DNA from: Terriglobia bacterium | GTDB taxonomy: Bacteria > Acidobacteriota > Terriglobia > UBA7540 | Length of the DNA: 64,000 nucleotides | Assembly (NCBI GenBank): GCA_050013575.1 | Contig: JBEKEZ010000002.1 | Coordinates: forward strand, 192,736-256,735 | Direction of reading: 5' to 3' | Shown here: positions 1 through 64,000 of the stretch, piece by piece | How the letters are laid out: every line of letters begins with the position of its first letter | Numbering within the stretch: position 1 is the first letter of the stretch | Made by a program: the position numbers and the translations under genes | The notes under the pieces: model-generated | What the model was told of the DNA's origin: nothing | Databases searched by the model: none | Seen by the model: the letters and a program-made list of their open reading frames with translations, nothing else

Positions 1-182
1 TGGAGGATGTCTTGAAGACCCTGTTGCGGACTGGCAGCGCTGGTGGATTGTGCGGCTCCTGCTGCCGCCGTCGCGCGTGCGTCTTCAGCTTGCGCGTGAG
101 CCATCGGCATCAGCAGCGCCGCGCCAAGGAGAAAGCTGACCAAGGTTGTGCCAAAGAATTTGTGCAATTTGAGAATCATCAT
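1..182 (-). CDS. 5' end of a secreted-protein gene (continues beyond window start)
   Basis: Own translation of the minus strand from ATG at 182-180 gives MMILKLHKFFGTTLVSFLLGAALLMPMAHAQAEDARATAAAG... This is an n-h-c signal peptide with an AHA-Q type cleavage site. The frame stays open to position 1. It is absent from the ORF track because there is no stop in the window. Confidence 0.4.
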   Translation of the reverse strand, partial: MMILKLHKFFGTTLVSFLLGAALLMPMAHAQAEDARATAAAGAAQSTSAASPQQGLQDIL

Positions 183-208
183 GTTTTGCGCCCCCCGGGG
201 AGCAAGAG

Positions 209-263
209 GTCAGAACCGAGAAGCGTCATTCTGACTTCTGGCTTTTGACTTCTTACTTCTCTT
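209..263. repeat. heptad-phased repeat array with short hairpin (H0)
   Basis: gtcagaa (209-215) pairs with ttctgac (229-235). Then five units in strict 7-nt phase: ttctgac ttctggc ttttgac ttcttac ttctctt (229-263). Confidence 0.6.
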
Positions 264-344
264 TGCGATTTGGTGTCTCGATGGTAAGGCAGGTTTCGCT
301 GCGGGCCAAGCTGAAAATGAGCGGCGATCGCGTCCTGCCATTCC

Positions 345-374
345 TTGACACTTTTTTCAGCGCGCCCGTATAAT
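345..374 (+). promoter_or_regulatory. sigma70-type promoter upstream of lysS
   Basis: TTGACA (345-350), 18-nt spacer, TATAAT (369-374), 44 nt upstream of the lysS ATG. An 11-bp perfect stem (376-386 with 403-413) lies between the -10 box and the AAGGG Shine-Dalgarno. Confidence 0.55.
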
Positions 375-417
375 CTCGCTCTGATCCGCGCCGCAGCCAA
401 TCGATCAGAGCGAAGGG

Positions 418-1980
418 ATGTCATCGTTGTCAGACCCAAGCCAGGAAGCCCCGGACCTTATCCAGCAGCGGAAGAAAAAGCTGCTCGCCATCGCGGAGCT
501 CGGCTTCGAGCTTTACCCGCGCAAGATTGATTTCACTCACACCCTGCCTCAGATCCTCGCCGAATACTCGTCGCGGACGGGCGACGAGTTGGCCGCCCAG
601 AAAATTCCCGTCCGCATTGCCGGGCGCGTGATGAGCTTGCGCCCGCACGGCAAAGCGGGCTTCGCGCACCTGGCGGGCGGCGGCGCCAAGCTGCAAATTT
701 ACGTTCGTTTGGACGCGGTGGGGGAGCGTGATTGGAAGCTCTATCAGCTCCTCGATCTCGGCGACCTGATCGGCGCGGAGGGCTATCTGTTTCGCACTCG
801 CACCGGCGAGCTCACCGTGCACGTCGAGCGCCTCCACTTTCTGGCCAAGGCGCTGCTGCCCTTGCCGGAAAAATGGCACGGCCTGGCCGATGTCGAGATC
901 CGATATCGCCAGCGCTACCTGGACCTGATGGTGAATGCCGAGGTGCGCGAAGTCTTTGTGAAACGCGCCCGCATGATCGGCGCTCTGCGCGAGTTCTTTG
1001 AGTCCGAGGGTTACATCGAGGTCGAAACCCCCATGATGCAGCCCCTGGCGGGCGGCGCCATGGCCCGGCCTTTTGTCACCCATCACAATGCGCTCGATAT
1101 CGATCTCTTCCTTCGCATCGCGCCCGAGCTTTACTTGAAACGATTGACCGTCGGAGGTCTCGACCGGGTTTTTGAGATCAACCGCAATTTTCGCAATGAA
1201 GGTATTTCCACGCAGCACAATCCCGAGTTCACGATGCTCGAGTTTTATCAGGCTTATGCCGATTACCGGGACCTGATGACGCTCACCGAGCGGTTGCTTC
1301 AGCACGTGGCGAAGGCCGTAACAGGATCACTCGATTTTGATTACGGCGAGCATCACATTTCCTTCGCGCGCTTCGAGCGCCTCACCATGAAAGAGGCGGT
1401 GGTGAAATTCTGGCCGGGCGAAGCCACGCCGGCGCCCAAGGTTGAAGACCTGGGAGACATGAAAAACATTGCCCGCTGGGTCGAGATCTACAATCGCTGG
1501 TCGGTGCGCTCGGGCAGCGGCCACGAGGCCATCAGCCTCGATCCCACCGCCGCGCCCGGCCTCCTGCTGCAAGAGCTTTTCGAGGCGGTCGCCGAGCGCC
1601 ACCTGATTCAGCCGACATTTGTCATGGACTATCCGCTCGAAGTTTCACCCCTCTCCAAGCAGAAACCGGACGACCCGAATTTCGTGGAGCGATTCGAGCT
1701 TTACGTGGGCGGGATGGAAATCGCCAACGCCTTTAGCGAGCTCAACGATCCCGCCGAACAGCGCGACCGCTTCGCGTACCAGCAGATGCTGCGCGAGAAG
1801 GGCGACCTCTCCGCCCACGCCATCGATGAGGACTACATCCGCGCCCTCAGTTACGGCATGCCACCGACGGGCGGCGAAGGCATCGGCATCGACCGCCTCG
1901 CCATGCTGCTCACCAATTCCCGTTCCATCCGCGATGTGATTTTGTTTCCTCTGCTCCGGCCGGAAAAGCACTCGGACTGA
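418..1980 (+). CDS. lysS: lysine--tRNA ligase, class II
   Basis: 520-aa ORF with an N-terminal OB-fold region and a class II catalytic core. Motifs: [13 protein letters not shown]...[11 protein letters not shown] (motif 2 region) and [14 protein letters not shown] (motif 3). Length and motifs are typical of bacterial LysRS. Confidence 0.95.
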
Positions 1981-2273
1981 ACTCGGCCGCGCCGAGATGA
2001 AGGCCGGCGCCGATTCCCAGGATGCGGACACTACACGCGCCCAGGCGCGTCACTTCGGTGGTTTTTTGATTGGGAGCGGCCAGTCACTCAGCCGCGCGAC
2101 TGAACGCGGTCGAGTGGAAGCTTCTTATCGCCTGGAGGACAGGCGTACTCTGGCCAATGAAAAGGATGTCTCGCAGACTGGCGGGCTGGGATTAGGCGCC
2201 CACGTGCAAAGGAAGGGATGTTGAGAGCTGATACGTGCGACCGGGCGGCGGGTGTTTGCGGGAGCCAGGGTAT

Positions 2274-2858
2274 TCAGGGTGCGGCGGCGTGTGAACCACT
2301 GATACGAGCGCGCAGAATCTGGAAGACCACGTGGAGAAGGATGAGATGAGCGTCCTCGGCCTTTTGCATGTCGTCGACCGGCGCCACGACAGGAGTCCGC
2401 GCCAGGCGTGCCAGCTTGCCGCCATCGAAGCCGCTCAGGCCAACGGTGTGCGCTCCGTGGTTGTTGGCGTACTCGATGGCCTTCAGGACGTTGGGTGAAT
2501 TTCCGCTTCCGGAGAGGGCAACAACCAAGTCGCCGACCTTGAGAAAATTCTTGAGTGGTTCGATGAAAACGTCCTCGTAGGAAACGTCGTTGGCATAGGC
2601 CATTAGCAGCGGCAAGTTGTCGTTCAGACAAATCGCCCGAAAGCGTTTCTGCCGGCCGAACGAAAGGCTTTTGTTCAGGTCGCAAGTAATATGCGAAGCC
2701 GTGGAAGCGCTGCCGCCATTGCCCATCAGGAAGACCTGCCGTTCCTCTTCGTAAGCCGACTCCAAGAGGTGCACGAATTCCTCAAACCGGTCCTGGGAGA
2801 CACCGGCAAGGGCCTTCGACAACTCGGATTGATAGTCTGCGAAGAATTGACGGATCAT
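2274..2858 (-). CDS. SIS-domain sugar-phosphate isomerase (GmhA/phosphoheptose-isomerase-like)
   Basis: 194 aa. SIS motifs FLMGNGGSASTASH and ALSGSGNSPNVLKA. It is the last gene of the minus-strand polysaccharide locus. Confidence 0.75.
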   Translation of the reverse strand: MIRQFFADYQSELSKALAGVSQDRFEEFVHLLESAYEEERQVFLMGNGGSASTASHITCDLNKSLSFGRQKRFRAICLNDNLPLLMAYANDVSYEDVFIEPLKNFLKVGDLVVALSGSGNSPNVLKAIEYANNHGAHTVGLSGFDGGKLARLARTPVVAPVDDMQKAEDAHLILLHVVFQILRARISGSHAAAP

Positions 2859-2909
2859 GGTCTGCGCCAGGGCACGTCCCCTTTGACAGATCTCTGCGCC
2901 GCGCGCGGC

Positions 2910-4868
2910 CTACTCCGCTCCGGCCGTTCGAACAACCGAGGACTCAAAGCACCGGTTAAACTCCGGAAGAAGGCGCTGAACCTCTTGTGACGCATTGCGG
3001 GTTGCGGCGTGCTCCAAGGCGGCTAACTTCTCCTGAAACGCTGCAAAGTGCAAAGCCCTGGGGCGCACCACCCAAATCTTTTCGAATTGCGTGGGCGAGG
3101 CAGTCTCCGTATCCGGATCGAACAATTCCTCCGTCAGTTTTTCTCCGGGGCGCAATTGAGTGACCTCAATCTGAATATCCTTGCCGGGTCGAAGCCCCGA
3201 AAGCTCGATCAGATCGTTCGCCAAGTCGACGATGGGAACAGGGTCGCCCATATCGAGGACGAAGATTTCGCCGGACGACGCCAGCGCTCCCGCCTGAATC
3301 ACCAGGCGAACGGCTTCTGGAATCGTCATCATATACCGCTTCATGTCAGGATGGGTGAGGGTGAGCGGCCCGCCTCGCAGAATCTGTTTTTGGAATAACG
3401 GAATGACGCTTCCCCGGCTCCCCATGACGTTTCCAAAACGCACGCAGGCAAAGCTCGTGGCTTGGCCGTTCCGGCTGTGGGCCTGGACGATGAGTTCGCC
3501 GACGCGCTTCGTCGCACCCATGACGGACAAGGGCTTGACGGCCTTGTCGGTGGAAATGAAGATAAATCGAGAAACGCCGGCGGCCTGCGACTCCTCAACC
3601 AGATTGCGAGTCCCGATCACGTTGTTCAAGACCGCTTCACAGGGGTTGAGTTCCATCAAAGGGACGTGTTTGTGCGCAGCGGCGTGAAAAACGATGTCCG
3701 GCCGGAACTCCGAAAAGACCGCCCGGAGCCGCTCTCGGAATCGGATGTCAGCCACGACCGGATGAATCTCGGGCCCCGCCGCCCCGGCGCTGAGGTGGCC
3801 TGCAACGTCATGAAGACCATTCTCATCTTTGTCGAAAAGAATCAGTCTCTCAGCTTTCAGATTAAATAACTGGTGAGCCAGCTCGGAGCCAATGGAGCCA
3901 CCCGCGCCGGTAATAAGGATGCGGGTCCCTTGATAAGCGGCGTCCACCTGCGCGGCGCCCACCGATAGGTCGACCGTCTCGCGCCCGAGCAGGTCGTCCA
4001 TCTGCACTTCGCGAAAAGCGGCGATGTTGAGTTTGCCGTGCAAGATCTCCTCGAGCGTGGGAATGATCTTCATTTCGACAGAGAGATGCTCGGAGAGAGC
4101 CCACAATCGCTTCAGCGTGGAACGCGGGGGGCGGGTTATGGCGATGACGACCTGGTCCACGTTGTGTTCCTTGACGGCGGTCGCCATGAAGCTCGTAGGA
4201 CCCAACACACGAACACCATTGATGACCGCGCCGACCTTCCTGAAGTCATCATCTAGGAAACCGACGAGTTCAACCTGCGGGTTCGCCTCCATCTCTTTGG
4301 CGAGGCGAACGCCCGCCTGCCCCGCGCCCACCAGCAATATTCGGGTAGACTTCGCGGAGCTCCCATTTCCATTGCCTCCGCCCTGATATCGGAGGCGGCG
4401 GAGAGCCCGCACGCCCATACAGCCGCCCAGCGATAAGCAATATTCGAGAACAATCACGCTGAGCGGAACATGAAGCCAAAACGCGAATGGAACTGAGATA
4501 GGGTATAGAAAGCGGAGCACGAGGAGAAATGCGCTGACGATACTCATGGACCGAGCCATGCTGATGGCGTCAGGAAGGGACACATAGCGCCAAATCGACC
4601 GGTAAATCCCTAACTTCCAGTTGACATAGACTCTGGTGGCCACGAGGTACGGAAACCAGAGGAGAAATTGCTTCAGTGCCGCCCACGGCGGGAGACCTTC
4701 AAACCGAATAAGGTACGCAATGAAGAAGGAGATCGAAAAAATACAAGCGTCGATGATGACTTTGTTAGTTCGGGTGTAAATTCCGGGTTTCATGATTCGG
4801 ACTTGGCTCCTTGGCGGACGTGGAACATTGAAATCGAATAGGCCGCGGTTCACCTGACCGGGCCGCAA
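2910..4868 (-). CDS. membrane-bound nucleotide-sugar 4,6-dehydratase (CapD/PglF/WbpM family)
   Basis: N-terminal multi-TM region, then Rossmann segments LLVGAGQAG and ILITGAGGSIGSEL and a CapD-like C-terminal half. The real start is probably the ATG at 4793 (MKPGIYTRTNKV...). Confidence 0.85.
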   Translation of the reverse strand: MRPGQVNRGLFDFNVPRPPRSQVRIMKPGIYTRTNKVIIDACIFSISFFIAYLIRFEGLPPWAALKQFLLWFPYLVATRVYVNWKLGIYRSIWRYVSLPDAISMARSMSIVSAFLLVLRFLYPISVPFAFWLHVPLSVIVLEYCLSLGGCMGVRALRRLRYQGGGNGNGSSAKSTRILLVGAGQAGVRLAKEMEANPQVELVGFLDDDFRKVGAVINGVRVLGPTSFMATAVKEHNVDQVVIAITRPPRSTLKRLWALSEHLSVEMKIIPTLEEILHGKLNIAAFREVQMDDLLGRETVDLSVGAAQVDAAYQGTRILITGAGGSIGSELAHQLFNLKAERLILFDKDENGLHDVAGHLSAGAAGPEIHPVVADIRFRERLRAVFSEFRPDIVFHAAAHKHVPLMELNPCEAVLNNVIGTRNLVEESQAAGVSRFIFISTDKAVKPLSVMGATKRVGELIVQAHSRNGQATSFACVRFGNVMGSRGSVIPLFQKQILRGGPLTLTHPDMKRYMMTIPEAVRLVIQAGALASSGEIFVLDMGDPVPIVDLANDLIELSGLRPGKDIQIEVTQLRPGEKLTEELFDPDTETASPTQFEKIWVVRPRALHFAAFQEKLAALEHAATRNASQEVQRLLPEFNRCFESSVVRTAGAE

Positions 4869-4966
4869 TGCCTACATAAAGGCACCACGAGTCTCGCCGC
4901 TCCAGCTCTGGAGAGAATCGAGCCCCTCAGTCGATCACAACCCCAGCGCGAAGACGGGGTCATTTC

Positions 4967-5365
4967 TCACAGGCTCCTGTTCCACCCTGCGGAACGGGCG
5001 CATCGCAGGAACGTAATGTCGCTTCCCAGTAGGCCTTCACAGCTCGCAGGGTTGCTTGCAATGAATGTTGAGGCCTTCCACCCCACAGCCTGCTCTGCCT
5101 TGTGCGCCGCTCCCCAAAGCTCGACCGCTTCTGCGCGCCTGATGCGAGAGGGGTCGACCACGACCTGGATTGGTCGCGAGCTCAACCCTATCAGAATTTG
5201 CAGAACCTCCGCGATGGAAACGCTCCGCCCTGACCCAAGTTGATAGACCTCTCCCGGCTCGCCTTCCTCGAGCAACAAGTGGTAGCCGCGGACGATGTCG
5301 CGCCCATCGCTAAAGTCACGGCGCGCCTTGCTGAGCCGATCGGAAGACGGGCCAGCCTGGCATCA
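4967..5365 (-). pseudogene. 3' relic of an NAD-dependent sugar epimerase/reductase (GMD/Rmd-like SDR)
   Basis: The frame reads ...DRLSKARRDFSDGRDIVRGYHLLLEEGEPGEVYQLGSGRSVSIAEVLQIL...DPSRIRRAEAVELWGAAHKAEQAVGWK. This matches only the C-terminal third of extended SDRs. An in-frame TGA lies just upstream, there is no Rossmann N-domain, and the relic abuts the stop of the 5442-7085 gene. Confidence 0.55.
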
Positions 5366-5441
5366 CTTCGCGGCCACGGTCCAGTTGGTGCCGTCGCAGT
5401 ACGCCAGCACATGATTCGTACCGTCCCTTTATCCGCGATAC

Positions 5442-5735
5442 TCACATATTCGCCGCGCCAGTACTCAGCGCGTAGGCGTTGGTGCCGTTAAAGATGAAGC
5501 TCTGCGCACTGCATTTCGAGGCCGTCGAGCCGATAGTCATTCCCCCTAAAACGTTGGTGGGCCAGACGAAAGTATGACTGCCACCGCTGTCCTGGCAGAT
5601 GACGAAGTTGATCGTCTCGCCCGCTCTGGCGTTCGAGAGGGTCGAGCTGGTCACATTACCGGTGAGCGTGATCGTTTGCGTGTTGCCGAGCGAGGCATCG
5701 AAGGTTGGCGTGCTAGAAAAGCTGACGGTGTTGAG
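5442..5735. repeat. dispersed repeat copy 1 (encodes the shared C-terminal module)
   Basis: Nucleotide-level similarity to 54731-55024, for example aagctctgcgcRctgcatttcgaggcSgtcgagccRatMgtcatt. Both copies are 97 codons with no gaps. Confidence 0.8.
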
Positions 5736-7085
5736 CGTCCCGGCGTAGACCTTAAACACGTTTGGCAATTGCGATGTCCACGTCGCCCCTGCGGAATTAA
5801 TGAACTCTGTGGAGGAGCCGTCGATATGGCCGCGCAGGTAGTGAACGTTCGTGTTGGTGCTGTCGATGTAGAGGCCGGAACTATGTCCCCCGGACTGACC
5901 ATCCGAAAGGTGGGGATGTTCCAAGAACAGACCGTCGGTGTTAATGGCGTAAACTTCGGCGTAAGCTCCGGTTTCCCCCGCGTCGTTAAACTGCTCTCCG
6001 AGCATATGGATGCCAACGACCAGGCCATTGGTCCCATCGAGGTATACATCATACGATCCAGACCCCGCGAGGCCGTTCCCTTGATAACTGTTTCCAATAA
6101 ATGTAATGTCCGAAGTGGCGTATCCGGCGTTAGGTTTGAGATGAACGGCCCCTCCGGCAGTCACCTGGTTGCAGCCAATAAAGGTGTTTCGAGAAATCGT
6201 CATTTGGCCTATGCCGTATTCGCCGACAATGGCTCGACCCGCGATAGAAGCAAACTGCGATTGGTCAACTAGTGAGCCCGTGGTGTTTGCATTACCGTAG
6301 CGGATCCCTCCCGTCGTCCAACCAATCTGGACTTGACGAATTCGACTGAAATCAAGAGCGGCAGGACCTGGCGCGTTGAAATTTACTGCGTAACCAGATG
6401 TGTAGGCACCGCCGCCTGCCGGACCACTAAAAGTCATTTTGTCGATGTCAACAAACATCGCCTGAGTGCCGTTCAAGCGCACATGGTCGCGTGTATTAGT
6501 GTTGCCATTGATACGGAAGCCCGACAAGGTTAGCCGAGGTGATGAGTTGGCATCAGCACTAATTGCATCGGTGGCTGCACCTGTAGGATTAAACGTGAAC
6601 AACGTCGCCGCGCCGGTCAAACCGCCGTATCCAATACTGTATGGAGGTCCAGCACTGCCGCATCCGAAGACAGTCAACTGAGGTGAGCCGGTAATGAGAA
6701 AAAGGCTGCTGGCTCCGGTATACGTAAACGTCACGCCGCAACCGAGAAGAATCGTAACGTCCTTCGAGATGGTCACGGTACTCCAATTCTGTGCACCTAC
6801 AAGTCCCCGTGCATCACACGTCCCACCCGTCGCAGGCAAGCTCGCAATACAAGCGATAATCTTCGCTCCGCCGTCAGAGCCCGGCATGAGATCGGCGCGG
6901 ACAGTCGGGCCTTGAGTGTTCGGGTCAACAAACCAGCTACGGACATCGGGCATACGCAGGCTAGGGGTCTGGGGCTGTTGTGCACGCAAGCGCGCGCTGG
7001 AAATTAGAAAATGGAATACAGAAATTAGGAGGAGCACCACCAGTTGCCAATCTCCAGTTTCCAGTTTCTGACTTGGATTCTTCAT
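5442..7085 (-). CDS. secreted right-handed beta-helix (pectate-lyase/tailspike-like) protein with conserved 97-aa C-terminal module
   Basis: Leader is MKNPSQKLETGDWQLVVLLLISVFHFLISSARLRAQQPQ. The body is Gly/Thr/Asn-rich and repetitive (GAKIIACIASLPATGGTCDARG..., GNSYQGNG...). The C-terminal 97 aa are about 77% identical, ungapped, to the C-terminus of the 54731-57916 protein. The ORF track extends to 7139; ATG 7085 is preferred. Confidence 0.7.
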   Translation of the reverse strand: MKNPSQKLETGDWQLVVLLLISVFHFLISSARLRAQQPQTPSLRMPDVRSWFVDPNTQGPTVRADLMPGSDGGAKIIACIASLPATGGTCDARGLVGAQNWSTVTISKDVTILLGCGVTFTYTGASSLFLITGSPQLTVFGCGSAGPPYSIGYGGLTGAATLFTFNPTGAATDAISADANSSPRLTLSGFRINGNTNTRDHVRLNGTQAMFVDIDKMTFSGPAGGGAYTSGYAVNFNAPGPAALDFSRIRQVQIGWTTGGIRYGNANTTGSLVDQSQFASIAGRAIVGEYGIGQMTISRNTFIGCNQVTAGGAVHLKPNAGYATSDITFIGNSYQGNGLAGSGSYDVYLDGTNGLVVGIHMLGEQFNDAGETGAYAEVYAINTDGLFLEHPHLSDGQSGGHSSGLYIDSTNTNVHYLRGHIDGSSTEFINSAGATWTSQLPNVFKVYAGTLNTVSFSSTPTFDASLGNTQTITLTGNVTSSTLSNARAGETINFVICQDSGGSHTFVWPTNVLGGMTIGSTASKCSAQSFIFNGTNAYALSTGAANM

Positions 7086-7089
7086 TTTG
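6999..7089. repeat. heptad-phased inverted arms inside the leader coding region (H1)
   Basis: Arm A: ggaaatt agaaaat ggaatac agaaatt aggagga (6999-7033). Arm B: cagttgc caatctc cagtttc cagtttc tgacttg gattctt cattttg (7041-7089). The arms are imperfectly complementary, and the start codon lies in the last unit. Confidence 0.6.
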
Positions 7090-7200
7090 CACCACGCTCC
7101 AACACTGTCGGCTGGTCCGGGCGTGCGGCGAAGGAACAAGCGAAAAGGGTACCGTCAATTATTGGCTGATTCGTTTGGCTGTAAGGGTCAAACCTTCGCT

Positions 7201-7881
7201 TCACGCCTGAGTATGTCCTCTGTTCTCCCTGGTGGAATCAAAGAGTCGCAGGATGGTACGAAAGAGAAGCTTGAAGTCCCCGACAAGACTGGCCATCTGG
7301 CAGTAGGCCAGGTCAAGCTCCAACTTGCGTGCCAAGATTGTGCCGACATAAAAACTCTCGATGTCGGGATGGCGGGCAAGCAGCCGCTCTTCGTCAATGA
7401 ATGCCAAGGAAGCGGGCCCGGTCATTCCCGGCTTGAATTCCAGCAACTTTCGTTGCTGGCGCGAGTAAGTTACCACGTACTCCGGGAGTTCCGGGCGCGG
7501 GCCGACGAGGCTCATTTCCCCTCGCAGGACGTTGAGCAATTGCGGGATTTCGTCCAGTTTGGTCTTGCGAAGCCACTTCCCAACCCTGGTTATGCGTGCA
7601 TCACCCGAACCGGTAAGTTTAGGGCCCTGGCGGTCCGCGTGTTGGACCATCGTTCGGAGTTTGAGGATTTGGAAAGGGTCGCCCGCCTGCCCGACGCGCC
7701 ATTGGCGGAAGATGATAGGCCCGGGTGATTCAAGATGGATCGCTATTGCACATAATCCTAGAATCGGGCTGGTGATCATCAGGCCGGCTAGGGCGCCCAA
7801 CACGTCGAGGATTCTCTTCCCATACTCGAGGTAGAACGTACTTTGGCGGTCGATTGCTACCTCTTCTCTAGTTTCCATCAA
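7201..7881 (-). CDS. initiating phosphoglycosyl transferase (bacterial sugar transferase, PglC/WbaP C-domain type)
   Basis: 226 aa with one N-terminal TM segment. Motifs: SPGPIIFRQWRVG, FQILKLRTM, DARITRVGKWLRKTKLDEIPQLLNVLRGEMSLVGPRP. Confidence 0.9.
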   Translation of the reverse strand: MMETREEVAIDRQSTFYLEYGKRILDVLGALAGLMITSPILGLCAIAIHLESPGPIIFRQWRVGQAGDPFQILKLRTMVQHADRQGPKLTGSGDARITRVGKWLRKTKLDEIPQLLNVLRGEMSLVGPRPELPEYVVTYSRQQRKLLEFKPGMTGPASLAFIDEERLLARHPDIESFYVGTILARKLELDLAYCQMASLVGDFKLLFRTILRLFDSTRENRGHTQA

Positions 7882-8022
7882 ACTCCAGGATGGTATTCCC
7901 GAATATATTACAGTTTTCTACCCAGCCTATGAACGATTCGTATTATGGCTCTCGAACGACGAATCCGCATTGCTCAGCATCACGGTGGACGACCGGGGCG
8001 CGGCTGAATTCCGATTTCTCCC

Positions 8023-9198
8023 TCATCGACGAAACTTCTGTGCAATATCAGTCAGACTCTCAATCACGCGGTCGACGTCATTATCTGTCATGCCGGGATA
8101 GATGGGCAACGAAATACACCGCTCAAAGTAATTCTCTGCCACCGGGAACTCACCCGGCCGATAGCCCCACTCCCTTTGGTAGTAAGGATGGAGGTGCAAG
8201 GGAATGAAGTGCACTGCCGTACCGATTCCGCGCTGATGCAACTCTTCGATAACTTGGTCACGATGCATGCGCACCACGGCTGGTTCCACCAGGATGACGT
8301 AAAGATGCCAAGCGTGTTGAACGTGGGGCGCGACCGGCGGCGTTCGATATGCATCCACCGGAGAGAGGCCCTGGCTGTATCTTTTGGCGATAGCCAGGCG
8401 CCGTCTCCACATGGCGTCACACTTGGCAAGCTGTACCAGCCCCAACGCCGCCTGAATATCCGTCAGGTTGTACTTGAATCCAGCTTCCAAAACCTCGTAA
8501 CGCCACGAACCTTGTGCACTGTATCGTTTCCAAGCATCCTGGCTCATCCCGTGGAGCCGCATGAGGCTGATCCGGGAAGCCAGTCGGTCATCGTCGGTGG
8601 TCACCATTCCACCTTCGCCAGTGGTAATCGTCTTTGTCGCATAGAAACTGAAAGCTGTAATGGGACTCACCGTCCCGATAGAACGCTCGTGGTACTTCGC
8701 GGGCAGCGCGTGCGCAGCGTCCTCAATGGGCAGCAATCCCTTCGCTTTAGCCAATTCAAGCAGCGCATTCATATCACAAGGATGGCCGGCAAAGTGAACG
8801 GGGATGATGGCGCGCGTCCTAGCCGTAATCTTCTTCTCGGCATCGGGCATGTCCAGATTGAAGTAGCAAGGTTCACAATCAACCAAGACCGGCTTGGCCT
8901 TGAAATAGGCAACCACCTCCGCCGTGGCCGTAAAGGTCAGGGTCGGCACCAGGACTTCTTCACCTTCTTTGAGTCCGATGGCATCCAAGGCGAGGTGAAG
9001 CGCGGCTGTGCAGGAGCTCACGGCCAGGGCATGTTTGCAGCCGATATAGCGCGCAAAAGCCTCTTCCAACTGCTGGGTCTTCGGGCCCGTCGTCAGCCAG
9101 CCGTTGCGGAGCACTTCCGAAACCGCCTCGATTTCTTCCTGCCCGATCGAGGGGCGATGAAAGGGGATAAAGGATTCCTTACTCACAGGTCGGATCAC
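8023..9198 (-). CDS. DegT/DnrJ/EryC1 family nucleotide-sugar aminotransferase (PglE-like)
   Basis: 391 aa. The PLP-lysine context SFYATKTITTGEGGMVTT and an N-terminal PFHRPSIGQEEIEAV are typical of the family. Confidence 0.9.
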   Translation of the reverse strand: MIRPVSKESFIPFHRPSIGQEEIEAVSEVLRNGWLTTGPKTQQLEEAFARYIGCKHALAVSSCTAALHLALDAIGLKEGEEVLVPTLTFTATAEVVAYFKAKPVLVDCEPCYFNLDMPDAEKKITARTRAIIPVHFAGHPCDMNALLELAKAKGLLPIEDAAHALPAKYHERSIGTVSPITAFSFYATKTITTGEGGMVTTDDDRLASRISLMRLHGMSQDAWKRYSAQGSWRYEVLEAGFKYNLTDIQAALGLVQLAKCDAMWRRRLAIAKRYSQGLSPVDAYRTPPVAPHVQHAWHLYVILVEPAVVRMHRDQVIEELHQRGIGTAVHFIPLHLHPYYQREWGYRPGEFPVAENYFERCISLPIYPGMTDNDVDRVIESLTDIAQKFRR

Positions 9199-9268
9199 TC
9201 TGCCTCGGCTGTCGTTAGTTGCTGAAGTCGCCTCTGCCCAGCCTGAAGTCAGTCTTCAGACCTTGGGC

Positions 9269-10297
9269 CTACACCAGCTGGTCCCACTCGATCAGCCCCG
9301 CAGCCCACGAATAACCCACGCCAAATCCGATAAGCATCATTTTCGCCCCCGGCTTGAAGCGCCCCTGGTCGGCGTGCGCACGGAGGAGAATCGGAATGGT
9401 GGCCGAAACCGTGTTCCCGACCTCTTCCATGAAGAATGGCGCCTTTTCCGGCGGAAGACCCAGCTTCTTGAGGAGATGCTCGAGCATGAATCGACTGGCT
9501 TGGTGAAAGATAAAGAAGTCGATATCGCTTATGCTTAATCCGGTCTTATCGAGAAGTGCCTGGATGGACTTGGGAACCGTACTGACCGCAAAGGCAAAGA
9601 CCGCTGCTCCATCCATGAAAAGCTGGTGAGGTGCTCGAACGCAGCCGTTCTGTTCGACGTGTTGATTAAAGATGGACGGCGAGGCAGGAGTTCGCGCCGC
9701 ACCCGCCGGAACGATGAGATTACGCGCGCCACTCCCGTCGGTTCCGAAAACGAAATCTCCAATGCGGCCAGGACTAGAACCGGATTCTGAAATGAGCGTC
9801 GCGGCGGCTCCGTCGCCAAAAAGGGGACGGTTAAGACGGTCTCGGGGATTAATGTACTTGCTGTAAGTCTCGGCGGTAAGTAGTAGAATGTTTTTGCATG
9901 TACCCGATTCGACGAGGCACTTTGCGATGCTCAGCCCGTAGACATACCCGGAACAGCCCTGGTTGAAATCAATCGCGCCCGCGCTCTTGGGGATTCCCAA
10001 GCGATGCTGGATGCAGCACGCCGTGGCAGGAAGGAAGTAGTCCGGAGATTGAGTGCAGAACAGTACGAAATCGATCTGGGATGCTTGTGCCGTGTTCCGC
10101 TCGAACAGCTTGCCGGCGGCCTTGCACGCTAGATCCCCAGCGGTTTCGTCCGGCGCAGCGAGGTGTCGGGCTCGGATCCCCGTTTTCTGGTAGATATCGT
10201 CCATCCGCCAATCGGGATTCTCCCTGGCTAACTGTTCGTTGGTCTCGACCTTAGCCGGCAAGTAGTATTCAATTGCAGCGATTCTCGCGTGACCCAT
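9269..10297 (-). CDS. 3-oxoacyl-ACP synthase III (FabH-like KAS III)
   Basis: Motifs: FNQGCSGYVYGL (active-site Cys), FIFHQAS and GNTVSATIPI. The start is set at ATG 10297 (MGHARIAAIEYYLP), which has a GAGGTA SD 5 nt upstream. The ORF track extends to 10396. Confidence 0.85.
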   Translation of the reverse strand: MGHARIAAIEYYLPAKVETNEQLARENPDWRMDDIYQKTGIRARHLAAPDETAGDLACKAAGKLFERNTAQASQIDFVLFCTQSPDYFLPATACCIQHRLGIPKSAGAIDFNQGCSGYVYGLSIAKCLVESGTCKNILLLTAETYSKYINPRDRLNRPLFGDGAAATLISESGSSPGRIGDFVFGTDGSGARNLIVPAGAARTPASPSIFNQHVEQNGCVRAPHQLFMDGAAVFAFAVSTVPKSIQALLDKTGLSISDIDFFIFHQASRFMLEHLLKKLGLPPEKAPFFMEEVGNTVSATIPILLRAHADQGRFKPGAKMMLIGFGVGYSWAAGLIEWDQLV

Positions 10298-10496
10298 AAG
10301 GTACCTCGGCCTGTCCTGTTTACTGGACTGCCTGCTCCTACCGAAACGTACTCCCGCTTTGCTCGAACCTTGCCATTGTGCCTGAAGCCGCGTCAAAATC
10401 TGGCGAGCTCACCCAGCTCCTTAACGGGGCAACTATAGCTGCCCGCTAGTTTGAATGCCGCCTCGCCATTCCTCGACACTTCCTGCTCGCCGGGGG

Positions 10497-10736
10497 CTAA
10501 TCTTGAAGCAAGCCTTGCGATTTGAGCACCTCGATTATCTGTCCCACTGTTGTCAGCTTCGAAACCAGGTCGTCGGACAGCTCGACGTGCAACTCCTGGT
10601 CGATGGTGGCAAGAATAGTGACCTGGGCCATCGAGTCCCATGTTTTCACAGTCTTCGGGCCATCCTCCATTTTGAGCGACCCCCTCGGAGCTTCGACAAT
10701 ATCTTCTAGTATTGCGACGAATGCTTCTGTCTTCAT
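10497..10736 (-). CDS. acyl carrier protein
   Basis: 79 aa, acidic. It has a WDSMAQV phosphopantetheine-Ser motif and a 4-nt ATGA overlap with the upstream GNAT gene. Confidence 0.8.
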   Translation of the reverse strand: MKTEAFVAILEDIVEAPRGSLKMEDGPKTVKTWDSMAQVTILATIDQELHVELSDDLVSKLTTVGQIIEVLKSQGLLQD

Positions 10737-11401
10737 CCCTGACCCCCCTGATTACGAATGCGATAACAGAGTTCCACGAGCGCCGGCGCCGGCGGCACAT
10801 GTGTCTCGCGCAGCACTTCGAAGCCCATCTTCTGATATGCCCGGATGAGATTCTGGTTTTCTTTTCGGACCTCCAAATAAACGTGCTTGCCACCAAGTTT
10901 CTTGATGTGGTCGACGCAGGCAGATACAATCGCCAGTCCATAGCCTCGCGCTTCTTCCTCAGGCAGGACGGCGGCCGAAGCCAGGGCCGCGATGTCCTTC
11001 TCACTGGGCGTCGCGAGCCGCTGAAATACCGAACGGACGATTCTCACGAGGATCAAAGGTCGCTTGGCCACCGCCCTCAAGGAGTAAACCGCGAAGAGGA
11101 ACCATCGCCTGATGAAGAGCCCCCGGTAAAACTTCCCCGGACTGAACGTGCCAGCACAAAACCCGAGTACCCGCCCGTCCCGCTCGAAGACGTAACTGAT
11201 GCCCCAGCTGGAACGCTGGACCTCCGCGTAGTAAAGGGCCATAAACTTCCGTCCCAGCGAGGTCAGGAAATAGCCAGGAAAAGCAGCCATGTGTATGCCA
11301 ACAACCACAGGGACATCCTCCGGCCTCATCGGCCGAACATGTTGTCGTCCCATCTTTCTCAAATACAGCAGAGCAAGTTCACTGCTCGGAATTCCCGACA
11401 T
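10733..11401 (-). CDS. GNAT family N-acyltransferase
   Basis: 222 aa. Acyl-CoA/ACP pocket-like region AAVLPEEEARGYGLAIVSACVDHIKKLG. It is translationally coupled to the ACP gene. Confidence 0.75.
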   Translation of the reverse strand: MSGIPSSELALLYLRKMGRQHVRPMRPEDVPVVVGIHMAAFPGYFLTSLGRKFMALYYAEVQRSSWGISYVFERDGRVLGFCAGTFSPGKFYRGLFIRRWFLFAVYSLRAVAKRPLILVRIVRSVFQRLATPSEKDIAALASAAVLPEEEARGYGLAIVSACVDHIKKLGGKHVYLEVRKENQNLIRAYQKMGFEVLRETHVPPAPALVELCYRIRNQGGQG

Positions 11402-11706
11402 GGCGATTGGTCCTATTCACACGCCTCCTTGCGTTTCCCGCAGGCCAAAAGGCTTCACTCCCAGGCACCGAATAAGACCTTCCTTGTGCTTGCGGGAACT
11501 TGGCAAGAAACTACAGTCCCCCACAGCCTGTGCTGGGGTACAAATCAACCAGCACAACGGCTCGAGTCCTCGTGAAACTGGCAACTGAATCATGCTCCCA
11601 CGCGGTCAACACGAGTTCCCAGGCATGCTGAACGAAAATATCGCCGGACCACGACATGACAAATGATTTGCAGCCCCGGCCCCCCTCGCAGCGACACCTG
11701 GCTGCC

Positions 11707-12957
11707 TTAAGAGGGCTTGGTCGTCTCTTCCTGGCCCATTCCGGCCGTTTCGGAAAGAATTCGGGCAATTTCTCCTGTGCAGATTCTCCGGCTGAAGTGT
11801 TCCTCCAGATACTTTCGTCCGCGCATCCCCATCTGCTCGATCTCCTCGCGATGGACGTAGGCGTAGTGAAGAGCCTCGGCCAGATCTTTCGGATCGCCGG
11901 ACTCGACACAGATGCCACAATCGGCGGTCTTCACCAGACGAGCAATCTCACTCTCAGGAGGGGCAGTGGCAAGCACCGGGCGGCCGCTGGCCATCATCTT
12001 GAAAATCTTCGAGGGGACGGAGGCGTTCGCAGCGGACGAGTCCAAGGTGACCAAGTTCATGTCGGCGGAGCGAAGAACCGTGGGATAGCGCTCCAGTGGC
12101 TCAAAGGGCCTGAACAAGACGTTGTCGAGCCCTCTGACCTGCACGTCCTCCAGGAGTCGTTGCTTCTTCACGCCTTCGCCGATGATCACCAGCCTGAAGG
12201 GCTCGCTCCGGAGCAAACCCAGCGCCTGAATGACACATTCGAGGTTGGAGTTATGTGTCAAACCACCGGAATATACCACAACGAACTTATCTTTCCCCCA
12301 CGACTCGCGCAAAGCCGGATCGGGCGGACCGGGGCGAACGAAATGAGGGTCAGCCCAATTTGCGACCACGCGAATCTTCGAATCTGGTACGCCTTTGCCC
12401 AAGAGGTTTTGTCGAAACCCCTCGGATATGACCACGATGGCATGGGCATGCCGATAGATCCATTTCTCCATCCACTTGAAGAAACGAATGGCGGTGCGGT
12501 TCCTCAGGACACCGACTGCGACCGCAACATCGGGATGGATGTCCTGGATGTTGACGACGACTTTCGCGGACTTCAGCCAGCCCAACACGGAGGCCGTCAG
12601 GCCGAGCGGCAGAGGCGGAAGGGCCGCGTAAATGACATCTACCCGGGGACTCGCCAGAACGCCGCCGAGGAACGAGGAGACGATGAAGCTCCCGAAATTT
12701 GCGACCCGTTGCCAGAAAGCCTTGCTCGGAGTGGCATAGATGTAAGTGCGGAAAACGTGCGCACCACCCAGCTCCTCACGCTGATACAACTTGTGACGGT
12801 ATGGCGGAGGAATGACTCCGTCGGGGTAGTTTGGGAAAGCCGTAAGGACAGTGACGCGATGTCCTCCGGCCAGCAAATCCTCCGTCAACTCCCAAAGCGA
12901 GACGGCGAAACCAACCTCTTCAGGTCTATAGTACTCGGTCAGCAACAAGATATTCAT
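11707..12957 (-). CDS. glycosyltransferase family 4 (WcaI-like)
   Basis: 416 aa with an MNILLLTEYYRPEEVG start typical of WcaI-type GT4 and a C-terminal GT-B half (VPSKIFKMMASGRPVLA). Confidence 0.85.
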   Translation of the reverse strand: MNILLLTEYYRPEEVGFAVSLWELTEDLLAGGHRVTVLTAFPNYPDGVIPPPYRHKLYQREELGGAHVFRTYIYATPSKAFWQRVANFGSFIVSSFLGGVLASPRVDVIYAALPPLPLGLTASVLGWLKSAKVVVNIQDIHPDVAVAVGVLRNRTAIRFFKWMEKWIYRHAHAIVVISEGFRQNLLGKGVPDSKIRVVANWADPHFVRPGPPDPALRESWGKDKFVVVYSGGLTHNSNLECVIQALGLLRSEPFRLVIIGEGVKKQRLLEDVQVRGLDNVLFRPFEPLERYPTVLRSADMNLVTLDSSAANASVPSKIFKMMASGRPVLATAPPESEIARLVKTADCGICVESGDPKDLAEALHYAYVHREEIEQMGMRGRKYLEEHFSRRICTGEIARILSETAGMGQEETTKPS

Positions 12958-13616
12958 TGGCGCGTCTCGGCCAGGACTGTAATTTCATGTCCAGGCTTGC
13001 CGAAAGCCACGCTCAACCCAGAGATGAGCGCCGCGGGCGCCTTCTCGCGCCCGCCATCCCAAGTCCCGAGTGGGCCGAAAATGTTATGGAACCGGACAAT
13101 ACGAGTCTCAATGGCATAATCCTGCCGATAATGTATACATAATCTCTCAATAACGAGCTTCTCCCAGCCGTAAGCATCTTGGGGCAGAGCAGGATAGGCA
13201 TCTTCTTCCTTGAGGGGAATGACGTTGGTCTCCATTTGCTTGTATTCAGGATAGACGCAGGCTGAAGACGTGAACAGGTACCGCTTCACATCGTGGACGC
13301 GCGCTGCCTCCAACGTGTGGAAGTTGATGAGCGCGTTGTTGTGAAGGATTTGGGCATGGTGGCAGGAGATAAATCCCATTCCTCCCATGTCAGCCGCCAG
13401 CGCATAGACCTCCTGGATACCACGGGTCGCCTCGAGGCAGTTGTCCCAGCGGCGCAGGTCGAGCAATTCAAATTCGTTCGCATCCGTAGGAGCGTACTCC
13501 GGAGGTTTCAGATCCACCCCGCGCACCCAATAGCCCTGTTTCTTGAGGTAGCTCACCAAGTGGTGTCCGATAAACCCGCCGGCGCCCGTCACAAGAACCT
13601 TCACTTGTTGTTCCAT
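12954..13616 (-). CDS. GDP-mannose-3,5-epimerase-like extended SDR, apparently 3'-truncated (220 aa)
   Basis: Motifs: VLVTGAGGFIGHHL, SSACVYP, YGWEK, GGREKAPAA. The ORF then ends after about 25 unrelated residues, with its TGA overlapping the GT4 ATG (caATGA). Family members are normally more than 300 aa. Confidence 0.6.
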   Translation of the reverse strand: MEQQVKVLVTGAGGFIGHHLVSYLKKQGYWVRGVDLKPPEYAPTDANEFELLDLRRWDNCLEATRGIQEVYALAADMGGMGFISCHHAQILHNNALINFHTLEAARVHDVKRYLFTSSACVYPEYKQMETNVIPLKEEDAYPALPQDAYGWEKLVIERLCIHYRQDYAIETRIVRFHNIFGPLGTWDGGREKAPAALISGLSVAFGKPGHEITVLAETRQ

Positions 13617-13688
13617 CGAGGCCTCCCACTATTTGTCTTCAGATCTTCGCAGACCCTGCTCGGCAGTCCTAAGATCTCTAGCTGAGTT

Positions 13689-13730
13689 CGCGATGCCTTT
13701 TCGTACGAATTCCAGGTATTTCCAGTAATT
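13689..13730 (-). repeat. 42-nt duplicated segment, copy A (reads NYWKYLEFVRKGIA on the minus strand)
   Basis: aattacTGgaaatacctggaattcgtacgaaaaggCatCgcG, compared with copy B at 17321-17362. It contains the 10-bp palindrome TTCGTACGAA. Confidence 0.8.
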
Positions 13731-13770
13731 CGTTATTGAAACGCATTCGCTCTTTAGAAGTTCGCACGTC

Positions 13771-15114
13771 TCAAAACGACCGAGAGCGTCCCGCCAGTGG
13801 TGCCAGGATCCTTCGCCTTCGAATCCTGGCGTTTCGCACACTGCCTTGCGATAAATACAGCAGGCTGTAACGCCACAACGCCAAGGCTACAAGGATCGCC
13901 AATGCGCTGACATACGTCGTCTCGAACCAACCGACGAGATCAACAATGTAAAGCCATTCGTAGTGAAACCGAAGGTCCCCAACAGAGGCGGGGTTGGAAA
14001 AGAACCAGTCGAGCGCTCCGAGCAAGACAGCTATCGGAGTGAGCACAACCCAGTAGGCCCAGCCTGGAGCCACAATCAATAGGGATCCAAAAAATGATGC
14101 TGAAGCTGCGCTTACAGGTCCCCCACTTCCGACATACATCTGATTTATGTAATACCCAGGATTAATAGGTTTGTCTGGGAACAAAAAGCCCGGAAGAAAA
14201 CTCCGTATATTATCCCTGATGTATTCTGACCTGAAGCTGTTCCTCCAATCAGAAGCTGTCCACAGGACGCTTGCAACATCTTGCTGCGTAAACCTCCCTA
14301 AAGAACCCGCGAACGCGTCTGCGATCGTGACGTTGGGATCGTGAAACCTGTGCTGAACCCCCACAAGAAGCGCAGGAACAATCGCCAAACCCAAGGCGAT
14401 TGCCAGCAGAGTGGCCCTCCCACGCAATTGCGGCAACCGCCTGAACCTCCAAAAGTAGGCGGCCAAGTATCCCACGAAGACAGCAGCCATGCCCTTGGAA
14501 CCGCTAATGGCGAATTGCCATCCAGCGATTGCTAAGCAGGGGATTGCCCAGAATAGCGCGCCTCTCGTGAGTGCTATCGCAAGGCCCGAAAAGATAGCAA
14601 ACAAGACTCCTTCTATCAGGAGTCCACCTACTTCTAGTTCGCCTAGGCTGCGAGGCTCGAAGATCCCGTATTGCCGACCGCTGAAGGGGTTAAAGTAAAT
14701 CGTGACCAAAATCAAGACAAGAGCGCCACCGTAATACTTATACGCTGACAACGGCACGTTCTCTTTGCTTGACGCGGGGCCGCTTTGCTCCGTACCTCTT
14801 TGCTTTGTTCGCCATCTGCAAAGCCTCCTTGCTGTGGCAAGGTATACAGCCCAGGTGAGGACTACACTAAGGCACCACCAAAGGGTTGCCGCAAAGTAGC
14901 TGCCATCGGAAATCGTGTCTACGGCAACGTAGACACCAGCCTCGTACCTGAAGAGGTTCGATAGAGCGCAGACAAAAAAGTACCCTATTAGAACTATAAG
15001 AACAGGAGCTTCGCTGAAGGAGATTCGTGAGCGACGAAGATAGCGGCGAGCAGAGAAGAAAAGGATTCCGCACAAGATCAGCTGAAAGACTTGTAAAGTC
15101 GGGTAATCCATCAT
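13771..15114 (-). CDS. polytopic membrane protein, Wzy-type repeat-unit polymerase candidate
   Basis: 447 aa with 10 or more hydrophobic segments and no recognisable enzymatic motif. Its position between glycosyltransferase genes in a Wzx/Wzy locus supports the call. Confidence 0.5.
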   Translation of the reverse strand: MMDYPTLQVFQLILCGILFFSARRYLRRSRISFSEAPVLIVLIGYFFVCALSNLFRYEAGVYVAVDTISDGSYFAATLWWCLSVVLTWAVYLATARRLCRWRTKQRGTEQSGPASSKENVPLSAYKYYGGALVLILVTIYFNPFSGRQYGIFEPRSLGELEVGGLLIEGVLFAIFSGLAIALTRGALFWAIPCLAIAGWQFAISGSKGMAAVFVGYLAAYFWRFRRLPQLRGRATLLAIALGLAIVPALLVGVQHRFHDPNVTIADAFAGSLGRFTQQDVASVLWTASDWRNSFRSEYIRDNIRSFLPGFLFPDKPINPGYYINQMYVGSGGPVSAASASFFGSLLIVAPGWAYWVVLTPIAVLLGALDWFFSNPASVGDLRFHYEWLYIVDLVGWFETTYVSALAILVALALWRYSLLYLSQGSVRNARIRRRRILAPLAGRSRSF

Positions 15115-15145
15115 CCCCCAGAAGGCTCCAGTTTATCCGGTACTC

Positions 15146-16294
15146 CTACGGCGTCGTGATGACCCTGAGGGCATTCCGCGAAGCGTCCCGCACGACGCTC
15201 TCGGACCGCACTATCATGTCAAGCACCGCCTCGCAGGCGGCCTGGACGTGTCCGACCTCTAAATCTCTCATACAGATGTTCGTCTCCTGAACGCAGCGGA
15301 AAAATGGTGAAAACCCGCAGCATGGGCTGCATCCGATTCCACTTCGCACGACGGTGCCACCAGGATTGAAGGGTCCGACTTGCCGAGGGTCGGTCGGGCC
15401 GTAGATGCCTACGACTGGAACCCCAAGGGCATTCGCCAAGTGGAGTGGGCCGCTATCGTTGGCCACAAACAAAGCGCAATTCTCGATCAGCGCGGCGGCT
15501 AGTTCCAAGGCACAGTCAAGCACTGGGGTGGCACGAGGTGCGAGACCGCCAACAATCTCTCGAACTTCCGCCTGTTCCTCTTTCGTCCCAAAAACTAGCG
15601 CGTGCAAATTCCACGTCTCACATAGCTGTTTCAGAAGGCTCGAGTACTTCTCTGCCGGCCAACGCCTCTCTGCTATTCCCTTTTTGCACCCAGGGTGAAC
15701 GCCAATCAGGTTTCCCGAAATGCCCCGTTCGCTCAAAAAGCGTCGCCCAGACTCACGCTGCTCTGCGGTAAACTGATAGCGCACCCGAATTTCTGTTGGC
15801 TCGAGCGGAAGGAGTCCAAAGGCTCGTAATAGGTCGATATTGCTCTCGACTTTATGCTTGTGCTCTGAAACCGGCAGAGCATGGGTTAGAAGATAGCGCA
15901 TCATAGCGTACCCACCAGTCTGGTCATGACCAAGACGCACGGGAACGCGCAAGATCCAGCCGATAAGCCCGCTGCGATAGCCGGATGGGAGAGGCAAAAT
16001 AGTCATGTCGTACCCGGTTTTCCAGAGTTCGTACAACTGCCGAAGTTGGCAACCAACGACGCCGGGGCGGATCGGGTAAAGGTTGTTCCACCAGGGATTG
16101 TGCCGGAAGACATGTTCAGCCCCGGCTTGCCCCACCAGAACGTCAATCCGCGCATGTGGCAGTTGGGCTCTCAGCGCTTCCAGCGCGGGACAAAAAAATA
16201 GCGCGTCGCCTAGTCCCTCGCGGGCGATCACCAGAATTTTTGCACTTGGGTTGATTGGCATCAGGGAAGCCGTCTCCTGGGCGAATTGCCACAC
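15146..16294 (-). CDS. glycosyltransferase family 9 (heptosyltransferase-like)
   Basis: 382 aa. Motifs: KILVIAREGLGDALFFCPALEAL, GVHPGCK and NDSGPLHLANALGVPVVGIYGPTDP, typical of GT9. Confidence 0.85.
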   Translation of the reverse strand: MWQFAQETASLMPINPSAKILVIAREGLGDALFFCPALEALRAQLPHARIDVLVGQAGAEHVFRHNPWWNNLYPIRPGVVGCQLRQLYELWKTGYDMTILPLPSGYRSGLIGWILRVPVRLGHDQTGGYAMMRYLLTHALPVSEHKHKVESNIDLLRAFGLLPLEPTEIRVRYQFTAEQRESGRRFLSERGISGNLIGVHPGCKKGIAERRWPAEKYSSLLKQLCETWNLHALVFGTKEEQAEVREIVGGLAPRATPVLDCALELAAALIENCALFVANDSGPLHLANALGVPVVGIYGPTDPRQVGPFNPGGTVVRSGIGCSPCCGFSPFFRCVQETNICMRDLEVGHVQAACEAVLDMIVRSESVVRDASRNALRVITTP

Positions 16295-16375
16295 CCTAGG
16301 CCGAAGGTGGAACGCGCACCGCTGATCTACAATTTTTTTGCGATGTTCGCCGGTAAGCGCCTACCTCCCCCCTGC

Positions 16376-17110
16376 CTACCGCGGACTCTGTTGGGAGGGG
16401 GGCTGACGCCCGCTCGCCCGTCCCGCCGATCTCGGTTTGTTGGCCCTTGGCCGTTTCGTTTTAGGATAGCAGATGTCCAGCAGATCACAAAAGATATGCC
16501 CGATGGTGATGTGGGATTCCTGAATCCTGGGCGTGCTCTCTGATGGAACGTCAATCACCAGTTGTGCAACAATTTTCAGTTCCTCTCCATGGGCGCCGGT
16601 CAGACCGACGGTGAAGGCCCCTTTTGCGCGGGCTGCCTTGAGAGCTCTCAGGACATTGGGTGAGCGCCCGCTGGTCGTGATCCCCACCACGATATCCCCG
16701 CGCCTTACCAGAGCCCGAACCTGGCGCTCGAAAACGTCCTCATAACCATAATCATTGGCGATAGCTGTCAGACTCGAAGTGTTTGTTGTCAACGCGATCG
16801 CAGGTAGCGGTGGTCGCTCCCGAAGAAATCTCCCCACCAGTTCGGCGACAATGTGCTGGGCATCCGCCGCACTCCCTCCATTCCCCATGAAGAAGATTCG
16901 TCGGCCCCTGGTGAGCGCCGCCCGGCTGACTTGGACCCACTTCCAAACCCGACGAAGCAGCCCGTCTGAAAAGGACTGCTTGACTCGACAGGAATCTCGC
17001 AAGTGCATCCGCATCCGGACAATGGCCCGCTCTACATTCGGATTGGGTGACGGTTGCTTCAAGAATCTCTCTCTTCTCGTTGTCTCGCCTTCCGCGGCGA
17101 AGGGAGTCAC
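16376..17110 (-). CDS. gmhA: D-sedoheptulose-7-phosphate isomerase
   Basis: Motifs: FFMGNGGSAADAQHIVAELVGRF, TNTSSLTAIANDYGYEDVFERQ, ITTSGRSPNVLRALKAA, PSESTPRIQESH. The start is uncertain; an internal Met at 17014 is possible. The Arg/Pro-rich C-terminal tail is atypical. Confidence 0.85.
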   Translation of the reverse strand: MTPFAAEGETTRRERFLKQPSPNPNVERAIVRMRMHLRDSCRVKQSFSDGLLRRVWKWVQVSRAALTRGRRIFFMGNGGSAADAQHIVAELVGRFLRERPPLPAIALTTNTSSLTAIANDYGYEDVFERQVRALVRRGDIVVGITTSGRSPNVLRALKAARAKGAFTVGLTGAHGEELKIVAQLVIDVPSESTPRIQESHITIGHIFCDLLDICYPKTKRPRANKPRSAGRASGRQPPSQQSPR

Positions 17111-17320
17111 GCATTCTCCCGGTTCCGTGGCGCAGCAACGCCGAGGGTCCTCGCGTGGAAGCAGTCCCGCGCTACGCGACCTCTAGTGGGCAGGACCCAG
17201 AACCTGAAAATAGGCTTCAACGGTCTGCTGCGCGACTCGCGGTTTTTTCCAGAGCAGCCGGCCGTGTATTTCATTTGCATCCATCCAAGCGACTCCGGCC
17301 ATAAGCACCCAACGAGATCT

Positions 17321-17362
17321 TGCAATACCTTTTCGTACGAATTCCAGGTATTTCAAGTAATT
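17321..17362 (-). repeat. 42-nt duplicated segment, copy B (reads NYLKYLEFVRKGIA)
   Basis: aattacTTgaaatacctggaattcgtacgaaaaggTatTgcA. It lies in the 306-bp gap between the GT2 and gmhA genes. Confidence 0.8.
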
Positions 17363-17416
17363 CATGGTTGGTATTGCAGTAAGCTTGAATCGCCGGCTTC
17401 CCTAGCCCTGCAACGC

Positions 17417-18469
17417 TCAAAGCTCGAGCTCCGTTGCGTACGCTCCATACTCCTTCTGCAACCGGCGGTTCTTGATCCGCAGGACCAGCTTGCGCAGGGC
17501 GGGCATGAGACGGAAAACGTTTTGCGCGAGAGGAACATTCCGGCCAGCCGTGGCCGAGGCCTGAAGCATGAGCGCCCGGCCCTTCAAGTGATAATGGTTG
17601 CGGAGGAACTCAGCCGATTTATAGGCATCCTCCCAATTCCCCCGGGTAACTGATCGGAGGCCATTCAGGAACAAGTATTTCTTTGCCCTGTCCGTCAAAA
17701 CCTGACTGGCATACCTGCGAACACCTTCTGGAATTTGTTCATCCTCCACCAAGTTACGAATCATTTTCAGCCAACCAGGCCACATCAAATCGACGTCTGC
17801 GGTGCTGCACTGCGAGGCTGGGTGGCTGACAAATATCGCCCCTGGTTGCAGCGTGACCACCAGTGGAAACCGCGCGGCGGCGCGCAGTTCGAAATCCAGA
17901 TCGGAAGTGCCTCCCGCTTCTTCGTCCAGCCCCCCAACCTTCTCAATGACCTCTCGTTGAAACAGAATGCCCGTCCACTCAGGATGTCGGTATCTTAACA
18001 TGGCCAGCAGGCCCTCGGGAGGACGGTACAGGCCCGGGGGCCACTTCAGCATGGGCGCGTCTAAGACCCTGCCTTTATCATCCATGTGGATGGTGACCAA
18101 GGCAGAAAGCATGGCCTCGGGATACTTCTCGAAACCCGCCAGGGCAGTCTGATAAAAGCCAGGGAGGAGGACATCATCATCTGAAAGGATCGAGAAGAAC
18201 GGCGTTTCAACGCGGTCCATTCCGTAGACAAAATTCTTCAGCGCACCGACGTTTACGTGGTGACAATAATATTTGATACGGCAGTCAGTTCGCGCCATTT
18301 CATCCACAACCGAGGGCGTCTCATCACCGGAGGCATTGTCATAGACGCAGACCCGAAGGTGAGGGTAGGTCTGCGCCAACACACTTCCGATGGCCCGGCG
18401 CAGCAACTTCGGACGATGGTAAGTTGGGATGATCGCGGTAATAAGCGGCTTGGAGATTGCCTCCGGCAC
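17417..18469 (-). CDS. glycosyltransferase family 2
   Basis: 350 aa. Motifs: ITAIIPTYHRPKLLRRAIGSVLAQTY, VYDNASGDET and an SDDD (DxD-like) motif. Confidence 0.9.
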   Translation of the reverse strand: MPEAISKPLITAIIPTYHRPKLLRRAIGSVLAQTYPHLRVCVYDNASGDETPSVVDEMARTDCRIKYYCHHVNVGALKNFVYGMDRVETPFFSILSDDDVLLPGFYQTALAGFEKYPEAMLSALVTIHMDDKGRVLDAPMLKWPPGLYRPPEGLLAMLRYRHPEWTGILFQREVIEKVGGLDEEAGGTSDLDFELRAAARFPLVVTLQPGAIFVSHPASQCSTADVDLMWPGWLKMIRNLVEDEQIPEGVRRYASQVLTDRAKKYLFLNGLRSVTRGNWEDAYKSAEFLRNHYHLKGRALMLQASATAGRNVPLAQNVFRLMPALRKLVLRIKNRRLQKEYGAYATELEL

Positions 18470-19984
18470 CTAGGACTCTGCGCTCTTGGCCATCAACGTT
18501 TGGGGAAGCTGTGTGATCGTCTCCCGTAGTTCTTCCCCGACCATCAGATAAGCCCCCGCCAGGAACAGCATCGACGCCAGAGCGTAAGCTAGCAGAAGTG
18601 ACATGTTCGAGCGCGCCACGGTGATCGCCAAAACAACCCAGGCAAGACCATAAGTCAGCGCGGCGAGAATAAGAGCCTTACTTATGTGGGCATACCACGA
18701 CCGTATGGGAATTCCAAGACACTCGGAACACATCCGAGGCACCCCGTAAGCGTAAGCAAAAAGGTGATAGAAGACCCAGGAAAATCCTGCCCCCGCAAGG
18801 CCGAAGAAGTAGACCAGAAGGAGTGTGACGGGCAGAACACAGAAAAGCGCATAGAAGTTCAGTCGCGCCGCGATGTCCGGCCTGCCGACAGCCAGAGAAA
18901 AAACGTAGGGAACATTCAGCGTTCCATTCATGTAGAAGCCCAGGCAGAGGAACGTCACTGGTAAAAGCAACAGCTGGGCCGCTCCGGCGTTAAGGAAATA
19001 GCTGAACACCGGAACGGTCGCAAAGAGGATGGCTGCAAAGATGGGCACTATGCCAAAGCAGAGGAAGTCCTGCAGTTTCCGATACTGCACCAACAAAGCC
19101 AGCCGATCGCTTTTTTTGAACAGGGCCGAAAGCGAAGGGAACGCCGCCTGCGCGATCGCGCTCGTTAGCAGCGTGGACCTCGAGATGGCACTATAAGCAA
19201 TGCCATAGTAGCCGAGTTCCCCCACGGGTAAAAGCTTGCTCACCATCGCCTTGTCGGACTGCGTGTGGACCATAGCCAGAATGGAGATGGAGGCCATCCG
19301 CGATGCGTAGGGGAAGTTTCGCTTCACGACTTCGAACGAATACCCGGGGACTAACGCCGGAAGAGAAAAAAAGTGCGCAGAAATCACGAAATAAGCGGCG
19401 ATGCCCAGGGCGAAACAAGCCCCAAACCAATAAGCAACGTGCATCAACCCGCCCCCGAGAACGAGGATCACAATTGTCCCGAACTGCTGAAGCGCGCCCG
19501 TCGTCACATCGATCAGGTTGTTAAACTCCATGCGCTGCAAACCACGAAGAATGCTGGTATAGAATGCCCGAGGCAACGCGAGCAGCGCCCCGATCCCTAG
19601 GATCCGCAAGACCAGGGTTGCCGCTGAAGGATCCAGCGTCTTGAGTTTGATCCACATCGTCACGAGCAAGGGCACGAAGAAATAAAGGGCCACGGCGACC
19701 ACGACATAGGCGACCCAGTAAAAGAGCGACCCGGTGCGAAGGAGCTTGGCGATATAAAGAGGTTCATCTCTGGCGTGGGCGGAGACTTCTCGCAACGTCG
19801 TCGCACCCAGCCCCATTTCCAGCACTCCCGAAAGGATGGCACTCAAGGTGGCGGTGAAGTAGATGATCCCCAGTGCGTCTTCACCCAACTGCCGGAAAAC
19901 GTACTTGACCGCCACGAAGCCCAGGACCACGAGCAATCCCTGGCCCAGGACGTTGTACGTGATGTTCTTCGACAGTCTGGACAT
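18470..19984 (-). CDS. wzx: MOP-superfamily polysaccharide flippase
   Basis: 504 aa with about 12-14 TM segments. The N-terminus MSRLSKNITYNVLGQGLLVVLGF is typical of Wzx/PST proteins. Confidence 0.8.
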   Translation of the reverse strand: MSRLSKNITYNVLGQGLLVVLGFVAVKYVFRQLGEDALGIIYFTATLSAILSGVLEMGLGATTLREVSAHARDEPLYIAKLLRTGSLFYWVAYVVVAVALYFFVPLLVTMWIKLKTLDPSAATLVLRILGIGALLALPRAFYTSILRGLQRMEFNNLIDVTTGALQQFGTIVILVLGGGLMHVAYWFGACFALGIAAYFVISAHFFSLPALVPGYSFEVVKRNFPYASRMASISILAMVHTQSDKAMVSKLLPVGELGYYGIAYSAISRSTLLTSAIAQAAFPSLSALFKKSDRLALLVQYRKLQDFLCFGIVPIFAAILFATVPVFSYFLNAGAAQLLLLPVTFLCLGFYMNGTLNVPYVFSLAVGRPDIAARLNFYALFCVLPVTLLLVYFFGLAGAGFSWVFYHLFAYAYGVPRMCSECLGIPIRSWYAHISKALILAALTYGLAWVVLAITVARSNMSLLLAYALASMLFLAGAYLMVGEELRETITQLPQTLMAKSAES

Positions 19985-19999
19985 GCGGCAGCGCTTTCC

Positions 20000-20767
20000 T
20001 CATTTTTTCTTCAGAAAAGCATCGGGCCAGTAAGTAATACCCAGATATGTAGGCTCGGGGTCGATCTCGAATTCCGGATGGGTCGCCAAGAACTCCTCAA
20101 TGGCCACGAGAGGATTATCCGTCGCCCACTCTGCCTTACCCCCTTGGACGTCATACAAATCTCGCATAATTCCGTCCGCTGCAATGATGTAACTCCCAGG
20201 CGTTACCAAGGGACCGTACATTTCAAGCTCCTGCACGACATGCGCCTTGGCATGGCACGAGTCCAAGACAACGAGGACGGTGTCCTCTGGATGGAGGAGG
20301 GATTGCACCTGAGCTACAGCCAGTGGGTCAATGGAGCTACTTTCAATCAGAGTAATCCGATCCGCCAGAAAGTGATTCTGAATGGCCTCTCGGTTCTGCG
20401 GACGGATTTCAATATCAATGGAGATGACCCGCCCTCCGCCGAGCAACTGTAGGAGGCTCGCGAAGAAAACCGATGATCCGCCGTGTGCAACACCCGTCTC
20501 GACAATAACATCAGGCTTCACCTTCCAAATCACTTCTTGGATACGGATCAAATCCTCCGGCAATTGGATAATGGGACGGCCTAACCACGTGAAGTTATAG
20601 GAGTATTTTTGCGCCCACCCGGTCTTCAACCACAGTTGGGAGATGACGCGAAAGCTCTCTTGGCTGTAAAGGCCGAAGGAGCACACCGTGCCGTTATCCT
20701 TCACGGTGTCCAGAGTCTTCTTGGCGGTATCAATCGTTATAATCATGGCTCTCCGCATCAAAAACAT
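20000..20767 (-). CDS. CmcI/cephalosporin-hydroxylase-family SAM methyltransferase (sugar O-methyltransferase-like)
   Basis: Motifs: WLGRPIIQLPEDLIRIQEVIWKVKPDVIVETGVAHGGSSVFFASLL and GRVISIDIEIR. The likely start is ATG 20746, which has a GGAGAG SD. Confidence 0.8.
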   Translation of the reverse strand: MFLMRRAMIITIDTAKKTLDTVKDNGTVCSFGLYSQESFRVISQLWLKTGWAQKYSYNFTWLGRPIIQLPEDLIRIQEVIWKVKPDVIVETGVAHGGSSVFFASLLQLLGGGRVISIDIEIRPQNREAIQNHFLADRITLIESSSIDPLAVAQVQSLLHPEDTVLVVLDSCHAKAHVVQELEMYGPLVTPGSYIIAADGIMRDLYDVQGGKAEWATDNPLVAIEEFLATHPEFEIDPEPTYLGITYWPDAFLKKK

Positions 20768-21924
20768 TCCAGAGGTGTAGAAACCCCAAGCCGCTCCAGG
20801 AGTTGGAGATTCTCCTCGCGATAGTTCGGGTTCATCAGCAGGATGCCGGCGACGGGCGATTCTCGGAGGTGGCTAGGGGCAACGATGGGGTGGCCCGTGC
20901 CCGCCACGTACCTACCCTGTTTTGCTGGATTGAGATCCACAACGTAGCGTACGTGTTCGCCCTGAGAGTCGAGCAGGTTGAGGAGGGTTGTCCCCTTTGC
21001 CGCCGCACCCCAAACGGCGCAGCCCCCCGCCGTATGGTACTCGTGGATACGACCCAGGCACGCTGATGTCCGGGCTTGAATGCCCGTCAAGAAGCTGCGC
21101 AGTTGCCGCTCCAATTCAGCCGGTTTGGCCGGCGCAGGAGCAGTTCCGGCACGGCTGTTTCCCGCTCGTCCCTCCAACCACAAGTACTGGCCGCAAAATG
21201 ACTTCTGCGCCGTCGCCACTTCAAAGCCTGCACGGTGGAATGCCCACGTCAATGTTTCCGCAGCGAAGTATGAGCAGTGCTCATAGAAGAAATCCCAAAA
21301 AGCACACTGCTCGAAAATCCAGGTAACGTCGGGGACTTCGAAAAACACTGCTGTGTGAGAGTGTTCACCCACCGCTCGCCTTATTGCGGCGAGCATCCCT
21401 ATCGGGTCCGGTACGTGTTCCAGCACATGCCGGCACACGACGAGGTCAGCCGGCGGATTATCACCCTGCCCATGGTAGAAACTTTTCACGAAGCGGAGAG
21501 TCCCACCCTCCACCACTTCGGGGCCCACGTAGCTGGGATCGTACCCCAGCCCGCGATTCTGACCGCCCCGGCAAAGGAGCCGGAGAAACGTTCCCTTGCC
21601 ACAGCCGACTTCAATAATGGTCTTGCCCTTCAAGGCGTACCGCGTGGTGAGATAGGCCGCGAGTTGCTCTAAATATTCCTGAAAAAAGGGGGAACTGGTC
21701 TGCGTGTTGTCATACTCGGCGGAATAGTGCATCCGACCGAGCTCAAACGCAGCATTGAACACAAATCCGCACGCCTGACAGAATGCGAGGGCGAGGTTGC
21801 CACGCGGACACTGTCGGGCCGCAAGCGGGTCACGCATAATGAGATTCTGGTGAACCGGAACCCCGCGACGTTCCAAGAACATTTCAGCGGCAGGTGCGCC
21901 GCAAAGCGGACAGATCAAACCCAT
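20758..21924 (-). CDS. NDP-hexose C-methyltransferase (TylC3-like), paralogue 1
   Basis: 388 aa. N-terminal zinc ribbon CPLCG...CQACG, SAM motif IIEVGCGKGTFL, and the C-terminal C-methyltransferase domain motif VWGAAAKGTTLLN. Confidence 0.8.
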   Translation of the reverse strand: MGLICPLCGAPAAEMFLERRGVPVHQNLIMRDPLAARQCPRGNLALAFCQACGFVFNAAFELGRMHYSAEYDNTQTSSPFFQEYLEQLAAYLTTRYALKGKTIIEVGCGKGTFLRLLCRGGQNRGLGYDPSYVGPEVVEGGTLRFVKSFYHGQGDNPPADLVVCRHVLEHVPDPIGMLAAIRRAVGEHSHTAVFFEVPDVTWIFEQCAFWDFFYEHCSYFAAETLTWAFHRAGFEVATAQKSFCGQYLWLEGRAGNSRAGTAPAPAKPAELERQLRSFLTGIQARTSACLGRIHEYHTAGGCAVWGAAAKGTTLLNLLDSQGEHVRYVVDLNPAKQGRYVAGTGHPIVAPSHLRESPVAGILLMNPNYREENLQLLERLGVSTPLECF

Positions 21925-21926
21925 GA

Positions 21927-22850
21927 CTAAGTTCTCTTCCAGCGTTCACGCCACCAAGCTGCCGTGCGGCGCAAACCCTCATCCAACACGAAAATCGGCT
22001 CCCAGGCAGTATGGGATTTGAGCCGTCGAACATCGGCGACCAAAAACGGCGGCTCTGCAGGGTCCGTGGGCAGAGCGCCAAAGACGGTCTTTTCACCGGC
22101 TTCGAGAATCCGTCCGAGCGTCTCCACCAGGGAACGAATCCTCACGGGTTGGCCCGAGCCGATGTTAACGGGACCTGCCAGGCTGCTCTGGGCGATGGCC
22201 CATACCGCCGCGGCCGCATCCTCCACATGAAGGAAGTCCCGAAGTTGTTCCCCTTCGGTGCATTTTGCGGTCTCCCCGCGTAAAAGCGACAAGATCACGG
22301 ACGGGACCAGCCTTTTGGGGGCCTCGCCCGGGCCGTAGAGGTAAAAGAAACGGGTCCACGCAAAGGCCAGCGATGTTTGCGCACAATATGCCTCCAGAAC
22401 TTGGCGCGTCGCGTTCTTGCAAGCGCCGTAAAGTGTCCGCGGCATGAGCGGAGTCACATCCTCAGACAAGAAACCGTAGCTCCAGTCGTATTCAGCACAT
22501 GAGCCGGCGGCCACCAGGCGGGAACATCCTGCAGCCACCAGCGCCTGGGCCAGGTTAAGGCTCATCGCTACGCAATCAAGGTTCTCAGGCGCTGTCCAAT
22601 ATTGGCCGGGCACCGCATACCACGCCAGGTGAATCGCGCACTCGGGCCGCGCCGCAGAAACAAGCTCTCGGACCGCTTGCCCGTCGCGCAAGTCAACGGC
22701 AACCACGGACAAGCGGTCCAGGACGTCCGTCAGGCGGTCGGTGGATTCCCCCGGCAGGATCGCCGCCCAAACCTCATGTCCTTCCTGGACAACCCTCCGC
22801 GTTACGTGCGAGCCGATAAATCCGGCCGCTCCTGTCACCAGCACTCTCAT
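21927..22850 (-). CDS. NAD(P)-dependent nucleotide-sugar epimerase/4-ketoreductase (extended SDR)
   Basis: 307 aa. Motifs: VLVTGAAGFIGSHV and the catalytic YGACK. Confidence 0.85.
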   Translation of the reverse strand: MRVLVTGAAGFIGSHVTRRVVQEGHEVWAAILPGESTDRLTDVLDRLSVVAVDLRDGQAVRELVSAARPECAIHLAWYAVPGQYWTAPENLDCVAMSLNLAQALVAAGCSRLVAAGSCAEYDWSYGFLSEDVTPLMPRTLYGACKNATRQVLEAYCAQTSLAFAWTRFFYLYGPGEAPKRLVPSVILSLLRGETAKCTEGEQLRDFLHVEDAAAAVWAIAQSSLAGPVNIGSGQPVRIRSLVETLGRILEAGEKTVFGALPTDPAEPPFLVADVRRLKSHTAWEPIFVLDEGLRRTAAWWRERWKRT

Positions 22851-22865
22851 GTGTTCCCCATCCAG

Positions 22866-23315
22866 CTAACGGTGCTTGACGTCCCATCTGTATGGGATGG
22901 AATTCTCAAACGGATCCATCCGCTCGCTTCGGGACGGGTCGTGGGGATGCGTGCAGCAATTGGCGACTATGGCGTACGGCCCACTCATCCCCTTGAAACC
23001 GTTCCAGATCTCCGGCGGGATGATGACTAGGCAGTAGTTATCCGGCCCTAAGAAGATCTCCATCAATTCGCCTTTCGTCGGAGAACCCTCCCGATCATCA
23101 TAGAGGACCAGCTTGATGCGGCCCTCGATACATGCATAATTCAACGTTATTTCCCGATGCTTATGCCAACCCTTGATGACGCCCGGATATACCGTCGAGA
23201 AATAAATCTCCCCAAACTGGCGAAAATGCGGGTCCGTACGTTTGAGCATGTGAAAAATCGTCCCCCGCTCATCGGGGATTCGCCGTAACGGAATGACCTG
23301 AACACCGTCGATCAT
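22866..23315 (-). CDS. RmlC-like cupin, NDP-4-keto-6-deoxyhexose 3,5-(or 5-)epimerase family
   Basis: 149 aa. Motifs: [19 protein letters not shown] and [10 protein letters not shown]. It has a 4-nt overlap with the upstream methyltransferase gene. Confidence 0.75.
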
Positions 23316-24547
23316 GGCTCCACCACGCGTGGTTCCGGGATGGGAATGATGAATCGCCCTCCTCGGCGGCGATATTCGGCCTGCTGCGCGAGAATCTCCT
23401 CGGCAAAGTTCCAGGTGAGGAGCAAAACGTAGTCCGGCATCGCCTCCAGGAGTTTCCCGGGCGGGGAAATCGGAAGGTGTACTCCCGGCATGTACCGTCC
23501 CTGTTTGTAGGTGCTCCGATCAACCACGAATTCCAAGGTCTCGCGGCCGATTCCACAATAGTTCAGCAGCGTGCTGCCTTTGGCGGCGGCGCCGTAGGCT
23601 GCCAGGCGCTTGCCCTTCCGGACAAGATCGCCAAGCAGTTTTCGGAGACTTGACTTCAGGTTTTCCACGCGCTGAGCAAAGGTCCGGTAAGCCTCCTCTC
23701 GATCGACTCCCCAGGCAGACTCCTCGGCCAGCAGCAAGCCCACCGCCGGGCTTAGGCGGGCTGTGGCCTCGGGCGCCGCAAGCAGGCGCAACGAACCGCC
23801 GTGGATGGAGAGGCGCTCCACGTCGCTGATGATCAAGCCGTGCCGCCGGAAGAGCCGATCCAACGCGGTGAGGGAAAAGTAAGAGAGGTGCTCATGATAG
23901 ATGGTGTCAAACTCGCAGCGATCGATCATCTCCTTGACATAGGGAACTTCGATGACTGCCACGCCGTCATCCTTCAACACGGTGCGCACACCACTCAAGA
24001 AGCCATTCAGGTCCGGCACGTGCGCTAAGACGTTGTTGGCGTGGAAAACGTCTGCACCCTGGCCTTCCTCTCGAAGCTTCCGGGCCAACTCCTGCCCGAA
24101 GAATTCACGGAGAGTGGGAATACCGCGCTCAGTCTCTGCCACACGGGCAACATTGAGCGCGGGTTCGATCCCGAGCACGCGGATACCGTGTTGACGATAA
24201 TACTGTAGGAGATACCCGTCATTGCTGGCTGCTTCAACCACCAGACTGTTCCCATCCAGCCGACGGGACTCAATCAGCCGCTCAGCAATCGCGCGGGCAT
24301 GGTGCAAAAGGGCGTCGGAAAACGAGGAGAAGTAGAGATAGTTACGAAACAATTTTTCAGGAGGAACCGTCTCCAGGATTTGAACCAGGGCGCAGCGGGT
24401 ACAAAAGGCCAGATCGAGCGGGTAGGTGGCCTCGGGGAGTTCAAGCTCCTCGGCAGTTGGCAAGGCGTTGGCGAGAGGAGTCCGCCCTAAGGACAGGATG
24501 GCTGCCAACGAAGATTGCCCACATGAGCGACAACCAGAATTCGTCAC
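23312..24547 (-). CDS. NDP-hexose C-methyltransferase (TylC3-like), paralogue 2
   Basis: 411 aa. Zinc ribbon CRSCG...CTRCALVQ, a SAM region [12 protein letters not shown], and the C-terminal motif [14 protein letters not shown]. Confidence 0.8.
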
Positions 24548-25539
24548 TGTTCATCGCCCCCGAAGAACTTCACGTACCAGTCAATCGTTTCCCGCAGGCC
24601 TTCGTCCAGCGTATGGAGAGGCTTCCACCCGAGTAATCGGAATGCCTTCTGGGACGACAGGTATTGATTCCGGATTTCGCCTCTCGCCTCATTAAGGACA
24701 ATCAACTCGATCTGACCGCAATTCATCAATTGGCGAATCTTGTCCACAATCTCGAGGACCGTGACGCGGGATTCGCTGCTGAAATTGAAACTTTCTCCGC
24801 GGACTTGCGTGGACTCCATGTGCTCCGCCAAGCTCAGATATGCGCGCGACACATCTTTCACGTACAGGTAGTCGCGGACGTACCGCCCGTCACTGCGTAT
24901 GACCGGCGATTCTCCCCGGTACAATGATCGGATGGTCGCGGGGACGATCCGGGTCCAATTCAGGTCTCCTCCACCGTAAACGTTACCACACCGGGCGATG
25001 GCCACAGGTAGGTTGTAGGTCCGATGGTAGGATTGAGCAATCAAATCCGCGCAGCTCTTTGACACCTCGTACGGATGCCTTCCTTGCAAAGGCATATCCT
25101 CGGTGTAAGGGAGGTGCTCTTGCTCCCCGTAGGCCTTGTCACTCGAAGCTATGACCACACGTTTCACGAGGTCAGAATGAAGGCGACAGACCTCCAGCAA
25201 ATTCCAGGTGCCGCGCACGTTGGTTTCCAAGGTCGGCAGTGGAGAGCGGGCGGCAACGCTGACAATGGCCTGAGCGCCGAGATGGATGACCGTGTCGCAC
25301 TCGTACGCCAGGACCGCGTGTTCAAGGGTCGCGAAATCCTCAAGCCTTCCATTCACCACATGGACGCGGCGGATATAATCACTGCGGTAGAGTTCCGACT
25401 GCGGGTCAGCATCGAGAACCAGCGCGATCACTTTTGCGCCGTGGTCGGCCAGGTCCTTGACCACCCACGAACCTACAATGCCGGTGGCCCCGGTCACTAG
25501 AACACACTTTTCAGTCCAGAATGCGGAGGCACCCTTCAT
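24544..25539 (-). CDS. rfbG: CDP-glucose 4,6-dehydratase
   Basis: 331 aa. [21 protein letters not shown] start, catalytic YEVSK, and translational coupling to the cytidylyltransferase gene. Confidence 0.85.
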
Positions 25540-26321
25540 TCACTCCAAACCTTCCACGGGGCGCTTTTCTTCCACATCTCGTTCAGCGCCACGAAGTCCC
25601 GGTAAGTATCCATGCAGTGCCAGAACCCCTTGTGGGCATAACCCATGAGCTGGCCATCTCGGGTGAGCTGTTCCAGAGGTTCGCGTTCCAGAATGCAACG
25701 GTCCTCGTCCTGGAGATAATCGAAGAGACTCCTTCGAAAAACAAAGAACCCGCCGCTAATGAACGCATCGTGCGACTGGGGCTTTTCACTGAATTCCCTC
25801 ACCAGTCCGTCTTCGACGGCCAGCTCTCCATATCGCGAAACCGGCCGCACCCCGGTCACCGTCCCGATTTTTCCATGCGCTTGATGGAATGCCCAAAGCT
25901 TTTGGAGGTCGATATCCGCGACCCCGTCACCATAAGTCAGCATGAAGTTTTCTTCGGTAATGTACGGCTCGATTCTCTTCACACGGGCTCCAGTCATTGC
26001 CTCCAGGCCCGTGTCCGCGAAAGTGACGGACCAGTCTTCCAATAGGTTTGCATTGTGAATCTCCGGCTCCCCGCGGGACCCCAGCTTTAGAGTAAAGTCG
26101 CTGTTCATCAGCCGGTAGTTTAAGAAATACTCTTTGATCATGTGACCTTTGTAGCCCAGGCAAAGGACGAAGTTCTTGAACCCGTAATGAGAGTAAATCC
26201 TCATGATGTGCCAGAGAACAGGCTTACCGCCGATCTCGACAAGGGGCTTGGGGCGAAACTCCGTCTCTTCCCTCAGACGAGTCCCCATACCTCCGCAGAG
26301 AATTACCACCTGAGTGTTCAT
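25536..26321 (-). CDS. rfbF: glucose-1-phosphate cytidylyltransferase
   Basis: 261 aa. [43 protein letters not shown] is near-canonical RfbF. Confidence 0.9.
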
Positions 26322-26468
26322 AGTATCCCACCGGGGGCTTTCGTTGGTCCAGGAGTGCTCGTACCCACGACTCGCTCCAAGATTCCGGACTTATTGCGAC
26401 AGTTTAACGCTTTAGCCACCAGGAGTGTAAACTCCTTCCCCAAAGGCAAGGCGCAGGGAAGTCGGTGT

Positions 26469-26618
26469 CTAAGATGATGCCCACTGGTCGGCAGAACTTT
26501 CCCACTGTTCCTGGCCGTATTCGTACTTCCGAAGGTCTACATCGTTCAAAACCACGCCCAGGTTGGGGGCGCCCGAGCTGTAGAGCAGCGTCTTGCCGCG
26601 ACGCTTCGCAGGCGACTG
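26469..26618 (-). pseudogene. relic of the C-terminal tail of a BY-kinase (Wzc-like)
   Basis: Own translation gives ..RRGKTLLYSSGAPNLGVVLNDVDLRKYEYGQEQWESS*. It aligns with the tail of the intact Wzc in this locus (HRTLVLSGSKVLGIVVNKIDSRQNGYYYGS). It is bounded upstream by an in-frame TAG and sits in a 465-bp non-coding gap. Confidence 0.4.
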
Positions 26619-26786
26619 CTACTCTGTAAATCTTGCCCATTTCCCGACCACGGGCCTCATCCAGGTCGCAAACGGCACACAGCCTTCCACGCTGGTGGGA
26701 ATTCCAAACGAGATTCTTCCCCCACTAGCCGCAACCAACAACAGCGACCCGCGGCCCATGTTCGTGCATTGGGCTTCTCCCAGAAC

Positions 26787-27980
26787 TCAGTCGGCCATGC
26801 CGTAAAACTCAGCAATTGTCCGGATCACCTGAGCCTGCTGTTCTTCCTTCAGCTCAGGATAGATGGGAAGCGACAGCGCTTCCCGGCTTGCGGTTTCCGA
26901 ATGAGGGAACTGGCCCTCCTTGCATCCCAGGTAAGAGAAAGCGGGCTGGAGGTGCAGCGGATGCGGGTAGTAGATCTCTGTGGGGATGCCGCGGCCTCGC
27001 AAGAATTGCTGGAGGTGATCGCGTTGCTTGCTACGAATCGTGAACTGGTTGTAAACATGACGGCAATCTGCGGGCTCTGAGGGAAGTGTGATGAACTTAT
27101 TCAACCTATGCTCTATGCAAAACGCGCGATAGCGGTCAGCGTTGCGTTGACGAGCCTTTGCCCAGGATCCAAGGTGCGTCAACTTGACGCGTAAAATGGC
27201 GGCCTGCAACGCGTCCAACCGGCTGTTCATTCCAATGAGCTCGTAAGAGTATTTCTGTTTGCCTCCATGTGCGCGTAGAACCCGCAAGCGCTCTGCCATT
27301 TCGGCAGAGTTAGTCGTGATTAATCCTCCGTCGCCGGCGCCACCCAGATTCTTGGAGGGATAGAAACTGAAACAGCCGAAATGGCTCAAGCTCCCAACCT
27401 GTTTTCCCCGGTAGCACGCGCCGATCGCCTGCGCCGCGTCTTCGATGACCGCCAATCTCTTTGCATCGGCCACTTTCAACAGCGTGTCCATCTCGGCGGG
27501 AAGGCCGAATAAGTGCACCGGGATGATCGCCCTGGTCCGGAGAGTGATCGCAGACTCCACTTGAGCCGGATCGATATTGAAGGTGTCTGGAAGAATATCG
27601 ACGAACACCGGTCTTGCGCCCAAACGCGCCACTGATCCCGCCGTCGCTACAAAGGTGAAGGGGGGAACGATCACCTCATCGCCGGGGCCCACCCCCAACG
27701 CCATCAAGGCGAGCAACAGCGCGTCCGACCCGGACGCGCAACCAACCGCCGCCCCCACCCCGATCGTCTCTGCCATCTCGTTCTCGAAGGCTTGCACTTC
27801 TGAACCGAGAATAAAGGCTTGGCTGTCCATGACCCGAGAGATTGCCTGCATCACCTCACCACGAATTCCTTCAAACTGAGCTTTCAAGTCCAAAAAGTGA
27901 AATGGGGTCGCGTCTTCGCGCAGGACTTCAGAGCCAGCTTGGAGCGCTGAAGCTGAAGAAGCGTTGAGACATGATGGCAT
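26787..27980 (-). CDS. DegT/DnrJ/EryC1 family nucleotide-sugar aminotransferase
   Basis: 397 aa. Motifs: FHFLDLKAQFEGIRGEVMQAI and the PLP-lysine context SFYPSKNLGGAGDGGLITT. The Lys is retained, so an aminotransferase rather than a dehydrase is expected. Confidence 0.9.
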   Translation of the reverse strand: MPSCLNASSASALQAGSEVLREDATPFHFLDLKAQFEGIRGEVMQAISRVMDSQAFILGSEVQAFENEMAETIGVGAAVGCASGSDALLLALMALGVGPGDEVIVPPFTFVATAGSVARLGARPVFVDILPDTFNIDPAQVESAITLRTRAIIPVHLFGLPAEMDTLLKVADAKRLAVIEDAAQAIGACYRGKQVGSLSHFGCFSFYPSKNLGGAGDGGLITTNSAEMAERLRVLRAHGGKQKYSYELIGMNSRLDALQAAILRVKLTHLGSWAKARQRNADRYRAFCIEHRLNKFITLPSEPADCRHVYNQFTIRSKQRDHLQQFLRGRGIPTEIYYPHPLHLQPAFSYLGCKEGQFPHSETASREALSLPIYPELKEEQQAQVIRTIAEFYGMAD

Positions 27981-28043
27981 AAATCTCTCTATTTCCTGCG
28001 AGAAAGACTTGTCAATGGAAGAAAACCCAAAGGGGCTGTCCGC

Positions 28044-29405
28044 TCAGTTAACCAAGCCAGCTGACGCTCCTCTTCGACGCGATGAACTTACCTGGCCGAT
28101 TGAGATACCGAGACAAACCGCGAACCATGCCGCCGTCGCCGGGTTACGCAGATTGAAATCCATCAGGCTGTGAACGAGCAGACCGCAGCACCCGACCGCG
28201 GCACCAAACCGTATCCAACCCGCTTCGCGGTGGAGTCTGTTAGCCATATTGCCGAATGCAAAACGAAAGAACATCACCAGCGCTATGACGATCATGAGTC
28301 CGCCCAGCAATCCCGATTCGACCAAGGCCTCAACATAATCGTCGTGGGCGTGATTCCAGTTGAGATCGGTGGGAATTGTCTGAAAGCGAGGATAAGCAGT
28401 CTCAAATGTCCCGAAGCCGGCGCCGATCCAAGGATACTGGCGGATGACATGAATCGAATCCAACGCGACCTGGGTTCGAAGAGTGTAACTCGTCTCCTCA
28501 GTGATCTTGAGGTTGACGACCCGCCCCAAGTGCTTGGAAATACCCCCCGGGTCAATCCAGAAAAAAAGGGTAGCTGCTGCCGTGACTGCGAGTGCACCCA
28601 AACTGATTAAGCTCCTCCGGCCGGAAACCGGACTGCTGCGGATGAGAAGCGCCCCAAAAATCACTATCTCGGCGAACAAGGCGACAAACCCCCCTCGGGA
28701 GCCGGCGAGCAAGGCCGAAGCAATTGGCACGATGATCGCTAAGCCAAATAGGCCCCGCTTCGACCGGCCTTCGCGGCGGGACAGGGCATACGCCGCAGTC
28801 AGCGGGATCATCAGCTCCATCAGTCCCACATAATGATCGCGGTTCACATAAGAGCCGAAGGCTCCGTACATTGAATGAGTCTGCCAGTAGTTTAAATAGT
28901 TGAATGCTGAACCAGAAAAAAACTGCAAGATTGCGGAGGCGGACAACAAGAAAGTGTAGATCGTGACGGCGAGGCCGAACGCAACCAGTCCTCTTTCAGA
29001 GTTGTTCGCCCATAGCTGTCCCGCGAGGAAAAATAGCATCAAGTCCGTGACCAGTTTCAGCAGCGCTTCGCGTGTATCAACGCGATCGATGGTGAGATTG
29101 CCGAAATACTGGATGGTCCCTAACAGCAGGAATAGGCCCGCAGGTAGGTAGAGTGGCGACCAGTGGATTTTTATCGCCCCTTTCCGAACACAGCCCACCG
29201 CCCAGAGCAGAAGCAAGAGCGTGGCGAGCACCGTCAGTGAGGCCCACGCCCACGGCAGCACGCCACCATATGCCAGCGGCGCGACGAACAAAGTTGCGAG
29301 CAGCAGTGCTCGCGCTGCCGCGTGCAGCCAGACGCCAGGCAGCGCCCCTGGCCCACGGTGGTTCGCAGCGGGAACGGCAACGGATGCAGCAGATGAGCCC
29401 GACAC
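28044..29405 (-). CDS. O-antigen ligase/polymerase family (Wzy_C) membrane protein
   Basis: 453 aa, polytopic. It has the family loop motif NHAHDDYVEALVESGLLGG. Confidence 0.8.
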   Translation of the reverse strand: MSGSSAASVAVPAANHRGPGALPGVWLHAAARALLLATLFVAPLAYGGVLPWAWASLTVLATLLLLLWAVGCVRKGAIKIHWSPLYLPAGLFLLLGTIQYFGNLTIDRVDTREALLKLVTDLMLFFLAGQLWANNSERGLVAFGLAVTIYTFLLSASAILQFFSGSAFNYLNYWQTHSMYGAFGSYVNRDHYVGLMELMIPLTAAYALSRREGRSKRGLFGLAIIVPIASALLAGSRGGFVALFAEIVIFGALLIRSSPVSGRRSLISLGALAVTAAATLFFWIDPGGISKHLGRVVNLKITEETSYTLRTQVALDSIHVIRQYPWIGAGFGTFETAYPRFQTIPTDLNWNHAHDDYVEALVESGLLGGLMIVIALVMFFRFAFGNMANRLHREAGWIRFGAAVGCCGLLVHSLMDFNLRNPATAAWFAVCLGISIGQVSSSRRRGASAGLVN

Positions 29406-29407
29406 GG

Positions 29408-30748
29408 TTAATGCGCCCGTTTCAAAGAGTCTGTATGGTCGGCGGGACCCAAGGCCTTGAGAGTCACATCATCCAACCAAAAGGTGCCGGAAATCTCCAT
29501 CGGAAAGTTCCGGCTTTTCCCTCGAACGACGAAGATTTCCAGCAATTGGGTATCAGTTCCTGTCGAGAACTTCAAGCTGATCTCATGCCAAGGCGTGGTT
29601 CCGACGGTCATGTCGCTCGAAGCATCGACGCAGGACGGACAAGCAGCATCCAGCACGCGGAGCCGAGGGCCGCTATCCGAGGTAATATTTTGAGAGCGGG
29701 CGAAGGCACGGAGGACATATTCCTGAGCGGGAGCCACCGGAACGAATTGAAAGGTCGCCAGAAACTCCTCATTTCGCGGAACGGTAAAATCGATGCGCAA
29801 GCACCTGTTTCCACTATGCGCCGCTTTGTCCGCGAAGTCGACGAACAGGTACGGCGCGGACAAACTGCGCCAATCCAAGCCTTGGTCCAATGGGGGCTCC
29901 TCAAAACCTCCGTTGAAAACGAGATTGTCCGGATCTTCCCTGGCCGACTTCTCGACCACGCCGATTCTCTCGAGATCCTGCCAAACCCTAAGAGCTTCTC
30001 GGCCTTGTCCCAATTGCAGCAGGCGTCCAAGGTAGGGCTGGGTCGACGAAAGGGGAAAAGGTGAGGCGTGGGCCACAGTGGCTGACCATACGCGACCAGC
30101 AGCAGCCATCTCGCCCTGGGAACTCAAAAAGGCCAAATAAGAGAGATTCAGCGCCGTGTCAGTGAGCGGGGCGACCACCTTTTGAAAGACAAGATCGGGA
30201 TCGCCCGTGGCACGCACGCACAACCGAAACGTCTGCCAATCATATCCCGGGTCCATTTTCAAGAGGTGCTCGAAATGGGCCAGAGCCTGATCCGTGCGAT
30301 CCGTTACAAGATAGTGATTGGCGGCGGCCCACTCGGAGCGGGGCACCATGGGGGCGACACGGAGCGCACGCTCGAAGGCCTCATCCGCGCATGCGTTGTC
30401 CCCGGCCAGCTCGCAGGCCGAAGCCAGCGCCGACCAGTTGATGGCTTGGTTCGGACTCAATTGGGTTGCTCGTCGAAGGTGCCCGAGGCCCTCGGCCATG
30501 TGGGGATCCTCCAACGTGCACAGAAACGAACCCAAAAGGCGGTGGACTTGGGCGTTGTCAGGATCGAGGTTCACGGCGCGCCGGAGCTCGGCGGGATCAT
30601 GAGACATCGCCAGAGTGTCTGCGACGCCTACACGCAGAACTTCGATGGACAGAAAGAACGCCGAAAGTCCCAGCGCTAGCAGAAACAGCACAGCCCGCAA
30701 GGGGGGCCGCAGCGACCACTCATACGGGTGAATCGAGAATAATTGCAT
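29408..30748 (-). CDS. membrane-anchored TPR protein with C-terminal jelly-roll (carbohydrate-binding-like) domain
   Basis: 446 aa with an N-terminal TM segment and TPR-like helices (AVNLDPDNAQVHRLLG, ATQLSPNQAINWSALA). The C-terminus FNGGFEEPPLDQGLDWRS...NRCLRIDF resembles CBM4/9-type modules. Confidence 0.65.
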   Translation of the reverse strand: MQLFSIHPYEWSLRPPLRAVLFLLALGLSAFFLSIEVLRVGVADTLAMSHDPAELRRAVNLDPDNAQVHRLLGSFLCTLEDPHMAEGLGHLRRATQLSPNQAINWSALASACELAGDNACADEAFERALRVAPMVPRSEWAAANHYLVTDRTDQALAHFEHLLKMDPGYDWQTFRLCVRATGDPDLVFQKVVAPLTDTALNLSYLAFLSSQGEMAAAGRVWSATVAHASPFPLSSTQPYLGRLLQLGQGREALRVWQDLERIGVVEKSAREDPDNLVFNGGFEEPPLDQGLDWRSLSAPYLFVDFADKAAHSGNRCLRIDFTVPRNEEFLATFQFVPVAPAQEYVLRAFARSQNITSDSGPRLRVLDAACPSCVDASSDMTVGTTPWHEISLKFSTGTDTQLLEIFVVRGKSRNFPMEISGTFWLDDVTLKALGPADHTDSLKRAH

Positions 30749-30900
30749 GTCGTGATCTTGGGAGCGCCTTCAGATGCCGACATCGTGGCATCGCTCCGTA
30801 GAGAAGCCCGTCGCACACCGCCCTTCGCAAGGGCGGCTGACGGATTCTCGAAGTTGGGATGGGCGATCGTCAGGCTCCAAAGGACACCTGAATACACCGA

Positions 30901-33150
30901 TCAACTCTTCGCAGAAACCTCTTTCTCGGATCGCCCATAGTAAGAACCATAGTACTTGTGATAGGAGCCGTAATAGTAGCCATTCTGACGCGAATCAATC
31001 TTGTTGACGACTATCCCGAGAACCTTGCTTCCCGACAACACTAGGGTACGATGAGCACGAATTAATGCAGCCGGCGCCGTCACCCCGCTCTCTGCCACCA
31101 GGATGACTCCGTCCGCAAGAGTGGAGAGGATTGTCGCGTCTGTGACAAGCAGAAGCGGAGGAGAGTCCAATACAATGAACTCGAAGCGGCGCCGAAGCTC
31201 TCCCATGATGGTCTCCATGGTGGAAGAGGAGAGCAACTCCGCAGGATTCGGGGGGTGAGGGCCGGCCGGCAAGACCCACAAGTCCGATGCCGATTCCACA
31301 CGATGGAGCGCCTCATCGAGCGAATGCGCACCGGTCAGCACGCCGGTGAGTCCTCTCTTTTCTACCAAGCCCAAAGCTTGAGCGATGCCCGGGTTGCGCA
31401 TATCTCCCTCGACAATCAACACGCGCGCTCGGTTCTGGGCGAGGACCGCTGCGAGGTTCAGGGAAGTGGAAGTTTTCCCTTCGTTGGGCTGGGCGCTGGT
31501 GACGACCAAGACCTGAGGTGGCTGCGGAGTGCTGGAAAAAAGGATGGCGCTGCGGAGGGCCCGATAGGACTCCGCGACCGGCGATGTGGGATCATTCAAG
31601 ACGCTCAGCGCCACCTTACCGTCTTGCGGCGCGTGTGGCTCACCGCGCTTCAGCATCCCATACCGGGACGGGCCGGACCCGGCGAGCGGAATCAGGGCGA
31701 GGCACGTGGCAGGCACGAGTCCTTCCACGTCCTCGGCTGTCTTTACCGTGGAATGCTCCAGACCTTCCAAGACGAATGCCAACGAGATCCCCAGCATGAG
31801 TCCTACCACGGCGCCTATGGCGATGTTGAGCCTCTTTCTGGGCCGAACTGGTACTGCGGACGCGAAGGCTGTATCCACAGTGTGGATATTCGTAGCTCTT
31901 AAGCCCTCAGAAACCGTTGCGTCTTTCAGGCGTTGGAGCAGGCTTTCATAAAGCTGCTGGTTGGTCTCGAAGTCGCGCTGCAAGATGTTGTGCCCTATCA
32001 GCAACTGATTGAGCCTCCCGACCTCCAGCTTCTGGTGTTCCACCTCATCGGCAATGAGTTTCTCCCGAACCACAGCCGCATTGTAGTCGTTCTCAATGCG
32101 CGCCACAGCGCGCTTGTGTTCACGATCGATGAGTGACTGAATCTCATCCACCTGGTCTCGCAACCTCATCACCTTCGGGAAGTTCGGTCCGTACTGAGCC
32201 GAGGCGTCGACGTATTGGCTCTTCAAGTCGGCGTACTTCTCTTCGAGCCTCTGCAACAAGTCGTTTTGCGTCAGCAAGGCCACCTGCTGCGGGCTCGACT
32301 TGACCATCTCGTACACGGATTCCTTCTGCGCCCGTTCACCCTGGGCGATGGTCAGTTCCTTGGTCAGATCGGATAACTTCTGCTCCGAGACTGTCTGCTT
32401 GTCGTTGACGTTGACAATGGAATTGGCCCTTTCGTAGCTCACCAACTGCTCCTGCGACTTCTCCACCTTGGCTTTTAGCTCATCCAGTTGCTGTCCCATC
32501 CACTCGCCGGCTTGCCGGGTGGCATCGTATTTCTTACGAAAGTTGTATTCAATGTAGTTGTTCACCAGCGCGTTCGTGACCGCCGGCGCTAAATCGGGAT
32601 CCGTGCTCTCAAAGCTCACCTCCACCACGTGGGTCATCCGCAGCAGGTTCACTTCCAGAGCGTTTTCGAACCGATTCGTGAGCAGCGCCCGCATGGCTGG
32701 GGAATCCGGCGCAGGCCCCGTGCTCGAGCCACTGCTGGAATAGAAGGCTGGGTTCTCGGCCAGCTTGAGTTGCTCGATCGTTTGCCAAGCCAGATTGTCA
32801 CTCTCCAGCACCCTGACTTGCGTTTGCAGGAAGGCTTCATCGGTGGGCATATTCCCGTAAAGGTCCTTGATCGATTGAACGAGTGGCGTCTCGGCTTCGA
32901 TTTCCAGCCGAGACGTTGCACGGTAAATGGGTTTCATCTTGAACGAATAGATGGTCACAAGCGTGACCGTCGCTAGAACGCAAGTCAACACTTCCCATCG
33001 GCGTTTCGACAAGATATCCCAGTAGGCGCGCAAGGAAGAATAGGTGTCGACCTCTGTGGGAAGCACGTCGATGACCGATTCGGGCATCTCGTCCCGCCTC
33101 TTCAACAGAGCTCCTTGCCTCAGGGCACTTAATTTTTCGTTATCTGCCAT
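30901..33150 (-). CDS. wzc: polysaccharide co-polymerase / tyrosine autokinase
   Basis: 749 aa. Wzz/GumC-like periplasmic coiled region, a second TM, Walker A SAQPNEGKTSTSLNLA, and a Tyr-rich tail NGYYYGSYHKYYGSYYG. Confidence 0.9.
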   Translation of the reverse strand: MADNEKLSALRQGALLKRRDEMPESVIDVLPTEVDTYSSLRAYWDILSKRRWEVLTCVLATVTLVTIYSFKMKPIYRATSRLEIEAETPLVQSIKDLYGNMPTDEAFLQTQVRVLESDNLAWQTIEQLKLAENPAFYSSSGSSTGPAPDSPAMRALLTNRFENALEVNLLRMTHVVEVSFESTDPDLAPAVTNALVNNYIEYNFRKKYDATRQAGEWMGQQLDELKAKVEKSQEQLVSYERANSIVNVNDKQTVSEQKLSDLTKELTIAQGERAQKESVYEMVKSSPQQVALLTQNDLLQRLEEKYADLKSQYVDASAQYGPNFPKVMRLRDQVDEIQSLIDREHKRAVARIENDYNAAVVREKLIADEVEHQKLEVGRLNQLLIGHNILQRDFETNQQLYESLLQRLKDATVSEGLRATNIHTVDTAFASAVPVRPRKRLNIAIGAVVGLMLGISLAFVLEGLEHSTVKTAEDVEGLVPATCLALIPLAGSGPSRYGMLKRGEPHAPQDGKVALSVLNDPTSPVAESYRALRSAILFSSTPQPPQVLVVTSAQPNEGKTSTSLNLAAVLAQNRARVLIVEGDMRNPGIAQALGLVEKRGLTGVLTGAHSLDEALHRVESASDLWVLPAGPHPPNPAELLSSSTMETIMGELRRRFEFIVLDSPPLLLVTDATILSTLADGVILVAESGVTAPAALIRAHRTLVLSGSKVLGIVVNKIDSRQNGYYYGSYHKYYGSYYGRSEKEVSAKS

Positions 33151-33286
33151 GTCACCGTCCTTGGCGGAGCAAACGCCGCCCTCATGGTTCGCACTCCACG
33201 CCGCAAGAGATTTGACTCGAAGGCCTTAACAGAGGCCTGCAAGCGCTGCTCGGCCATTCTTCGAGCGCTGCCGAGAAGAGAGAATG

Positions 33287-34426
33287 TCATGGTACTCGAT
33301 AGAGCAGCACAACAGCCCCCTGCGCAATCGCCTCCGCGGCCCTATTCAGCGCCCTTCTGCTGCCGCTCTCCGGAATGAACAAGATGTCATTGGCTAGCAA
33401 GACCCGATCTTTGGCGAGCCCTTGAGTGATTTTGTCCAGCTCCACAGGGATTTCCTGAGTTCCTCCCGCCGCCTTGGGAGCTTGGCGAACGATGACCGTC
33501 CTTTTCATCGCCGCGGTGCTCTTGGTGTATTCCGCAAGAGCGAGCACCTTCAGTATGGTCATCTGCTGTCGGTCGTCTTTCAACACGAACCCTCCCGGTT
33601 TGTTGACGGCCCCGACCACGTAAACGATGCCGGCACGTTGCACACTGATTCGGTCCCCAGGATACAGTTCGAAATTCTGGCTGGCATCGCCGTCTTCCAA
33701 TAGCCGTTTCAGGTCAACTGGCACGGTGCCGGAATGCACGAGCGTGCTTTCCAGTTTAGTGTCCGAGGTCTGCTCGGCTTCCGAGACCCGGCTCGCGAGG
33801 TCACCGCGCGTAATAATAGCGGTACTTCCGGCATCTTCGGCCAGCCCCTCGGCCTGTGCGAGAGCATCGAGGACCGTCGTTTTGCCGAATATTTCATACA
33901 TCTGAGGCTTATGCACCGCGCCCGCAACAGTTACCGCGTGAAGCCGAGACCGATTGACGTGGACCGTCACGTGCGGATGAGAAACCATGCCCGCAGCTTG
34001 AAGTTGGTCGGCGATGGACTGCGCCAGTTGTTCGAGCGTTAAGCCCATGGCTTGGATGGGCTTGGAGAGCAGAGGCATGGTAATCACGCCTGTGGGACTC
34101 ACACGATACACACGCGAAAACTCGCCCACGTCTACCACATCGACAGCTAACTCGTCATCCGGACTAATGATGTAGTCTTGGGGAATTGTCTGGACGTTGG
34201 GCGGCGTGGTGCGCCGAAGCTCGATGCGACCCGGCTGCATTTTGGCAGGAAGCAAATCCAGACGCGGAGGCTGTGGGTCCACCGGAAGCGACGCGGGTTT
34301 CTGTGCCCGCAGGATTCCCGCCGCACCGCAAAGAATTCCTCCCCACAACAAAGCACTGAGGAGTACTTGCCCTTTCCAGCCGAAGCTGTGAAATGAATGC
34401 GCGTTCCTGCTCGAATATTGCATCAT
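33287..34426 (-). CDS. wza: polysaccharide export outer-membrane protein (Poly_export + SLBB)
   Basis: 379 aa with a signal peptide. Motifs: YIISPDDELAVDV, VSPTGVITMPLL and repeated SLBB-like segments (LYPGDRISV). Confidence 0.85.
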   Translation of the reverse strand: MMQYSSRNAHSFHSFGWKGQVLLSALLWGGILCGAAGILRAQKPASLPVDPQPPRLDLLPAKMQPGRIELRRTTPPNVQTIPQDYIISPDDELAVDVVDVGEFSRVYRVSPTGVITMPLLSKPIQAMGLTLEQLAQSIADQLQAAGMVSHPHVTVHVNRSRLHAVTVAGAVHKPQMYEIFGKTTVLDALAQAEGLAEDAGSTAIITRGDLASRVSEAEQTSDTKLESTLVHSGTVPVDLKRLLEDGDASQNFELYPGDRISVQRAGIVYVVGAVNKPGGFVLKDDRQQMTILKVLALAEYTKSTAAMKRTVIVRQAPKAAGGTQEIPVELDKITQGLAKDRVLLANDILFIPESGSRRALNRAAEAIAQGAVVLLYRVP

Positions 34427-34493
34427 GAACCTCCTTTTGTACCCGACTAAAGACAGGAGAGAGCGTCAGCGAAATCGGGAGTCATCCGTGGAG

Positions 34494-35075
34494 TCAGATG
34501 GTGGAAGCAGTCGCAGCCAACCAGGATTGTGGGGCGGCTCCACTTCGGCCGGCCACGCGCTCCACCATGGTGGCGTCCACCTCCACCGCCACGGATTTTT
34601 GCAGCAATTCCACCGAAAGCACTAGACGAAAGGAGTTTTTTTTCCGAACTAAAATACCTTCGATTCCCTCTAGAGGCCCGGACTTAATCCTGACCACGTC
34701 GCCCGACTTGAGAAACGGGAAGGGTTCCACCGCTGAGCCCTTCTCCAGTGCCCGGCGTATGGCCTCAATCTCGGGTTGTGGGATCATGGCAGGCCGATTG
34801 CCAACGGTCACGAAGCTGTGAAAGCCCGGGGCCGTCACGATGTCGAGCCGTCGCTCAAGGCCGCCCCAAATGAACACATAACAAGGGAAAAGCGGGAGCG
34901 AAAGCCGCTTGGTTCGGTCTTTCCAACGGCGCGCCGTTGCGTAAAGAGGCAGGAAAACCTCAAACCCCCGGTCAGAGAGGAGGCGGGCGATCGTCTTCTC
35001 GTGCTGGTGACGGGTATAGATGGCATGCCACCCAAAACTCCCCTCGTGGATATTATAATTAGAGATATCTTCCAT
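34494..35075 (-). CDS. UpxY/NusG-like transcription antiterminator
   Basis: 193 aa. NGN-like N-domain (WHAIYTRHQHEKTIARLL...VFLPLY...PLFPCYVF) and a KOW motif (GDVVRIKSGPLEGIEGILV). It is the first gene of the 33-kb locus. Confidence 0.8.
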   Translation of the reverse strand: MEDISNYNIHEGSFGWHAIYTRHQHEKTIARLLSDRGFEVFLPLYATARRWKDRTKRLSLPLFPCYVFIWGGLERRLDIVTAPGFHSFVTVGNRPAMIPQPEIEAIRRALEKGSAVEPFPFLKSGDVVRIKSGPLEGIEGILVRKKNSFRLVLSVELLQKSVAVEVDATMVERVAGRSGAAPQSWLAATASTI

Positions 35076-35199
35076 GACAATACACAGCTCCGCCCTGTGA
35101 CTTACAGAGGCAGCGCCCGCAAGTCCAGCCGCGTGAAAATGTCACTCCGATACAAAATAAGGAATCTCTCTAACTTCATCTAACTAAAAGACCGCCCTC

Positions 35200-35229
35200 A
35201 TTGTCCTCCGGCGTTGGCCTTCTTGTCAA
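35200..35229 (-). promoter_or_regulatory. candidate sigma70-type promoter of the polysaccharide locus
   Basis: The minus strand reads TTGACA (35229-35224), 18-nt spacer, GACAAT (35205-35200), about 125 nt upstream of the antiterminator ATG. The -35 context CCTTGACAAGA is shared with the promoter at 38980-39009. Confidence 0.35.
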
Positions 35230-35452
35230 GGTTGCGCCGAGGGCGAAGGGTCGCAACATCACAAAGTAGAAGTTGACTGCCGCTTCGGCTCGATCCTTCC
35301 GCCTATAGCCACTGCGGCCTTCGGAGGGCAGAGGGCGTGCTACCGCGCGCCGCCCGAGGGCTCAGATTATTTCCACCAACTCTGCTTCCGAACTGTTTGC
35401 AGGAAGAAGCGCGAGAACGCCTCGGCCTAAGGTCGCGAGCTTACCTTGCTTG

Positions 35453-35545
35453 CGGAAACTCGAAATTCGAAACTGAAAACGGGACGCAGAGCTTGAGTGA
35501 CCGGTTTCCACTTTCCAGTTTCCAGTTTCCAATTTCTGCTTCTCC
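35453..35545. repeat. heptad-phased inverted arms (H2)
   Basis: cggaaac tcgaaat tcgaaac tgaaaac (35453-35480), then gtttcca ctttcca gtttcca gtttcca atttctg cttctcc (35504-35545). The arms are imperfectly complementary. Confidence 0.6.
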
Positions 35546-35649
35546 ACGCAATCGCTCGACGACCTGCAACCTTTTTCTAAGCAGATTCGTCTACAGAGGT
35601 GTAAAATGAATGTGCCGCCGACCTGGGTCTCCGGCAAGGGAGGTGCGCC

Positions 35650-37524
35650 ATGAAGCCCACGCTACGTCAAGCGATTCTGATCCTCGCATTGGCGGTAGCC
35701 ATCCTACCCGCCTCTTTCACGTCACGCGCACAGAATAGTGCGTTACCCGCACAGGCTAACGTGGTATCGCCCAGCGACCTCTCGCACGTGCGAATCGTGC
35801 GCCTGAGTTTTGTCGAGGGCACGGTGACGATGCACCGCGCCGACATGGCCGATTGGGCGGCCGCGCCAGCCAACACTCCAATTCAAGAAGGCTTCAAGCT
35901 CTCGACCGCCGAGAACAGCTTTGCTGAAGTCGAGTTTGAGAACACGTCCACAGCACGCCTGGGCCAGCTCTCCTTGCTGGACTTCGATCAGTTGGCCGCA
36001 ACTTCGAGTGGCGGCAAACTAAATCGCATGACGCTCGAGCAAGGTTACGCGACTTTCAACGTGATCCCGGAACTCACGGAGGCGTTCGAGGTGAAAGCAC
36101 AGGACGTCACCGTCACCTTTGCCGCGGCCACGGCGACGCGGTTCCGCATTGACATCGATGAAGGCGCGGTGCGTGTCGAGGTCTTCAAGGGCGCCGCGGC
36201 TGTTGCGAGTCCCTACGGCCAGCAAACCCTCACGCCCGATATGGTGGCCGAGATCCGGCCCGGCACGCAGCAAGCCTTTAGCGTTTCCATAGGCATCACT
36301 AAAGACGCTTGGGACCAATGGGTCGACGAGCGCGAAAACCAGATGTCTGTGGTTCGAAATAGCCCCAACCCCAATGGCGGCTCATACTACGGTTGGAACG
36401 ATCTCTCCAACTACGGCGACTGGAGCTACTTCCCCGGTTACGGCTATGGATGGATTCCCGGGGCACCTTACGGCTGGGGGCCCTACACGTCGGGACAGTG
36501 GTGCTGGTATTCCGGGATGGGCTATGCCTGGATCTCGTTCGAGCCTTGGGGCTGGCTGCCCTATCATTTCGGTGGCTGGCTGTTCTATCCCGGATTGGGA
36601 TGGGCGTGGTTTCCCGGAAGCTTTGGAGCGTGGTCGCCAGCGAATGTGGCTTGGTGGCAGGGACAGGGCGGGGTGGGTTGGTCGCCATTGCCTCCGGCGG
36701 GCAAGCCCGGAGTCCCGGTGGGCAGCGCCAACTGCCCTCACGGACAAACATGCGGCAGAGTTATCGTGAGGCCGGAAACAGTGCAACAAGGCAAACCTGT
36801 CGCAACTGGATTCTTGAAGGCCGATGCTGGTGAAGGGAAAATCGTTCCCAAACTGGACCTTCCTCCCAGCAAGAGCGGCATGCTGCCGGGCACAATATTC
36901 TCGCGACCTGCGTCCGCGTTGGCAGCTGGTTCAGGGCGCGAGCAGCCAGTCGGCACGCGCACTGAAGTGACGAGCGGCAGCCGCACCATCGTGGTCGGTG
37001 GACCTGGAATCGTCTTCAACCCCACAGCCGGCCGGTACGAAAACAACCCTAAATCCCAGCCACGACTGGTAACCACGCAGCCAGCGCCGGCTGCTTCTGT
37101 AAACCCGAAAGAGAATGGTGTGGCACCTTCGGCTCCCACGAACGTGCGAGATGCCGCGGCACCGGGCGCAAGACCTGCGTGGGGTTCGCGAGACTCTGTC
37201 GCTCCTAGTGCTCGATCCTCGCATTCCGAGGCGCCTTCCTACCGACCCTCGACATCCTCGGGTTCCGGTTCCTGGGGCGGCTCGCGCTCGGGATACTCGG
37301 GCGGTTCCGGATCATCTTCCGGAGGTTGGGGACATAGCAGCGGCGGCTCATCGAGCAGTGGGGGCGGGGGCAGTTGGGGATCATCGGGATCATCCCACAG
37401 CAGCGGTGGATACTCCGGCGGGAGCAGCGGCGGAGGTGGGCACAGTGGCGGCGGTGGATCCTCTGGCGGAAGCGGCGGCGGATCCTCTGGCGGGAGCAGC
37501 GGCGGAGGCACTCCCCACAAGTAA
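35650..37524 (+). CDS. secreted FecR-domain protein with Trp/Gly/Tyr-rich repeat region and Gly/Ser-rich tail
   Basis: 624 aa with GGGAGG upstream of the ATG and a signal peptide. A FecR-like beta segment (VRIVRLSFVEGTVTMH...EGFKLSTAENSFAEVEF) is followed by an aromatic block GWIPGAPYGWGPYTSGQWCWYSGMGYAWISFEPWGWLPYHFGGWLFYPGLGWAWFPG. The last ~110 aa are G/S/W/H low complexity. Confidence 0.75.
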   Translation: MKPTLRQAILILALAVAILPASFTSRAQNSALPAQANVVSPSDLSHVRIVRLSFVEGTVTMHRADMADWAAAPANTPIQEGFKLSTAENSFAEVEFENTSTARLGQLSLLDFDQLAATSSGGKLNRMTLEQGYATFNVIPELTEAFEVKAQDVTVTFAAATATRFRIDIDEGAVRVEVFKGAAAVASPYGQQTLTPDMVAEIRPGTQQAFSVSIGITKDAWDQWVDERENQMSVVRNSPNPNGGSYYGWNDLSNYGDWSYFPGYGYGWIPGAPYGWGPYTSGQWCWYSGMGYAWISFEPWGWLPYHFGGWLFYPGLGWAWFPGSFGAWSPANVAWWQGQGGVGWSPLPPAGKPGVPVGSANCPHGQTCGRVIVRPETVQQGKPVATGFLKADAGEGKIVPKLDLPPSKSGMLPGTIFSRPASALAAGSGREQPVGTRTEVTSGSRTIVVGGPGIVFNPTAGRYENNPKSQPRLVTTQPAPAASVNPKENGVAPSAPTNVRDAAAPGARPAWGSRDSVAPSARSSHSEAPSYRPSTSSGSGSWGGSRSGYSGGSGSSSGGWGHSSGGSSSSGGGGSWGSSGSSHSSGGYSGGSSGGGGHSGGGGSSGGSGGGSSGGSSGGGTPHK

Positions 37525-37685
37525 AGCGATCATCGCGCTCGCGGTGGGCGTCACCACGACGCCCACCGCGGGAGAGACAGCCGCTCTCAAGGAGGGCTTA
37601 GCGACGGGTGAGAGGCCCCATTGCTCTTCGGCAGGTCCCCGTGCGTTTCTCGATTCTGTATAATCCCTTGATTACGTAATCCACT

Positions 37686-38513
37686 TTAAGATATTATTAT
37701 TCCTGCATAGCCCACGACGGCGTCGGCATCGCCGCCGGCGTCGGCCGAGGTCGCATACTTCACCAGCTCCGCCTTCTTCGCGCCCAGGTCATTGGCGGCG
37801 GTCACGAGAGCCACGGCCGGCCCGAAGCCGCACATCGAGATGTTCTCGCGATGCACCACGTCGTAAAGGCCGCGGGCATCCAGCTTCAGAATCTGATCGA
37901 TCGCTTTGCGGTCTTTGATGCGCGTCAGGCTGTCGGGCTCGTAGTGGTTCATATCACTCGAAGCGATAATCATCACCGGCTTCGGCGCAGACTCAACCGC
38001 GCGCGCCACGCCGTGTCCCAGGGATTCCAGCGCCGCGTACGATCCCACGCCCACCGCCACCGGAACGAACCGGAATTCCTTAACGATGTGCTGTAAGAAC
38101 GGAAGGTGGACCTCGATCGAGTGTTCCGCAACGTGCGCCTCGCGATCTTCGGTGACCAAAGGGCAGGCGGCGAGCAGTGCGGTGGCGAGGTCATGGTCAA
38201 CAGGGATCTCGCCCAGCGGCGTAAGCCACGTGCCGCTCGAATTCGTCGCCAGTGGCGCCCCCCTTCCGAAATGGTTCGGGCCGAGGGCGATGTAGGAAGC
38301 GCGCGGCGGGAGTCGGCGGTAAACCGCGCCGGCCACGTGGCCGGAGTACATGTAGCCGGCGTGGGGCGCGATGCATCCGAGCGCTCCTTCCACTGTCGGG
38401 GCAGCCTCGCCGCCAGGGCCCAGATATTCCTCGATCTCTCGCGTCAGGATCTCAGCGCGAGCCGGATAAAATCGACCCGCTACAGCGGGTCTGCGGACCA
38501 TGGATTTTTCCAT
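37686..38513 (-). CDS. Memo-like / AmmeMemoRadiSam system protein B
   Basis: 275 aa. Motifs: PAVAGRFYP, IAPHAGYMYSGHVAG, ASSDMNHYE. Confidence 0.85.
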   Translation of the reverse strand: MEKSMVRRPAVAGRFYPARAEILTREIEEYLGPGGEAAPTVEGALGCIAPHAGYMYSGHVAGAVYRRLPPRASYIALGPNHFGRGAPLATNSSGTWLTPLGEIPVDHDLATALLAACPLVTEDREAHVAEHSIEVHLPFLQHIVKEFRFVPVAVGVGSYAALESLGHGVARAVESAPKPVMIIASSDMNHYEPDSLTRIKDRKAIDQILKLDARGLYDVVHRENISMCGFGPAVALVTAANDLGAKKAELVKYATSADAGGDADAVVGYAGIIIS

Positions 38514-38641
38514 AAAAGCCTCCGCGTTTGCCGGATGCGTATGCTCAGCGCATCCAGCGAGGAGGGTGGTCCAGTCGGTGTCAAGGCTGGAATGACTACA
38601 GTATACGACGAAGATTATGGGAATGCGAACCAGCGGCAGGC

Positions 38642-38938
38642 CTACTCGTTCTCTTTTTCAACACTGATCTTCAGAGCGCGCAGGAATTGTGCGTCTTGGG
38701 TGGTGATGTGGAACTCGCCGTTGGAGTGCTGTTCAGCCGCCAGCTTCTGCCGGTGCACGAGATTGGCTTCGCCGCGTTTGTTGAAACCGATGGTGACTTC
38801 GAGCACTAAGAACAAATCGTAGCCCGCGGCTCGGATTCGCGCCAGGACCTCCGCGATGCGCTCCGACTCGGAGAGCGACTCGTTGATCGCGCTTCCCAAT
38901 TCTTTGATCAGGCGTTTGAAATCGTCGTCGAGTTCCAA
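38642..38938 (-). CDS. hypothetical small protein (98 aa)
   Basis: TTG start with an AGGTGA SD 3 nt upstream and its own TTGACA-N18-TAGAAT promoter. Helical N-half and a beta-like C-half. No family recognised. Confidence 0.5.
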   Translation of the reverse strand: MELDDDFKRLIKELGSAINESLSESERIAEVLARIRAAGYDLFLVLEVTIGFNKRGEANLVHRQKLAAEQHSNGEFHITTQDAQFLRALKISVEKENE

Positions 38939-38979
38939 AAGTCACCTGCGTCGATAAAGGGTGGGCCGACTCAACCAGA

Positions 38980-39009
38980 ATTCTATGACTCGCCCTCGGG
39001 TCTTGTCAA
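38980..39009 (-). promoter_or_regulatory. sigma70-type promoter of the 98-aa gene
   Basis: The minus strand reads TTGACA (39009-39004), 18-nt spacer, TAGAAT (38985-38980), about 40 nt upstream of the TTG start. Confidence 0.5.
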
Positions 39010-39015
39010 GGCGAC

Positions 39016-39324
39016 GTGCGGGCGCTTATCATGACGATGCTTTTGTTTCAGCGGCTCGTTGGAGCCGATGAGGACGCTTTGACCAAGCTCGCGGAACTGT
39101 TGGCTTTTTGGTGGCGCCTGGTGCAGCGGGCGCTCCACGCGTTGGTCGGTGTAATCTTTCTCCTTCTGGCTGGCGCCGGCGGTCTGCTCTCGTTTTCCGA
39201 GTGGCGGCGTTATCGCGAAGATCCGGCAGTCGGCCTGATGGAGTTCGGTATGGTCTCCGGCTTCACAGTTCTTCTCACTATTCTTTCGCTCTATTCATTT
39301 CTGAAAGCCCGAAGCGTGAGATGA
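39016..39324 (+). CDS. small membrane protein, translationally coupled to the mutase gene
   Basis: 102 aa with two hydrophobic helices. Its stop overlaps the mutase ATG (gagATGA). The start is uncertain. A plus-strand TTGTCA-N17-TTATCA would place the transcript start near the in-frame ATG at 39037. Confidence 0.5.
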
Positions 39325-40871
39325 AGGCCCTTTACAAACCCGAGGATTTAGCTGCGTGGGAGCACGAGCGCGACCTGGGCTTTCCGGGCGAATATCCTTT
39401 CACACGCGGGATCTATCCCACGCAATACCGCAGCCGGCTTTGGACGATGCGGCAGTACGCGGGCTACGGCTCTGCCGCCGAGTCCAACGCTCGCTATCGC
39501 TACCTCCTGGCGCGCGGCCAGACAGGGCTCTCACTGGCGTTCGACTTGCCCACGCAGATCGGACTCGATTCCGACCATCCTCTGGCGGCGGGCGAAGTGG
39601 GCCGAGCCGGCGTGGCCATTGATTCTCTCGAGGACCTGGAGACATTGTTCGACGGCATCGCGCTGGACCGCGTCTCCACGTCGATGACCATCAACGCCAC
39701 GGCAGCGATTCTGCTGGCGCTTTATTTTGCGGTGGCGGAAAAGCGGGGCGTGCCGCTCGAAAAACTCTCTGGAACCGTCCAGAACGATATCTTGAAGGAA
39801 TACATCGCGCGCGGCACTTATATCTATCCGCCGGGCCCGGCGCTGCGCATCGTCACCGATGTTTTTGCGTTTTGCCGCGACCGCGCGCCCGAATGGAATA
39901 CCATCTCAATCAGCGGCTATCACATTCGCGAGGCCGGCTCGACCGCAGTTCAGGAAGTGGCTTTCACCTTGGCCAACGCGATCGCGTACGTGGAAGCCGC
40001 AGTCGGCCGCGGACTTGCTGTTGACGACATTGCGCCACGGCTTTCGTTTTTCTTGAATTCCCACAACGGACTGCTCGAAGAGGTCTCGAAATTTCGCGCT
40101 GCGCGCCGGCTATGGGCGCGCATCATGCGCGAGCGCTTCAAAGCGCAGAATCCCCGGTCGTGGATGTTCCGCTTTCATGCGCAGACCGGCGGCTCAACCC
40201 TCACTGCGCAGCAGCCGGACGTGAACATCGTGCGCGTCACGCTCCAGGCGCTGGCGGCCGTGCTGGGCGGAACGCAATCGTTGCACACCAATGCGCGCGA
40301 CGAAGCCCTGGCGCTGCCCACGGAAGCGTCGGCCCTGATCGCTCTCCGCACCCAGCAGATTCTGGCCTATGAAAGCGGGGTGGCCAACACCGTCGACCCG
40401 CTCGGCGGCTCCTACGCCATCGAGAAGTTCACCAATGAAATCGAGCAGGGCGCCGAGGAATATCTGAAAAAGATCGATACCCTGGGCGGCGTTTTGCGCG
40501 CCATCGAGACGGGATACATGACGAAGGAAATCCAGCAGGCAGCGTATGAGTATCAGCGAAAAGTGGAGTCCGGCGAGCAGGTGGTGGTGGGCGTGAACCG
40601 TTACACCACCGACGGCGCGCCTTCTCCTCCCATCCTGCGTATCGACCCTGAGGTCGAACGCGGGCAGGTGGCGCGCTTGCGCGAGCTTCGCGCCCGCCGT
40701 GACGCCGCGCAGGTCGCCAGGGCCTTGAAACAGTTGGAAGCCACCGCGCGCTCGGAAGAGAACTTGATGCCCGCCATCACGGAGGCTGTGAATTGCTACG
40801 CAACCGTGGGCGAAATCTCAGACACGCTGCGCAAGGTCTTTGGCGAGCACCAAGAGTCTGTCGTCATCTGA
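39321..40871 (+). CDS. methylmalonyl-CoA mutase family, catalytic (substrate-binding TIM barrel) subunit
   Basis: 516 aa from [10 protein letters not shown]. Motifs: [30 protein letters not shown] and [17 protein letters not shown]. There is no C-terminal B12-binding domain. The ORF-track N-extension from 39108 is rejected. Confidence 0.9.
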
Positions 40872-40915
40872 ACCGCTGCTGAAATTCCGCTCACTCCGCT
40901 GGAGGGCTGACGAGT

Positions 40916-42304
40916 ATGGCGACCTTACAATTTCTCGGCGCGACCGGAACCGTCACTGGCTCGAAATATCTGCTGGAAGCCGGGGGCGAGCGGCTGCTGA
41001 TTGACTGCGGCCTCTTTCAAGGCGAAAAAGAACTTCGTCTGCGCAATTGGAATCCCCTGCCGGTTCCACCTTCGAGCCTCAACTGGTTGGTTCTGACGCA
41101 CGCGCATTTGGATCATGTCGGCTACATTCCTCGGCTAGTGAAGGACGGCTATCGCGGGGAAATTCTCGCCAACCCGGCGACGGTGGAGCTGGCGCGGCTC
41201 ACCCTGCCCGACTCCGGCCATCTACAGGAAGAAGACGCGGCTTACGCCAACAAGAAGGGTTTCAGCAAGCACAAGCCGGCGTTGCCGCTGTATACCCATG
41301 AAGAAGCGGTGAAGTCCCTGGAGTCATTCAGCCCCATCGACGACTCCAAACCTCTGGAAATATCCCCTCGCTTTACCCTCCGGTTCTTTGGCGCTGGCCA
41401 CATCATGGGCGCGCGCAGCATTCACGTGACGATTCGGGAGAACGGCAGCACCCAGAGCGTGCTTTTTTCCGGCGATCTCGGCCGTTTTCACCAACTGATT
41501 GTCAAGGAGCCGGCGGCCGCGCTGGGAGCGGACACCTTGCTTTGCGAGTCGACTTACGGCGACCGCTTGCACCCGACCGACGACTTTCGCGCCCGCCTGG
41601 GGAAAATTGTTCAGACGACGGTCGAGCGCGGCGGCACGGTGGTGATTCCGGCCTTTGCCATCGGGCGAACACAGGAACTGCTTTACGTTTTTCGGGAATT
41701 GATCGAGCAGGGCCTGATGCCCCCGGTCGCGATCCACGTGAACAGCCCCATGGCGATTGACGTCACCGAAATTTATCAGCGTCACCAGGAAGACGACAAT
41801 GTGGAAACCGCCGCTCTGGTCGAGCACGGCGGCAAACCGTTTTCGCCGCCCAATGTCCATTTCGATCGGACGTTGGAGCAATCGAAGGCGCTGAACAAGT
41901 CACACCCGCCCTGCGTCATCATTTCAGCCAGCGGCATGGCGACGGGCGGGCGCGTGCTCCACCATCTCGCGGCTTGTTTGCCCGACCGGCGCAACACTGT
42001 TCTATTCGTCGGATATCAGGGCGCCGGCACGCGCGGACAAATCATTCAGTCTGGAGCCGACTTCGTCAAAATTCATGGGGCGATGATTCCCGTCCGCGCC
42101 CAGATCGAGACGATCGACAACTTAAGCGGCCACGCAGACTATGGCGAGATATTGAAATGGCTGAGCCGAATTTCCCGAGCTCCGCGCCAGGCGTTCATCA
42201 CCCACGGCGAGCCGCGCCCCGCCAATGCCTTGAAAGAAAGAATCACCCAGGAACTCCGTTGGCGAGTGCGCGTGCCTAGTTACCTGGAACGAGTCACGCT
42301 TTAG
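40916..42304 (+). CDS. MBL-fold beta-CASP hydrolase (RNA-metabolising type)
   Basis: 462 aa. Motifs: HAHLDHVGYIP (HxHxDH), a beta-CASP segment and a C-terminal HGE motif (ITHGEP). Confidence 0.85.
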   Translation: MATLQFLGATGTVTGSKYLLEAGGERLLIDCGLFQGEKELRLRNWNPLPVPPSSLNWLVLTHAHLDHVGYIPRLVKDGYRGEILANPATVELARLTLPDSGHLQEEDAAYANKKGFSKHKPALPLYTHEEAVKSLESFSPIDDSKPLEISPRFTLRFFGAGHIMGARSIHVTIRENGSTQSVLFSGDLGRFHQLIVKEPAAALGADTLLCESTYGDRLHPTDDFRARLGKIVQTTVERGGTVVIPAFAIGRTQELLYVFRELIEQGLMPPVAIHVNSPMAIDVTEIYQRHQEDDNVETAALVEHGGKPFSPPNVHFDRTLEQSKALNKSHPPCVIISASGMATGGRVLHHLAACLPDRRNTVLFVGYQGAGTRGQIIQSGADFVKIHGAMIPVRAQIETIDNLSGHADYGEILKWLSRISRAPRQAFITHGEPRPANALKERITQELRWRVRVPSYLERVTL

Positions 42305-42313
42305 CCGCCGAAT

Positions 42314-42477
42314 AGTAGGCAGTAGGCAGTCGGCAGTTGGGGAAATCAGAAATCAGAAATTAGAAATCAGAATCAAAGACTCAGCGATTGAGGTTCTGCG
42401 TTCTGCTCTCTAATTTCTGCTTTCTAACTTCTGATTTCTGCTTTCTGATTTCTAATTTCTGATTTCTCCCTACTGCC
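42314..42477. terminator. long heptad-phased hairpin between convergent genes (H3), probable bidirectional terminator
   Basis: Left arm: agtaggc agtaggc agtcggc agttggg gaaatca gaaatca gaaatta gaaatca gaatcaa (42314-42376). Right arm: 12 phased units ttctgcg...ttctgat ttctaat ttctgat ttctccc tactgcc (42394-42477). About 30 bp of near-perfect complementarity (gggaaatcagaaat..tagaaatcagaa). It overlaps the stop codon of the HD gene. Confidence 0.6.
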
Positions 42478-43030
42478 CCGCCACGAGCCCCAAAGTCTCC
42501 GCGATGGCGCGCATGGCTTCAATGCAGAAGGTGATGTGCTCGTCGAGCGGCACGCCCAGCTCTTCCGCGCCCCTGATAATGTCCTCACGGCTCACCGAGC
42601 GCGCGAAGGCTTTATCCTTCATCCGCTTTCGCACTGATTTGGCTTCGAGGCTGGCGAGGCGGTCGGGCCGGACGAGCGCGCAGGCGGTGATGAAGCCAGC
42701 CAGCTCGTCGCACGCAAAAAGCGTCCTGGCCAGCGGAGTGTCGCGCGGCACGCCGGTGTAGTCCGCATGACCGAGGATGGCGCGCCGCAGATCCTCCGGG
42801 AAGCCCCGCTCTTTCAAAATCTCGCTGCCCTCCAGCGGATGATCAGGAGCGTTGGGATAAACTTCGTAATCGAAATCGTGAATCAGACCGACTACACCCC
42901 ACGTGCCTTCATCTTCGCCAAGTTTCTTGGCGTAGGCTCGCACGCAGGCCTCGACGGCGAGCGCGTGCTTTCGCAGATTCTCGTTCTTCGTATACTCGCA
43001 GAGCAACTGCCAGGCCGCTTCGCGGTCCAT
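42470..43030 (-). CDS. HD/HDIG-domain phosphohydrolase
   Basis: Start set at MDREAAWQLL (43030). Motifs: KHALAVEA, GLIHDFDY and GHADYTG metal-binding signatures. Confidence 0.8.
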   Translation of the reverse strand: MDREAAWQLLCEYTKNENLRKHALAVEACVRAYAKKLGEDEGTWGVVGLIHDFDYEVYPNAPDHPLEGSEILKERGFPEDLRRAILGHADYTGVPRDTPLARTLFACDELAGFITACALVRPDRLASLEAKSVRKRMKDKAFARSVSREDIIRGAEELGVPLDEHITFCIEAMRAIAETLGLVAGQ

Positions 43031-43152
43031 CGGTTCACCTCGCCAACTCGAGGGTGCATTATACGGGAGAGCTATGGAGATGGCAAAAAGCACGGCGCGC
43101 AGCAAGGCCTCTTCCGCGCGCGGCGCGCACAGCTTGGCCACCTCTCCTTCCG

Positions 43153-44376
43153 ATGATATCCTCTTCGATCATGCACACGCTCCGCAGCCGGCTCGCACTC
43201 TTCATTCTCTCGTTGCTGGTCAGCCCTACCGTGTCCATTCCAGCGCCCGCGCAGGAGCAGAGTTTTCAGGCAATGTTCGATCAATATGTGCAACACGACG
43301 AAATCGTCGGGGCTTCTTGCGTCATTCTGAACAAGAATGAAGCGGCCGAGCCTCACACGATCGGCATGGCTGACTTGGAAGCGCACCAGCCCGTTAACGC
43401 GAATACGATCTTCCACGGGGCCTCCATCACCAAGACACTGACCGCCGTGGCGATCATGCAATTGCGGGATCGCGGAAAGCTCTCGCTTGACGATCCAATT
43501 GTAAAATATGTGCCGGAGTTGACGCGCGTTCGCAGCGAAGATAACTCCATCGCGCGGGTGACACTGCGTCATCTTCTTTCTCACACGTCGGGTTTTCAGT
43601 CGCCCACCTGGCCTTACCGGGACGACGCCAAGCCCTGGCAACCTTTCGAGCCCACGGAATGGCAGCAGCTCGTGGCCATGATGCCTTACCAGGAATTGGC
43701 GTTTGCGCCCGGCACAAAATTCCAGTATTCCAACCCGGGCTTCATTTATCTGGCTCGCGTGATCGAGGCCCTGACAGGTGATCCTTATCAGGTGTATGTG
43801 CAGAAGAACATTCTGACGCCCCTGGGCATGACGCGAAGCTACTTCAATATTTCGCCTTATCATCTTGCCGCCGACCGCTCCAATAACTACACGATCAGCG
43901 CCGGCAGCGACGGACGCAGCAAGGTGGTCGCCAACGGCCGCGAGTTCCACACGGGCATCACAACGCCGAACGGCGGCCTCAACGCGCCTCTGGGCGACTT
44001 GGCAAAATGGGTGGCGTTTCTCAGCGGCTCAAGTCCTTCGGCGAGCTCGGACATGATTCTGGCGCGGAAATCGCTTGAAGAAATGTGGCAACCCGTGACG
44101 CCGGTTCCTTCCGATTTTGCCACCGCGCCCCCGGAATTTATGGGGCTGTCGTTCTTCCTCTACCCGCGCGGTGCGGGCGGCGACGCAATTGCGCTGGTCG
44201 GGCACACGGGACATCAGGCGGGATTCGCAACGTTCTTTGTCATGAACCCGCGCAACGGCCGCGCCGTGATTGCGGCGTTCAATACCAGCCACGCCGAAAC
44301 TGACCGCGATGCCTACGGCAAATCCAACCTCGGCTTCCGCGCGCTCGTCGAGCAGGCACTAAAGATTGTCCAATAG
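43153..44376 (+). CDS. serine hydrolase, beta-lactamase/PBP4* family
   Basis: Signal peptide from MISSSIMHTLRSRLALFILSLLV. It has the SxxK motif (ASITKTL), the YSN motif (FQYSNPG) and HTG (VGHTGHQ). Confidence 0.85.
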   Translation: MISSSIMHTLRSRLALFILSLLVSPTVSIPAPAQEQSFQAMFDQYVQHDEIVGASCVILNKNEAAEPHTIGMADLEAHQPVNANTIFHGASITKTLTAVAIMQLRDRGKLSLDDPIVKYVPELTRVRSEDNSIARVTLRHLLSHTSGFQSPTWPYRDDAKPWQPFEPTEWQQLVAMMPYQELAFAPGTKFQYSNPGFIYLARVIEALTGDPYQVYVQKNILTPLGMTRSYFNISPYHLAADRSNNYTISAGSDGRSKVVANGREFHTGITTPNGGLNAPLGDLAKWVAFLSGSSPSASSDMILARKSLEEMWQPVTPVPSDFATAPPEFMGLSFFLYPRGAGGDAIALVGHTGHQAGFATFFVMNPRNGRAVIAAFNTSHAETDRDAYGKSNLGFRALVEQALKIVQ

Positions 44377-45213
44377 TGCAGCAACGCGGGCATCTTGCCC
44401 GCCGCGTGGTAACTGATGCCCGTGCTCGAACCCCCGATCTTGCTCATTCGGTTCGTCGGCGTATTGTAGCGCGAGGGCCGCTCTCCGGCCCGTTCCCCCG
44501 CCAAGCGGGATCAGGGCGGGCTTTGCGGCCCTTCCATGTATTGACGCTAAACGCACCCGACGACGGGAACACATCTCGAAATGCCGCAGGGCTAGACGGC
44601 TAGCCCTGCGCTACGAGCTTGGAAAACTCGGCCCAACCGCGGGTTTTCCACATTTCCACCGCCCCGACGACGAGGGTTTATCTTTGGCCGAAGAAAAGAA
44701 AAACAAAACCCCCTTGACACCCGCCGCTCCCTTCATAGATGCGCCACCCGCGAAGCTGGCAATTCAGGACTGTCACCCCCGACTCACGTGGATTTTGGTC
44801 TGCGGAAGGACTACGGCCAGGCGGGTACGAGATCGTCGTCCACGGCAAAGTTGGGGGTTACGACGCGGACTGGGAGTACGGCCTAGACCTCGACGCTGGC
44901 CAAACCATCTCCCTGCCCCTGACCAGCCCTCGATTCTTCCGCCGCGTAAATCCCGAAGCCGCCCAATAGGGTGCTCGCTACCCGCGCATGCGCTCCAAAG
45001 TCTCTCCCTTCTAATTCCCTGACTTCATCTTGCCACTTGAACAGCCATCAGCTCTCAGCGAGATTTCCGGATGTTTCCTCAAAACTGACGACTGACCTTC
45101 GACGACTCTTCCTTGGTACCCTGCGGTGTTGGTTCATTTTCTCAAAATCGTGAGACAATACGGTGAACTGGCTGAACCCGCTCCAGCCGGATTCCATGCG
45201 TAAGGAGACGCAA

Positions 45214-46071
45214 ATGTCTACGATTTCGAGAAGAGAGTTTTTCAGGAAAGCATCGGTGAATGCCGCCGCGGTTGGGTTTCTGTCTGCAGGCGCAAGTATG
45301 CTGCGCGCTAATCCGCTTGGCCTGCCGATCGGGTGCCAGACATGGCCGGTCAGGAAGATGATTGCCGCGGACTTTCCCGGCACGATCAAGCAGCTTGCCG
45401 CGGCCGGATTTCAAACCATCGAGCTGTGCTCGCCGGGAGGCTACGAGGAATTTGTCGGTCTCGCCAAACTTAGCGGAACCGAAACTCGAAGAATCCTGAG
45501 CGATGCGGGCGTTACCTGTGTCAGTTCGCATTTCGGCCTCGACGAACTGAAGAAAGATCAAGATAAGGCAATCGCCTGGGCCAAGGATGTGGGCCTGACG
45601 CAGATGCTGGTGGCCAGCCTTGAGGGGCCGCGACATCCGACCATGGACGATGTCAAGAAGGCAGCGGACGAATACAACAAAATTGGCGAGAAGGCCGCCA
45701 GCGCCGGCATCACCCAGGGTCTGCACAATGAGAATTTTGAGACCTCGACCGTCGATGGCCAGCGAACTTACGACGTGCTGTTTAAGCTGCTAGATCCGAA
45801 ATTTGTGAAGTTTCAGTTTCAGGTTTCCACGATCGCCCAGGGCTTCGATGCCGCCGAATACTTCAACAAGTATCCTGGCCGCTTCATCTCCATGCACGTT
45901 CAGGGATGGGACGCGAACACCAGGAAAATTGTGCCGGTCGGCCAGGGCACTCTCGACTGGAAGAAGATCTTTAGCGCGGCGAAAACGGGCGGCATCAAGA
46001 ATTACTACGTCGAAATGAACCTGGAGATGATGAAGGCCAGCGTTCCCTACCTTCGCAATCTGGAGGTCTGA
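45214..46071 (+). CDS. Tat-exported sugar-phosphate isomerase/epimerase (xylose-isomerase-like TIM barrel)
   Basis: AAGGAG SD upstream and the twin-arginine motif MSTISRREFFRKA. AP-endonuclease-2/xylose-isomerase-fold signatures (FQTIELCS, GLHNENFE, YYVEMN). Confidence 0.8.
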   Translation: MSTISRREFFRKASVNAAAVGFLSAGASMLRANPLGLPIGCQTWPVRKMIAADFPGTIKQLAAAGFQTIELCSPGGYEEFVGLAKLSGTETRRILSDAGVTCVSSHFGLDELKKDQDKAIAWAKDVGLTQMLVASLEGPRHPTMDDVKKAADEYNKIGEKAASAGITQGLHNENFETSTVDGQRTYDVLFKLLDPKFVKFQFQVSTIAQGFDAAEYFNKYPGRFISMHVQGWDANTRKIVPVGQGTLDWKKIFSAAKTGGIKNYYVEMNLEMMKASVPYLRNLEV

Positions 46072-46080
46072 ACGGCAGTC

Positions 46081-46197
46081 AGTGAAGCAGTGGCAAGTGG
46101 CGATACAGCCATCGGGTTTCGGGATTAGGGATTCGGGGTTCGCAAATCCCGATCCCACATTCATCCGCGAACCCCGAACACCGAAACCCGAATCCCC
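46081..46197. repeat. heptad-phased element with hairpin (H4)
   Basis: agtgaag c agtggca agtggcg, then gggtttc gggatta gggattc ggggttc gcaaatc (46114-46148), facing gcgaacc ccgaaca ccgaaac ccgaatc (46167-46194). The terminal 12 bp, ttcggggttcgc with gcgaaccccgaa, are perfectly complementary. Confidence 0.6.
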
Positions 46198-46314
46198 AGT
46201 CTTTCAGTGGCTTCTCACCGCCCTCGGGAGGGTGTACACTGACAATTACTCGGGGAGTGTCCCACCCAAACTCCCACCTGAGATTTTTCCGCCCGCGACT
46301 TGTGGAGACTCACG

Positions 46315-47466
46315 ATGAGCCTTATGCGCTTCGTGCGCAGGAACGCGTTTCGCAACAAGCGCCGCAGCTTCCTGACGGTGGTCAGCATCGGGTTTGGCCT
46401 TTTGCTGCTCACGGTGATGATGACCATCTGGCGCGCCTTTTACATTGACAAGGGCAGCGTCGAGTCGTCGCATCGGCTGCTTGTTCGGCACAAAGTATCG
46501 TTCGCGTTTTTCCTGCCGAGCTTTTATCGCGAGAAGATCCGAGCCCTCCCTGGCGTCAAGCACGTGGTGAATCAAACCTGGTTTGGCGGGCAGTACAAAG
46601 ACGACCGGGCGGAAAACTTCTTCGCCCAATTCGGCACCGATCCCCAAGAAATCATGGACGTGCATCGAGACGTCCAGATGCCGGAGGACCAACTGAAAGC
46701 CTGGCAACACGACCGCGCGGGCTGCATTGTGGACGGCGAATTGGCCAAGCGGCTCGGATTGAAGCTGGGCGACCGCGTCTATATTAAGGGGACCATCTTT
46801 CCCATGAACCTCGACCTTACCGTTCGAGGCATCTTCACCGCGCCCATCCCGACCGAAACTCTCTACTTCGACAATGCCTATCTCGACGAAGGCTATCCCC
46901 GCGTGAAGGGCATGGTCGGGTTCTTCAGCGTGCTGGCGGATTCGCCGGAGGCGGTGCCGCGCCTGACGGAAGAGATCGACTCGACCTTCCGCAATTCGAC
47001 GCGTCCCACCAAGACCGGAAGCGAGAAGGAATTCCAGTTGGAATGGATCGCCATGATGGGCAACGTGAAGGCTTTCTTGCTGAGCATCTGCGGGGCGGTG
47101 GTCTTCGCCACGCTGCTGGTATCCGCCAACACCATGGCCATGTCGATCCGCGAACGGACGCGCGAGGTGGCGGTGCTGAAGGCCCTGGGCTTCACGCGCG
47201 GCACGGTGCTTGGGCTTTTCGTGAGCGAAGCCATGACCTTGTCCCTTGCTGGCGGGGTTGTGGGCGCTTTGGCGGCGTGGGGAGTGATGACCGTCATCGT
47301 GCATTCGCCGAAGGGCACATTGTTCGTGAACGGGATGAGGATAACGCTCCCCACCGTGCTGGCTGCCTTGACCGTGGCTGCCGCCGTCGGGTTGTTCAGC
47401 TCGATTGTGCCGGCTTACAACGCTTCGCGAAAGAATATCGTTGATGGATTAAGGTACGTTGGTTGA
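46315..47466 (+). CDS. ABC transporter permease, FtsX/MacB type
   Basis: MSLMRFVRRNAFRNKRRSFLTVVSIGFG start, a large periplasmic loop, and a C-terminal FtsX 3-TM bundle (REVAVLKALGFTRG). Confidence 0.85.
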   Translation: MSLMRFVRRNAFRNKRRSFLTVVSIGFGLLLLTVMMTIWRAFYIDKGSVESSHRLLVRHKVSFAFFLPSFYREKIRALPGVKHVVNQTWFGGQYKDDRAENFFAQFGTDPQEIMDVHRDVQMPEDQLKAWQHDRAGCIVDGELAKRLGLKLGDRVYIKGTIFPMNLDLTVRGIFTAPIPTETLYFDNAYLDEGYPRVKGMVGFFSVLADSPEAVPRLTEEIDSTFRNSTRPTKTGSEKEFQLEWIAMMGNVKAFLLSICGAVVFATLLVSANTMAMSIRERTREVAVLKALGFTRGTVLGLFVSEAMTLSLAGGVVGALAAWGVMTVIVHSPKGTLFVNGMRITLPTVLAALTVAAAVGLFSSIVPAYNASRKNIVDGLRYVG

Positions 47467-47467
47467 A

Positions 47468-47693
47468 AGAAGCTGGAAGCTAGGAGTTAGAAGCTAGAAG
47501 GCAGAAGGCAGTGCGCAGTAGGCGGTGGGCCGAGGAGAGCGGGCGCGGCGCCGGAAGTGTAAGAGTGGCAAATGGGTCATGGTAAATGGGAAATGTGAAA
47601 TGGCCTGTTCGCCATTTACCATTTCCCATGGCCCATTTGCCATTTGAAATGTTTTGCTGGCCCCTCGACATTCGCTTTCTGCCTACTGCCCAC
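47468..47693. repeat. nested heptad-phased palindromic element (H5)
   Basis: Outer array of 9 phased units: agaagct ggaagct aggagtt agaagct agaaggc agaaggc agtgcgc agtaggc ggtgggc (47468-47530), pairing with ctttctgcctactgcccac (47675-47693). Inner hairpin: ggcaaat gggtcat ggtaaat gggaaat gtgaaat (47567-47601) with gccattt accattt cccatgg cccattt gccattt (47611-47645). Confidence 0.65.
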
Positions 47694-47730
47694 TTTTAGA
47701 CCGGCTTGCAGAGGACGGAATCGAGGGTAG

Positions 47731-48894
47731 ATGGCTGTTCCTATTCGATACAATCTCCGTAACCTGGGCGTGCGCAAGGCCACCACGGTGATGACGGCCT
47801 TGGGCATAGCGCTAACCGTGACCACCGCGGTTTTCATCATGGCGCTGCTGACCGGCCTGCGCGAAGCTTTCGCTAATACGGGCGACCCGCAGAACGTAAT
47901 GGTCCTGCGCAAAGGATCCACGTCCGAGGTGGGCGCGGGGGGCGTCGGTCGTGATGCAGCGCAGGTGCTGAAGACCTTGCCCGGCGTGGCGCGCAGTGTC
48001 CAAGGGGAGCCCCTGGTTTCCGGCGAAGATATTTTGATGATCGTTCTCCCACGCAAGGGCGCCTCGGGCGAGGCGAACGTCACCGTCCGATTTCTCTCGC
48101 CCCTGGGCATCGAGATGCGGCCGGAGGCGAAGCTGGTCGCCGGACGATGGTTCACGCCCGGCCAGCGCGAGGTGACCGCGAGCCGGTCCATCAACAAGCG
48201 CTTTGAGCACGCCAACATAGGCGACACCGTCCAGATCGGCAACAGGGTGTGGAATGTCGTGGGCCTCTTTGATGCCGGCGGCACGGCGCACGCATCCGAG
48301 ATGTGGGGCGACGTCAACCAACTCGGAACCGACTTCGACCGTACCTGGTTTTCGTCGGTCCTGATCCGCTCGACCGACCGGGCATCGGCGGAGGCCGTCA
48401 GAAACCGCGTGCACGACGACCAGCAACTGAAGCTCAACGCGATGCTGGAACCGGATTATTACGCCTCGCAGACCAACTCCGGCGCGCCCATCAAATTTGT
48501 CGGAATCATCGTGGCCATCATCATGGCCATCGGCTCGTGCTTTGCCGCCATGAACACCATGTTCGCGGCGGTCGTCAACCGCGCCAAAGAAATCGCCGTG
48601 CTGCGCGTCATGGGTTTCTCGCGGCCCAGCATCATGGCCTCGTTCGTGTTGGAGTCGCTGCTGCTCTCGCTGCTGGGCGCGCTGTTGGGCATCGCGCTGA
48701 TGCTGCCTTTCAATGGCATGACCACCGGCACTTCCAACCAGGCAACCTACAGCGAAGTCATCTTCAGCCTACGCATGTCGCCGGCAGTCCTCGGCGTCGC
48801 CGTCGCTTTCGCGCTGTCGATGGGCTTCTTGGGGGGGTTCGCTCCCGCCTGGCAGGCCGCCCGACAAAATATCGTCACGTCGCTGAGAGACTGA
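47731..48894 (+). CDS. ABC transporter permease, FtsX/MacB type
   Basis: MAVPIRYNLRNLGVRKATTVMTALGIAL start and a C-terminal FtsX domain (KEIAVLRVMGFSRP). Confidence 0.85.
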   Translation: MAVPIRYNLRNLGVRKATTVMTALGIALTVTTAVFIMALLTGLREAFANTGDPQNVMVLRKGSTSEVGAGGVGRDAAQVLKTLPGVARSVQGEPLVSGEDILMIVLPRKGASGEANVTVRFLSPLGIEMRPEAKLVAGRWFTPGQREVTASRSINKRFEHANIGDTVQIGNRVWNVVGLFDAGGTAHASEMWGDVNQLGTDFDRTWFSSVLIRSTDRASAEAVRNRVHDDQQLKLNAMLEPDYYASQTNSGAPIKFVGIIVAIIMAIGSCFAAMNTMFAAVVNRAKEIAVLRVMGFSRPSIMASFVLESLLLSLLGALLGIALMLPFNGMTTGTSNQATYSEVIFSLRMSPAVLGVAVAFALSMGFLGGFAPAWQAARQNIVTSLRD

Positions 48895-48950
48895 AGTAAT
48901 ACTGGCTCCAGCGATCGGGTCCTGTTATCATGCTTCGAGAGGGTGATAAC

Positions 48951-49175
48951 ATGATTCGCACGCAGGTGAGCCTCGACGAACGAGAGTACCAGTTGGCAAG
49001 GGAGGAAGCGGAAGCGCTGGGAATCTCGGTGGCGGAATACGTCCGCCGGGCGATTCGCCAAGTGCTTCCGCCTTCCGGCCACCCGGTCTGGATGCGATAC
49101 GCAGGACTGGTCGAGTCAGGCAATCCGCGGTCCAGCCAGTTGATCGATGACATCGTTTATGGCCGCAAAGACTGA
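48951..49175 (+). CDS. vapB: ribbon-helix-helix antitoxin
   Basis: MIRTQVSLDEREYQLAREEAEALGISVAEYVRRAI is an RHH/CopG-type fold signature. It overlaps the PIN gene. Confidence 0.7.
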   Translation: MIRTQVSLDEREYQLAREEAEALGISVAEYVRRAIRQVLPPSGHPVWMRYAGLVESGNPRSSQLIDDIVYGRKD

Positions 49176-49578
49176 GGCTTACGTCGACACCTCCGCTCTC
49201 ATTGCCTTTCTGGACCGGTCGGACAGCTACCATCCGCTGTTTCGGAGACTGTTTTCCAACCCACCGCGTCTCATTACCTCGTCGCTGGTCATCGCCGAAG
49301 GGCACGGGTGGTTTTTGCGGCGATACGACCATAACCGCGCCATCCAGTTTCTGAACTTCATCGACGATCTGTCGGTTCTGGCCATTCAGAGCTTCAATCG
49401 CGAGGAATTAGCGAAGACCAACCAACTGGTGAAGCGGTTTGCCGACCAGTCGCTGACGCTGGCCGATGCCCACGGCCTCGTCATCATCAATGAGCGCCGA
49501 ATTTCCACTTGCTGGTCGACCGACCGCCATCTGGCGCTCACTGGCGCGAGGTTGGTGATTTCCTCCGCCAGCATGTGA
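49159..49578 (+). CDS. vapC: PIN-domain toxin
   Basis: YVDTSALIAF (first acidic residue), a conserved E (VIAEGHGW) and D (LTLADAHGL). It overlaps the antitoxin stop by 17 nt. Confidence 0.8.
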   Translation: MAAKTEAYVDTSALIAFLDRSDSYHPLFRRLFSNPPRLITSSLVIAEGHGWFLRRYDHNRAIQFLNFIDDLSVLAIQSFNREELAKTNQLVKRFADQSLTLADAHGLVIINERRISTCWSTDRHLALTGARLVISSASM

Positions 49579-49943
49579 CTCCTGCGCGGCGCGTCCCGGG
49601 AAGCAGTCCATCCCGCGCGCAAATCGCTGAGCTGTTATCCGCGCATGATGCACTTCATCAGTTTTCTGCTGCTGGCAGCGGTTGCTCTGCCGATTGCCAG
49701 GTGTGGAGCGCACGTGGCGGCCAAGGTTCTTGATTGGCCTGAGCGCCGCAGGGCTCTGGCATAGAATCCGCACTAGCATGTGGCGCACCCGCACCCCCAG
49801 CGCATCTGTGAACCGAAGAATCCAAGAAATATGTTATCCTGAAAAGACAAATTTTATTTCGTGGCCGCATTTGGGTCTCATCACTATGCAAGACCCAGTG
49901 AGGTTGCTTGATGGGTGGGGGAAGAACAAGGAGGGTGCGCTAA

Positions 49944-51002
49944 ATGGAACCGACTGAAGCCGCCGTCGCTGCGGCCAGCGTGACTGAAGATCGCCCCGTC
50001 GAGGCGGAGGCCATCGACCAGGAGTCACGCGCTCGGAGAACAGATCCCGCGGTATTAAAAAGTCTGCTCGAGCAAATGTTGTTGATCCGGCGTTTTGAGG
50101 AGCGAGCCGCGGAGCTCTACACCATGGGAAAGATTGGAGGGTTTTGTCACCTCTATATCGGTCAGGAGGCGGTGGCAGTTGGCGCGCTTTCGACTCTCCG
50201 TAAGGAAGATTACATCCTCACCTCGTACCGCGAGCACGGGCATGCTTTGGCGCGCGGCGTCGATCCCGGCGAAGTGATGGCCGAACTCTACGGCAAGCAG
50301 AGCGGCGTCTCCGAGGGCAAGGGCGGATCGATGCATTTGTTCGACAAGGCCAGGGGATTTTTGGGCGGGCACGCCATCGTCGGTGGTCAGATCCCGTTGG
50401 CCACGGGCACGGCGTTCGCCGCAAAGTATCTCAAGCAACCGCGCGTCACGCTTTGCTTCTTCGGCGAAGCGGCGGTGAATATCGGCTCGTTTCACGAGTC
50501 GCTGAACCTCGCGGCGCTGTGGAAGCTGCCCGTCGTTTACATTTGCGAGAACAATCGGTTCGGCATGGGAACGCCGATTGAGCGCGCCTCGGCCTTGTAC
50601 GAACTTTCGCAGAAGGCTCTCGCTTACAACATGGCCCGCGCTCAGGTGGACGGCATGGACGTGCTGGCCGTGCGCGACGTGGTGATGGAGGCTGTCGAGC
50701 GGGCGAGGAATGAAGCTGCGCCAACACTGATCGAGGCGCGGACCTACCGCTTCATGGGCCACTCGATGTCCGATCCCGTTCACGGCCACTATCGCACCAA
50801 AGCGGAAGTGGAGGAGCAGAAGCGCCACGACCCGATCAGGCGCCTCGCTTCCACGCTCGAATCGATGGGGCTGATCACGCGCGAAGATATACGCGAGATC
50901 GATGGGAAGGTGAAGGAAATCGTTGAGGACGCGGTCGGGTTCTCCGAGCGCAGCGATGACCCGCACCCCTCACAGCTTTACGCCGACGTCTACACGCCGT
51001 GA
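49944..51002 (+). CDS. pdhA: pyruvate dehydrogenase E1 component, alpha subunit
   Basis: AAGGAGGG SD upstream. Motifs: LLIRRFEERAAELY, GFCHLYIGQEA and the ThDP region YICENNRFGMGT. Confidence 0.9.
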   Translation: MEPTEAAVAAASVTEDRPVEAEAIDQESRARRTDPAVLKSLLEQMLLIRRFEERAAELYTMGKIGGFCHLYIGQEAVAVGALSTLRKEDYILTSYREHGHALARGVDPGEVMAELYGKQSGVSEGKGGSMHLFDKARGFLGGHAIVGGQIPLATGTAFAAKYLKQPRVTLCFFGEAAVNIGSFHESLNLAALWKLPVVYICENNRFGMGTPIERASALYELSQKALAYNMARAQVDGMDVLAVRDVVMEAVERARNEAAPTLIEARTYRFMGHSMSDPVHGHYRTKAEVEEQKRHDPIRRLASTLESMGLITREDIREIDGKVKEIVEDAVGFSERSDDPHPSQLYADVYTP

Positions 51003-51115
51003 CGAAGAAGCGACGAGTGGCAAGTGGCGAGGAAGAGCCGCTCCCCACTGTGCCAGCCCCCTCCGGAGTCGCGAAAGGCGCGAGCCGGAAATTTGAACTC
51101 TGAAATTTGAAAAGC
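51001..51115. repeat. heptad-phased element in the pdhA-pdhB spacer (H6)
   Basis: gacgaag aagcgac gagtggc aagtggc gaggaag (51001-51035) and ggaaatt tgaactc tgaaatt tgaaaag (51088-51115). It shares the 15-mer agtggcaagtggcga with 46089-46103. Confidence 0.55.
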
Positions 51116-51125
51116 CGGAGACTAG

Positions 51126-52106
51126 ATGCCGATCATTACTTACCGCGAAGCACTCAACCAGGCCCTGCGCGAGGAATTGCGCCACGATGACCGCGTCTTC
51201 CTGATGGGCGAGGAAGTCGGCTACTACCAGGGCGCCTACAAGATCAGCAAGGGATTGTTGGACGAATTCGGACCACAGCGGGTTTTGGATACGCCCATCA
51301 CCGAGCTCGGCTTCACCGGGCTGGGCGTGGGCGCGGCCATGGCCGGCCTGCGGCCCATCGTCGAGATGATGACGTTCAACTTCGCTCTGCTCGCGATTGA
51401 CCAGATCGTGAACAGCGCCGCCAAGATGCTCTACATGTCCGGCGGACAGTGCCGCGTGCCGATGGTGATCCGCGGACCGGGCGGCGCCGGGCATCAGCTC
51501 GCGGCGCAACACTCACAAGCGCTGGAGTCCTGGTTTTGTCACGTCCCGGGTCTCAAAGTGGTCACACCGGCCACGCCCGCCGATGCCAAAGGACTCCTGA
51601 AGAGCTCGGTTCGCGATGACAACACCGTGATCTTCATCGAGTCGGAAGTGCTTTACGGAACCAAGGGCGAAGTGCCGGAGGGCGAGAATCTGATTCCGCT
51701 CGGCGTGGCGGAAATCAAAAGACCGGGCGGGCACGTCACCGTGATCGCGCACTCCAAGATGGTGCTGGTCGCGCTGGACGCTGCGCAGGAACTAGCGAAA
51801 GAAGGAATCGAAGCCGAAGTCGTCGACCCGCGCACGCTGCGTCCGCTCGATACCAACACGATCCTGGACTCAGTCAAGAAGACCAACCACGCCGTGATCG
51901 TCGAGGAAGGCTGGCCGTATTGCGGTGTGGGCGCGCAGATCTCGGATACGATCCAGCTTCACGCGTTCGATTATCTGGATGCTCCCATCTTGCGCGTGAC
52001 CGGCGCGGACGTGCCCATGCCTTACGCGAAGAATCTGGAACACGCGTGCCTGCCCGACAAAACCCGGGTGGTCGAGGCGGTGCACCAAGTTTTGAATCGA
52101 AAGTAG
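51126..52106 (+). CDS. pdhB: pyruvate dehydrogenase E1 component, beta subunit
   Basis: 326 aa. Motifs: MPIITYREALNQALREEL, GEEVGYYQGAYK and the transketolase-like Pyr and C-terminal domains. Confidence 0.92.
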   Translation: MPIITYREALNQALREELRHDDRVFLMGEEVGYYQGAYKISKGLLDEFGPQRVLDTPITELGFTGLGVGAAMAGLRPIVEMMTFNFALLAIDQIVNSAAKMLYMSGGQCRVPMVIRGPGGAGHQLAAQHSQALESWFCHVPGLKVVTPATPADAKGLLKSSVRDDNTVIFIESEVLYGTKGEVPEGENLIPLGVAEIKRPGGHVTVIAHSKMVLVALDAAQELAKEGIEAEVVDPRTLRPLDTNTILDSVKKTNHAVIVEEGWPYCGVGAQISDTIQLHAFDYLDAPILRVTGADVPMPYAKNLEHACLPDKTRVVEAVHQVLNRK

Positions 52107-52267
52107 GAATTAGGAACTAGGAACTAGGGATGGGGAATTTGGGGGCAGCGCAATTAAGAAATTCAAAAGTAAAAATTCAAAAGAAAGAACGCTCTGCTTC
52201 AATTTTGACTTTTTAATTTTGAATTGACAGACGAAAATCCTTCGTCCTTTCCTAATTCCGGATCCCT
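52104..52267. repeat. nested heptad-phased element in the pdhB-pdhC spacer (H7)
   Basis: taggaat taggaac taggaac tagggat ggggaat ttggggg (52104-52145). The first unit contains the pdhB stop codon. AT-rich inner hairpin: aagaaattcaaaagtaaaaattcaaaag with cttcaattttgactttttaattttgaattg. The outer arm is closed by cctttcctaattccggatccc (52247-52267). Confidence 0.65.
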
Positions 52268-52278
52268 GAGGAGAGCTT

Positions 52279-53721
52279 ATGGCGGCGCGTGTATTGATGC
52301 CGAAAGGCAGCGACACGATGACGGAAGGGAAAGTCCTGAAGTGGCTCAAGGGGGAGGGCGAATCGGTTGCCGCCGGCGACGCTGTGGTGGAGATTGAAAC
52401 TGACAAAGTGGACATGGAAGTTGAGACGTCGGGCGAAGGCGTTCTGCGGCAAATTCTGGTGAAGGAAGGCCAGACCGTTCCGGTGGGACAGTTGCTGGGA
52501 GTGATCGCGCCGCCGAACGAAGACATTGCGGCGATCATCAAGGAAGCTCAGGCCGCTCCACCGCCCGCGCCGCATCTCGAAGCCGAGCCAGCCCTGGCGC
52601 CCAAAGCTGCGGCGGCTCCTTCTGCGCCTGGAAGGCCCGCGGCGCCCGCCGCCGTTGGCGCGCCATCGGTTCCATCAGCACCCACGAGCGCGCGCGTCGC
52701 AGCATCCGAGCCGCAGCCTCGGCTGGCCGTGCCTGCTTCTCCGTCCCCAAGTGCAGTTGGCGAGCCCAAGGCCACGGCGGGGGCTCTAGCCGCAGTGCTC
52801 CCTCGCACCGACGGGGGCCGCGTTTTTGCGTCGCCCTTGGCGCGACGGATTGCCAGGGACAAGGGCGTGGATCTGAGCCTCGTCAGCGGAAGCGGGCCGG
52901 GAGGAAGAATCGTTCGCGAGGATGTTGACCGCGCGCTCGCCAGTGTGGCGGCCGCTCCTCTGGCGCAGGGTGCGGCAGTGGGCGGCGCAGTTCGCGCGGC
53001 GACTCCAGCGCGACCGGTCTTTGTGCCGGGTGGGCCGGAAGTCCACGACGAGCCTTTGAGCACGATGCGGAAAACCATCGCCACGCGCCTCACGCAGAGC
53101 TTGGGTCCGGTGCCGCATTTTTATCTGACCATCGAAGTGGACATGCGCCGCGCCATGGAGCTGCGCGAGTCGGCGAACAATCTCGATCCGGAATTGAAGC
53201 TGACCTACAACGACATCATCGTCAAGGCCTGCGCTGCGGCTCTGCGGGCGCATCCGGAGGTGAACGCGTCTTTCATCGGTGAAGCGATCCGCACTTACAG
53301 CCGCGTGCACATTGGCGTCGCGGTGCCTGTGGACGGCGGCGGCCTGATCACGCCGGTGATCCGCGACTGCGATCAGAAGAGCTTGCAGCAAATCTCGGAC
53401 GAGGCCAAAGAGCTGATCGCCCGCGCGCGCAGTCGGAAACTGAATCCCGACGAGTACACGGGCGCGACGTTCAGCGTCTCGAACCTGGGCATGATGGGCA
53501 TCGATCAGTTCTCCGCCATCATCAATCCGCCCGAGGGCGCGATCCTCGCCGTGGGCGCGGTGGTGGAGAAACCCGTGGTCACCGACCATCACGTCGGCAT
53601 CGGCCACCGCTGCCGGCTGACGCTCTCCTGCGACCATCGCGTGGTGGACGGAGCCACCGGCGCGAGGTTCCTCCAGACCCTGCAATCGATCCTGGAGAAT
53701 CCGGTTTACTTGGCGTTCTGA
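52279..53721 (+). CDS. pdhC: dihydrolipoamide acetyltransferase (E2)
   Basis: Lipoyl domain (VVEIETDKVDMEVE), an Ala/Pro linker, a peripheral-subunit-binding domain (ASPLARRIARDKGVDL) and the catalytic motif DHRVVDGA. Confidence 0.92.
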   Translation: MAARVLMPKGSDTMTEGKVLKWLKGEGESVAAGDAVVEIETDKVDMEVETSGEGVLRQILVKEGQTVPVGQLLGVIAPPNEDIAAIIKEAQAAPPPAPHLEAEPALAPKAAAAPSAPGRPAAPAAVGAPSVPSAPTSARVAASEPQPRLAVPASPSPSAVGEPKATAGALAAVLPRTDGGRVFASPLARRIARDKGVDLSLVSGSGPGGRIVREDVDRALASVAAAPLAQGAAVGGAVRAATPARPVFVPGGPEVHDEPLSTMRKTIATRLTQSLGPVPHFYLTIEVDMRRAMELRESANNLDPELKLTYNDIIVKACAAALRAHPEVNASFIGEAIRTYSRVHIGVAVPVDGGGLITPVIRDCDQKSLQQISDEAKELIARARSRKLNPDEYTGATFSVSNLGMMGIDQFSAIINPPEGAILAVGAVVEKPVVTDHHVGIGHRCRLTLSCDHRVVDGATGARFLQTLQSILENPVYLAF

Positions 53722-54005
53722 GTCTTCGGGATTCCGTGATAGCTCGTTCCATCAATTTTCGCACATGCCGCCGAAAGTAAACGGCATGTCCATACTACAA
53801 GTGTTATATACAGCTGTATATAATGATGGTGTAATATCGCATAGGCATCGGAATCCACTTCCGCCCCAATCGTTCGATAGGCCGTGATCCGACACGGCGG
53901 GTTGGCACCCGCGTTTGAGTAAGGGGCTGTGGGAAGGCGGGTTGCGGCCGAAGAGATATTTTGACGGGTGGGGCGAAATTTGCACCCTTGGGGTGGGAGA
54001 TGCAG

Positions 54006-54431
54006 TTACACTCGGGCATGCGCGAACCCGAGAAGCCTTCTCCGACCGAATCGCCGATGTTGTTTGATCCCGCAAAGCGGGACCGAGCCCGCATCGGAAT
54101 CGCTCACGGCGCTGGGCGTAGCGGGGAAGCGAATGCCCCACATGTCGCCTTCCGCCTGGAGGAGTTGAAGGCCGAGATGGTAGAACCCCTCGCGGTCCGT
54201 GGTATTCACCCAAACGACGCTGAAGGTGCCTGCGACGTCGTTCTTCGTGCTCACCACGTGTACCTCTGAGTCCAGTTCCACAAGATTCTTGATCCGAGTC
54301 ATGCACCCGTGCTGGCTGATCAGGATGGTTTGTGTCGATTCGTCAAAAAACTTGTTTTCTGTGGACATGCCGCGCACTCGAATGGGCAGAGCTAACATCA
54401 CTCGAGCGCTTCTGCGGCGGGCGTCATCCAT
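54006..54431 (-). CDS. PilZ-domain protein
   Basis: 141 aa. An RRSARV...PIRVRG N-motif followed by a D/ExSxxG-like segment ESTQTILISQHGC. Confidence 0.55.
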   Translation of the reverse strand: MDDARRRSARVMLALPIRVRGMSTENKFFDESTQTILISQHGCMTRIKNLVELDSEVHVVSTKNDVAGTFSVVWVNTTDREGFYHLGLQLLQAEGDMWGIRFPATPSAVSDSDAGSVPLCGIKQHRRFGRRRLLGFAHARV

Positions 54432-54730
54432 CTACATGTCGATTCAATAAAATAGCGAGGAGCGCCCGTTCACGTCTTGACACGACCTCCCCATCCCAGG
54501 TTTCCCCAGGACAGGCAATTCCCCCGTTCAAGCTTATCGGGTTATTTTACCACGGCTTGAGGCGAGCGGCGGGGAGCGGCTCGTTGGGTAGGGCGGAGAA
54601 CTCTTGCATCTTCCCAGTTGTGGCCCAATCGAGGAAGGAAAGTGCACTCGCAAGTCATCGCTGGCCGTCCGGCTTTTGGGAATTCTGACCGCGCATGACA
54701 CAGTCCGATTTCAAGAGATCGGCAACGCCC

Positions 54731-55024
54731 TCACATGTTAGTGACGCCTGGAGAGGTTGCTTCCGCGTTGCTGCCGTCGAACACAAAGCTCTGCGCGCTG
54801 CATTTCGAGGCGGTCGAGCCAATCGTCATTGCGCCCTTCACGTTTGAGGGCCAGACGAAGGTCCTGCTGCCGGTCGAGTCCTGGCAGATGATGAAGTTCA
54901 ATTGCTCGCCCGCAGAAGCGTTGGCGAGCGTCGAACTGGTGACGTTGCCGGTGAGCGTAATCTTTTGGGTGTTGCCGAGGGACGCGTCGAAGGTAGGCGT
55001 CCCTGAGAACGTCACGACGTTCAG
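54731..55024. repeat. dispersed repeat copy 2 (encodes the shared C-terminal module)
   Basis: See 5442-5735. My hand count is 75 of 97 identical residues, with no gaps. Confidence 0.8.
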
Positions 55025-57916
55025 TGATGTGGCAAAGTTTCGCGCCGTAACCGCGCCCGTGCCGCTAGGCGTGAGTGTGACGTTCTGGTTCGTTCCGCCC
55101 GCGGTGAGCGAGATGGCGCCGGTCGACGTCACGCCCCCATTGATCACGGGCGAGGTCAGCGTCTTGTTAGTCAACGTGTCGACAGAAGCCCTGTAGACGA
55201 AGGTGTCGGTCACGTCTTGCAGGGTCTGGGTGCGCGCGCCTGTTGCCGTGCCGGTGACTTTGATGTTGTTGGTAGCCGCACTGCCCAGCCACAGGTTGCC
55301 GAACGGGAGCGAGGCCGACCCAAGGTCCCCGACGCCGGCGGAGGAGGGTGTGATCGTCTGCGGTACGCTGAGCGCGCTCGCTCCGAAGATATAAGATTTG
55401 GTGCCGTTCGAGGCTGTCAAGACAAACTGTGAAGACGAAGGATTGAGGTAGAGAGAGTCCGACCCCGCAGCGTCAGAGTTTATCATGTCGTAGACGGGCT
55501 GATTGGCGGAACAGTTCGTGCCCGTGTTGACGGGGGTCCCGTTATTCACTTGCGCAGCCGGGCAGCCAATCCGGATGGCTGCGCCACCGTAAACGCTGGG
55601 GGCAGTCGGGAGCCACATTCCGTAGAAGAATAGCCCTTGAGCAGTGATCACGGCAGGCGGCGAGAAGGGAGCCCCATTGACATAGTCCGCATACTCTGAC
55701 GGGTCGTTCAAATTTTGGACGCCAATCGCATTTTCGCTCCTCTGCCATCCGTGCCCGGACAGTTGAATCAGCATCGTGCTGCTCGGCGCGTTCCCCACGT
55801 AGGGCAATAATTTGTGCACGCCGGAGAACACGTTCGCGCTGGAATCGAATTGCCAGTAGTGTTGATTTTCGACCATCTCGCCGCTTGCCCAGTTGACGTT
55901 GTTCGGGGCCAGCGTTGCCGTGTCCGAAAGCTTCCCGTTTTGCTGCCACGAAAGAACCTCGGCCCCCGGAAAAACGTAGTACTGGTTGGACTGCTGCCAG
56001 CCCGTGCAGGTGGGTGGCGAGCAGCTTCCGCTGATCCCATGGCCGGAGTAACCGATTCCGTTGTTGCCAACCGCCCATGGAATCAGGTGGGAGCTGTCAG
56101 TGACGGCAAGTATCGGGAACGCCTGACGAACACAGTTCACCGCGGGCGAGACTCCGCACGTCGAACTATATCCAGCCTCGCCGTAACGGTCCGAGACCAA
56201 CTCGACATAGTAACCCGCGCAGGCTCCAGCGTTGCCCGATGCGCACGCGCCACCGTTGGCAATGCTCACTACCGCTCCCGGAGGGTGCGGCTTATTGAAA
56301 GTCGCAGTGAAGGCGGTTTGAGGGTTTCCGGAGAAGGCAGTGGCTTTCACAATTTCGTAACTTCCGTCATCGCCGATGACGATGGGCGTGTTAGTGGTGA
56401 CACCGCTCAAGTTCGTCCCCATGGTGTAACTGGCCGGCGTCACTGTGCAGGTGGCAGGCAGGGTGGTAGTAGGGTTGCAGTTCGGACCCGGGATCGCAGC
56501 GTCGGTCAGGGCCAGCACGGTGTTCGCAGTCCACGACGTGCCGTTGCCAACATACTGCGGCCAGGTCCATGCGCCGAGGTTATACGTCCCAAGGGAAGAG
56601 AGCGTGCCATTGCTGCCTTTGGAAATATCGAGCAACGGGCGCCCGGCGCCCTGCTCGGTCTCGGACTGGAGATTGCTCACGGTGATCTGCGTGGCCCCTT
56701 GAGATAATGCAGGGCAGGAGGGCGGACCACAGATCGTGCCGGAGTATACGTCACTCACCTGATAAGCGGTGAAGCCGGCCGACTCCAACCCCTCGTCACC
56801 CATCGTGCTCGCGCCTCCGTAGTTCATGCTCAACACTTCGAGGCCGATGGTGTCGCCCGTCGCCCCGCTGAGCGTCTGGATGCTCAGAGGAATGTGTTCA
56901 GCAGGCGTGTAGTACTGTCCGGCGATGTTAACGGCCTTGAAGACGCTTTTGTCGGCGTAATAGGGCCAGTTGTAGAGATTCCTTCCGCCATCAAAGACCT
57001 TCTGGGAAAACTCGTTTTCCACTACATTCATGAACTGAGTATAGCCGCTGCTTCGGTAGCGATTCCCCACCCACTGATTGCCGACGATGAGATTCGGAAG
57101 GCCGCCGCTGTCAGTCGCGTTGCCCGGCGAATCGTAGTTGGTGACGTGAAGCCCGTCGCGGAAGTCCCAAACCTGGAGATTGGGACTATTCGAGCACCCA
57201 TTGGAGTTACCTGTCATCGAGGTGATGCCGCTGTAGATACTGCCCGCGCCGCAGATTGCCTCCGTGGAGCTGGACTTGCTCGCGGGATTCACGATGAGCG
57301 CGCCGTTCGTTCCGGCATTTGAGATGGCGCTGGCACAAGGCGTGGAACCGGAAAATTGGTCGCAGAATCGCGTGGCCTCGACGTGACCCGTGGAGTCGGT
57401 GCCCAGCGGCTGCGGCACAGACCAAGTTCGCACGTCGGTGATCGAGTTGATGGACGAGCTCCCCGTGCTGACTTCCGCCAGAGGGACTTGACCGGCGACG
57501 AAGCCGCTGGTGTTAGAGGCCGGCACACAGTTATTGGCTGGGTCCAGATACACGTAATTCGTCGCGCTCGCGGTCATGGGCAGGGTGCCGCCGGGATAGC
57601 TGACTGGGGCCTGCGGATTGCCGCAAAAAGCCGTTCCCGCGGCAATGTTCACGTTGGGCCAAGTCCCCGCCGTCACCCAATAGCCAGGACCCACGCCCTG
57701 GACGTACTTCGCATTGACGGCGTAAACGGGCTGGCCGCCTTCCGCCTGCGGCTGCTGCCCCAAAACTAGTGACGAGTGACGAGTGAAGAGTGACGAGCAA
57801 GTTAGAACGACCACGATCAGAGCAACTCGCAGCGCATCGTGCCCGTTCCGACCCCTGACTCCTGACTCCTGACTCCTAACTTCTAGCTTTTGACTTTTAG
57901 ATGCTGCTTTCAACAT
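54731..57916 (-). CDS. large tail-fibre-like secreted protein (1061 aa) with conserved leader and C-terminal module
   Basis: GAGGTG SD 5 nt before the ATG. Leader: MLKAASKSQKLEVRSQESGVRGRNGHDALRVALIVVVLTCSSLFTRHSSLVLGQQPQ. Fibre-type motifs: DLGSASLPFGNLWLG and DTLTNKTLTSPVING. The Gly/Thr/Ser/Asn/Cys-rich body and the C-terminal 97 aa are shared with the 5442-7085 protein. Confidence 0.75.
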   Translation of the reverse strand: MLKAASKSQKLEVRSQESGVRGRNGHDALRVALIVVVLTCSSLFTRHSSLVLGQQPQAEGGQPVYAVNAKYVQGVGPGYWVTAGTWPNVNIAAGTAFCGNPQAPVSYPGGTLPMTASATNYVYLDPANNCVPASNTSGFVAGQVPLAEVSTGSSSINSITDVRTWSVPQPLGTDSTGHVEATRFCDQFSGSTPCASAISNAGTNGALIVNPASKSSSTEAICGAGSIYSGITSMTGNSNGCSNSPNLQVWDFRDGLHVTNYDSPGNATDSGGLPNLIVGNQWVGNRYRSSGYTQFMNVVENEFSQKVFDGGRNLYNWPYYADKSVFKAVNIAGQYYTPAEHIPLSIQTLSGATGDTIGLEVLSMNYGGASTMGDEGLESAGFTAYQVSDVYSGTICGPPSCPALSQGATQITVSNLQSETEQGAGRPLLDISKGSNGTLSSLGTYNLGAWTWPQYVGNGTSWTANTVLALTDAAIPGPNCNPTTTLPATCTVTPASYTMGTNLSGVTTNTPIVIGDDGSYEIVKATAFSGNPQTAFTATFNKPHPPGAVVSIANGGACASGNAGACAGYYVELVSDRYGEAGYSSTCGVSPAVNCVRQAFPILAVTDSSHLIPWAVGNNGIGYSGHGISGSCSPPTCTGWQQSNQYYVFPGAEVLSWQQNGKLSDTATLAPNNVNWASGEMVENQHYWQFDSSANVFSGVHKLLPYVGNAPSSTMLIQLSGHGWQRSENAIGVQNLNDPSEYADYVNGAPFSPPAVITAQGLFFYGMWLPTAPSVYGGAAIRIGCPAAQVNNGTPVNTGTNCSANQPVYDMINSDAAGSDSLYLNPSSSQFVLTASNGTKSYIFGASALSVPQTITPSSAGVGDLGSASLPFGNLWLGSAATNNIKVTGTATGARTQTLQDVTDTFVYRASVDTLTNKTLTSPVINGGVTSTGAISLTAGGTNQNVTLTPSGTGAVTARNFATSLNVVTFSGTPTFDASLGNTQKITLTGNVTSSTLANASAGEQLNFIICQDSTGSRTFVWPSNVKGAMTIGSTASKCSAQSFVFDGSNAEATSPGVTNM
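57778..57902. repeat. two heptad-phased arrays inside the leader coding region (H8)
   Basis: agtgacg agtgacg agtgaag agtgacg agcaagt (57778-57812) and cctgact cctgact cctgact cctaact tctagct tttgact tttagat (57854-57902). About 5 of 7 positions per unit are complementary between the arrays. Confidence 0.6.
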
Positions 57917-57999
57917 ACGATCACCTCATGGACCTGGCTTCAAAATCACCAGCAAGGGCAGGCCTTAATTCAAAGTCGTGCGCTAATGGCGCCGCACGC

Positions 58000-58662
58000 T
58001 TACCAAATCTGAATGCTCGCCGTGACCCCCGCATCCGAGGCGGTGAGATACAGGTTGGTAGCGTCGAACAGAGTTGTTGGTTGAAACCACAGCGCTCCGC
58101 CGGAGGTCATGTAAATGATTGCGCCCAGCGGTGCCCGCCCAAGATTGTGGTTAGTTGAAAAATTGCCCGCTGCCGCGGCACTCACGGCCAGCCGACCGTA
58201 AACCTTGGTGGCGTTTGTCACCGCGAGGACGTGGGTCGCGTCGGTGGTCACGCTGCCGAGATATGCGTCGCCCGGCGTTGCCGGCGACCCCGTCAGATTG
58301 AAATAGAACCCGGTGATCGAACTCCACCACAGGAAACTCGTGGAGCTGGCCGGCGCCGCTGAGGGGGTCGGGGACGAAGGAGCCCAGCGCATTCCTTGCG
58401 CGTAGAGCACTCCCGGTGAAAGACCCGGCGTCAAATTCGCCGAAGTTGCAAGCGTGAAGCCGGCGATCACACCAGATAGGCCAATGTCGCCAAGCCACGC
58501 GGCGACAGTCCCAGCGGCCAGGACCGCATTCCGGACGTCGTTGGCGTCCTGCAAAAGCGAGTCAATGGTCTGCCAGTTGGTGTCCAGGTCAGTTTCGTAG
58601 TTGTTTCCGTGCTGCGGCTCGATAATTCCTTTTCGCGGCAAAACTGTTCTTACGATCGCCAT
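58000..58662 (-). CDS. short tail-fibre-like protein (220 aa)
   Basis: Start set at MAIVRTVLPRKGIIEPQHGNNYETDLDTNWQTIDSLL. This has the LP-x-P...W...N...ID pattern common at the N-termini of phage fibre and minor tail proteins. The C-half is Ala/Gly/Thr/Ser-rich and beta-like. The ORF track extends to 58815. Confidence 0.6.
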   Translation of the reverse strand: MAIVRTVLPRKGIIEPQHGNNYETDLDTNWQTIDSLLQDANDVRNAVLAAGTVAAWLGDIGLSGVIAGFTLATSANLTPGLSPGVLYAQGMRWAPSSPTPSAAPASSTSFLWWSSITGFYFNLTGSPATPGDAYLGSVTTDATHVLAVTNATKVYGRLAVSAAAAGNFSTNHNLGRAPLGAIIYMTSGGALWFQPTTLFDATNLYLTASDAGVTASIQIW

Positions 58663-58672
58663 GTTCGAAATC

Positions 58673-58707
58673 CAGGAATCGGGGATAGGGGATTCGAGAT
58701 TAGCCAA
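58673..58707. repeat. heptad-phased array (H9)
   Basis: caggaat cggggat aggggat tcgagat tagccaa, immediately upstream of the 220-aa gene start. Confidence 0.5.
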
Positions 58708-58760
58708 AGCAAAAGGCGCTTCGGCAAACCCCGTTCCCCAGCTCCTAAGCCCTGACCTCC

Positions 58761-59264
58761 TTAATCTGATGAGACTCCGAGCGGCAGATTCACGCTCGAT
58801 CTTGTGGCCAAGCAATACACTTTCACCGTGCCGTCATTAGTCGGGGTTTCTGCGCCGCCCCCCACGTAGTAACTGACCACCGTGGTCACTATGCCGTTGG
58901 CGTCGTTGATGTCCACGATCCATCTGTAAATTTGTCCCGCGCCGCCGTTTGAATTCGAGAGCGACGGGAAAGCAGTTTGTCCCGGCGTGAATCCCGGCCC
59001 CGGCGGGCGGCTCGCTGCAAAAATAGGGATGAACAGGCACTCAGGATAAGAATACTGGTAACCATCGACCGGGCTGGCCGGCACGGGCACGGTGTTCCCA
59101 TTTGCGTAGAAGCCCATATAAATCAACTCGGGGCGCACCGCGGCAAACTTGGCGTTCTGCGAGATCTTGATCATGGAATAGTCGGTGAGCGGCTGGTTTG
59201 CCGAAATCGAGGCGTCGGGCAAATCGATGAAACCGGGTATGGCGCTGAGCAATAGCTGGGACAT
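58761..59264 (-). CDS. hypothetical protein (167 aa)
   Basis: ATG preceded by a GAGGAG SD. No signal peptide and no family recognised. It is co-oriented between the giant protein gene and the fibre-like genes. Confidence 0.6.
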   Translation of the reverse strand: MSQLLLSAIPGFIDLPDASISANQPLTDYSMIKISQNAKFAAVRPELIYMGFYANGNTVPVPASPVDGYQYSYPECLFIPIFAASRPPGPGFTPGQTAFPSLSNSNGGAGQIYRWIVDINDANGIVTTVVSYYVGGGAETPTNDGTVKVYCLATRSSVNLPLGVSSD

Positions 59265-59345
59265 GGTTAATCTCCTCTATAATTGCCGAAGGCGGATGGA
59301 CGAATGAAAGCGCTTTGTTCCAATCATCAATCGTCGTGCAAAAAT

Positions 59346-62300
59346 CTAAAAAATGGTGTTTCCCGGCGTGCCATCGCTATACGTCCCGCCCGTCGCGCTT
59401 GCCGAGATCACCATGTACTCCGCCTTCTGCGCTGGCGTCAGGTCGGCCCAAACCGGCAAACCAAGCGACGCCGGCGCGATCTGATAGGGCGTCGAAAGAC
59501 CCATAAACCGGGCATCGAGCAGCTCAAACTGCATTTGGCCTTTGGCGTAGCTGGGTTGACGGCTCATCACCTTGCAAAGAACGTTGGAAATCCCCACTCC
59601 GCCATTGCCCTGGGGATTCAGGTCCGTCACTTTGCGATGTGAAAGAGTAACGTAATCCCCCACTTCCACCCCGACCGCGCTCAAGAAGGAAGTCACCTTA
59701 TACCGTGGCGTATCAAAGGCGTAACTGCGGAACAGCCAGTCCGCCAGCAGATACGACCACAAATAGCCGCCGTAATTCACTCGCAACCCGGTGGACTCCA
59801 CCTGTTGGTTGTAAACGTACTTGTGCAGATTGATGGAATCGTTTTCCTGAAAAAACCACTGGTTCTGGAACCCGCGGGCCGCCGACATGGGCCCGCCATC
59901 GTCGGGTTCAAGGCGCGTAGTCAGCATGTTGACCACCGGGTCGCGGGTGACCTCGGGAATGCCGATCACGTTGGAGTCCGTAAAGGAATAGACTGGCGTC
60001 AGGCCGGCGGGATTCTTGACGGGCACCAGTGAAATTGCGCCGGACGCGCGGATGACCACGACCAGTCCGAGCGGCTTGAGGATGTAATCCTCGATCCAGC
60101 TTTTTGCCTGCATGCCTGTCGTGATGGTGAACTCGAAGTGCGCGCCGCCGTATATGCCATCGCGTAGCGCCAGAATGCCTGGGATATCGATAAATGGGTT
60201 GGGATTTATCAGTGTTTCCGGGTGGCCGGGAACGTACTTCACCCAGTAAGGATTGGCCATCACTTGGCTGGTCGTACCGACGCCAGTCAGGATCGGGGTC
60301 AAGGCGGGGTCCTGGCCCACGCCGAGCTCATTCTGAAGCGCGGCCAGTAACAAGTCGAGTGGATGGCCGGAAAGTTGGCGCGGGTTCTTGTCAGAAGTGG
60401 GAAAGGCGTTCGCGAGCCACGAATCGCCAATGGGAAACGGCGGAGCGGGCTGGCCGGGCAGCCACTCGCTCGGGCCGCCATTGGGCCAAATCATCGCACC
60501 CGCGATATACCGCTGCAAATCCGAGCACGTAATTTGCACTTTGCCGTCGGATGAAAATCCCACACCCTTGATGGTGACGGTGTGCAGCGGCATGAAGTCA
60601 TTGAGCGCCAGGCCGGAGAAGCCCATCGAAAACACCGCGATCTGGCCAATCAGCGCTTGCTGCGCCGCCAGCGAGCGCAGCGAGCCGCCCGGGTCGTTGC
60701 ACTCGATCGTAAACTCGCCCACGTCGCTCGATCCTTCCGAGTCTCGAATCGCCTGGCTCGGCCCGTCCGGCAAGACCATATTGGGCAGCAACTGTGATTG
60801 CGTCGAACTCGAGAGTACGAGCGTGGGGTTAGTGGCCGTAATCCACATCCAGGCGGTCGGCGCGAGCATCGGCCAGACCTCGAACTCCCACGGCAGCCCG
60901 CGCGCCGCGAGCGAATAACCCACCAGCGACCCGTTCCCCGTGGCTTGCAGGATGTTGCATTGGCCAGTGACGAGGGCGGAGAGCACGGCGTCCGTCGTCG
61001 TGCCGAGGCCGGCGAAATAATCGGCTAGGCCAGGCGTCGAATAGAGCCGGAGAAGCGCCGCGATCATCCCCCAGGTTCCTTCTTGCCAGACGGACGCCGG
61101 AGATCCCGAATAGCCGCCGGAAGAATCGTTGTAAGGCTTCATCCCGCTGAAAGGGGTGGCGAGAGCATAGGCTTCGTTCCAGGTGCTGGCGCCGTTCGAC
61201 TTGACGATGGTTTCGTTGTTGAGCAGGAAATTCGCGTAGGCGAACTCGAGGCACTGGAGCGCAATGTCGTCGCGGGCGTTGGCGTCGGCGAGCATCGCGG
61301 TCCATGCTCCACTGGCATCGAGCGCCTGGCTCGTGTCGAGCCCGCTGGCGCTCGCTCCCTGCGCGAAATGGCCGGGCACGTTGCCGGCTGGCGCGATATA
61401 GAGACCGGCGAGAAGGTTCGTCCATATCGTCGCAGCGGCGGTGCTCAGCATCGTAGCCAGTGCTGTCAATGAAGAGGCTTGCGCAGAAGTAAGTTGACCC
61501 GTTTTAATGAGATTCAAGGAGGCCGTGGGCAGCAGCGCCGCGGCGCGCGTAAAGGCAAACCACAAGTCCACCTGATGCTCGGTTGAAACGGCCAACTGTT
61601 CGCCCGGAACGAATTGGTAGCCTGGGTCCTGATATTGCCCGTAGCCCATGTAGAACAGTCCGTTGGTCAGGTCACTCGCGCTGCTTTGCAAAGTCAGCAG
61701 GAAATTCAGCATCCGTTGCAGATAGAGGACATGGGAAAAGTCCGTTGACATCTGCATGTAAAGCGCGTAGGCGTAACACACCCAGGCCATCGCTCCGGTG
61801 CGGATGTAGGCTTGGTCGATCTGGCCATTGTAAACGTCATAAGAAAAGCTCAGCGAGTCCGCCGGCTGGATGTTGCCGATGCTTAGGTTGTCAAATTTAA
61901 GATCTCCCGCCGCGTCCAGCGTGATCCTGAACCCGGTAATGGAGCTGAGGGTGTCCGAAGCGAGCGAAGAAATCAGAGAGGCCAGGTTGACAAGTTGGGT
62001 GCGGTACGTGCCTGCGCCCGGACCGATCGCCAGGGTGATGGTTTTGGTTCCGGCGTTGAATAAGGCCGGGGCCTCCGCGCCGGAAGTCACCAGCACATCC
62101 GTCACCGCGCCGTTCGCCGTTGTCACCGAAATGTCAAAACTGAAACCGACGCCGGCAGCCTCGCTGTGTTGCCACTCGATTTGACTCTCCGTCGATGCGG
62201 GAAGGCCGCTGCCCGTATAAGTGAAATAGTCCCCCGCGTTCGCGGCGTGGAAATCGACCACCAGGCCGGCGCCGTAGGGCGGCTCAGTCGGATCGTTCAC

Positions 62301-63803
62301 GTCAGTGATCGAGTCTGAGGCGTTTGATTTGTTCCAGCGCGAGGCCGAATTGCCATCTTCCCCGTTTTCCAGGACGGCATTCGCGAGGTAGCCGGGATGA
62401 TCGAGCAGGTCATTCAACTGCTGGATGACCTTTTGTGCCGAGGCAAAATTTCCCGAAGCGCTGTAGGCAATAATGGCTAGGGCGTCGTCGTAGATGAAAC
62501 TGCGATTCTGCAGCGCGGCGGCGTTTGACAGTGTGGGGTTGGGATCGTAAAGCGGATCGGAAGTGGGAACATCGAACGAGCGCGCCAAGCCCTGGTAGGC
62601 GGCCAGGCTCTGCATGGATGAATAGACCGTAATCCAGCCGGCCACGGGGTCGTTATAGAGCACGTGGACCGTGGGCGCGCCCTCGCCGGGCCAGACGCTC
62701 GAGCCGCAGCGCGCGTGGAAATCGTCAGCCTGCATGAGGATGGGGATATTGTCTTCCTGCAGGTATTCAATGTCGGTCTTCACAAAAACCTGCGCTTTGT
62801 AGTTCGAAAGCTGGCTGCCGATCCCCATGTTCGAGTGGGCCACCCACCCGGCCGGCACTTGCGCGCCGCTCCAGCCGCTGGCGGGCTGGGCAACGCTGGC
62901 GGGATAGAGCACAGCCAATAGCAGGCCCGGCGCCACGCTGGCCACGCTGAACGTTCCGGCGCTCTCGAACGCATCGCCACCGAGCGCGGTTGTATAGAGA
63001 GACGAGCTGCCTTGGTAGTAGAAGACGTCAGTGTGGACGAAGAGGTCGACGCGATAATACGAGAGAGGCCGAAGCAAATTGAAAACGTAACCCAGGGCCA
63101 GCCAGCCGACGTTTTGGTAGCCCAGCGCCACCAGCTTCCACACCTGCGCGTCGTCGCCCGTCAGGGCGCCCAGCGTCGCCGGCCAGTTGGGAGGGTTGCC
63201 GCCGCCGCAACCGGCAATCCCGCTGGCGCACGTCTGGCCGGTCACCAGCGCCATTTGCGTGTTGTTGTTTGAGTCCACGATCATCTGCCCGAAACTGTAA
63301 ACGGCGCCCGCCACCCACTTCGCGTAGACGCCGGGCGTTTGCGGCGGGCCGGGCGTCAAGTTGGCGCTGCCGTCGGAAAGCAGGTAATTGGTGGCGGCGA
63401 TCATGGCCGGGGTAATCTGGTAAGAGTTCACCAGAAGCGAGCCCCAGCCGAGCGGCTGCGGCGACTCGTTAATGGGGTAGCCGTCCGGGCCAAGCTGTGT
63501 GTCCGGATAGAGGCCGGCGGGAAGCTGAAGCACAATGTTTTCAATTTGGTTATAAAGGAAGGGCGTGCCCTGCGCTTCACTGACCATCTGCCCGGTAATG
63601 AAGTTGGTTTCAGACGAGAGCCCGCACTCGATGAATCCGCTGGATTGGCCCGGCGTCTGCGGAGAAGGCGTCGCGCCAGCCGTCAGGAGTGCGTTCGCCT
63701 GCCAGTTGCCGACCGGCCCCGTCTGCCGGGCCAGTAGCCACGCCACCGCCTTGTTCAAATCCGCGTAATATGAGCCAGGATAATAGCCTTTAACCGCGGC
63801 CAT
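59346..63803 (-). CDS. giant (about 1485 aa) multidomain protein: six-hairpin (alpha/alpha)6 glycosidase-like region plus phage tail-hub/host-specificity-like C-terminal region
   Basis: Start set at ATG 63803, with a GGAGG SD 5 nt upstream. Toroid-type helix pairs: YDDALAIIAYSASGNFASAQKVIQQL, LQRMLNFLLTLQ, AVSTEHQVDLWFAFTRAA, VWQEGTWGMIAALLRL, LAPTAWMWI. A beta-sandwich insert is present. The last ~500 aa are beta-rich (FTIECNDPGGSLRSLAAQQALIGQIAVFSMGFSG...). No signal peptide. Confidence 0.65.
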   Translation of the reverse strand: MAAVKGYYPGSYYADLNKAVAWLLARQTGPVGNWQANALLTAGATPSPQTPGQSSGFIECGLSSETNFITGQMVSEAQGTPFLYNQIENIVLQLPAGLYPDTQLGPDGYPINESPQPLGWGSLLVNSYQITPAMIAATNYLLSDGSANLTPGPPQTPGVYAKWVAGAVYSFGQMIVDSNNNTQMALVTGQTCASGIAGCGGGNPPNWPATLGALTGDDAQVWKLVALGYQNVGWLALGYVFNLLRPLSYYRVDLFVHTDVFYYQGSSSLYTTALGGDAFESAGTFSVASVAPGLLLAVLYPASVAQPASGWSGAQVPAGWVAHSNMGIGSQLSNYKAQVFVKTDIEYLQEDNIPILMQADDFHARCGSSVWPGEGAPTVHVLYNDPVAGWITVYSSMQSLAAYQGLARSFDVPTSDPLYDPNPTLSNAAALQNRSFIYDDALAIIAYSASGNFASAQKVIQQLNDLLDHPGYLANAVLENGEDGNSASRWNKSNASDSITDVNDPTEPPYGAGLVVDFHAANAGDYFTYTGSGLPASTESQIEWQHSEAAGVGFSFDISVTTANGAVTDVLVTSGAEAPALFNAGTKTITLAIGPGAGTYRTQLVNLASLISSLASDTLSSITGFRITLDAAGDLKFDNLSIGNIQPADSLSFSYDVYNGQIDQAYIRTGAMAWVCYAYALYMQMSTDFSHVLYLQRMLNFLLTLQSSASDLTNGLFYMGYGQYQDPGYQFVPGEQLAVSTEHQVDLWFAFTRAAALLPTASLNLIKTGQLTSAQASSLTALATMLSTAAATIWTNLLAGLYIAPAGNVPGHFAQGASASGLDTSQALDASGAWTAMLADANARDDIALQCLEFAYANFLLNNETIVKSNGASTWNEAYALATPFSGMKPYNDSSGGYSGSPASVWQEGTWGMIAALLRLYSTPGLADYFAGLGTTTDAVLSALVTGQCNILQATGNGSLVGYSLAARGLPWEFEVWPMLAPTAWMWITATNPTLVLSSSTQSQLLPNMVLPDGPSQAIRDSEGSSDVGEFTIECNDPGGSLRSLAAQQALIGQIAVFSMGFSGLALNDFMPLHTVTIKGVGFSSDGKVQITCSDLQRYIAGAMIWPNGGPSEWLPGQPAPPFPIGDSWLANAFPTSDKNPRQLSGHPLDLLLAALQNELGVGQDPALTPILTGVGTTSQVMANPYWVKYVPGHPETLINPNPFIDIPGILALRDGIYGGAHFEFTITTGMQAKSWIEDYILKPLGLVVVIRASGAISLVPVKNPAGLTPVYSFTDSNVIGIPEVTRDPVVNMLTTRLEPDDGGPMSAARGFQNQWFFQENDSINLHKYVYNQQVESTGLRVNYGGYLWSYLLADWLFRSYAFDTPRYKVTSFLSAVGVEVGDYVTLSHRKVTDLNPQGNGGVGISNVLCKVMSRQPSYAKGQMQFELLDARFMGLSTPYQIAPASLGLPVWADLTPAQKAEYMVISASATGGTYSDGTPGNTIF

Positions 63804-63873
63804 CGTGCCTCCGCCACCCCTGTCGCCGATGAACGACCGTGGAACTTTTTCCACCCATCAGCAAGCGTCCGGA

Positions 63874-64000
63874 TCAAATGCCGTAACCTCCCAGCCCATA
63901 GGGGATCACCCCGTAGCCGCCCAGGAGCGTAATCAAACCGGCCGAGAAGCTGGACAGGAAAATGCCGAACGCTGGAATCTGCAGCACGTAGAGCGGCTGC
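63874..64000 (-). CDS. 3' end of an upstream co-oriented gene (partial)
   Basis: Own translation gives ...QPLYVLQIPAFGIFLSSFSAGLITLLGGYGVIPYGLGGYGI* with the stop at 63876-63874. The tail is hydrophobic and Gly-rich. The 5' part lies outside the window. Confidence 0.35.
   Translation of the reverse strand, partial: QPLYVLQIPAFGIFLSSFSAGLITLLGGYGVIPYGLGGYGI

Follow-up and report, generated by a model that had tools for sequence, protein, structure and literature searches.

Genes A and B, which lie about 48 kb apart in the window (i.e., the whole 64-kb stretch of DNA that was analysed), encode proteins ending in a truly homologous, all-beta C-terminal domain of approximately 100 residues that belongs to the Pfam family PF26209 and caps tail-fibre- or tailspike-like proteins; both are new members of this catalogued phage-fibre domain family. 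They are furthermore part of a single large mosaic family that is found in Terriglobia and in their (pro)phages. In this family, a Sec-type leader with an AxA/G↓QQPQ junction is followed by an optional N-domain with a fold resembling that of phage receptor-binding proteins (RBPs), by a centre that is exchanged as a whole, and by a C-terminal knob that remains constant and carries a pair of cysteines. Gene A occupies the terminal tail-fibre position of a siphovirus-like prophage, whereas gene B is a member without N-domain that is fixed in an exopolysaccharide (EPS) locus. The pairing of the two genes is real but ordinary and reflects neither a special link nor a recent exchange. The explanation as a whole, that is, a PF26209 knob on a mosaic family of exported proteins, with A in a prophage slot, B in an EPS locus and the knob serving in docking, is in our view probable, albeit not strongly so.

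A module common to two distant genes

Gene A corresponds to the minus-strand open reading frame at 54731..57916 (1061 aa) and gene B to that at 5442..7139, likewise on the minus strand, which yields 565 aa if read from its first TTG and 547 aa if read from the ATG at 7085. Residues 959-1061 of A (54734..55042, minus strand) align without any gap to residues 463-565 of the long reading frame of B (5445..5753, minus strand) with 76 of 103 positions identical (BLASTP, E = 7e-43), a similarity far above chance, and both modules terminate at the stop codon. A preliminary description of this DNA, which counted B from that ATG, had reported an ungapped C-terminal match of 97 residues with 75 identities, and exactly this count (75/97) was reproduced; the identity fades approximately 103 residues from the C-terminus. 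Its statement that the centres of A and B are unrelated likewise holds, as BLASTP of the full-length proteins gave no significant segment pair outside the C-terminal 103 residues (best E 0.25).

At the DNA level, similarity between A and B spans the region from the module boundary to the stop codon, and the identity runs quoted earlier are present in the alignment. Over the 103 codons, the two modules are 70.6 % identical as DNA, the longest exact run comprises 14 nt, and different codons are used at 31 of the 76 residues that are identical in both proteins. The similarity is one of protein-level conservation and not of recent DNA exchange. Recent gene conversion between A and B, which was considered as a candidate, is ruled out by this synonymous divergence, since 70.6 % DNA identity together with the many synonymous differences is incompatible with such an event. 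The suggestion that the module acts as a recombination handle between these two genes in particular has to be abandoned for the same two values, the overall identity and the 14-nt longest run.

A widespread C-terminal domain of phage fibres

While tblastn detected only two copies of the module in the window, namely those of A and B, the search for further copies that had been recommended revealed a great many beyond it. When 1.84 billion cluster representatives were searched exhaustively with a profile, the module was located in 20,262 clusters at E<=1e-3, in 4,481 at E<=1e-10, and in 462 at E<=1e-30, with carrier proteins of 100-2164 aa in which it mostly occupies the extreme C-terminus. Searching with only two peptide patterns already yielded 202 confirmed copies in viral contigs of IMG/VR as well as 36 in species-representative genomes, most of the latter being metagenome-assembled genomes (MAGs) of Terriglobia; genomes outside this class with the module include Bdellovibrio, Syntrophobacteraceae, Saccharibacteria, Actinomycetota, and others. 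Dozens of the proteins that were retrieved, with lengths unrelated to one another, possess a module that is 78-85 % identical to that of A or B, so that the two are not each other's closest relatives in this domain (77 % between A and B). The 77 % reflects purifying selection on the knob across the entire family, the module being very strongly conserved in a large subgroup associated with Terriglobia. The significance that had originally been attached to the pair is lost with a domain that is found in 20,262 clusters.

The family assignment stems from precomputed annotation, the Pfam copy scanned here being one without the PF26209 model. PF26209.2 (Phage_phiTE_241_C) is annotated for the cluster of B itself (P0193, the 547-aa protein of the window), for gene A and for P0129, the latter two both flagged as weak, and for 36 of 49 homologues, which are 46-82 % identical to the module of A. 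In local scans, neither full-length A nor B had a Pfam match at E<=1, nor did the bare modules at E<=10, and A, B, and the bare modules likewise remained without a match in NCBIfam and PHROG. No real sequence match in the PDB was obtained for A, for B, or for the profile of the module, and a literature search for PF26209 or phiTE_241 provided nothing relevant, with neither a function nor a solved structure found.

On the basis of a 46-sequence alignment, AlphaFold (AF2) returned a compact, all-beta model of the module with a mean pLDDT of 96, and a Foldseek comparison to predicted viral structures (BFVD) gave 131 matches at E<1e-3 with TM scores up to 0.88. The top match is gp36 of Arthrobacter phage Jinkies (TM 0.87; top matches 0.84-0.88), and many of the viral matches are labelled as tail fiber, fiber, or minor tail protein. 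The matches in the PDB are weak and all belong to phage spikes or fibres: TSP4 of CBA120, the Solidus gp83 tailspike, and a tail-fibre/chaperone complex. In two isolated phages, the module forms the C-terminus of a large protein that is encoded immediately downstream of baseplate J genes, namely in Jinkies gp36 and in the 'tail fiber protein' of Bradyrhizobium phage BDU-MI-1, both of which are devoid of a signal peptide and of the cysteine pair. The likeness to terminal beta domains of phage fibres, first suspected from a residue pattern, is thus borne out by PF26209, by the viral fold matches, and by the C-terminal position in tail-fibre-slot proteins of isolated phages; the fold prediction and Foldseek comparison that had been proposed gave the all-beta model and the viral fibre matches just described.

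A mosaic family of probably exported proteins

Of the best proteins sampled that carry the module, about 40-45 also possess the N-terminal region of A (BLAST). The N-termini of the family share a basic, often low-complexity start, which is followed by a hydrophobic stretch and the AxA/G↓QQPQ junction, a sequence that has the hallmarks of a Sec signal peptide and its cleavage site for signal peptidase I; signal peptides were judged here by sequence pattern and hydrophobicity. Homologues lack a conserved start codon immediately upstream of QQPQ and their leaders are all open and hydrophobic, and because of the missing conserved start the leaders must be translated. An alternative in which the 'SQKLE' similarity at the N-termini is untranslated repeat DNA and the true starts are located immediately upstream of QQPQ was rejected on these same grounds.

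Downstream of the leader, an N-domain of approximately 110 residues was modelled by AF2 with a core pLDDT of 79-96 (the alignment for this model excluded three rows from genome loci). Its best PDB fold match is the tail fibre of cyanophage A-1(L) (8KEC; Foldseek E 8e-5, probability 1.0, TMq 0.52-0.57), with weaker matches to the receptor-binding protein of lactococcal phage p2 and to Mtd of Bordetella phage. Family pairs were found in which the N-domains are 70-93 % and the modules 70-91 % identical, with middles that lack any detectable similarity. The architecture of conserved ends and a variable middle, originally described for A and B, accordingly holds for the family, in which like ends flank unrelated middles. 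For the A/B pair itself, it applies in part: leader type and C-terminal end are common to both proteins, but the N-domain is absent from B.

The two cysteines of the module (in C-Q-D and K-C-S) occur together or not at all in 284 of 286 domains. In viral contigs, 28 proteins with the pair have a hydrophobic N-terminus and two do not, as opposed to 12 with and 36 without such an N-terminus among those lacking the pair (28/30 vs 12/48, Fisher p = 1.3e-9). This co-occurrence fits a disulfide in exported proteins, and we infer from the sequences that A and B are probably exported and that their cysteine pair forms a disulfide bond.

Conceivably, the Terriglobia module could itself be a C-terminal sorting or anchoring signal which, like the C-terminal domain of type IX secretion system (T9SS) cargo, guides passengers that were exported by Sec through or onto the outer membrane. 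The combination of a Sec leader, diverse passengers, and a conserved beta domain of ~100 aa at the C-terminus does follow the logic of T9SS cargo, and the variant with the cysteine pair tracks with the leaders. However, neither Pfam nor NCBIfam gave a match to Por_Secre_tail or to a sorting domain of the TIGR04183 type, the same domain is present on leaderless tail fibres of isolated phages as well as in internal and tandem positions, and no cognate secretion genes were seen nearby, which renders such a role highly improbable.

Gene A in a prophage tail-fibre slot

Gene A (54731..57916, minus strand) is predicted from its reading frame, context, and synteny to encode an exported tail-fibre- or tailspike-like protein. 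Its predicted Sec-type leader (residues 1-53, ending in SSLVLG↓QQPQ; 57758..57916), recognised by sequence and by the leaders of homologues, is followed by the N-domain (about residues 58-170; 57407..57745; BLAST, AF2, and Foldseek) and by the variable centre (55043..57406), all on the minus strand. The centre has no match in Pfam, the PDB, or PHROG, and its sole distant likeness is to one protein of a Syntrophobacteraceae MAG. The coding DNA of the leader extends over two tandem arrays with a period of 7 (heptamer copies at 57768-57881), which are able to pair as a hairpin (TRF; RNA fold z = -3.3). Exact copies of the A protein occur in 58 metagenome blocks; exact proteins are found on peat-bog metagenome contigs, and the relatives are Terriglobia. 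A gene call of 1010 aa instead of 1061 aa does not represent a natural variant of A, as the underlying DNA is identical.

Gene A closes a string of co-directional genes that comprises, in order, a 1485-aa gene (59346-63803), a 167-aa gene (58761-59264), a 220-aa gene (58000-58662), and A, the three upstream prophage-like tail genes occupying 58000..63803 of the minus strand according to gene calls and PHROG. The 1485-aa protein has weak PHROG matches to tail fiber. As seen on the source contigs, the string continues past the end of the window into neck and capsid genes, where the upstream genes include a Phage_cap_E (major-capsid-E-like) protein, a Phage_tail_S/Neck1 tail-completion protein (PHROG 1e-17), and, weakly, a major-tail-like protein. 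The order 127-1485-167-220-module gene (in aa) is retained in no fewer than eight MAGs of Terriglobia and four contigs of IMG/VR, with a different middle in the last gene. A PilZ-domain gene follows directly downstream of A (54006..54431, minus strand; Pfam scan), and at six further loci with synteny, the module gene is likewise followed by a PilZ homologue. In one MAG (locus L013), the slot is filled by a B-like protein without the N-domain. No tRNA gene, which could have marked an att site, was found in the whole window, and no promoter or terminator signal was found near A.

A Sec leader is not expected on the tail fibre of a virion. Measured against cytoplasmic assembly without an export signal, A, B, and their homologues all deviate from a virion tail fibre by virtue of their predicted AxA/G↓QQPQ leaders, and a location within the tail module after the tail-tip genes applies to A but not to B.

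Gene B in an exopolysaccharide locus

Gene B (5442..7085, minus strand; 547 aa from the ATG) is predicted on the basis of reading frame, alignment, and context to encode an exported tailspike-like protein without N-domain. Its predicted Sec-type leader, MKNPSQKLETGDWQLVVLLLISVFHFLISSARLRA↓QQPQ (6981..7085, minus strand; sequence and alignment), ends in ARLRA↓QQPQ and runs straight into the core, which begins with DVRSWFVDPN...GGAKIIACIASLPATGGTCDARGL (5754..6980, minus strand; alignment and GC content at third codon positions, GC3). The start of this core is colinear in the alignment with the post-N-domain start of P0180, P0084, P0050, and P0074. Because its leader joins sequence that is colinear with the post-N-domain part of these proteins, B is a family member that lacks the N-domain. 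A search for homologues of the core retrieved six proteins only, none of them with a beta-helix annotation, and the core had no Pfam match at E<=1; judged by sequence patterns and by its colinearity with tailspike-like relatives, it is presumed to adopt a beta-helix fold.

The gene is flanked by a Bac_transf gene for a sugar transferase and by a Polysacc_synt_2 gene and is embedded, in the same direction, in a long EPS locus (2.9-35 kb of the window), in which the flanking genes (2910..12957, minus strand; Pfam scan) encode Polysacc_synt_2, Bac_transf, a DegT aminotransferase, KAS III, and GT4. A relative of B with 90 % identity (L044) occupies the same position after Bac_transf, and another module protein, in L016, adjoins a Polysacc_synt_2 homologue. 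In a Pfam census of genomes without synteny, 109 genes neighbouring module genes were too mixed for a classification of contexts (TPR, PEP-CTERM, OEP, DUF2612, GT, and others).

The composition of B also bears on a further explanation, according to which the DNA of module and leader serves as a pair of recombination handles by which homologous recombination swaps centres between prophage and chromosomal copies, including A and B. Next closest to the B core is P0195 (47 % identity), a protein with a signal peptide in a phage-like gene string that ends in a different C-terminal domain, and GC3 steps from 0.57 in the B core to 0.77 in its module, which suggests, if weakly, a mosaic origin of B. 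Both observations would suit an exchange of centres, as would the mosaicism of the family with its sharp boundaries at N-domain and module, and some module DNA pairs from different elements are 83 % identical with an exact run of 33 nt at the maximum. Against this stand the heavy synonymous divergence of A and B noted above, with its 70.6 % DNA identity and 14-nt run, and the fact that most exact runs between loci (11-24 nt) are at or below typical minimal processing segments; moreover, function alone explains the strong conservation at the protein level. Taken together, conservation of the module for the sake of recombination appears quite unlikely.

Three aspects of the two genes are less ordinary than the shared module itself: the Sec leaders together with a probable disulfide in a tail-fibre slot, the N-domain-less copy in an EPS locus, and leaders that are encoded by heptamer arrays.

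Function of the knob

We favour a lectin-like docking role, in which the knob would act as an autonomous domain at the distal end and attach the protein to a glycan or surface ligand that is itself conserved. The exchangeable centre would carry the enzymatic or specificity function, and that of B would probably process the polysaccharide made by its own locus. Docking is favoured because of stand-alone proteins that consist of a leader and the module alone (P0003 and P0019, each a signal peptide plus module), tandem arrays of up to nine copies or stretches in the profile search, the compact monomer model, and the most conserved motif of the module, QD..G.RTF.WP, which according to alignment and model falls within a well-ordered segment that contains no regular strands and abounds in aromatic and polar residues.

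Alternatively, the knob may stabilise an oligomer. As a trimerisation or folding cap, comparable to a foldon or an auto-chaperone, it would nucleate the assembly of the upstream fibre or beta-helix and be conserved for the benefit of the protein itself rather than for a ligand. This is the main rival of the docking role. It would account for a knob that stays constant while the centre varies, and 202 of 313 domain hits are positioned at the very C-terminal end; pieces of phage spike or fibre assemblies account for every one of the weak fold matches in the PDB, and shared auto-chaperones have precedents in S74 (PMC10769870) and in the C-terminus of P22 (PMC3357383). The core motif points in the same direction: QD..G.RTF.WP is identical across phages of Actinobacteria, rhizobia, cyanobacteria, and Acidobacteria, and such sharing among phages of unrelated hosts argues against a host-specific receptor site and fits a structural role equally well. 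On the other hand, the module is confidently modelled as a compact monomeric domain, internal positions (the remaining 111 of the 313 hits), stand-alone leader-module proteins, and arrays of up to nine are unusual for a trimerisation cap, and neither an S74 Pfam match nor an SDxxxK motif is present. A folding cap is consequently possible but clearly less than probable. The idea of a receptor-binding tip, as put forward in the preliminary description, is not supported; a constant tip combined with a varying centre is the opposite of the usual RBP arrangement.

Acidobacteria are a dominant and poorly studied phylum of the soil. With a family of >20,000 clusters, A and B provide a natural comparison of the same knob on a prophage tail-slot protein and on an EPS-locus protein, both apparently exported. 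If the knob, as favoured above, binds glycans of the envelope, it would link host recognition by phages with the processing of host polysaccharides in Acidobacteria.

A more far-reaching reading would join these features. Terriglobia prophages would maintain, at the site where one expects a tail fibre, a Sec-exported, disulfide-bonded, tailspike-like protein that is not part of the virion, but acts as a surface fibre or glycanase of the lysogen and remodels or masks the EPS of the host, resulting in lysogenic conversion or superinfection exclusion in a manner similar to the MAT fibres discussed below; B would be a domesticated copy without anchor that was recruited to an EPS locus, and slippage in copy number of the paired heptanucleotide arrays of the leaders could switch expression on and off. 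We regard this scenario as unlikely in its entirety.

Comparison with known systems

Within PF26209, the modules of A and B resemble Jinkies gp36 in annotation, C-terminal position, and predicted fold. They differ in that the copies of the window belong to a subgroup with a cysteine pair and Sec-type leaders, whereas the examples from isolated phages have neither. The S74 intramolecular chaperone domain of endosialidases and tail fibres is likewise a conserved C-terminal module on otherwise unrelated spikes and fibres; the modules of A and B, however, have no Peptidase_S74 match and no SDxxxK motif, and both size and fold are different.

Modular phage tailspikes and depolymerases typically consist of an N-terminal anchor, a central beta-helix enzyme, and a C-terminal domain. 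The family described here shares with them the three-part layout, the position after the tail-tip genes, and the exchange of centres between related phages. While tailspikes that are assembled into virions normally lack a Sec-type leader and a disulfide, the present family has the leader and a probable disulfide, and B departs further by its residence in a host EPS locus and by the absence of an anchor domain. Domain shuffling in host-interaction proteins as such is a known theme (PMC10684548).

With regard to whole proteins of the A/B type, the superfamily of mosaic adhesive trimer (MAT) fibres of Bdellovibrio is the closest functional analogue. MAT fibres are cell-encoded, phage-fibre-like proteins that are displayed on the surface, bind glycans, and occur as multi-gene families whose end domains fold independently and can be swapped (PMC10769870). 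In its overall layout, gene A is comparable to them, while B lacks an N-domain. In MAT proteins, the tip varies and the N-terminal end is constant, whereas in the family of A and B it is the middle that varies between two constant ends; furthermore, gene A is situated in a prophage tail module and not at a free chromosomal site. A protein from a Bdellovibrio MAG (L015) carries the same module as A and B at 73 % identity.

Genetic Surroundings of Gene A

The tailspike-like gene A (54731-57916, minus strand) lies at the end of a siphovirus-like prophage or phage-like element that covers 54731-64000, up to the window end, and continues beyond it (positions 1-19073 of locus L006), with capsid-E-like, Neck1/tail-completion and major-tail-like genes as well as genes for 1020-aa, 557-aa and 1485-aa proteins located upstream of A. 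The tail-end block of this element was found again in Terriglobia MAGs and IMG/VR contigs, and no tRNA gene was detected anywhere in the 64-kb window. Immediately downstream of gene A follows a PilZ-domain gene (54006-54431). One or two PilZ genes are likewise located downstream of the module gene in other syntenic loci (L008, L010, L011, L013, and L014), there separated from it by an ORF of about 350 aa with an N-terminus that, as judged by eye, is CorA-like. The PilZ genes next to the module gene could represent cargo of the element or mark a favoured insertion site.

Heptanucleotide Arrays

Period-7 tandem arrays of 4-10 copies each are dispersed along the window (229-260, 35504-35536, 42314-42467, 46112-46142, 47468-47645, 57768-57797, and 57850-57881). 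Often the arrays are paired, the two members being nearly reverse complements of each other and folding into long hairpins; z is -6.6 for the intergenic pair at 42335-42475 and -3.3 for the two arrays in the leader of gene A. Both arrays of gene A (57768-57797 and 57850-57881) fall within the region encoding its predicted signal peptide, and this two-array layout also occurs in homologous genes at seven other loci, with differing heptamer units. Slippage at a period-7 unit would shift the reading frame in the leader; across the contigs compared, the leader of A exists in a single version.

Composition and Relatives of the Gene B Core

Within gene B, which lies inside the exopolysaccharide (EPS) cluster, GC3 steps from 0.57 in the core (5736-6962) to 0.77 in the module (5445-5735). 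The core value is also below that of the EPS neighbours (0.65-0.69). The prophage genes (0.70-0.76) match housekeeping genes in GC3. Two relatives of the core, P0195 (locus L124) and P0196, carry signal peptides as well and terminate in a different conserved domain of about 70 aa (...SQIF.F.DSSLG..L.VTCNT...F.VTA...P.CL.Y.IVN), possibly another exchangeable end domain of this family. The gene for P0195 belongs to a phage-like gene string that includes SLT lysozyme genes.

Distribution and Architectures of the Module

MAGs from unrelated phyla also encode large proteins with the Terriglobia-type module and its Cys pair (53-73 % identity), namely those of Bdellovibrio sp. (L015; a protein of >1618 aa), Syntrophobacteraceae (L019), and Woesearchaeota (L029). 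The module could have spread horizontally or been carried there by phages, or the contigs could have been binned wrongly. In some proteins (among them P0056, P0095, and P0123), 7-9 stretches within one chain match the module. Other, small proteins (100-180 aa) are made up of nothing but a signal peptide and a single module. Both layouts, the multi-module chains and the signal-peptide-plus-module proteins, are typical of repeats that serve adhesion or binding.

Follow-up and report, generated by a model that had tools for sequence, protein, structure and literature searches.

Two genes on the minus strand of a 64,000-nt stretch of a Terriglobia genome (Acidobacteriota; peat or wetland), hereafter the window, begin with arrays of 7-nt repeats. 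Both encode fibre-like proteins, and in both the arrays lie at the very start of the reading frame. What are they doing there? A sequence-only reading of the locus had proposed three roles for the same DNA: a signal-peptide-like leader, a control hairpin and, through gain or loss of units, a phase-variation switch. Our analysis favors a modified form of the first: with a probability of roughly 0.7, the leader is a Sec-type signal peptide largely written by an in-frame genomic inverted heptamer-array element. We arrive at this from the arrays and their genome-wide distribution, an open reading frame, signal-peptide features, a position matching that of ordinary signal peptides, leaders of this type in a second, unrelated family, and a hairpin that is not conserved in gene A.

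Paired heptamer arrays at the start of two genes

The two proteins have SQKLE and QQPQ in common, as had been noted from the sequence. In gene A an N-terminal QQPQ...NAKYVQGVGPGYW domain is combined with a C-terminal PF26209 (Phage_phiTE_241_C) domain; gene B carries the same C-terminal domain. Coordinates of all features are collected in Table 1.

The 7-nt periodicity is real: 74 scanning windows reach at least 22 of 28 self-matches at lag 7, and none does so at the remaining lags between 3 and 12. However, one of the arrays as first described was misplaced and those of gene B are degenerate. Arm 1 of gene A consists of the units AAAAGTC, AAAAGCT, AGAAGTT, three copies of AGGAGTC, and AGGGGTC; between 57854 and 57902 it shows 33 of 42 lag-7 matches (empirical p = 3e-4), and the array reaches to ∼57848. 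Arm 2 had been put at 57778-57812, where only 14 of 28 positions match (p = 0.017). It truly lies at 57768-57797 (21/23 matches, p = 2e-4), so the original coordinates were ∼10 nt off and their start cuts the array. In gene B, arm 1 taken as 7041-7089 has 23/42 matches (p = 0.008; TRF core 7040-7068), and arm 2 (6999-7033) has 15/28 (p = 0.012) and no TRF call.

That the arrays encode the hydrophobic region, as was also proposed, is true of gene B but only partly so of gene A. Here the hydrophobic core VALIVVVL (57826-57803) is coded by the spacer, which counts against an array-written signal peptide; arm 2 contributes TCSSLFTRHSSLV, that is, the end of the h-region and the c-region. The TRHSSL motif of this arm is kept in orthologues.

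Table 1. Genes, leader features and heptamer-array loci in the window (a slash marks a predicted cleavage site; z refers to fold stability).
Feature	Position	Strand	Remarks
Gene A	54731..57916	-	Open reading frame with homologues; 1061-aa tailspike/fibre-like protein, predicted secreted
Gene A Shine-Dalgarno-like GAGGTGA	57921..57927	-	4 nt 5′ of ATG 57916-57914
Gene A arm 1, purine-rich heptamer array	57848..57902	-	Codes n-region SKSQKLEVRSQESGVRGR
Gene A inter-array spacer (loop of weak stem)	57803..57847	-	Codes NGHDALR and VALIVVVL
Gene A arm 2, pyrimidine-rich heptamer array (CTCGTCA-type)	57765..57802	-	TRF core 57768-57797
Gene A predicted signal-peptidase site	57746..57760	-	G53 / Q54-Q-P-Q, mature start; conserved junction
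Gene B	5442..7085	-	From ATG; 547-aa beta-helix-like protein, predicted secreted, in polysaccharide-synthesis cluster
Gene B arm 1, heptamer array (GAAACTG-type)	7040..7073	-	Codes SQKLETGDWQL
Gene B arm 2, degenerate heptamer array (CTAATTT-type)	6999..7034	-	Codes h-region LLLISVFHFLIS
Gene B predicted cleavage region	6969..6983	-	...RLRA / QQPQ, from sequence
Heptamer array TTCTGAC with short purine-rich partner	215..265		Upstream of class II aminoacyl-tRNA synthetase gene
Inverted heptamer arrays GAAACTC and GTTTCCA	35455..35540		Intergenic, between NusG-like and FecR-domain genes; z = -1.7
Nested inverted heptamer arrays	42313..42482		Between convergent genes; z = -5.7
Inverted G/C-rich heptamer arrays (GGGATTC-type and GAACCCC-type)	46108..46202		Intergenic; z = -4.3
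Nested inverted heptamer arrays	47468..47700		Between two MacB/FtsX-type permease genes; inner hairpin z = -6.8
Short heptamer array GAAATTT	51088..51112		Between pyruvate-dehydrogenase E1-alpha and E1-beta cistrons
Nested inverted heptamer arrays	52093..52262		Between E1-beta and E2 cistrons

The leader is translated

A repeat of this kind could sit ahead of a gene without being part of it. The arrays would then be an untranslated 5′ hairpin element, with translation starting downstream: at a TTG (LGQQPQ) or GTG (MVVLTC) in gene A and at an ATG (MPDVRSW) in gene B. Gene callers do disagree, public collections holding gene A as 1010-aa and 1027-aa proteins and gene B as a 503-aa protein, and elsewhere in the window heptamer elements lie mostly in non-coding DNA. 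The reading frame, however, tells strongly against such a start. Through the arrays of 54 relatives the leader frame contains no stop codon, as against 167 and 73 in the other two frames (0, against 72 and 63, when only the n-region is counted), and in-frame stops have been removed specifically: a unit with TAG reads TGG in L047 exactly at the in-frame position, and a would-be in-frame TGA reads CGA in L027. A ribosome-binding site is present at the upstream ATG but not ahead of the candidate starts further downstream, and most relatives lack any start codon at or near QQPQ. Moreover, starting at QQPQ would strip the signal peptide from a family whose array-free members clearly have one. In 45 of the 54 relatives the start, ATGGTGA or ATGGTAA, overlaps the stop codon of the upstream gene, with AAGGTG just before it, and it is because of this overlap that most relatives have no intergenic space. 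To judge from its reading frame, the leader is translated; an untranslated element is very unlikely.

Family comparison points to a cleavable signal peptide

The proposal that the leader resembles a signal peptide gains support from comparison with the family, namely from the open frame, charge, hydrophobicity and array-free relatives. Nearly all of ∼170 fibre-family proteins begin with an array-coded basic segment, followed by an array-coded hydrophobic segment and then A, G or C directly before QQPQ, a junction kept in more than 100 relatives. Among 54 leaders examined, most show a lag-7 self-match of 0.45-0.62, against 0.2-0.3 at other lags. The first half of the leader has a purine fraction of 0.63 and the second half 0.34, the first exceeding the second in 52/54; purine-rich arms code K, R, S, E and Q, and pyrimidine-rich arms L, F, S, T and C. 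Of the 54 n-regions, 51 carry a positive charge (median +5), and the best 12-residue Kyte-Doolittle mean of the h-region has a median of 2.43 and a minimum of 1.68. Residue -1 is A in 37 leaders, G in five, C in three and S in one (46/54); residue -3 is A in 22, L in 17 and V in five. Most members of the family have leaders of 33-85 aa, a length that sets them apart from ordinary Sec signal peptides.

Of particular interest are relatives without arrays (L039, L052, L055, L062, P0075, P0078 and P0081). These begin with canonical signal peptides of 18-21 aa that end at the same junction, for example MKRILGFILAIVALPALA and MVKRLIAALIVVASTFVAQA, each followed by QQPQ. The same arrangement recurs in an unrelated secreted family with the mature N-terminus ATKVF..., where the cassette types are KVESRK/TFNFQLST, VTCHxSLV and VNCQLSTV, and where ordinary signal peptides also occur (e.g., MRRIVLVLILLFVAGPLQA before ATKVF).

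The leader of gene A has a net charge of +3 ahead of the hydrophobic window, a best 12-residue Kyte-Doolittle mean of 2.65 (LRVALIVVVLTC), and V at -3 and G at -1 of the predicted cleavage site, both acceptable residues. Gene B has a higher best mean (2.85; LVVLLLISVFHF...) and A at -1, but its n-region is borderline, with a net charge of 0 (two K against E and D), and L at -3 also counts against a signal peptide. Two further observations do so as well: P, unusual for signal peptidase I, stands at -1 in 8 of the 54 leaders, and the genes lie in a conserved cluster with weak similarity to phage tails. Fibres of phage-tail-type modules would normally not be Sec-exported. On balance the leader of gene A is probably a 53-aa cleavable Sec-type signal peptide and that of gene B a 35-aa version, features of the sequence from which we infer that the proteins would be exported and their leaders cleaved off.

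A hairpin at the start of the gene?

Partial complementarity of the arms had suggested a stem, and the arms are complementary, though modestly: over 21 nt, the best inverted match reaches 15/21 in each gene (z = 1.9 in gene A, 3.8 in gene B). The paired arrays might accordingly be mainly a cis-regulatory RNA or DNA hairpin, affecting translation, transcription or mRNA stability, with leader coding secondary. The gene A fold does marginally beat shuffled sequences (z = -1.7, -2.3 with 3/200 shuffles as good, and -2.8), but that of gene B is not significant (z = -0.6, -1.0, -1.5). The gene A stem would extend from ∼+26 to +155 relative to the AUG, leaving both the ribosome-binding site and the AUG free, and a search for terminator-like tails or sites found none. 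In a 97.5%-identical sister strain, arm 1 of gene A carries 16 uncompensated substitutions and arm 2 none, and the fold is no more stable than that of shuffled sequence (z = -0.05).

Among relatives, inverted repeats are significant (z > 2) in 28/51 leaders, 19/54 fold with z < -2, and some have very strong in-frame hairpins, for example L047 (-85 kcal/mol, z = -8.5). Yet the mean z of the family is only -1.4, the sense strand is no stabler than the antisense (35/54), compensatory pairs are few in the subfamily alignments (2/49 and 4/59), and there is no Rfam match. Two observations fit a nucleic-acid structure better. Intergenic copies lie between operon cistrons in the manner of REP-type stabilizers. 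Leader substitutions, in turn, are flat over codon positions, and third positions are more conserved in the leader (0.81) than in the mature region (0.66), the leader being higher in 9/10 pairs; this extra conservation suggests a constraint at the nucleotide level beyond what a tolerated insertion alone explains. The arrays may have some role at the RNA level. A hairpin as the main function is unlikely, and a control hairpin at genes A and B is weakly supported at best.

No support for a phase-variation switch

Seven is not divisible by three, which gave rise to the suggestion that slipped-strand gain or loss of one unit switches the fibre gene off or on. Given the stops that the arrays carry in the other frames, a slip would lead to a truncated protein. 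Similar arrays in non-coding DNA do vary in unit number between close strains, and the leader of L004, at 140 nt (20 x 7), is out of frame, although this may be an assembly or sequencing error. The leaders themselves behave differently. Their tracts are short, imperfect and made up of no more than three identical units in a row (AGGAGTC x 3), with TRF matches of 77-92% over 4-5 units. Comparison of unit number among metagenome contigs and close strains revealed no difference in leader length: the leader is identical in contigs from four independent metagenomes for gene A and four for gene B, bearing in mind that contigs hide minor alleles; 20 metagenomes hold 0.99-1.00 of the sampled words of the locus; and length is equal in strains of 90-97.5% identity. 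It is also constant across species within subgroups (183, 186 and 177 nt), differences between species are multiples of three, and only one of ∼58 relatives is out of frame. A switch of this type is very unlikely. The leader of genes A and B probably does not act as a regulatory hairpin or as an on/off switch, and a signal peptide written largely by the arrays is the reading that we carry forward.

Heptamer arrays are scattered through the genome

Paired heptamer arrays also occur at seven further places in the window, which the sequence-only reading had missed. In all, the 64 kb contain nine paired or nested inverted heptamer-array loci, mostly intergenic. Some of the intergenic ones form strong hairpins (z = -4.3 to -6.8); at 215..265 the fold is not significant. 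The nested locus at 42313..42482 pairs AGTAGGC with CCTACTG on the outside and GAAATCA with TGATTTC on the inside, and the array at 51088..51112 lies immediately 5′ of the E1-beta ribosome-binding site. Across the window and 65 related loci there are 130 arrays with 75 unit types, which share no common sequence, only the period and the symmetry of the arms. Individual units do recur: CCAGTTT, from arm 1 of gene B (7040), is found again in the intergenic locus at 35504-35536, and the ACTGCCT-type unit at 42313 is also present in the leaders of L036, L044 and L046.

Between strains of 97.5% identity, both arms of non-coding arrays differ by added and lost units, while leader length is unchanged. 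At 52093..52262, for example, the sister strain differs in the unit number of both arms and in the presence of the inner hairpin. The arms of A/T-rich intergenic elements, when translated, give hydrophilic followed by hydrophobic sequence in all frames.

How a repeat might become a signal peptide

These data suggest a route by which the leaders may have arisen. Inverted heptamer-array elements are scattered through this Terriglobia genome, about one to every 7 kb; most lie between genes, and several of these form very stable hairpins. The elements belong predominantly to a class in which the purine-rich arm comes first. Codons rich in A and G specify K, R, E, S, Q and G, and L, F, S, T, C and V come from their complements, so that an element of this kind, when read through, yields a charged and then a hydrophobic segment, which is the plan of an n-region followed by an h-region. 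A leader could host an element in frame, since it would be cleaved off and would tolerate almost any sequence with that plan, and since in most relatives the overlap of start and stop codons leaves no room between the genes. The arrays of genes A and B appear to have come about by insertion or expansion of a genomic element type. Selection keeps the frame open, with in-frame stops mutated away and length changing in multiples of three, and would also limit the complementarity of the arms. In genes A and B the element is probably old and decayed, which would account for a stem that is weak or absent; in some relatives it is a near-perfect hairpin.

A bolder version, which we put forward tentatively and regard as possible rather than probable, is that Terriglobia carry genome-wide, actively renewing inverted heptamer-array elements that serve as portable signal-peptide cassettes under nucleotide-level selection. 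The elements would act as ready-made cassettes, since a codon and its antisense counterpart are opposite in hydropathy. If so, cassette types such as KVESRK...TFNFQLST and ...VTCHxSLV would have arrived separately at the N-termini of secreted proteins that are unrelated to each other, and, given selection on the nucleotides themselves, one stretch of DNA at the boundary between cistrons would be both an export signal and a structured nucleic-acid element.

Comparison with known systems

Over-representation of heptameric repeats in bacteria in general is already in the literature. Heptanucleotide tandem repeats are known as the STRR sequences of cyanobacteria (Calothrix/Nostoc), as GGGAATC in Xanthomonas and as GGGGAYT in Nostoc (PMC4692102), and TAACTGA repeats occur in Beggiatoaceae, cyanobacteria and Bacteroidetes (PMC4679880); we found no report in the literature of such repeats in Acidobacteriota. 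Like the STRR, GGGAATC and TAACTGA repeats, the Terriglobia arrays have a 7-nt unit and occupy many, mostly intergenic, sites per genome. In both, length and sequence vary between close relatives, copies are often near start codons, and occasional inverted pairs are able to form stem-loops. In contrast to those repeats of other phyla, the Terriglobia arrays use many different units, typically in complementary or nested pairs. Some of them are translated in frame as a putative signal peptide, a use undescribed in the papers on STRR, GGGAATC and TAACTGA repeats; the TAACTGA repeat is untranslatable in forward orientation. Membership in the cyanobacterial STRR1-3, GGGAATC or TAACTGA families was rejected on grounds of taxon and of diverse, mostly different units: only 46108-46142 resembles G-rich repeats of the GGGAATC type.

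Rickettsia palindromic elements (RPEs), which like other small palindromic repeats insert in frame in genes (reviewed in PMC10969869), are ∼150 bp long, have a family consensus and lie in the bodies of metabolic proteins. The leader arrays are likewise palindromic, repeated at many sites, and read as protein where they lie in frame in genes. In contrast to RPEs they are tandem heptamers of no fixed sequence and lie within a targeting peptide that is predicted to be cleaved; assignment to an RPE-like ∼150 bp consensus family was rejected for want of a common sequence. REPs are units of 20-40 bp with conserved sequence tags, linked to RAYT transposases (PMC3733652), and unlike the heptamer arrays are without 7-nt periodicity. 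The resemblance to REP/BIME elements lies in short hairpin-forming repeats in intergenic and intercistronic operon spacers, such as those between the pyruvate dehydrogenase cistrons.

Phase-variable 7-bp repeats are found upstream of hmw1A in Haemophilus influenzae (PMC8262952, PMC12721329). Their unit length is that of the leader arrays, and like hmw1A and the surface-protein loci with tetranucleotide repeats, the genes described here have simple repeats at the 5′ end of a surface or secreted protein gene. However, the tracts of hmw1A and similar phase-variable loci are long, perfect and variable in populations, whereas those of the leaders are short and imperfect, with no length polymorphism seen in contigs.

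Like ordinary Sec signal peptides, the leaders have an n-region that is generally of positive charge and a hydrophobic h-region, mostly with small residues ahead of the predicted cleavage site. Some autotransporters carry extended signal peptides, and the leaders resemble these in that a long N-terminal extension is tolerated. What sets them apart from ordinary signal peptides is that they are built of 7-nt repeats, with a super-period of seven amino acids, and appear to evolve like a nucleic-acid element rather than like a peptide.

Period-7 arrays in the window

Seven nucleotides is the sole repeat period enriched in the window: over its whole length, 74 windows of 28 nt contain at least 22 self-matches at lag 7 and none does so at any other lag between 3 and 12, while Tandem Repeats Finder returns ∼20 period-7 arrays. 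The heptad arrays described by the sequence-only reading in the leaders of gene A (encoding a secreted tailspike/fibre-like protein) and gene B (encoding a secreted beta-helix-like protein with the same C-terminal domain) are thus real and exceed chance. Compared with all windows of equal length, the first array of gene A (arm 1) scores 33/42 at lag 7 (p = 3e-4) and the second (arm 2) 21/23 at 57768-57797 (p = 2e-4); the arms of gene B are weak (23/42 and 15/28, p ∼0.01). The position first proposed holds for arm 1 of gene A; that proposed for arm 2, 57778-57812, is ∼10 nt off (14/28). The arms are, as claimed, partly complementary, the best 21-nt inverted match being 15/21 in both genes.

Heptamer arrays are not peculiar to genes A and B. 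Nine loci per 64 kb carry paired or nested inverted arrays, able to form hairpins and hereafter called heptamer elements, and the sequence of the unit differs from locus to locus. Seven of the nine are non-coding, and their positions are upstream of an aminoacyl-tRNA synthetase gene, between divergent and between convergent genes, between two permease genes, and in the E1-alpha/E1-beta and E1-beta/E2 spacers of a 2-oxoacid dehydrogenase operon. Three non-coding loci fold far below shuffled sequence (z = -5.7, -4.3 and -6.8), and an Rfam gathering scan of the whole window found no match, at the heptamer loci or elsewhere. Read depth on metagenome contigs spikes 10- to 100-fold at both gene A arrays, implying that the same units are present at many other sites in these communities.

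Several individual arrays deserve mention. The pyruvate-type dehydrogenase operon (49944-53721; E1-alpha, E1-beta, E2) has arrays in both intercistronic spacers, and the E1-beta/E2 element differs strongly between two 97.5%-identical strains: in one of them the inner hairpin is missing and both outer arms are longer by additional units. The array at 46108-46142 (GGGTTTC GGGATTA GGGATTC GGGGTTC) has four G3 tracts and is similar to the GGGAATC repeats described in Xanthomonas, which form quadruplexes (PMC4692102). In the related Terriglobia locus L068, short in-frame arrays (5237-5270, 5951-5984 and 7724-7760) lie within a 1441-aa homologue of the window's 1502-aa gene and yield peptides such as GFGIGNPESGIP; the window's own copy has no arrays. 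The same locus has an inverted heptamer pair inside a 277-aa gene (2986-3063). A 24-nt tandem repeat, AGCAGCGGCGGATCCTCTGGCGGG x4.5, is found at 37399-37506, near the 3′ end of a FecR/DUF6600-domain gene (35650..37524).

Features of the gene A and gene B leaders, and heptamer-array loci (window positions)
Feature	Position	Strand	Description
Gene A	54731..57916	minus	1061 aa
Gene A Shine-Dalgarno-like GAGGTGA	57927-57921	minus	4 nt before ATG
Gene A start ATG	57916-57914	minus	
Gene A arm 1	57902-57848	minus	purine-rich heptamers AAAAGTC AAAAGCT AGAAGTT AGGAGTC x3 AGGGGTC; encodes SKSQKLEVRSQESGVRGR
Gene A spacer		minus	45 nt between arrays; encodes NGHDALR and hydrophobic core VALIVVVL
Gene A arm 2	57802-57765	minus	pyrimidine-rich heptamers, CTCGTCA-type; encodes TCSSLFTRHSSLV
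Gene A leader end		minus	after arm 2; LG, then QQPQ
Gene B	5442..7085	minus	547 aa, from ATG
Gene B arm 1	7073-7040	minus	encodes SQKLETGDWQL
Gene B arm 2	7034-6999	minus	encodes LLLISVFHFLIS; then SARLRA, then QQPQ
Heptamer-array locus	215-265		
Heptamer-array locus	6999-7089		
Heptamer-array locus	35455-35540		
Heptamer-array locus	42313-42482		
Heptamer-array locus	46108-46202		
Heptamer-array locus	47468-47700		
Heptamer-array locus	51088-51112		
Heptamer-array locus	52093-52262		
Heptamer-array locus	57765-57902		

The leader is open in the frame of the mature protein

The region singled out by the earlier reading (57778-57916) corresponds to codons 1-46 of gene A. The leader of gene B, defined like that of gene A as the segment from the start codon to QQPQ (the mature N-terminus), follows the same plan, but is shorter and more degenerate. 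Neither gene has a match in Pfam, PHROGs or PDB sequence searches, and a search with the leader alone against 1.84 billion representatives gave three uninformative matches.

Public versions of both genes disagree on the start: for gene A it is placed at an ATG (giving 1061 aa), at a GTG (1027 aa) or at a TTG immediately ahead of QQPQ (1010 aa), while gene B is annotated as 547 or 503 aa. Of 63 related loci recovered, the leader could be defined in 54, genes A and B included. From start to QQPQ these 54 leaders contain no stop in the frame of the mature protein, whereas the two remaining frames hold 167 and 73; in the n-region alone the counts are 0 versus 72 and 63. The arrays are not stop-free in every frame: it is specifically in-frame stops that are absent. 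In one leader (L047) the unit CTTCTAG becomes CTTCTGG precisely at the copy whose TAG would fall in frame, and the array of another (L027) has CGA in place of TGA. Forty-five of the 54 leaders begin with ATGGTGA or ATGGTAA after an AAGGTG, and their ATG overlaps the stop of a conserved upstream gene; this start is defined independently of the choice of ORF, and the frame is nonetheless open from it. Gene A itself is preceded by a spacer of 84 nt rather than a stop/start overlap; its downstream candidate starts have no Shine-Dalgarno-like site, unlike the ATG with its GAGGTGA. The comparative evidence favours the long forms of both genes, in which the leader would be translated. For annotation this matters, as pipelines differ by up to 51 codons on these starts: peptides such as SQESGVR and TFNFQLST at the N-termini of Acidobacteriota proteins would be real leader sequences, not artefacts.

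Signal-peptide features

The proposal that the leader resembles a signal peptide was assessed from features and homology. The n-region is positively charged in 51 of the 54 leaders (median +5), and the Kyte-Doolittle mean of the most hydrophobic 12-residue stretch has a median of 2.43 (2.65 in gene A, 2.85 in gene B); this stretch ends a median of 7 residues ahead of QQPQ. At position -1 the 54 leaders have mostly alanine (A 37, G 5, C 3, S 1, P 8); at -3 the common residues are A (22), L (17) and V (5). The most telling point is that relatives without a heptamer signal carry short textbook signal peptides at exactly this junction (MKRILGFILAIVALPALA, MVKRLIAALIVVASTFVAQA and MRKSILLALLLALVPACQA, each followed by QQPQ). 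Members retrieved with gene B have other mature N-termini (ANLNNIRYADQFPG... and GEFKARKIVSS...), and among members with such other N-termini array-coded leaders alternate with ordinary signal peptides at the same position. Since array-free members have ordinary signal peptides at the same junction, the fibre family is probably secreted, with the array-coded segments occupying the n- and h-region positions. Together with the open frame and the residue features, this supports a signal-peptide-like leader. Against it count the uncharged n-region of gene B, the proline at -1 in eight leaders and a cluster context with faint phage-tail similarity. By inspection, a lipoprotein signal was rejected for both leaders (no lipobox; Thr at -1 of Cys), as was a Tat signal (neither has a twin-arginine motif).

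From inverted arrays to charged-then-hydrophobic peptides

The first half of the leader is more purine-rich than the second in 52 of 54 cases: the purine fraction averages 0.63 in the first half and 0.34 in the pyrimidine-rich second. R, S, G and K abound in n-regions, and L, A, F, S and V in h/c-regions. In the genetic code, the complement of any codon with A in the middle is a codon with U in the middle, and it is for this reason that a purine-first inverted heptamer element reads 'charged, then greasy'. The A/T-rich intergenic elements of the window behave likewise when translated: in every frame their 5′ arms are hydrophilic (Kyte-Doolittle means ∼-0.2 to -2.6) and their 3′ arms mostly hydrophobic (∼+0.5 to +2.4). 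With the three leader pairs removed, nine pairs are purine-first and three pyrimidine-first. The suggestion that all elements have the purine arm first relative to transcription was withdrawn: because an inverted repeat reads alike on both strands, the orientation of an element relative to its gene is uninformative and only the ratio of the two classes carries information.

Recurrence across families

Relatives of gene A come exclusively from Terriglobia/Acidobacteriota metagenome-assembled genomes, and 20 metagenomes from peat, wetland and soil contain its locus in near-identical form. Most of the 54 leaders reach a lag-7 self-match of 0.45-0.62, where other lags give 0.2-0.3. Many different heptamer units are used, some of them recurrently, and pairs of leader peptides are reverse-complement translations of each other (KVESRKLKVES/LSTFNFQLST, IMNYEF/FIIHNS and ANSELRIANSE/FAISYSL). 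The pattern extends to a protein with no detectable similarity to genes A and B (L069, 421..1914), whose family has the mature N-terminus ATKVF...; here ordinary signal peptides (MRRIVLVLILLFVAGPLQA, then ATKVF) alternate with array-coded ones (MSKVKSQKLKVESRRLKV...FLLAFNFQLSTLDCFS and ...LLVTCHLSLVTVTQA, each then ATKVF). The cassette types TFNFxLST, VTCHxSLV, VNCxLSTV and KVESRK are common to both families. Judged from these comparisons, array-coded leaders are general in this lineage, and the more interesting result, which lies beyond the region first singled out, is that a dense family of inverted heptamer arrays in Terriglobia appears to serve recurrently as the signal peptides of at least two secreted families that are unrelated to each other.

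The leader also seems to accept repeats of other types. Just upstream of the called fibre start in L069 (9870-9990) are three tandem ∼40-nt GC-rich hairpin repeats, GCCGGCCCCGCCCTTCGGGGTCCCGGAGAACCGGATT, with no heptamers; in three related proteins (P0021, P0024 and P0035) ∼40-nt GC-rich hairpin repeats are read in frame within the n-region.

Hairpin formation and phase variation

A control hairpin, also proposed for both leaders, finds weak support at genes A and B themselves. The arms of gene A pair in register, and most heptads contain a mismatch; part of this imperfection is forced, because GGAGTCA would be matched perfectly by TGACTCC, and that would put a TGA in frame in every third unit. 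The minimum free energy is -62.6 kcal/mol over 191 nt (z = -1.7) and -47.0 over 141 nt (z = -2.3; 3/200 shuffles as good), and the leader proper gives z = -2.8; for gene B, z is -0.6 to -1.5. The gene A stem begins ∼25 nt 3′ of the AUG, leaving the AUG and the ribosome-binding site outside, and no U-tract follows it. No site was detected at gene A in promoter and terminator scans, which gave a single weak promoter-like site upstream of gene B.

In the sister strain (L066, 97.5% identical) the gene A leader is of equal length and its fold is no different from shuffles (z = -0.05). Arm 2 has no substitutions, whereas arm 1 (57848-57902 versus L066 2745-2800) has a local burst of 16 within 45 nt, against 2.3% divergence elsewhere. 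Arm 1 is more homogeneous in the window (AGGAGTC x3, identical), which suggests homogenisation within the array at constant length. DGR-type mutagenesis was rejected as the cause, the changes not being adenine-specific.

Across the family, folds have a mean z of -1.4, with z < -2 in 19/54 and z < -3 in 10/54. In a few cases a near-perfect nested hairpin is contained wholly in the coding leader (L047: -85.4 kcal/mol, z = -8.5). Two subfamilies have arms that are conserved from species to species, and offer few compensatory changes by which to judge the pairing. In ten alignable species pairs leader identity is flat over the codon positions (0.80/0.84/0.81), while the adjacent mature region of the same pairs has a coding pattern (0.91/0.93/0.66); third positions are better conserved in the leader than in the mature region in nine of the ten. 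This profile speaks for constraint at the nucleotide level. In our reading, the heptamer element has decayed in the leaders of both genes; for the class as a whole, a role at the RNA or DNA level is possible.

A phase-variation switch, the last of the proposals, is unsupported. The leader tracts of both genes are short and imperfect, and at each gene the contigs of four metagenomes, which would hide minor alleles, show neither differences nor gaps across the leader. Leader length is equal in cluster members and in relatives at 90-97.5% identity, identical among species within one subgroup (183, 186 or 177 nt), and differs between species by multiples of 3 (for example +30 nt). Only one leader (L004, 1360-1520) is out of frame: at 140 nt (20 x 7), its ATG does not match the frame of QQPQ, which could reflect a mistake in assembly or sequencing, or else a genuine off allele. 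That the non-coding E1-beta/E2 element varies between strains while leader length is fixed indicates that the arrays are mutable and that leader copies are probably kept in frame by selection; the fixed length fits purifying selection, not a switch. Overall, then, the original observation is partly confirmed and its interpretation partly supported.

Gene neighbourhoods

A gene cluster conserved across Terriglobia (58000-63854, minus strand, and L067, L068 and L069) ends in gene A, and in it a protein of 1300-1500 aa, one of ∼165 aa and one of ∼220-270 aa precede the fibre. The 1502-aa neighbour is the only protein with PHROG matches, which are weak and to tail fibres, and the C-terminus of the fibre in this cluster is PF26209 (Phage_phiTE_241_C). 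A Sec signal on the fibre of a phage-tail-like module is odd. The flanking genes vary by genome (the 2-oxoacid dehydrogenase operon here, CorA elsewhere). Downstream of gene A, ∼350 nt (window ∼54300-54730 versus L066 5916-5930) are missing from the sister strain, and small neighbouring gene calls differ between the two.

Gene B lies within a polysaccharide-synthesis cluster (2910-9198), where neighbours resemble, from inspection of ORF translations only, a CapD-like dehydratase, a sugar transferase and a DegT-type aminotransferase. A secreted enzyme that cleaves glycans would fit this context better than a phage fibre.

Comparison with known systems

Heptameric repeats are over-represented in bacteria, and heptanucleotides are documented in Calothrix. 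Intergenic arrays of GGGAATC in Xanthomonas and GGGGAYT in Nostoc are sometimes inverted and vary between close relatives (PMC4692102), and TAACTGA arrays lie close to start codons (PMC4679880); the latter study also notes that each CspB protein binds a single heptamer. Palindromic elements occur in frame within genes of Rickettsia (PMC10969869), and in Haemophilus 7-bp repeats tune the expression of hmw1A (PMC8262952, PMC12721329). Within an incomplete coverage of the literature, we found nothing on heptamer arrays in Acidobacteriota or on repeat-encoded signal peptides; as far as this search reached, a dense heptamer hairpin family in abundant peat and soil bacteria is undescribed. Such elements make testable both the origin of the 7-nt ruler and the function at operon junctions. 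If confirmed, the leaders would be a clear natural case of a repeat element of non-coding type read as a working protein-targeting signal, and would define a simple, code-based route by which export signals arise or are replaced. Heptamer repeat arrays and in-frame palindromic elements are already known; we class their doubling as export signals as a new variant.

Follow-up and report, generated by a model that had tools for sequence, protein, structure and literature searches.

Towards one end of the 64-kb stretch of acidobacterial DNA that we analysed (64,000 nucleotides; hereafter the window) lies a gene for a giant protein, in which a reading made from the sequence only had seen a glycosidase-like toroid fused to a tail-tip-like C-terminus. 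What kind of protein is this, and what might such a fusion do? The coding region, as defined from the list of open reading frames, the translation and the homologues, lies at 59346..63803 on the minus strand and encodes 1485 residues plus a stop. The open reading frame extends to a GTG start (59346..63854, minus strand); the ATG at 63803, which gives the 1485-residue product, is favoured by an identical 1485-residue database protein and by the N-termini of the homologues. More than 220 homologues are found in Terriglobia at full-length identities of 48–63%, which makes the gene more than a chance reading frame: it is real and conserved. Searches of Pfam, NCBIfam and PDB sequences with the protein returned no match; there were zero Pfam matches across 26 members of the family, even at E<=10, and no match to NCBIfam models or in PDB sequence and profile searches for the toroid or the giant protein. 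It is a recognisable type of phage protein, a tail-tip hub with an N-terminal enzyme-like module, in an unusual domain order and made of uncharacterised sequence families.

The recognisable part is the C-terminus. An AF2 model of the last 486 residues (pLDDT 81.5, pTM 0.80), compared with known structures by Foldseek, contains a complete four-domain gp27-like tail or baseplate hub within the last ~480 residues (1010–1485; 59349..60776, minus strand). The 54 PDB matches at E<1e-3 are all tail, baseplate or T6SS hubs, which bears out the tail-tip-like C-terminus; the last ~500 residues had also been called beta-rich, and beta structure is indeed present, in a mixed alpha/beta fold that is not purely beta. 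Matches at Foldseek probability 1.0 are to HFTV1, AlgoCIS, Mu gp44, T5 pb3, T4 gp27, lambda gpJ, VgrG and RcGTA, with target TM-scores of 0.5–0.67 for the hub-only chains 9g8s_q, 9rku_Af and 3d37_A, and an E of 1e-6 for the RcGTA virion chain 6tba_8A. The four-domain fold is common to T5 pb3, SPP1 gp21, lambda gpJ, T4 gp27 and Mu gp44, and many classical Tal or hub proteins likewise bear an added enzymatic or receptor-binding extension. Classical Tal proteins, however, have the hub at the N-terminus and the extension at the C-terminus. That layout is absent here, where the hub is residues 1010–1485 and the addition precedes it, as in nearly all full-length members among the 150 homologues listed of 320 (there are few exceptions, for instance P0143), whose sizes run from about 440 residues, hub only, to 1600.

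The phage hallmarks missing inside the window sit just past its end, in the form of terminase, Mu-type portal, protease, capsid, tail-tube and tape-measure-like genes. The head-side order is TerL, Mu-type portal, protease, scaffold-like protein and capsid protein; the tail side has a 199-residue tube-like protein, a 177-residue chaperone-like protein, an Ala/Gln/Gly-rich tape-measure-like protein of 297 residues, a 127-residue protein and a conserved 58-residue ORF, followed by the 1485-residue hub, proteins of 167 and 271 residues and the fibre. By position and composition the 297-residue protein would be the tape measure and the 127-residue protein the distal tail protein, and classical Tal and hub genes have the same place, after tape-measure and distal-tail genes. 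The order from the tube-like gene to the hub gene is conserved in related loci, with neighbours again assigned by position and composition. Directly downstream, the conserved 167-residue gene (58761..59264, minus strand) adjoins the giant gene wherever a related locus continues beyond the latter, at 44–59% identity in the locus comparison; it is duplicated in L016 and L024, and is probably a tail-tip accessory. The ~271-residue gene (58000..58815, minus strand; start uncertain), syntenic with a region of G008 by tblastx at 50% identity, is probably a tail accessory or fibre adaptor. The tail module ends with a 1061-residue fibre-like gene (54731..57916, minus strand), whose product is 60–70% identical in its N-terminal part to that of the G008 prophage, and host genes come after it. 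Within a siphovirus-type prophage of ~40 kb in a soil acidobacterium, the 1485-residue gene occupies the tail-tip position.

These observations bear on the idea that the protein is a secreted multidomain glycosidase that happens to lie beside a prophage. No Pfam or PHROG tail family spans the entire protein, which speaks for the idea, but the protein contains the complete gp27-like hub fold and has no N-terminal signal peptide. Its gene points the same way as those for the head and tail, and in all related loci keeps a fixed place between the 127- and 58-residue genes on one side and the 167-residue gene on the other. We regard this idea as almost certainly wrong, and take the hub fold, the domain order, the setting among phage genes and the structural role as a tail-tip hub to be established.

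An enzymatic domain N-terminal to a hub had been said to have a precedent in gene transfer agents, and so it does: the hub-like central domain (745–984) of the RcGTA megatron comes after a peripheral one (230–744) (PMC7296036), the same peripheral-then-hub order as residues 234–1000 and 1010–1485 here. The likeness to RcGTA g15 (Rcc01698) and RcGTA-like phages consists of a giant tip protein with a large enzyme-like peripheral domain before a gp27-like hub; RcGTA also has a short tape-measure protein, comparable to the short tape-measure-like protein here, and a threefold tip (PMC7296036), as we would expect of a trimeric hub here. There are differences, however: the peripheral fold here is a predicted (alpha/alpha)6 toroid; the hub is terminal and complete in one chain, whereas in RcGTA g13 and g15 each contribute part of the hub, and a fibre-binding domain comes after it; and the stretch from the tape-measure-like gene to the 1485-residue gene contains no gene like g13 or g14. 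Our Pfam search, with no match of any kind, also found none of the GTA-type domains, GTA TIM-barrel-like and Phage-tail_3.

Could the cluster nevertheless encode a domesticated, vertically inherited GTA-like particle, with the 1485-residue protein as its baseplate? Prevalence is very high, with a homologue in 21 of 24 related genomes and in 20 of the 21 genera of the host's family; the short tape-measure-like protein and megatron-like tip protein recall RcGTA, and there is no integrase among the genes scanned in the element. Location, however, is not conserved: the sites of the prophage lineage differ among related genomes, and in four of them (G001, G003, G004 and G008) the pdhC and dnaJ flanks are on different contigs from the homologue. 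Nor does identity track taxonomy, being 43–44% between genomes of the same genus and 57–59% with other genera. A fixed, vertically inherited GTA cluster was rejected on these two grounds. The ~40-kb element moreover includes numerous orphan genes as well as a DnaC-like loader, IMG/VR viral contigs contain homologues, and the flanking fibre and moron genes differ between genomes. We therefore hold a domesticated particle to be very improbable; the element acts as a mobile prophage.

The part ahead of the hub was modelled as residues 1–1010 (AF2; pLDDT 85.4, pTM 0.76). It begins with a domain, N1 (1–135; 63399..63803, minus strand), that consists of an N-terminal helix (12–25) and a small beta domain at pLDDT of about 70–93; it is kept in all full-length homologues and may be an anchor or plug. 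A variable insert follows (136–233, or 140–225 as delimited in the model; 63105..63398, minus strand), modelled at low confidence (pLDDT 34–61) and absent from about half of the homologues (coverage 0.54), which resembles a segment of 266–271-residue proteins encoded upstream in other prophages (query 150–231 against G013, G010 and G024). Next comes a beta-sandwich (234–400; 62604..63104, minus strand; pLDDT >90) with invariant columns and a strongly conserved acidic motif (D344, E346, Y347, E350, D351, D360, H363 and R365). The expectation that the N-terminal ~450 residues are beta-rich holds for this sandwich; N1 is helix-plus-beta, and 140–225 is of low confidence.

In the same model, and by Foldseek, residues 434–1000 form an (alpha/alpha)6 toroid with 11–12 long helices, at 437–468 and 669–991 (pLDDT >90), split by a 185-residue jelly-roll insert. 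Helices 1–2 (434–471; 62391..62504, minus strand) carry the conserved R434, Y438 and D439. The insert between helices 2 and 3 (472–656; 61836..62390, minus strand) is a jelly-roll or CBM-like beta-sandwich with Foldseek matches over 172–189 aligned columns, to FAP20-type jelly rolls (176–189) and CBM11 (187), and some homologues are without it. Helices 3–11 (657–1000; 60804..61835, minus strand) are modelled mostly at pLDDT >90 and are matched by Foldseek and hhalign. The sequence-only reading had put the (alpha/alpha)6 region at ~470–1000, close to the modelled barrel, and had correctly seen an all-beta insert, which it made somewhat short at about 170 residues. Its four motifs are all present in the translation: DDALAIIAY (439–447), STEHQVDLWFAF (740–751), WQEGTWGMIAALL (906–918) and APTAWMWI (981–988). 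Where it had looked to the predicted structure and to whole-protein homology for a refutation, we found the (alpha/alpha)6 fold, a hub fold at the C-terminus and no sequence match to a known family.

The best Foldseek match of the toroid is D-glucuronyl C5-epimerase (E 1e-9; 6i01, 4pw2), followed by GH116, GH94, GH125, GH76 and AGE-type (AGE or cellobiose 2-epimerase) enzymes at E 1e-5 to 1e-4; TM-scores are low owing to the several domains of the model. The toroid resembles GH116 and GH94 in having an N-terminal beta-sandwich before the barrel, and all of these enzymes in its barrel fold and in the conserved acidic and aromatic residues found on a single face of the funnel. It differs in lacking any detectable sequence relationship to them, in its 185-residue jelly-roll and in being fused to a virion hub. 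Membership of a CAZy-type family by sequence was rejected, there being no Pfam, NCBIfam or PDB sequence or profile match, as was membership of the D-glucuronyl C5-epimerase family, which is the top fold match yet has no Pfam or PDB sequence match. Conserved motifs include FSYD (653–656), STEHQ (740–744), LDxxxALD (822–829), VWQEGTWG (905–912) and LPWEFEVW (970–977). Conserved polar, acidic and aromatic residues number 25 at the starts of odd toroid helices and 6 at those of even ones, and the conserved D439, D656, D663, E742, D746, D823, D829, D893, E908 and E973 lie on one face of the modelled barrel. The face at the odd helix starts, the funnel, is the customary active-site face of (alpha/alpha)6 barrels. 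The catalytic residues themselves cannot be mapped, owing to the lack of a sequence link to a CAZy-type Pfam family, an NCBIfam model or a solved structure.

The N-terminal module of the hub family is exchangeable: P0171 and P0163 have a GH18 in front of the hub, and P0156 a TIM barrel annotated as "non-contractile tail sheath". The toroid itself occurs elsewhere. It aligns with a 668-residue hypothetical protein of Coprococcus phage NatCom_10489 (hhalign 99.8%, about 32% identity), encoded two genes after the tape-measure gene, and with a 451-residue secreted acidobacterial protein with a signal peptide (hhalign 98.7%), whose gene and the one for a CE4 polysaccharide deacetylase overlap; both toroid proteins keep the motifs. 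PHROGs 37493, 7032 and 13714, BFVD F9VHN7 and the Coprococcus protein are true homologues of the toroid in which the catalytic-looking motifs are conserved. The phage relatives are in tail regions or annotated as tail fibres, and none is characterised. Unlike the 1485-residue protein, the Coprococcus one ends with its toroid: no hub follows, and the jelly-roll insert is absent.

As to the substrate, one answer is that it is not EPS but peptidoglycan or some other wall glycan that contains GlcNAc, which would make the toroid a tail-associated lysin. The module shows good conservation over many genera and also occurs in a phage of a Gram-positive host, with peptidoglycan the obvious shared glycan; GH18 and CE4, found in sister hub proteins and beside the cellular homologue, both include enzymes on GlcNAc polymers, and the Tal position is classically the site of a wall hydrolase. 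We know, however, of no (alpha/alpha)6 enzyme that hydrolyses peptidoglycan, and in a diderm acidobacterium the outer membrane would stop a trimer of ~110-kDa lobes outside the hub. The wall enzymes of T5 are small and go through the tube. So are and do those of RcGTA (PMC7296036). A lysin is in our view unlikely. Another answer is that the toroid cleaves nothing, and acts on a glycan receptor by binding alone or by modification, for instance uronate C5-epimerisation, as its top solved neighbours, the further matches to AGE-type and cellobiose 2-epimerases, and the lectin-like character of many phage tail modules would allow. Yet at least ten invariant acidic, His and Arg residues on one barrel face are kept across phyla, which suggests catalysis; epimerisation would give a phage no obvious way through a polysaccharide layer; and GH18 is at the equivalent position in sister proteins. 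A non-cleaving toroid seems to us distinctly unlikely.

We thus prefer, at a probability of about 0.6, to see the protein as the tail-tip hub (Tal or baseplate-hub position) of a ~40-kb siphovirus-type short-tailed prophage, with enzyme lobes that act on host surface polysaccharide. By analogy with solved tails, the hub would trimerise beneath the distal tail ring, seal the tube and take the end of the tape-measure protein, and each subunit's first ~1000 residues would hang outside the tip as an enzyme lobe, made of the beta-sandwich and the toroid with its carbohydrate-binding-like jelly-roll. In HFTV1, fibres join the hub at its N-terminus and radiate outward (PMC12494034). On contact with a host, the three lobes would bind and cleave or modify surface polysaccharide (EPS, capsule or LPS), the tip and the 1061-residue fibres would reach the outer membrane along the cleared path, and the hub would open for DNA ejection. 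We infer that the toroid is catalytic, as well as its substrate and its hydrolase or lyase chemistry; a depolymerase function is supported indirectly by the GH18 and TIM-barrel modules at the equivalent position in homologues, and by the pairing of the secreted toroid with a CE4 deacetylase. In proteins with a strain-specific capsule depolymerase, that part usually varies most. The enzyme part here is instead the most conserved region (60–64% identity, against 50% for the hub), and this counts against a depolymerase, as does a best Foldseek match that is an epimerase and not a hydrolase. Phage depolymerases with an alpha/alpha toroid are on record but uncommon, at 11 of 984 candidates (PMC11326577).

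A wider proposal is one that we make tentatively and consider possible rather than probable: that the toroid is the first of a new family of carbohydrate-active enzymes, present in phage tail tips in at least two bacterial phyla and in secreted bacterial enzymes paired with CE4 deacetylases, and that, together with this, the hub family is a distinct "inverted Tal" class, in which exchangeable modules that act on glycans (toroid, GH18 or TIM barrel) are carried on the N-terminus of a C-terminal hub, and whose lineage has hosts in most genera of a single acidobacterial family. If the proposal is true, the new enzyme family would be one that has been hidden from Pfam, NCBIfam and PDB sequence searches.

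The gene for the giant protein forms an open reading frame at window positions 59346-63854 (-) with GTG as its first codon, and the ATG at 63803 gives a 1485-aa product (59346-63803), a start supported by an identical 1485-aa database protein and by the aligned N-termini of homologues. The four motifs quoted in the sequence-only reading are found at residues 439-447, 740-751, 906-918 and 981-988. Since there are more than 220 protein matches at E<=1e-3, this is not a chance ORF; among the 120 matches listed identity to the giant is 46-63% and about a third are full-length, and the homologues come throughout from Terriglobia genomes and metagenomes, every one of them unnamed. The giant and nine tail neighbours had no match in Pfam or NCBIfam, PHROG gave weak tail-fibre matches over residues 635-753, and 26 members of the giant's family searched against Pfam at E<=10 returned noise only. 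Sequence and profile searches of the PDB with the giant found no real match. With the toroid alone as query, a word-based search for homologues recovered nothing beyond fragments of the giant's own family, and tblastn against 50,697 phage records gave a single match.

The folds were modelled as monomers in two parts. The model of residues 1000-1485 (103 homologues used, pLDDT 81.5, pTM 0.80) has 54 PDB matches at E<1e-3 by Foldseek, and the listed ones belong, with few exceptions, to hubs of tail tips, baseplates or injection systems, including HFTV1, AlgoCIS, Anabaena CIS, phage Mu gp44, T5 pb3, T4 gp27, lambda gpJ, VgrG, R-pyocin and the RcGTA virion. The model of residues 1-1010 (pLDDT 85.4, pTM 0.76), for which, as a multi-domain model, TM-scores are low, runs from a helix-plus-beta domain (1-135) through a low-confidence insert (140-225), absent from half of the homologues, and a beta-sandwich (234-400) to two helices of the toroid (437-468), a 185-aa beta-sandwich insert (472-656) and nine more long helices (669-991). 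The helical part matches D-glucuronyl C5-epimerase at E 1e-9 and, at 1e-5 to 1e-4, GH116, GH94 cellobiose phosphorylase, cellobiose 2-epimerase/AGE, GH125 and GH76; shorter alignments to FAP20-type jelly rolls and to CBM11, about 170-190 columns long, most likely cover the modelled 472-656 insert. An (alpha/alpha)6 toroid and a tail-tip-like C-terminus had both been proposed from the sequence, and the matches of the two models bear out both proposals. Separately, the variable and poorly modelled insert at window 63105-63398 (residues 136-233) resembles part of 266-271-aa proteins whose genes lie 3-6 kb upstream of the giant in other prophages (G013, G010 and G024); one possible reading is a small mobile module of tail proteins, W/Y/G-rich and carbohydrate-binding-like.

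When the hub was used for a full phmmer scan, 320 relatives emerged; of the 150 listed, nearly all full-length proteins end in the hub, and they range from hub-only proteins of about 450 aa to giants of 1600 aa. Recognisable N-terminal extensions are glycan-active: two homologues (P0171 and P0163) carry GH18 and a third (P0156) the TIM barrel of ‘non-contractile tail sheath’ proteins, and some toroid-bearing members lack the jelly-roll insert. Such varied extensions on a constant hub point to a family with exchangeable N-terminal modules of enzyme type. In the classical Tal layout the hub comes first, whereas in the giant the order is reversed and the hub is terminal. Here the giant is like the RcGTA megatron, in which a peripheral domain (230-744) precedes a hub-like central domain (745-984) (PMC7296036); in HFTV1 the hub's N-terminus is where the outward-pointing fibres attach (PMC12494034). 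From these two arrangements we infer that the N-terminal lobe of the giant should be peripheral.

The window, G000:C2:192736-256735, ends just upstream of the giant, and the reading was therefore extended into the flanking genome. First in order there, on the giant's strand, is a T4-type large terminase, followed by a Mu-type portal, a Mu-I-like protease, a scaffold-like protein, an E-type major capsid protein (phrog_1005, E 8e-82) and a 206-aa protein; then, still on that strand, come a 199-aa tube-like and a 177-aa chaperone-like protein, a 297-aa helical Ala/Gln/Gly-rich protein and a 127-aa protein. A conserved 58-aa ORF (L004:609-785 (-), in the genome beyond the window end; G000:C2:256609-256785) precedes the giant, after which come conserved 167-aa and 271-aa genes on the same strand and finally a 1061-aa fibre (window 54731-57916 (-)) that matched no Pfam family at E<=0.1. 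This order of head and tail genes places the giant at the tail-tip (Tal) position of a siphovirus-type prophage. The giant might instead be a secreted enzyme outside the virion, a reading opposed by its hub fold and by the fixed tail synteny; a structural role as tail-tip hub has, in our estimate, a probability of about 0.9. By position, the 297-aa protein would be a short tape measure, and a putative distal-tail protein among the neighbours is assigned in the same way. The 58-aa ORF, which begins MIIGNQSWQTALGQNVKQPLYVLQIP... and has a Gly/hydrophobic tail, lies some 150 bases past the end of the window and is not in frame with the giant, from which a gap of variable length (about 70-140 nt) separates it; it is kept at 48-55% identity in most related loci, had no tblastn match in the four loci with the most divergent copies (L020-L022, L025), and probably encodes a small tail-tip component.

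Several features of the region vary. The 167-aa gene is in tandem duplicate in two IMG/VR contigs (L016:10038-11942 and L024:9869-11398). Between the head and tail modules of the source genome lie genes for a 1020-aa Gly/Ser/Thr-rich, fibre-like secreted protein (L004:5640-8702 (-)), which opens with a leader made of repeats (SEIRNQKSEIR..., FCFLISAFCLLLSAFCFL), and for a Cys-rich, signal-peptide-bearing protein of about 570 aa (L004:3919-5805 (-)); neither is at that place in the prophage of a related genome (G008), and both are thus moron-like insertions. For this composition, secretion and absence, the 1020-aa ORF was ruled out as tape measure. The portal and protease genes, adjacent in the source genome, are separated in the G008 prophage by an insertion of about 7 kb (L011-L012, G008:C7 about 663500-670600). 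Four Arg-rich ORFs (203, 118, 128 and 431 aa) look like products of a wrong reading frame and were set aside; the genuine genes for the tube-like and chaperone-like proteins are on the minus strand.

The prophage region, of about 40 kb, is bordered by host genes, pdhC and a 184-aa gene on one side and dnaJ/dnaK on the other. No tRNA was found at either end, and no integrase among the prophage proteins scanned. A DnaC-like loader is present; transposable (Mu-like) replication was not established, as a 662-aa ORF had no match and only a DnaC/IstB-like ATPase was found. Of the 24 other genomes of the family, 21 (20 of 21 genera) have a homologue of the giant; in the sister family one of four genomes has one, matched weakly and in part, and 12 genomes of the class that belong to other families have none. 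Identity is only 43-44% within the genus, against 57-59% in other genera; in four genomes (G001, G003, G004 and G008) the homologue of the giant is not on the contigs that carry the pdhC and dnaJ flanks of the source genome; and the gene is on eleven IMG/VR viral contigs. Although the prevalence is striking, on these three observations the element does not act as a fixed locus, and we read it as a widespread, mobile temperate phage lineage. The cluster could also be thought a domesticated GTA-like particle, but the non-synteny and the identity pattern across genomes speak against that, and a GTA or tailocin reading was rejected on them.

Several lines suggest that the toroid is an enzyme. Within the giant's family the sandwich-toroid part is 60-64% identical compared to 50% for the hub, and 25 conserved polar and aromatic residues lie at odd-numbered helix starts against six at even ones, the odd-start funnel face being the active-site side in such barrels. 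Five motifs (FSYD, S-x-E-H-Q, ALD..W, VW-x-EGT and LPWEF) are kept in Coprococcus phage NatCom_10489, where a 668-aa protein with about 32% identity is encoded two genes past the tape measure. A related acidobacterium (G028) keeps the motifs too, in a 451-aa protein with a signal peptide; among 40 relatives searched, G028 and G014 alone had a full-length stand-alone toroid. The G028 gene and the gene for a secreted CE4 polysaccharide deacetylase overlap by 4 nt (L026:5704-8822 (-), G028:C2), a pairing that we take to recall EPS-processing enzymes of PgaB and PelA type. Alpha/alpha toroids are also a rare but known phage depolymerase fold (11 of 984 candidates; PMC11326577). The high conservation, the sharing with a phage of a Gram-positive host and the GH18 and CE4 associations would favour a rival reading, a lysin of the wall or of a GlcNAc polymer; against it stand the fold and, on a diderm host, how large the lobe is and where it sits. 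A further rival is a non-cleaving binder or epimerase, the top fold match being an epimerase. On balance we lean somewhat towards the toroid being a surface-glycan enzyme. In the mechanism we propose, a trimeric hub would close a short tail, surrounded by three lobes of roughly 110 kDa that would attach to the host surface polysaccharide via the jelly-roll and cut or modify it, and the tip and fibres could thereby gain access to the outer membrane.

As a tail-tip hub the giant is of a known kind; it is distinguished by its inverted domain order, a toroid family without prior characterisation and, as far as sequence searches reach, the absence of relatives in Pfam, NCBIfam and the PDB, bar the weak PHROG tail-fibre matches. 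The family indicates that tail hubs can carry large putative catalytic modules N-terminally, which widens the rules for annotating tail-tip and depolymerase genes, and the toroid module is a candidate new family of glycan-active enzymes. Acidobacteria are among the most abundant soil bacteria, and to our knowledge few of their phages have been characterised. The giant marks a prophage lineage that 21 of the 24 genomes sampled from one family carry, and its unusually conserved enzyme module should be a good handle on the envelope or EPS polymer that these phages must breach.
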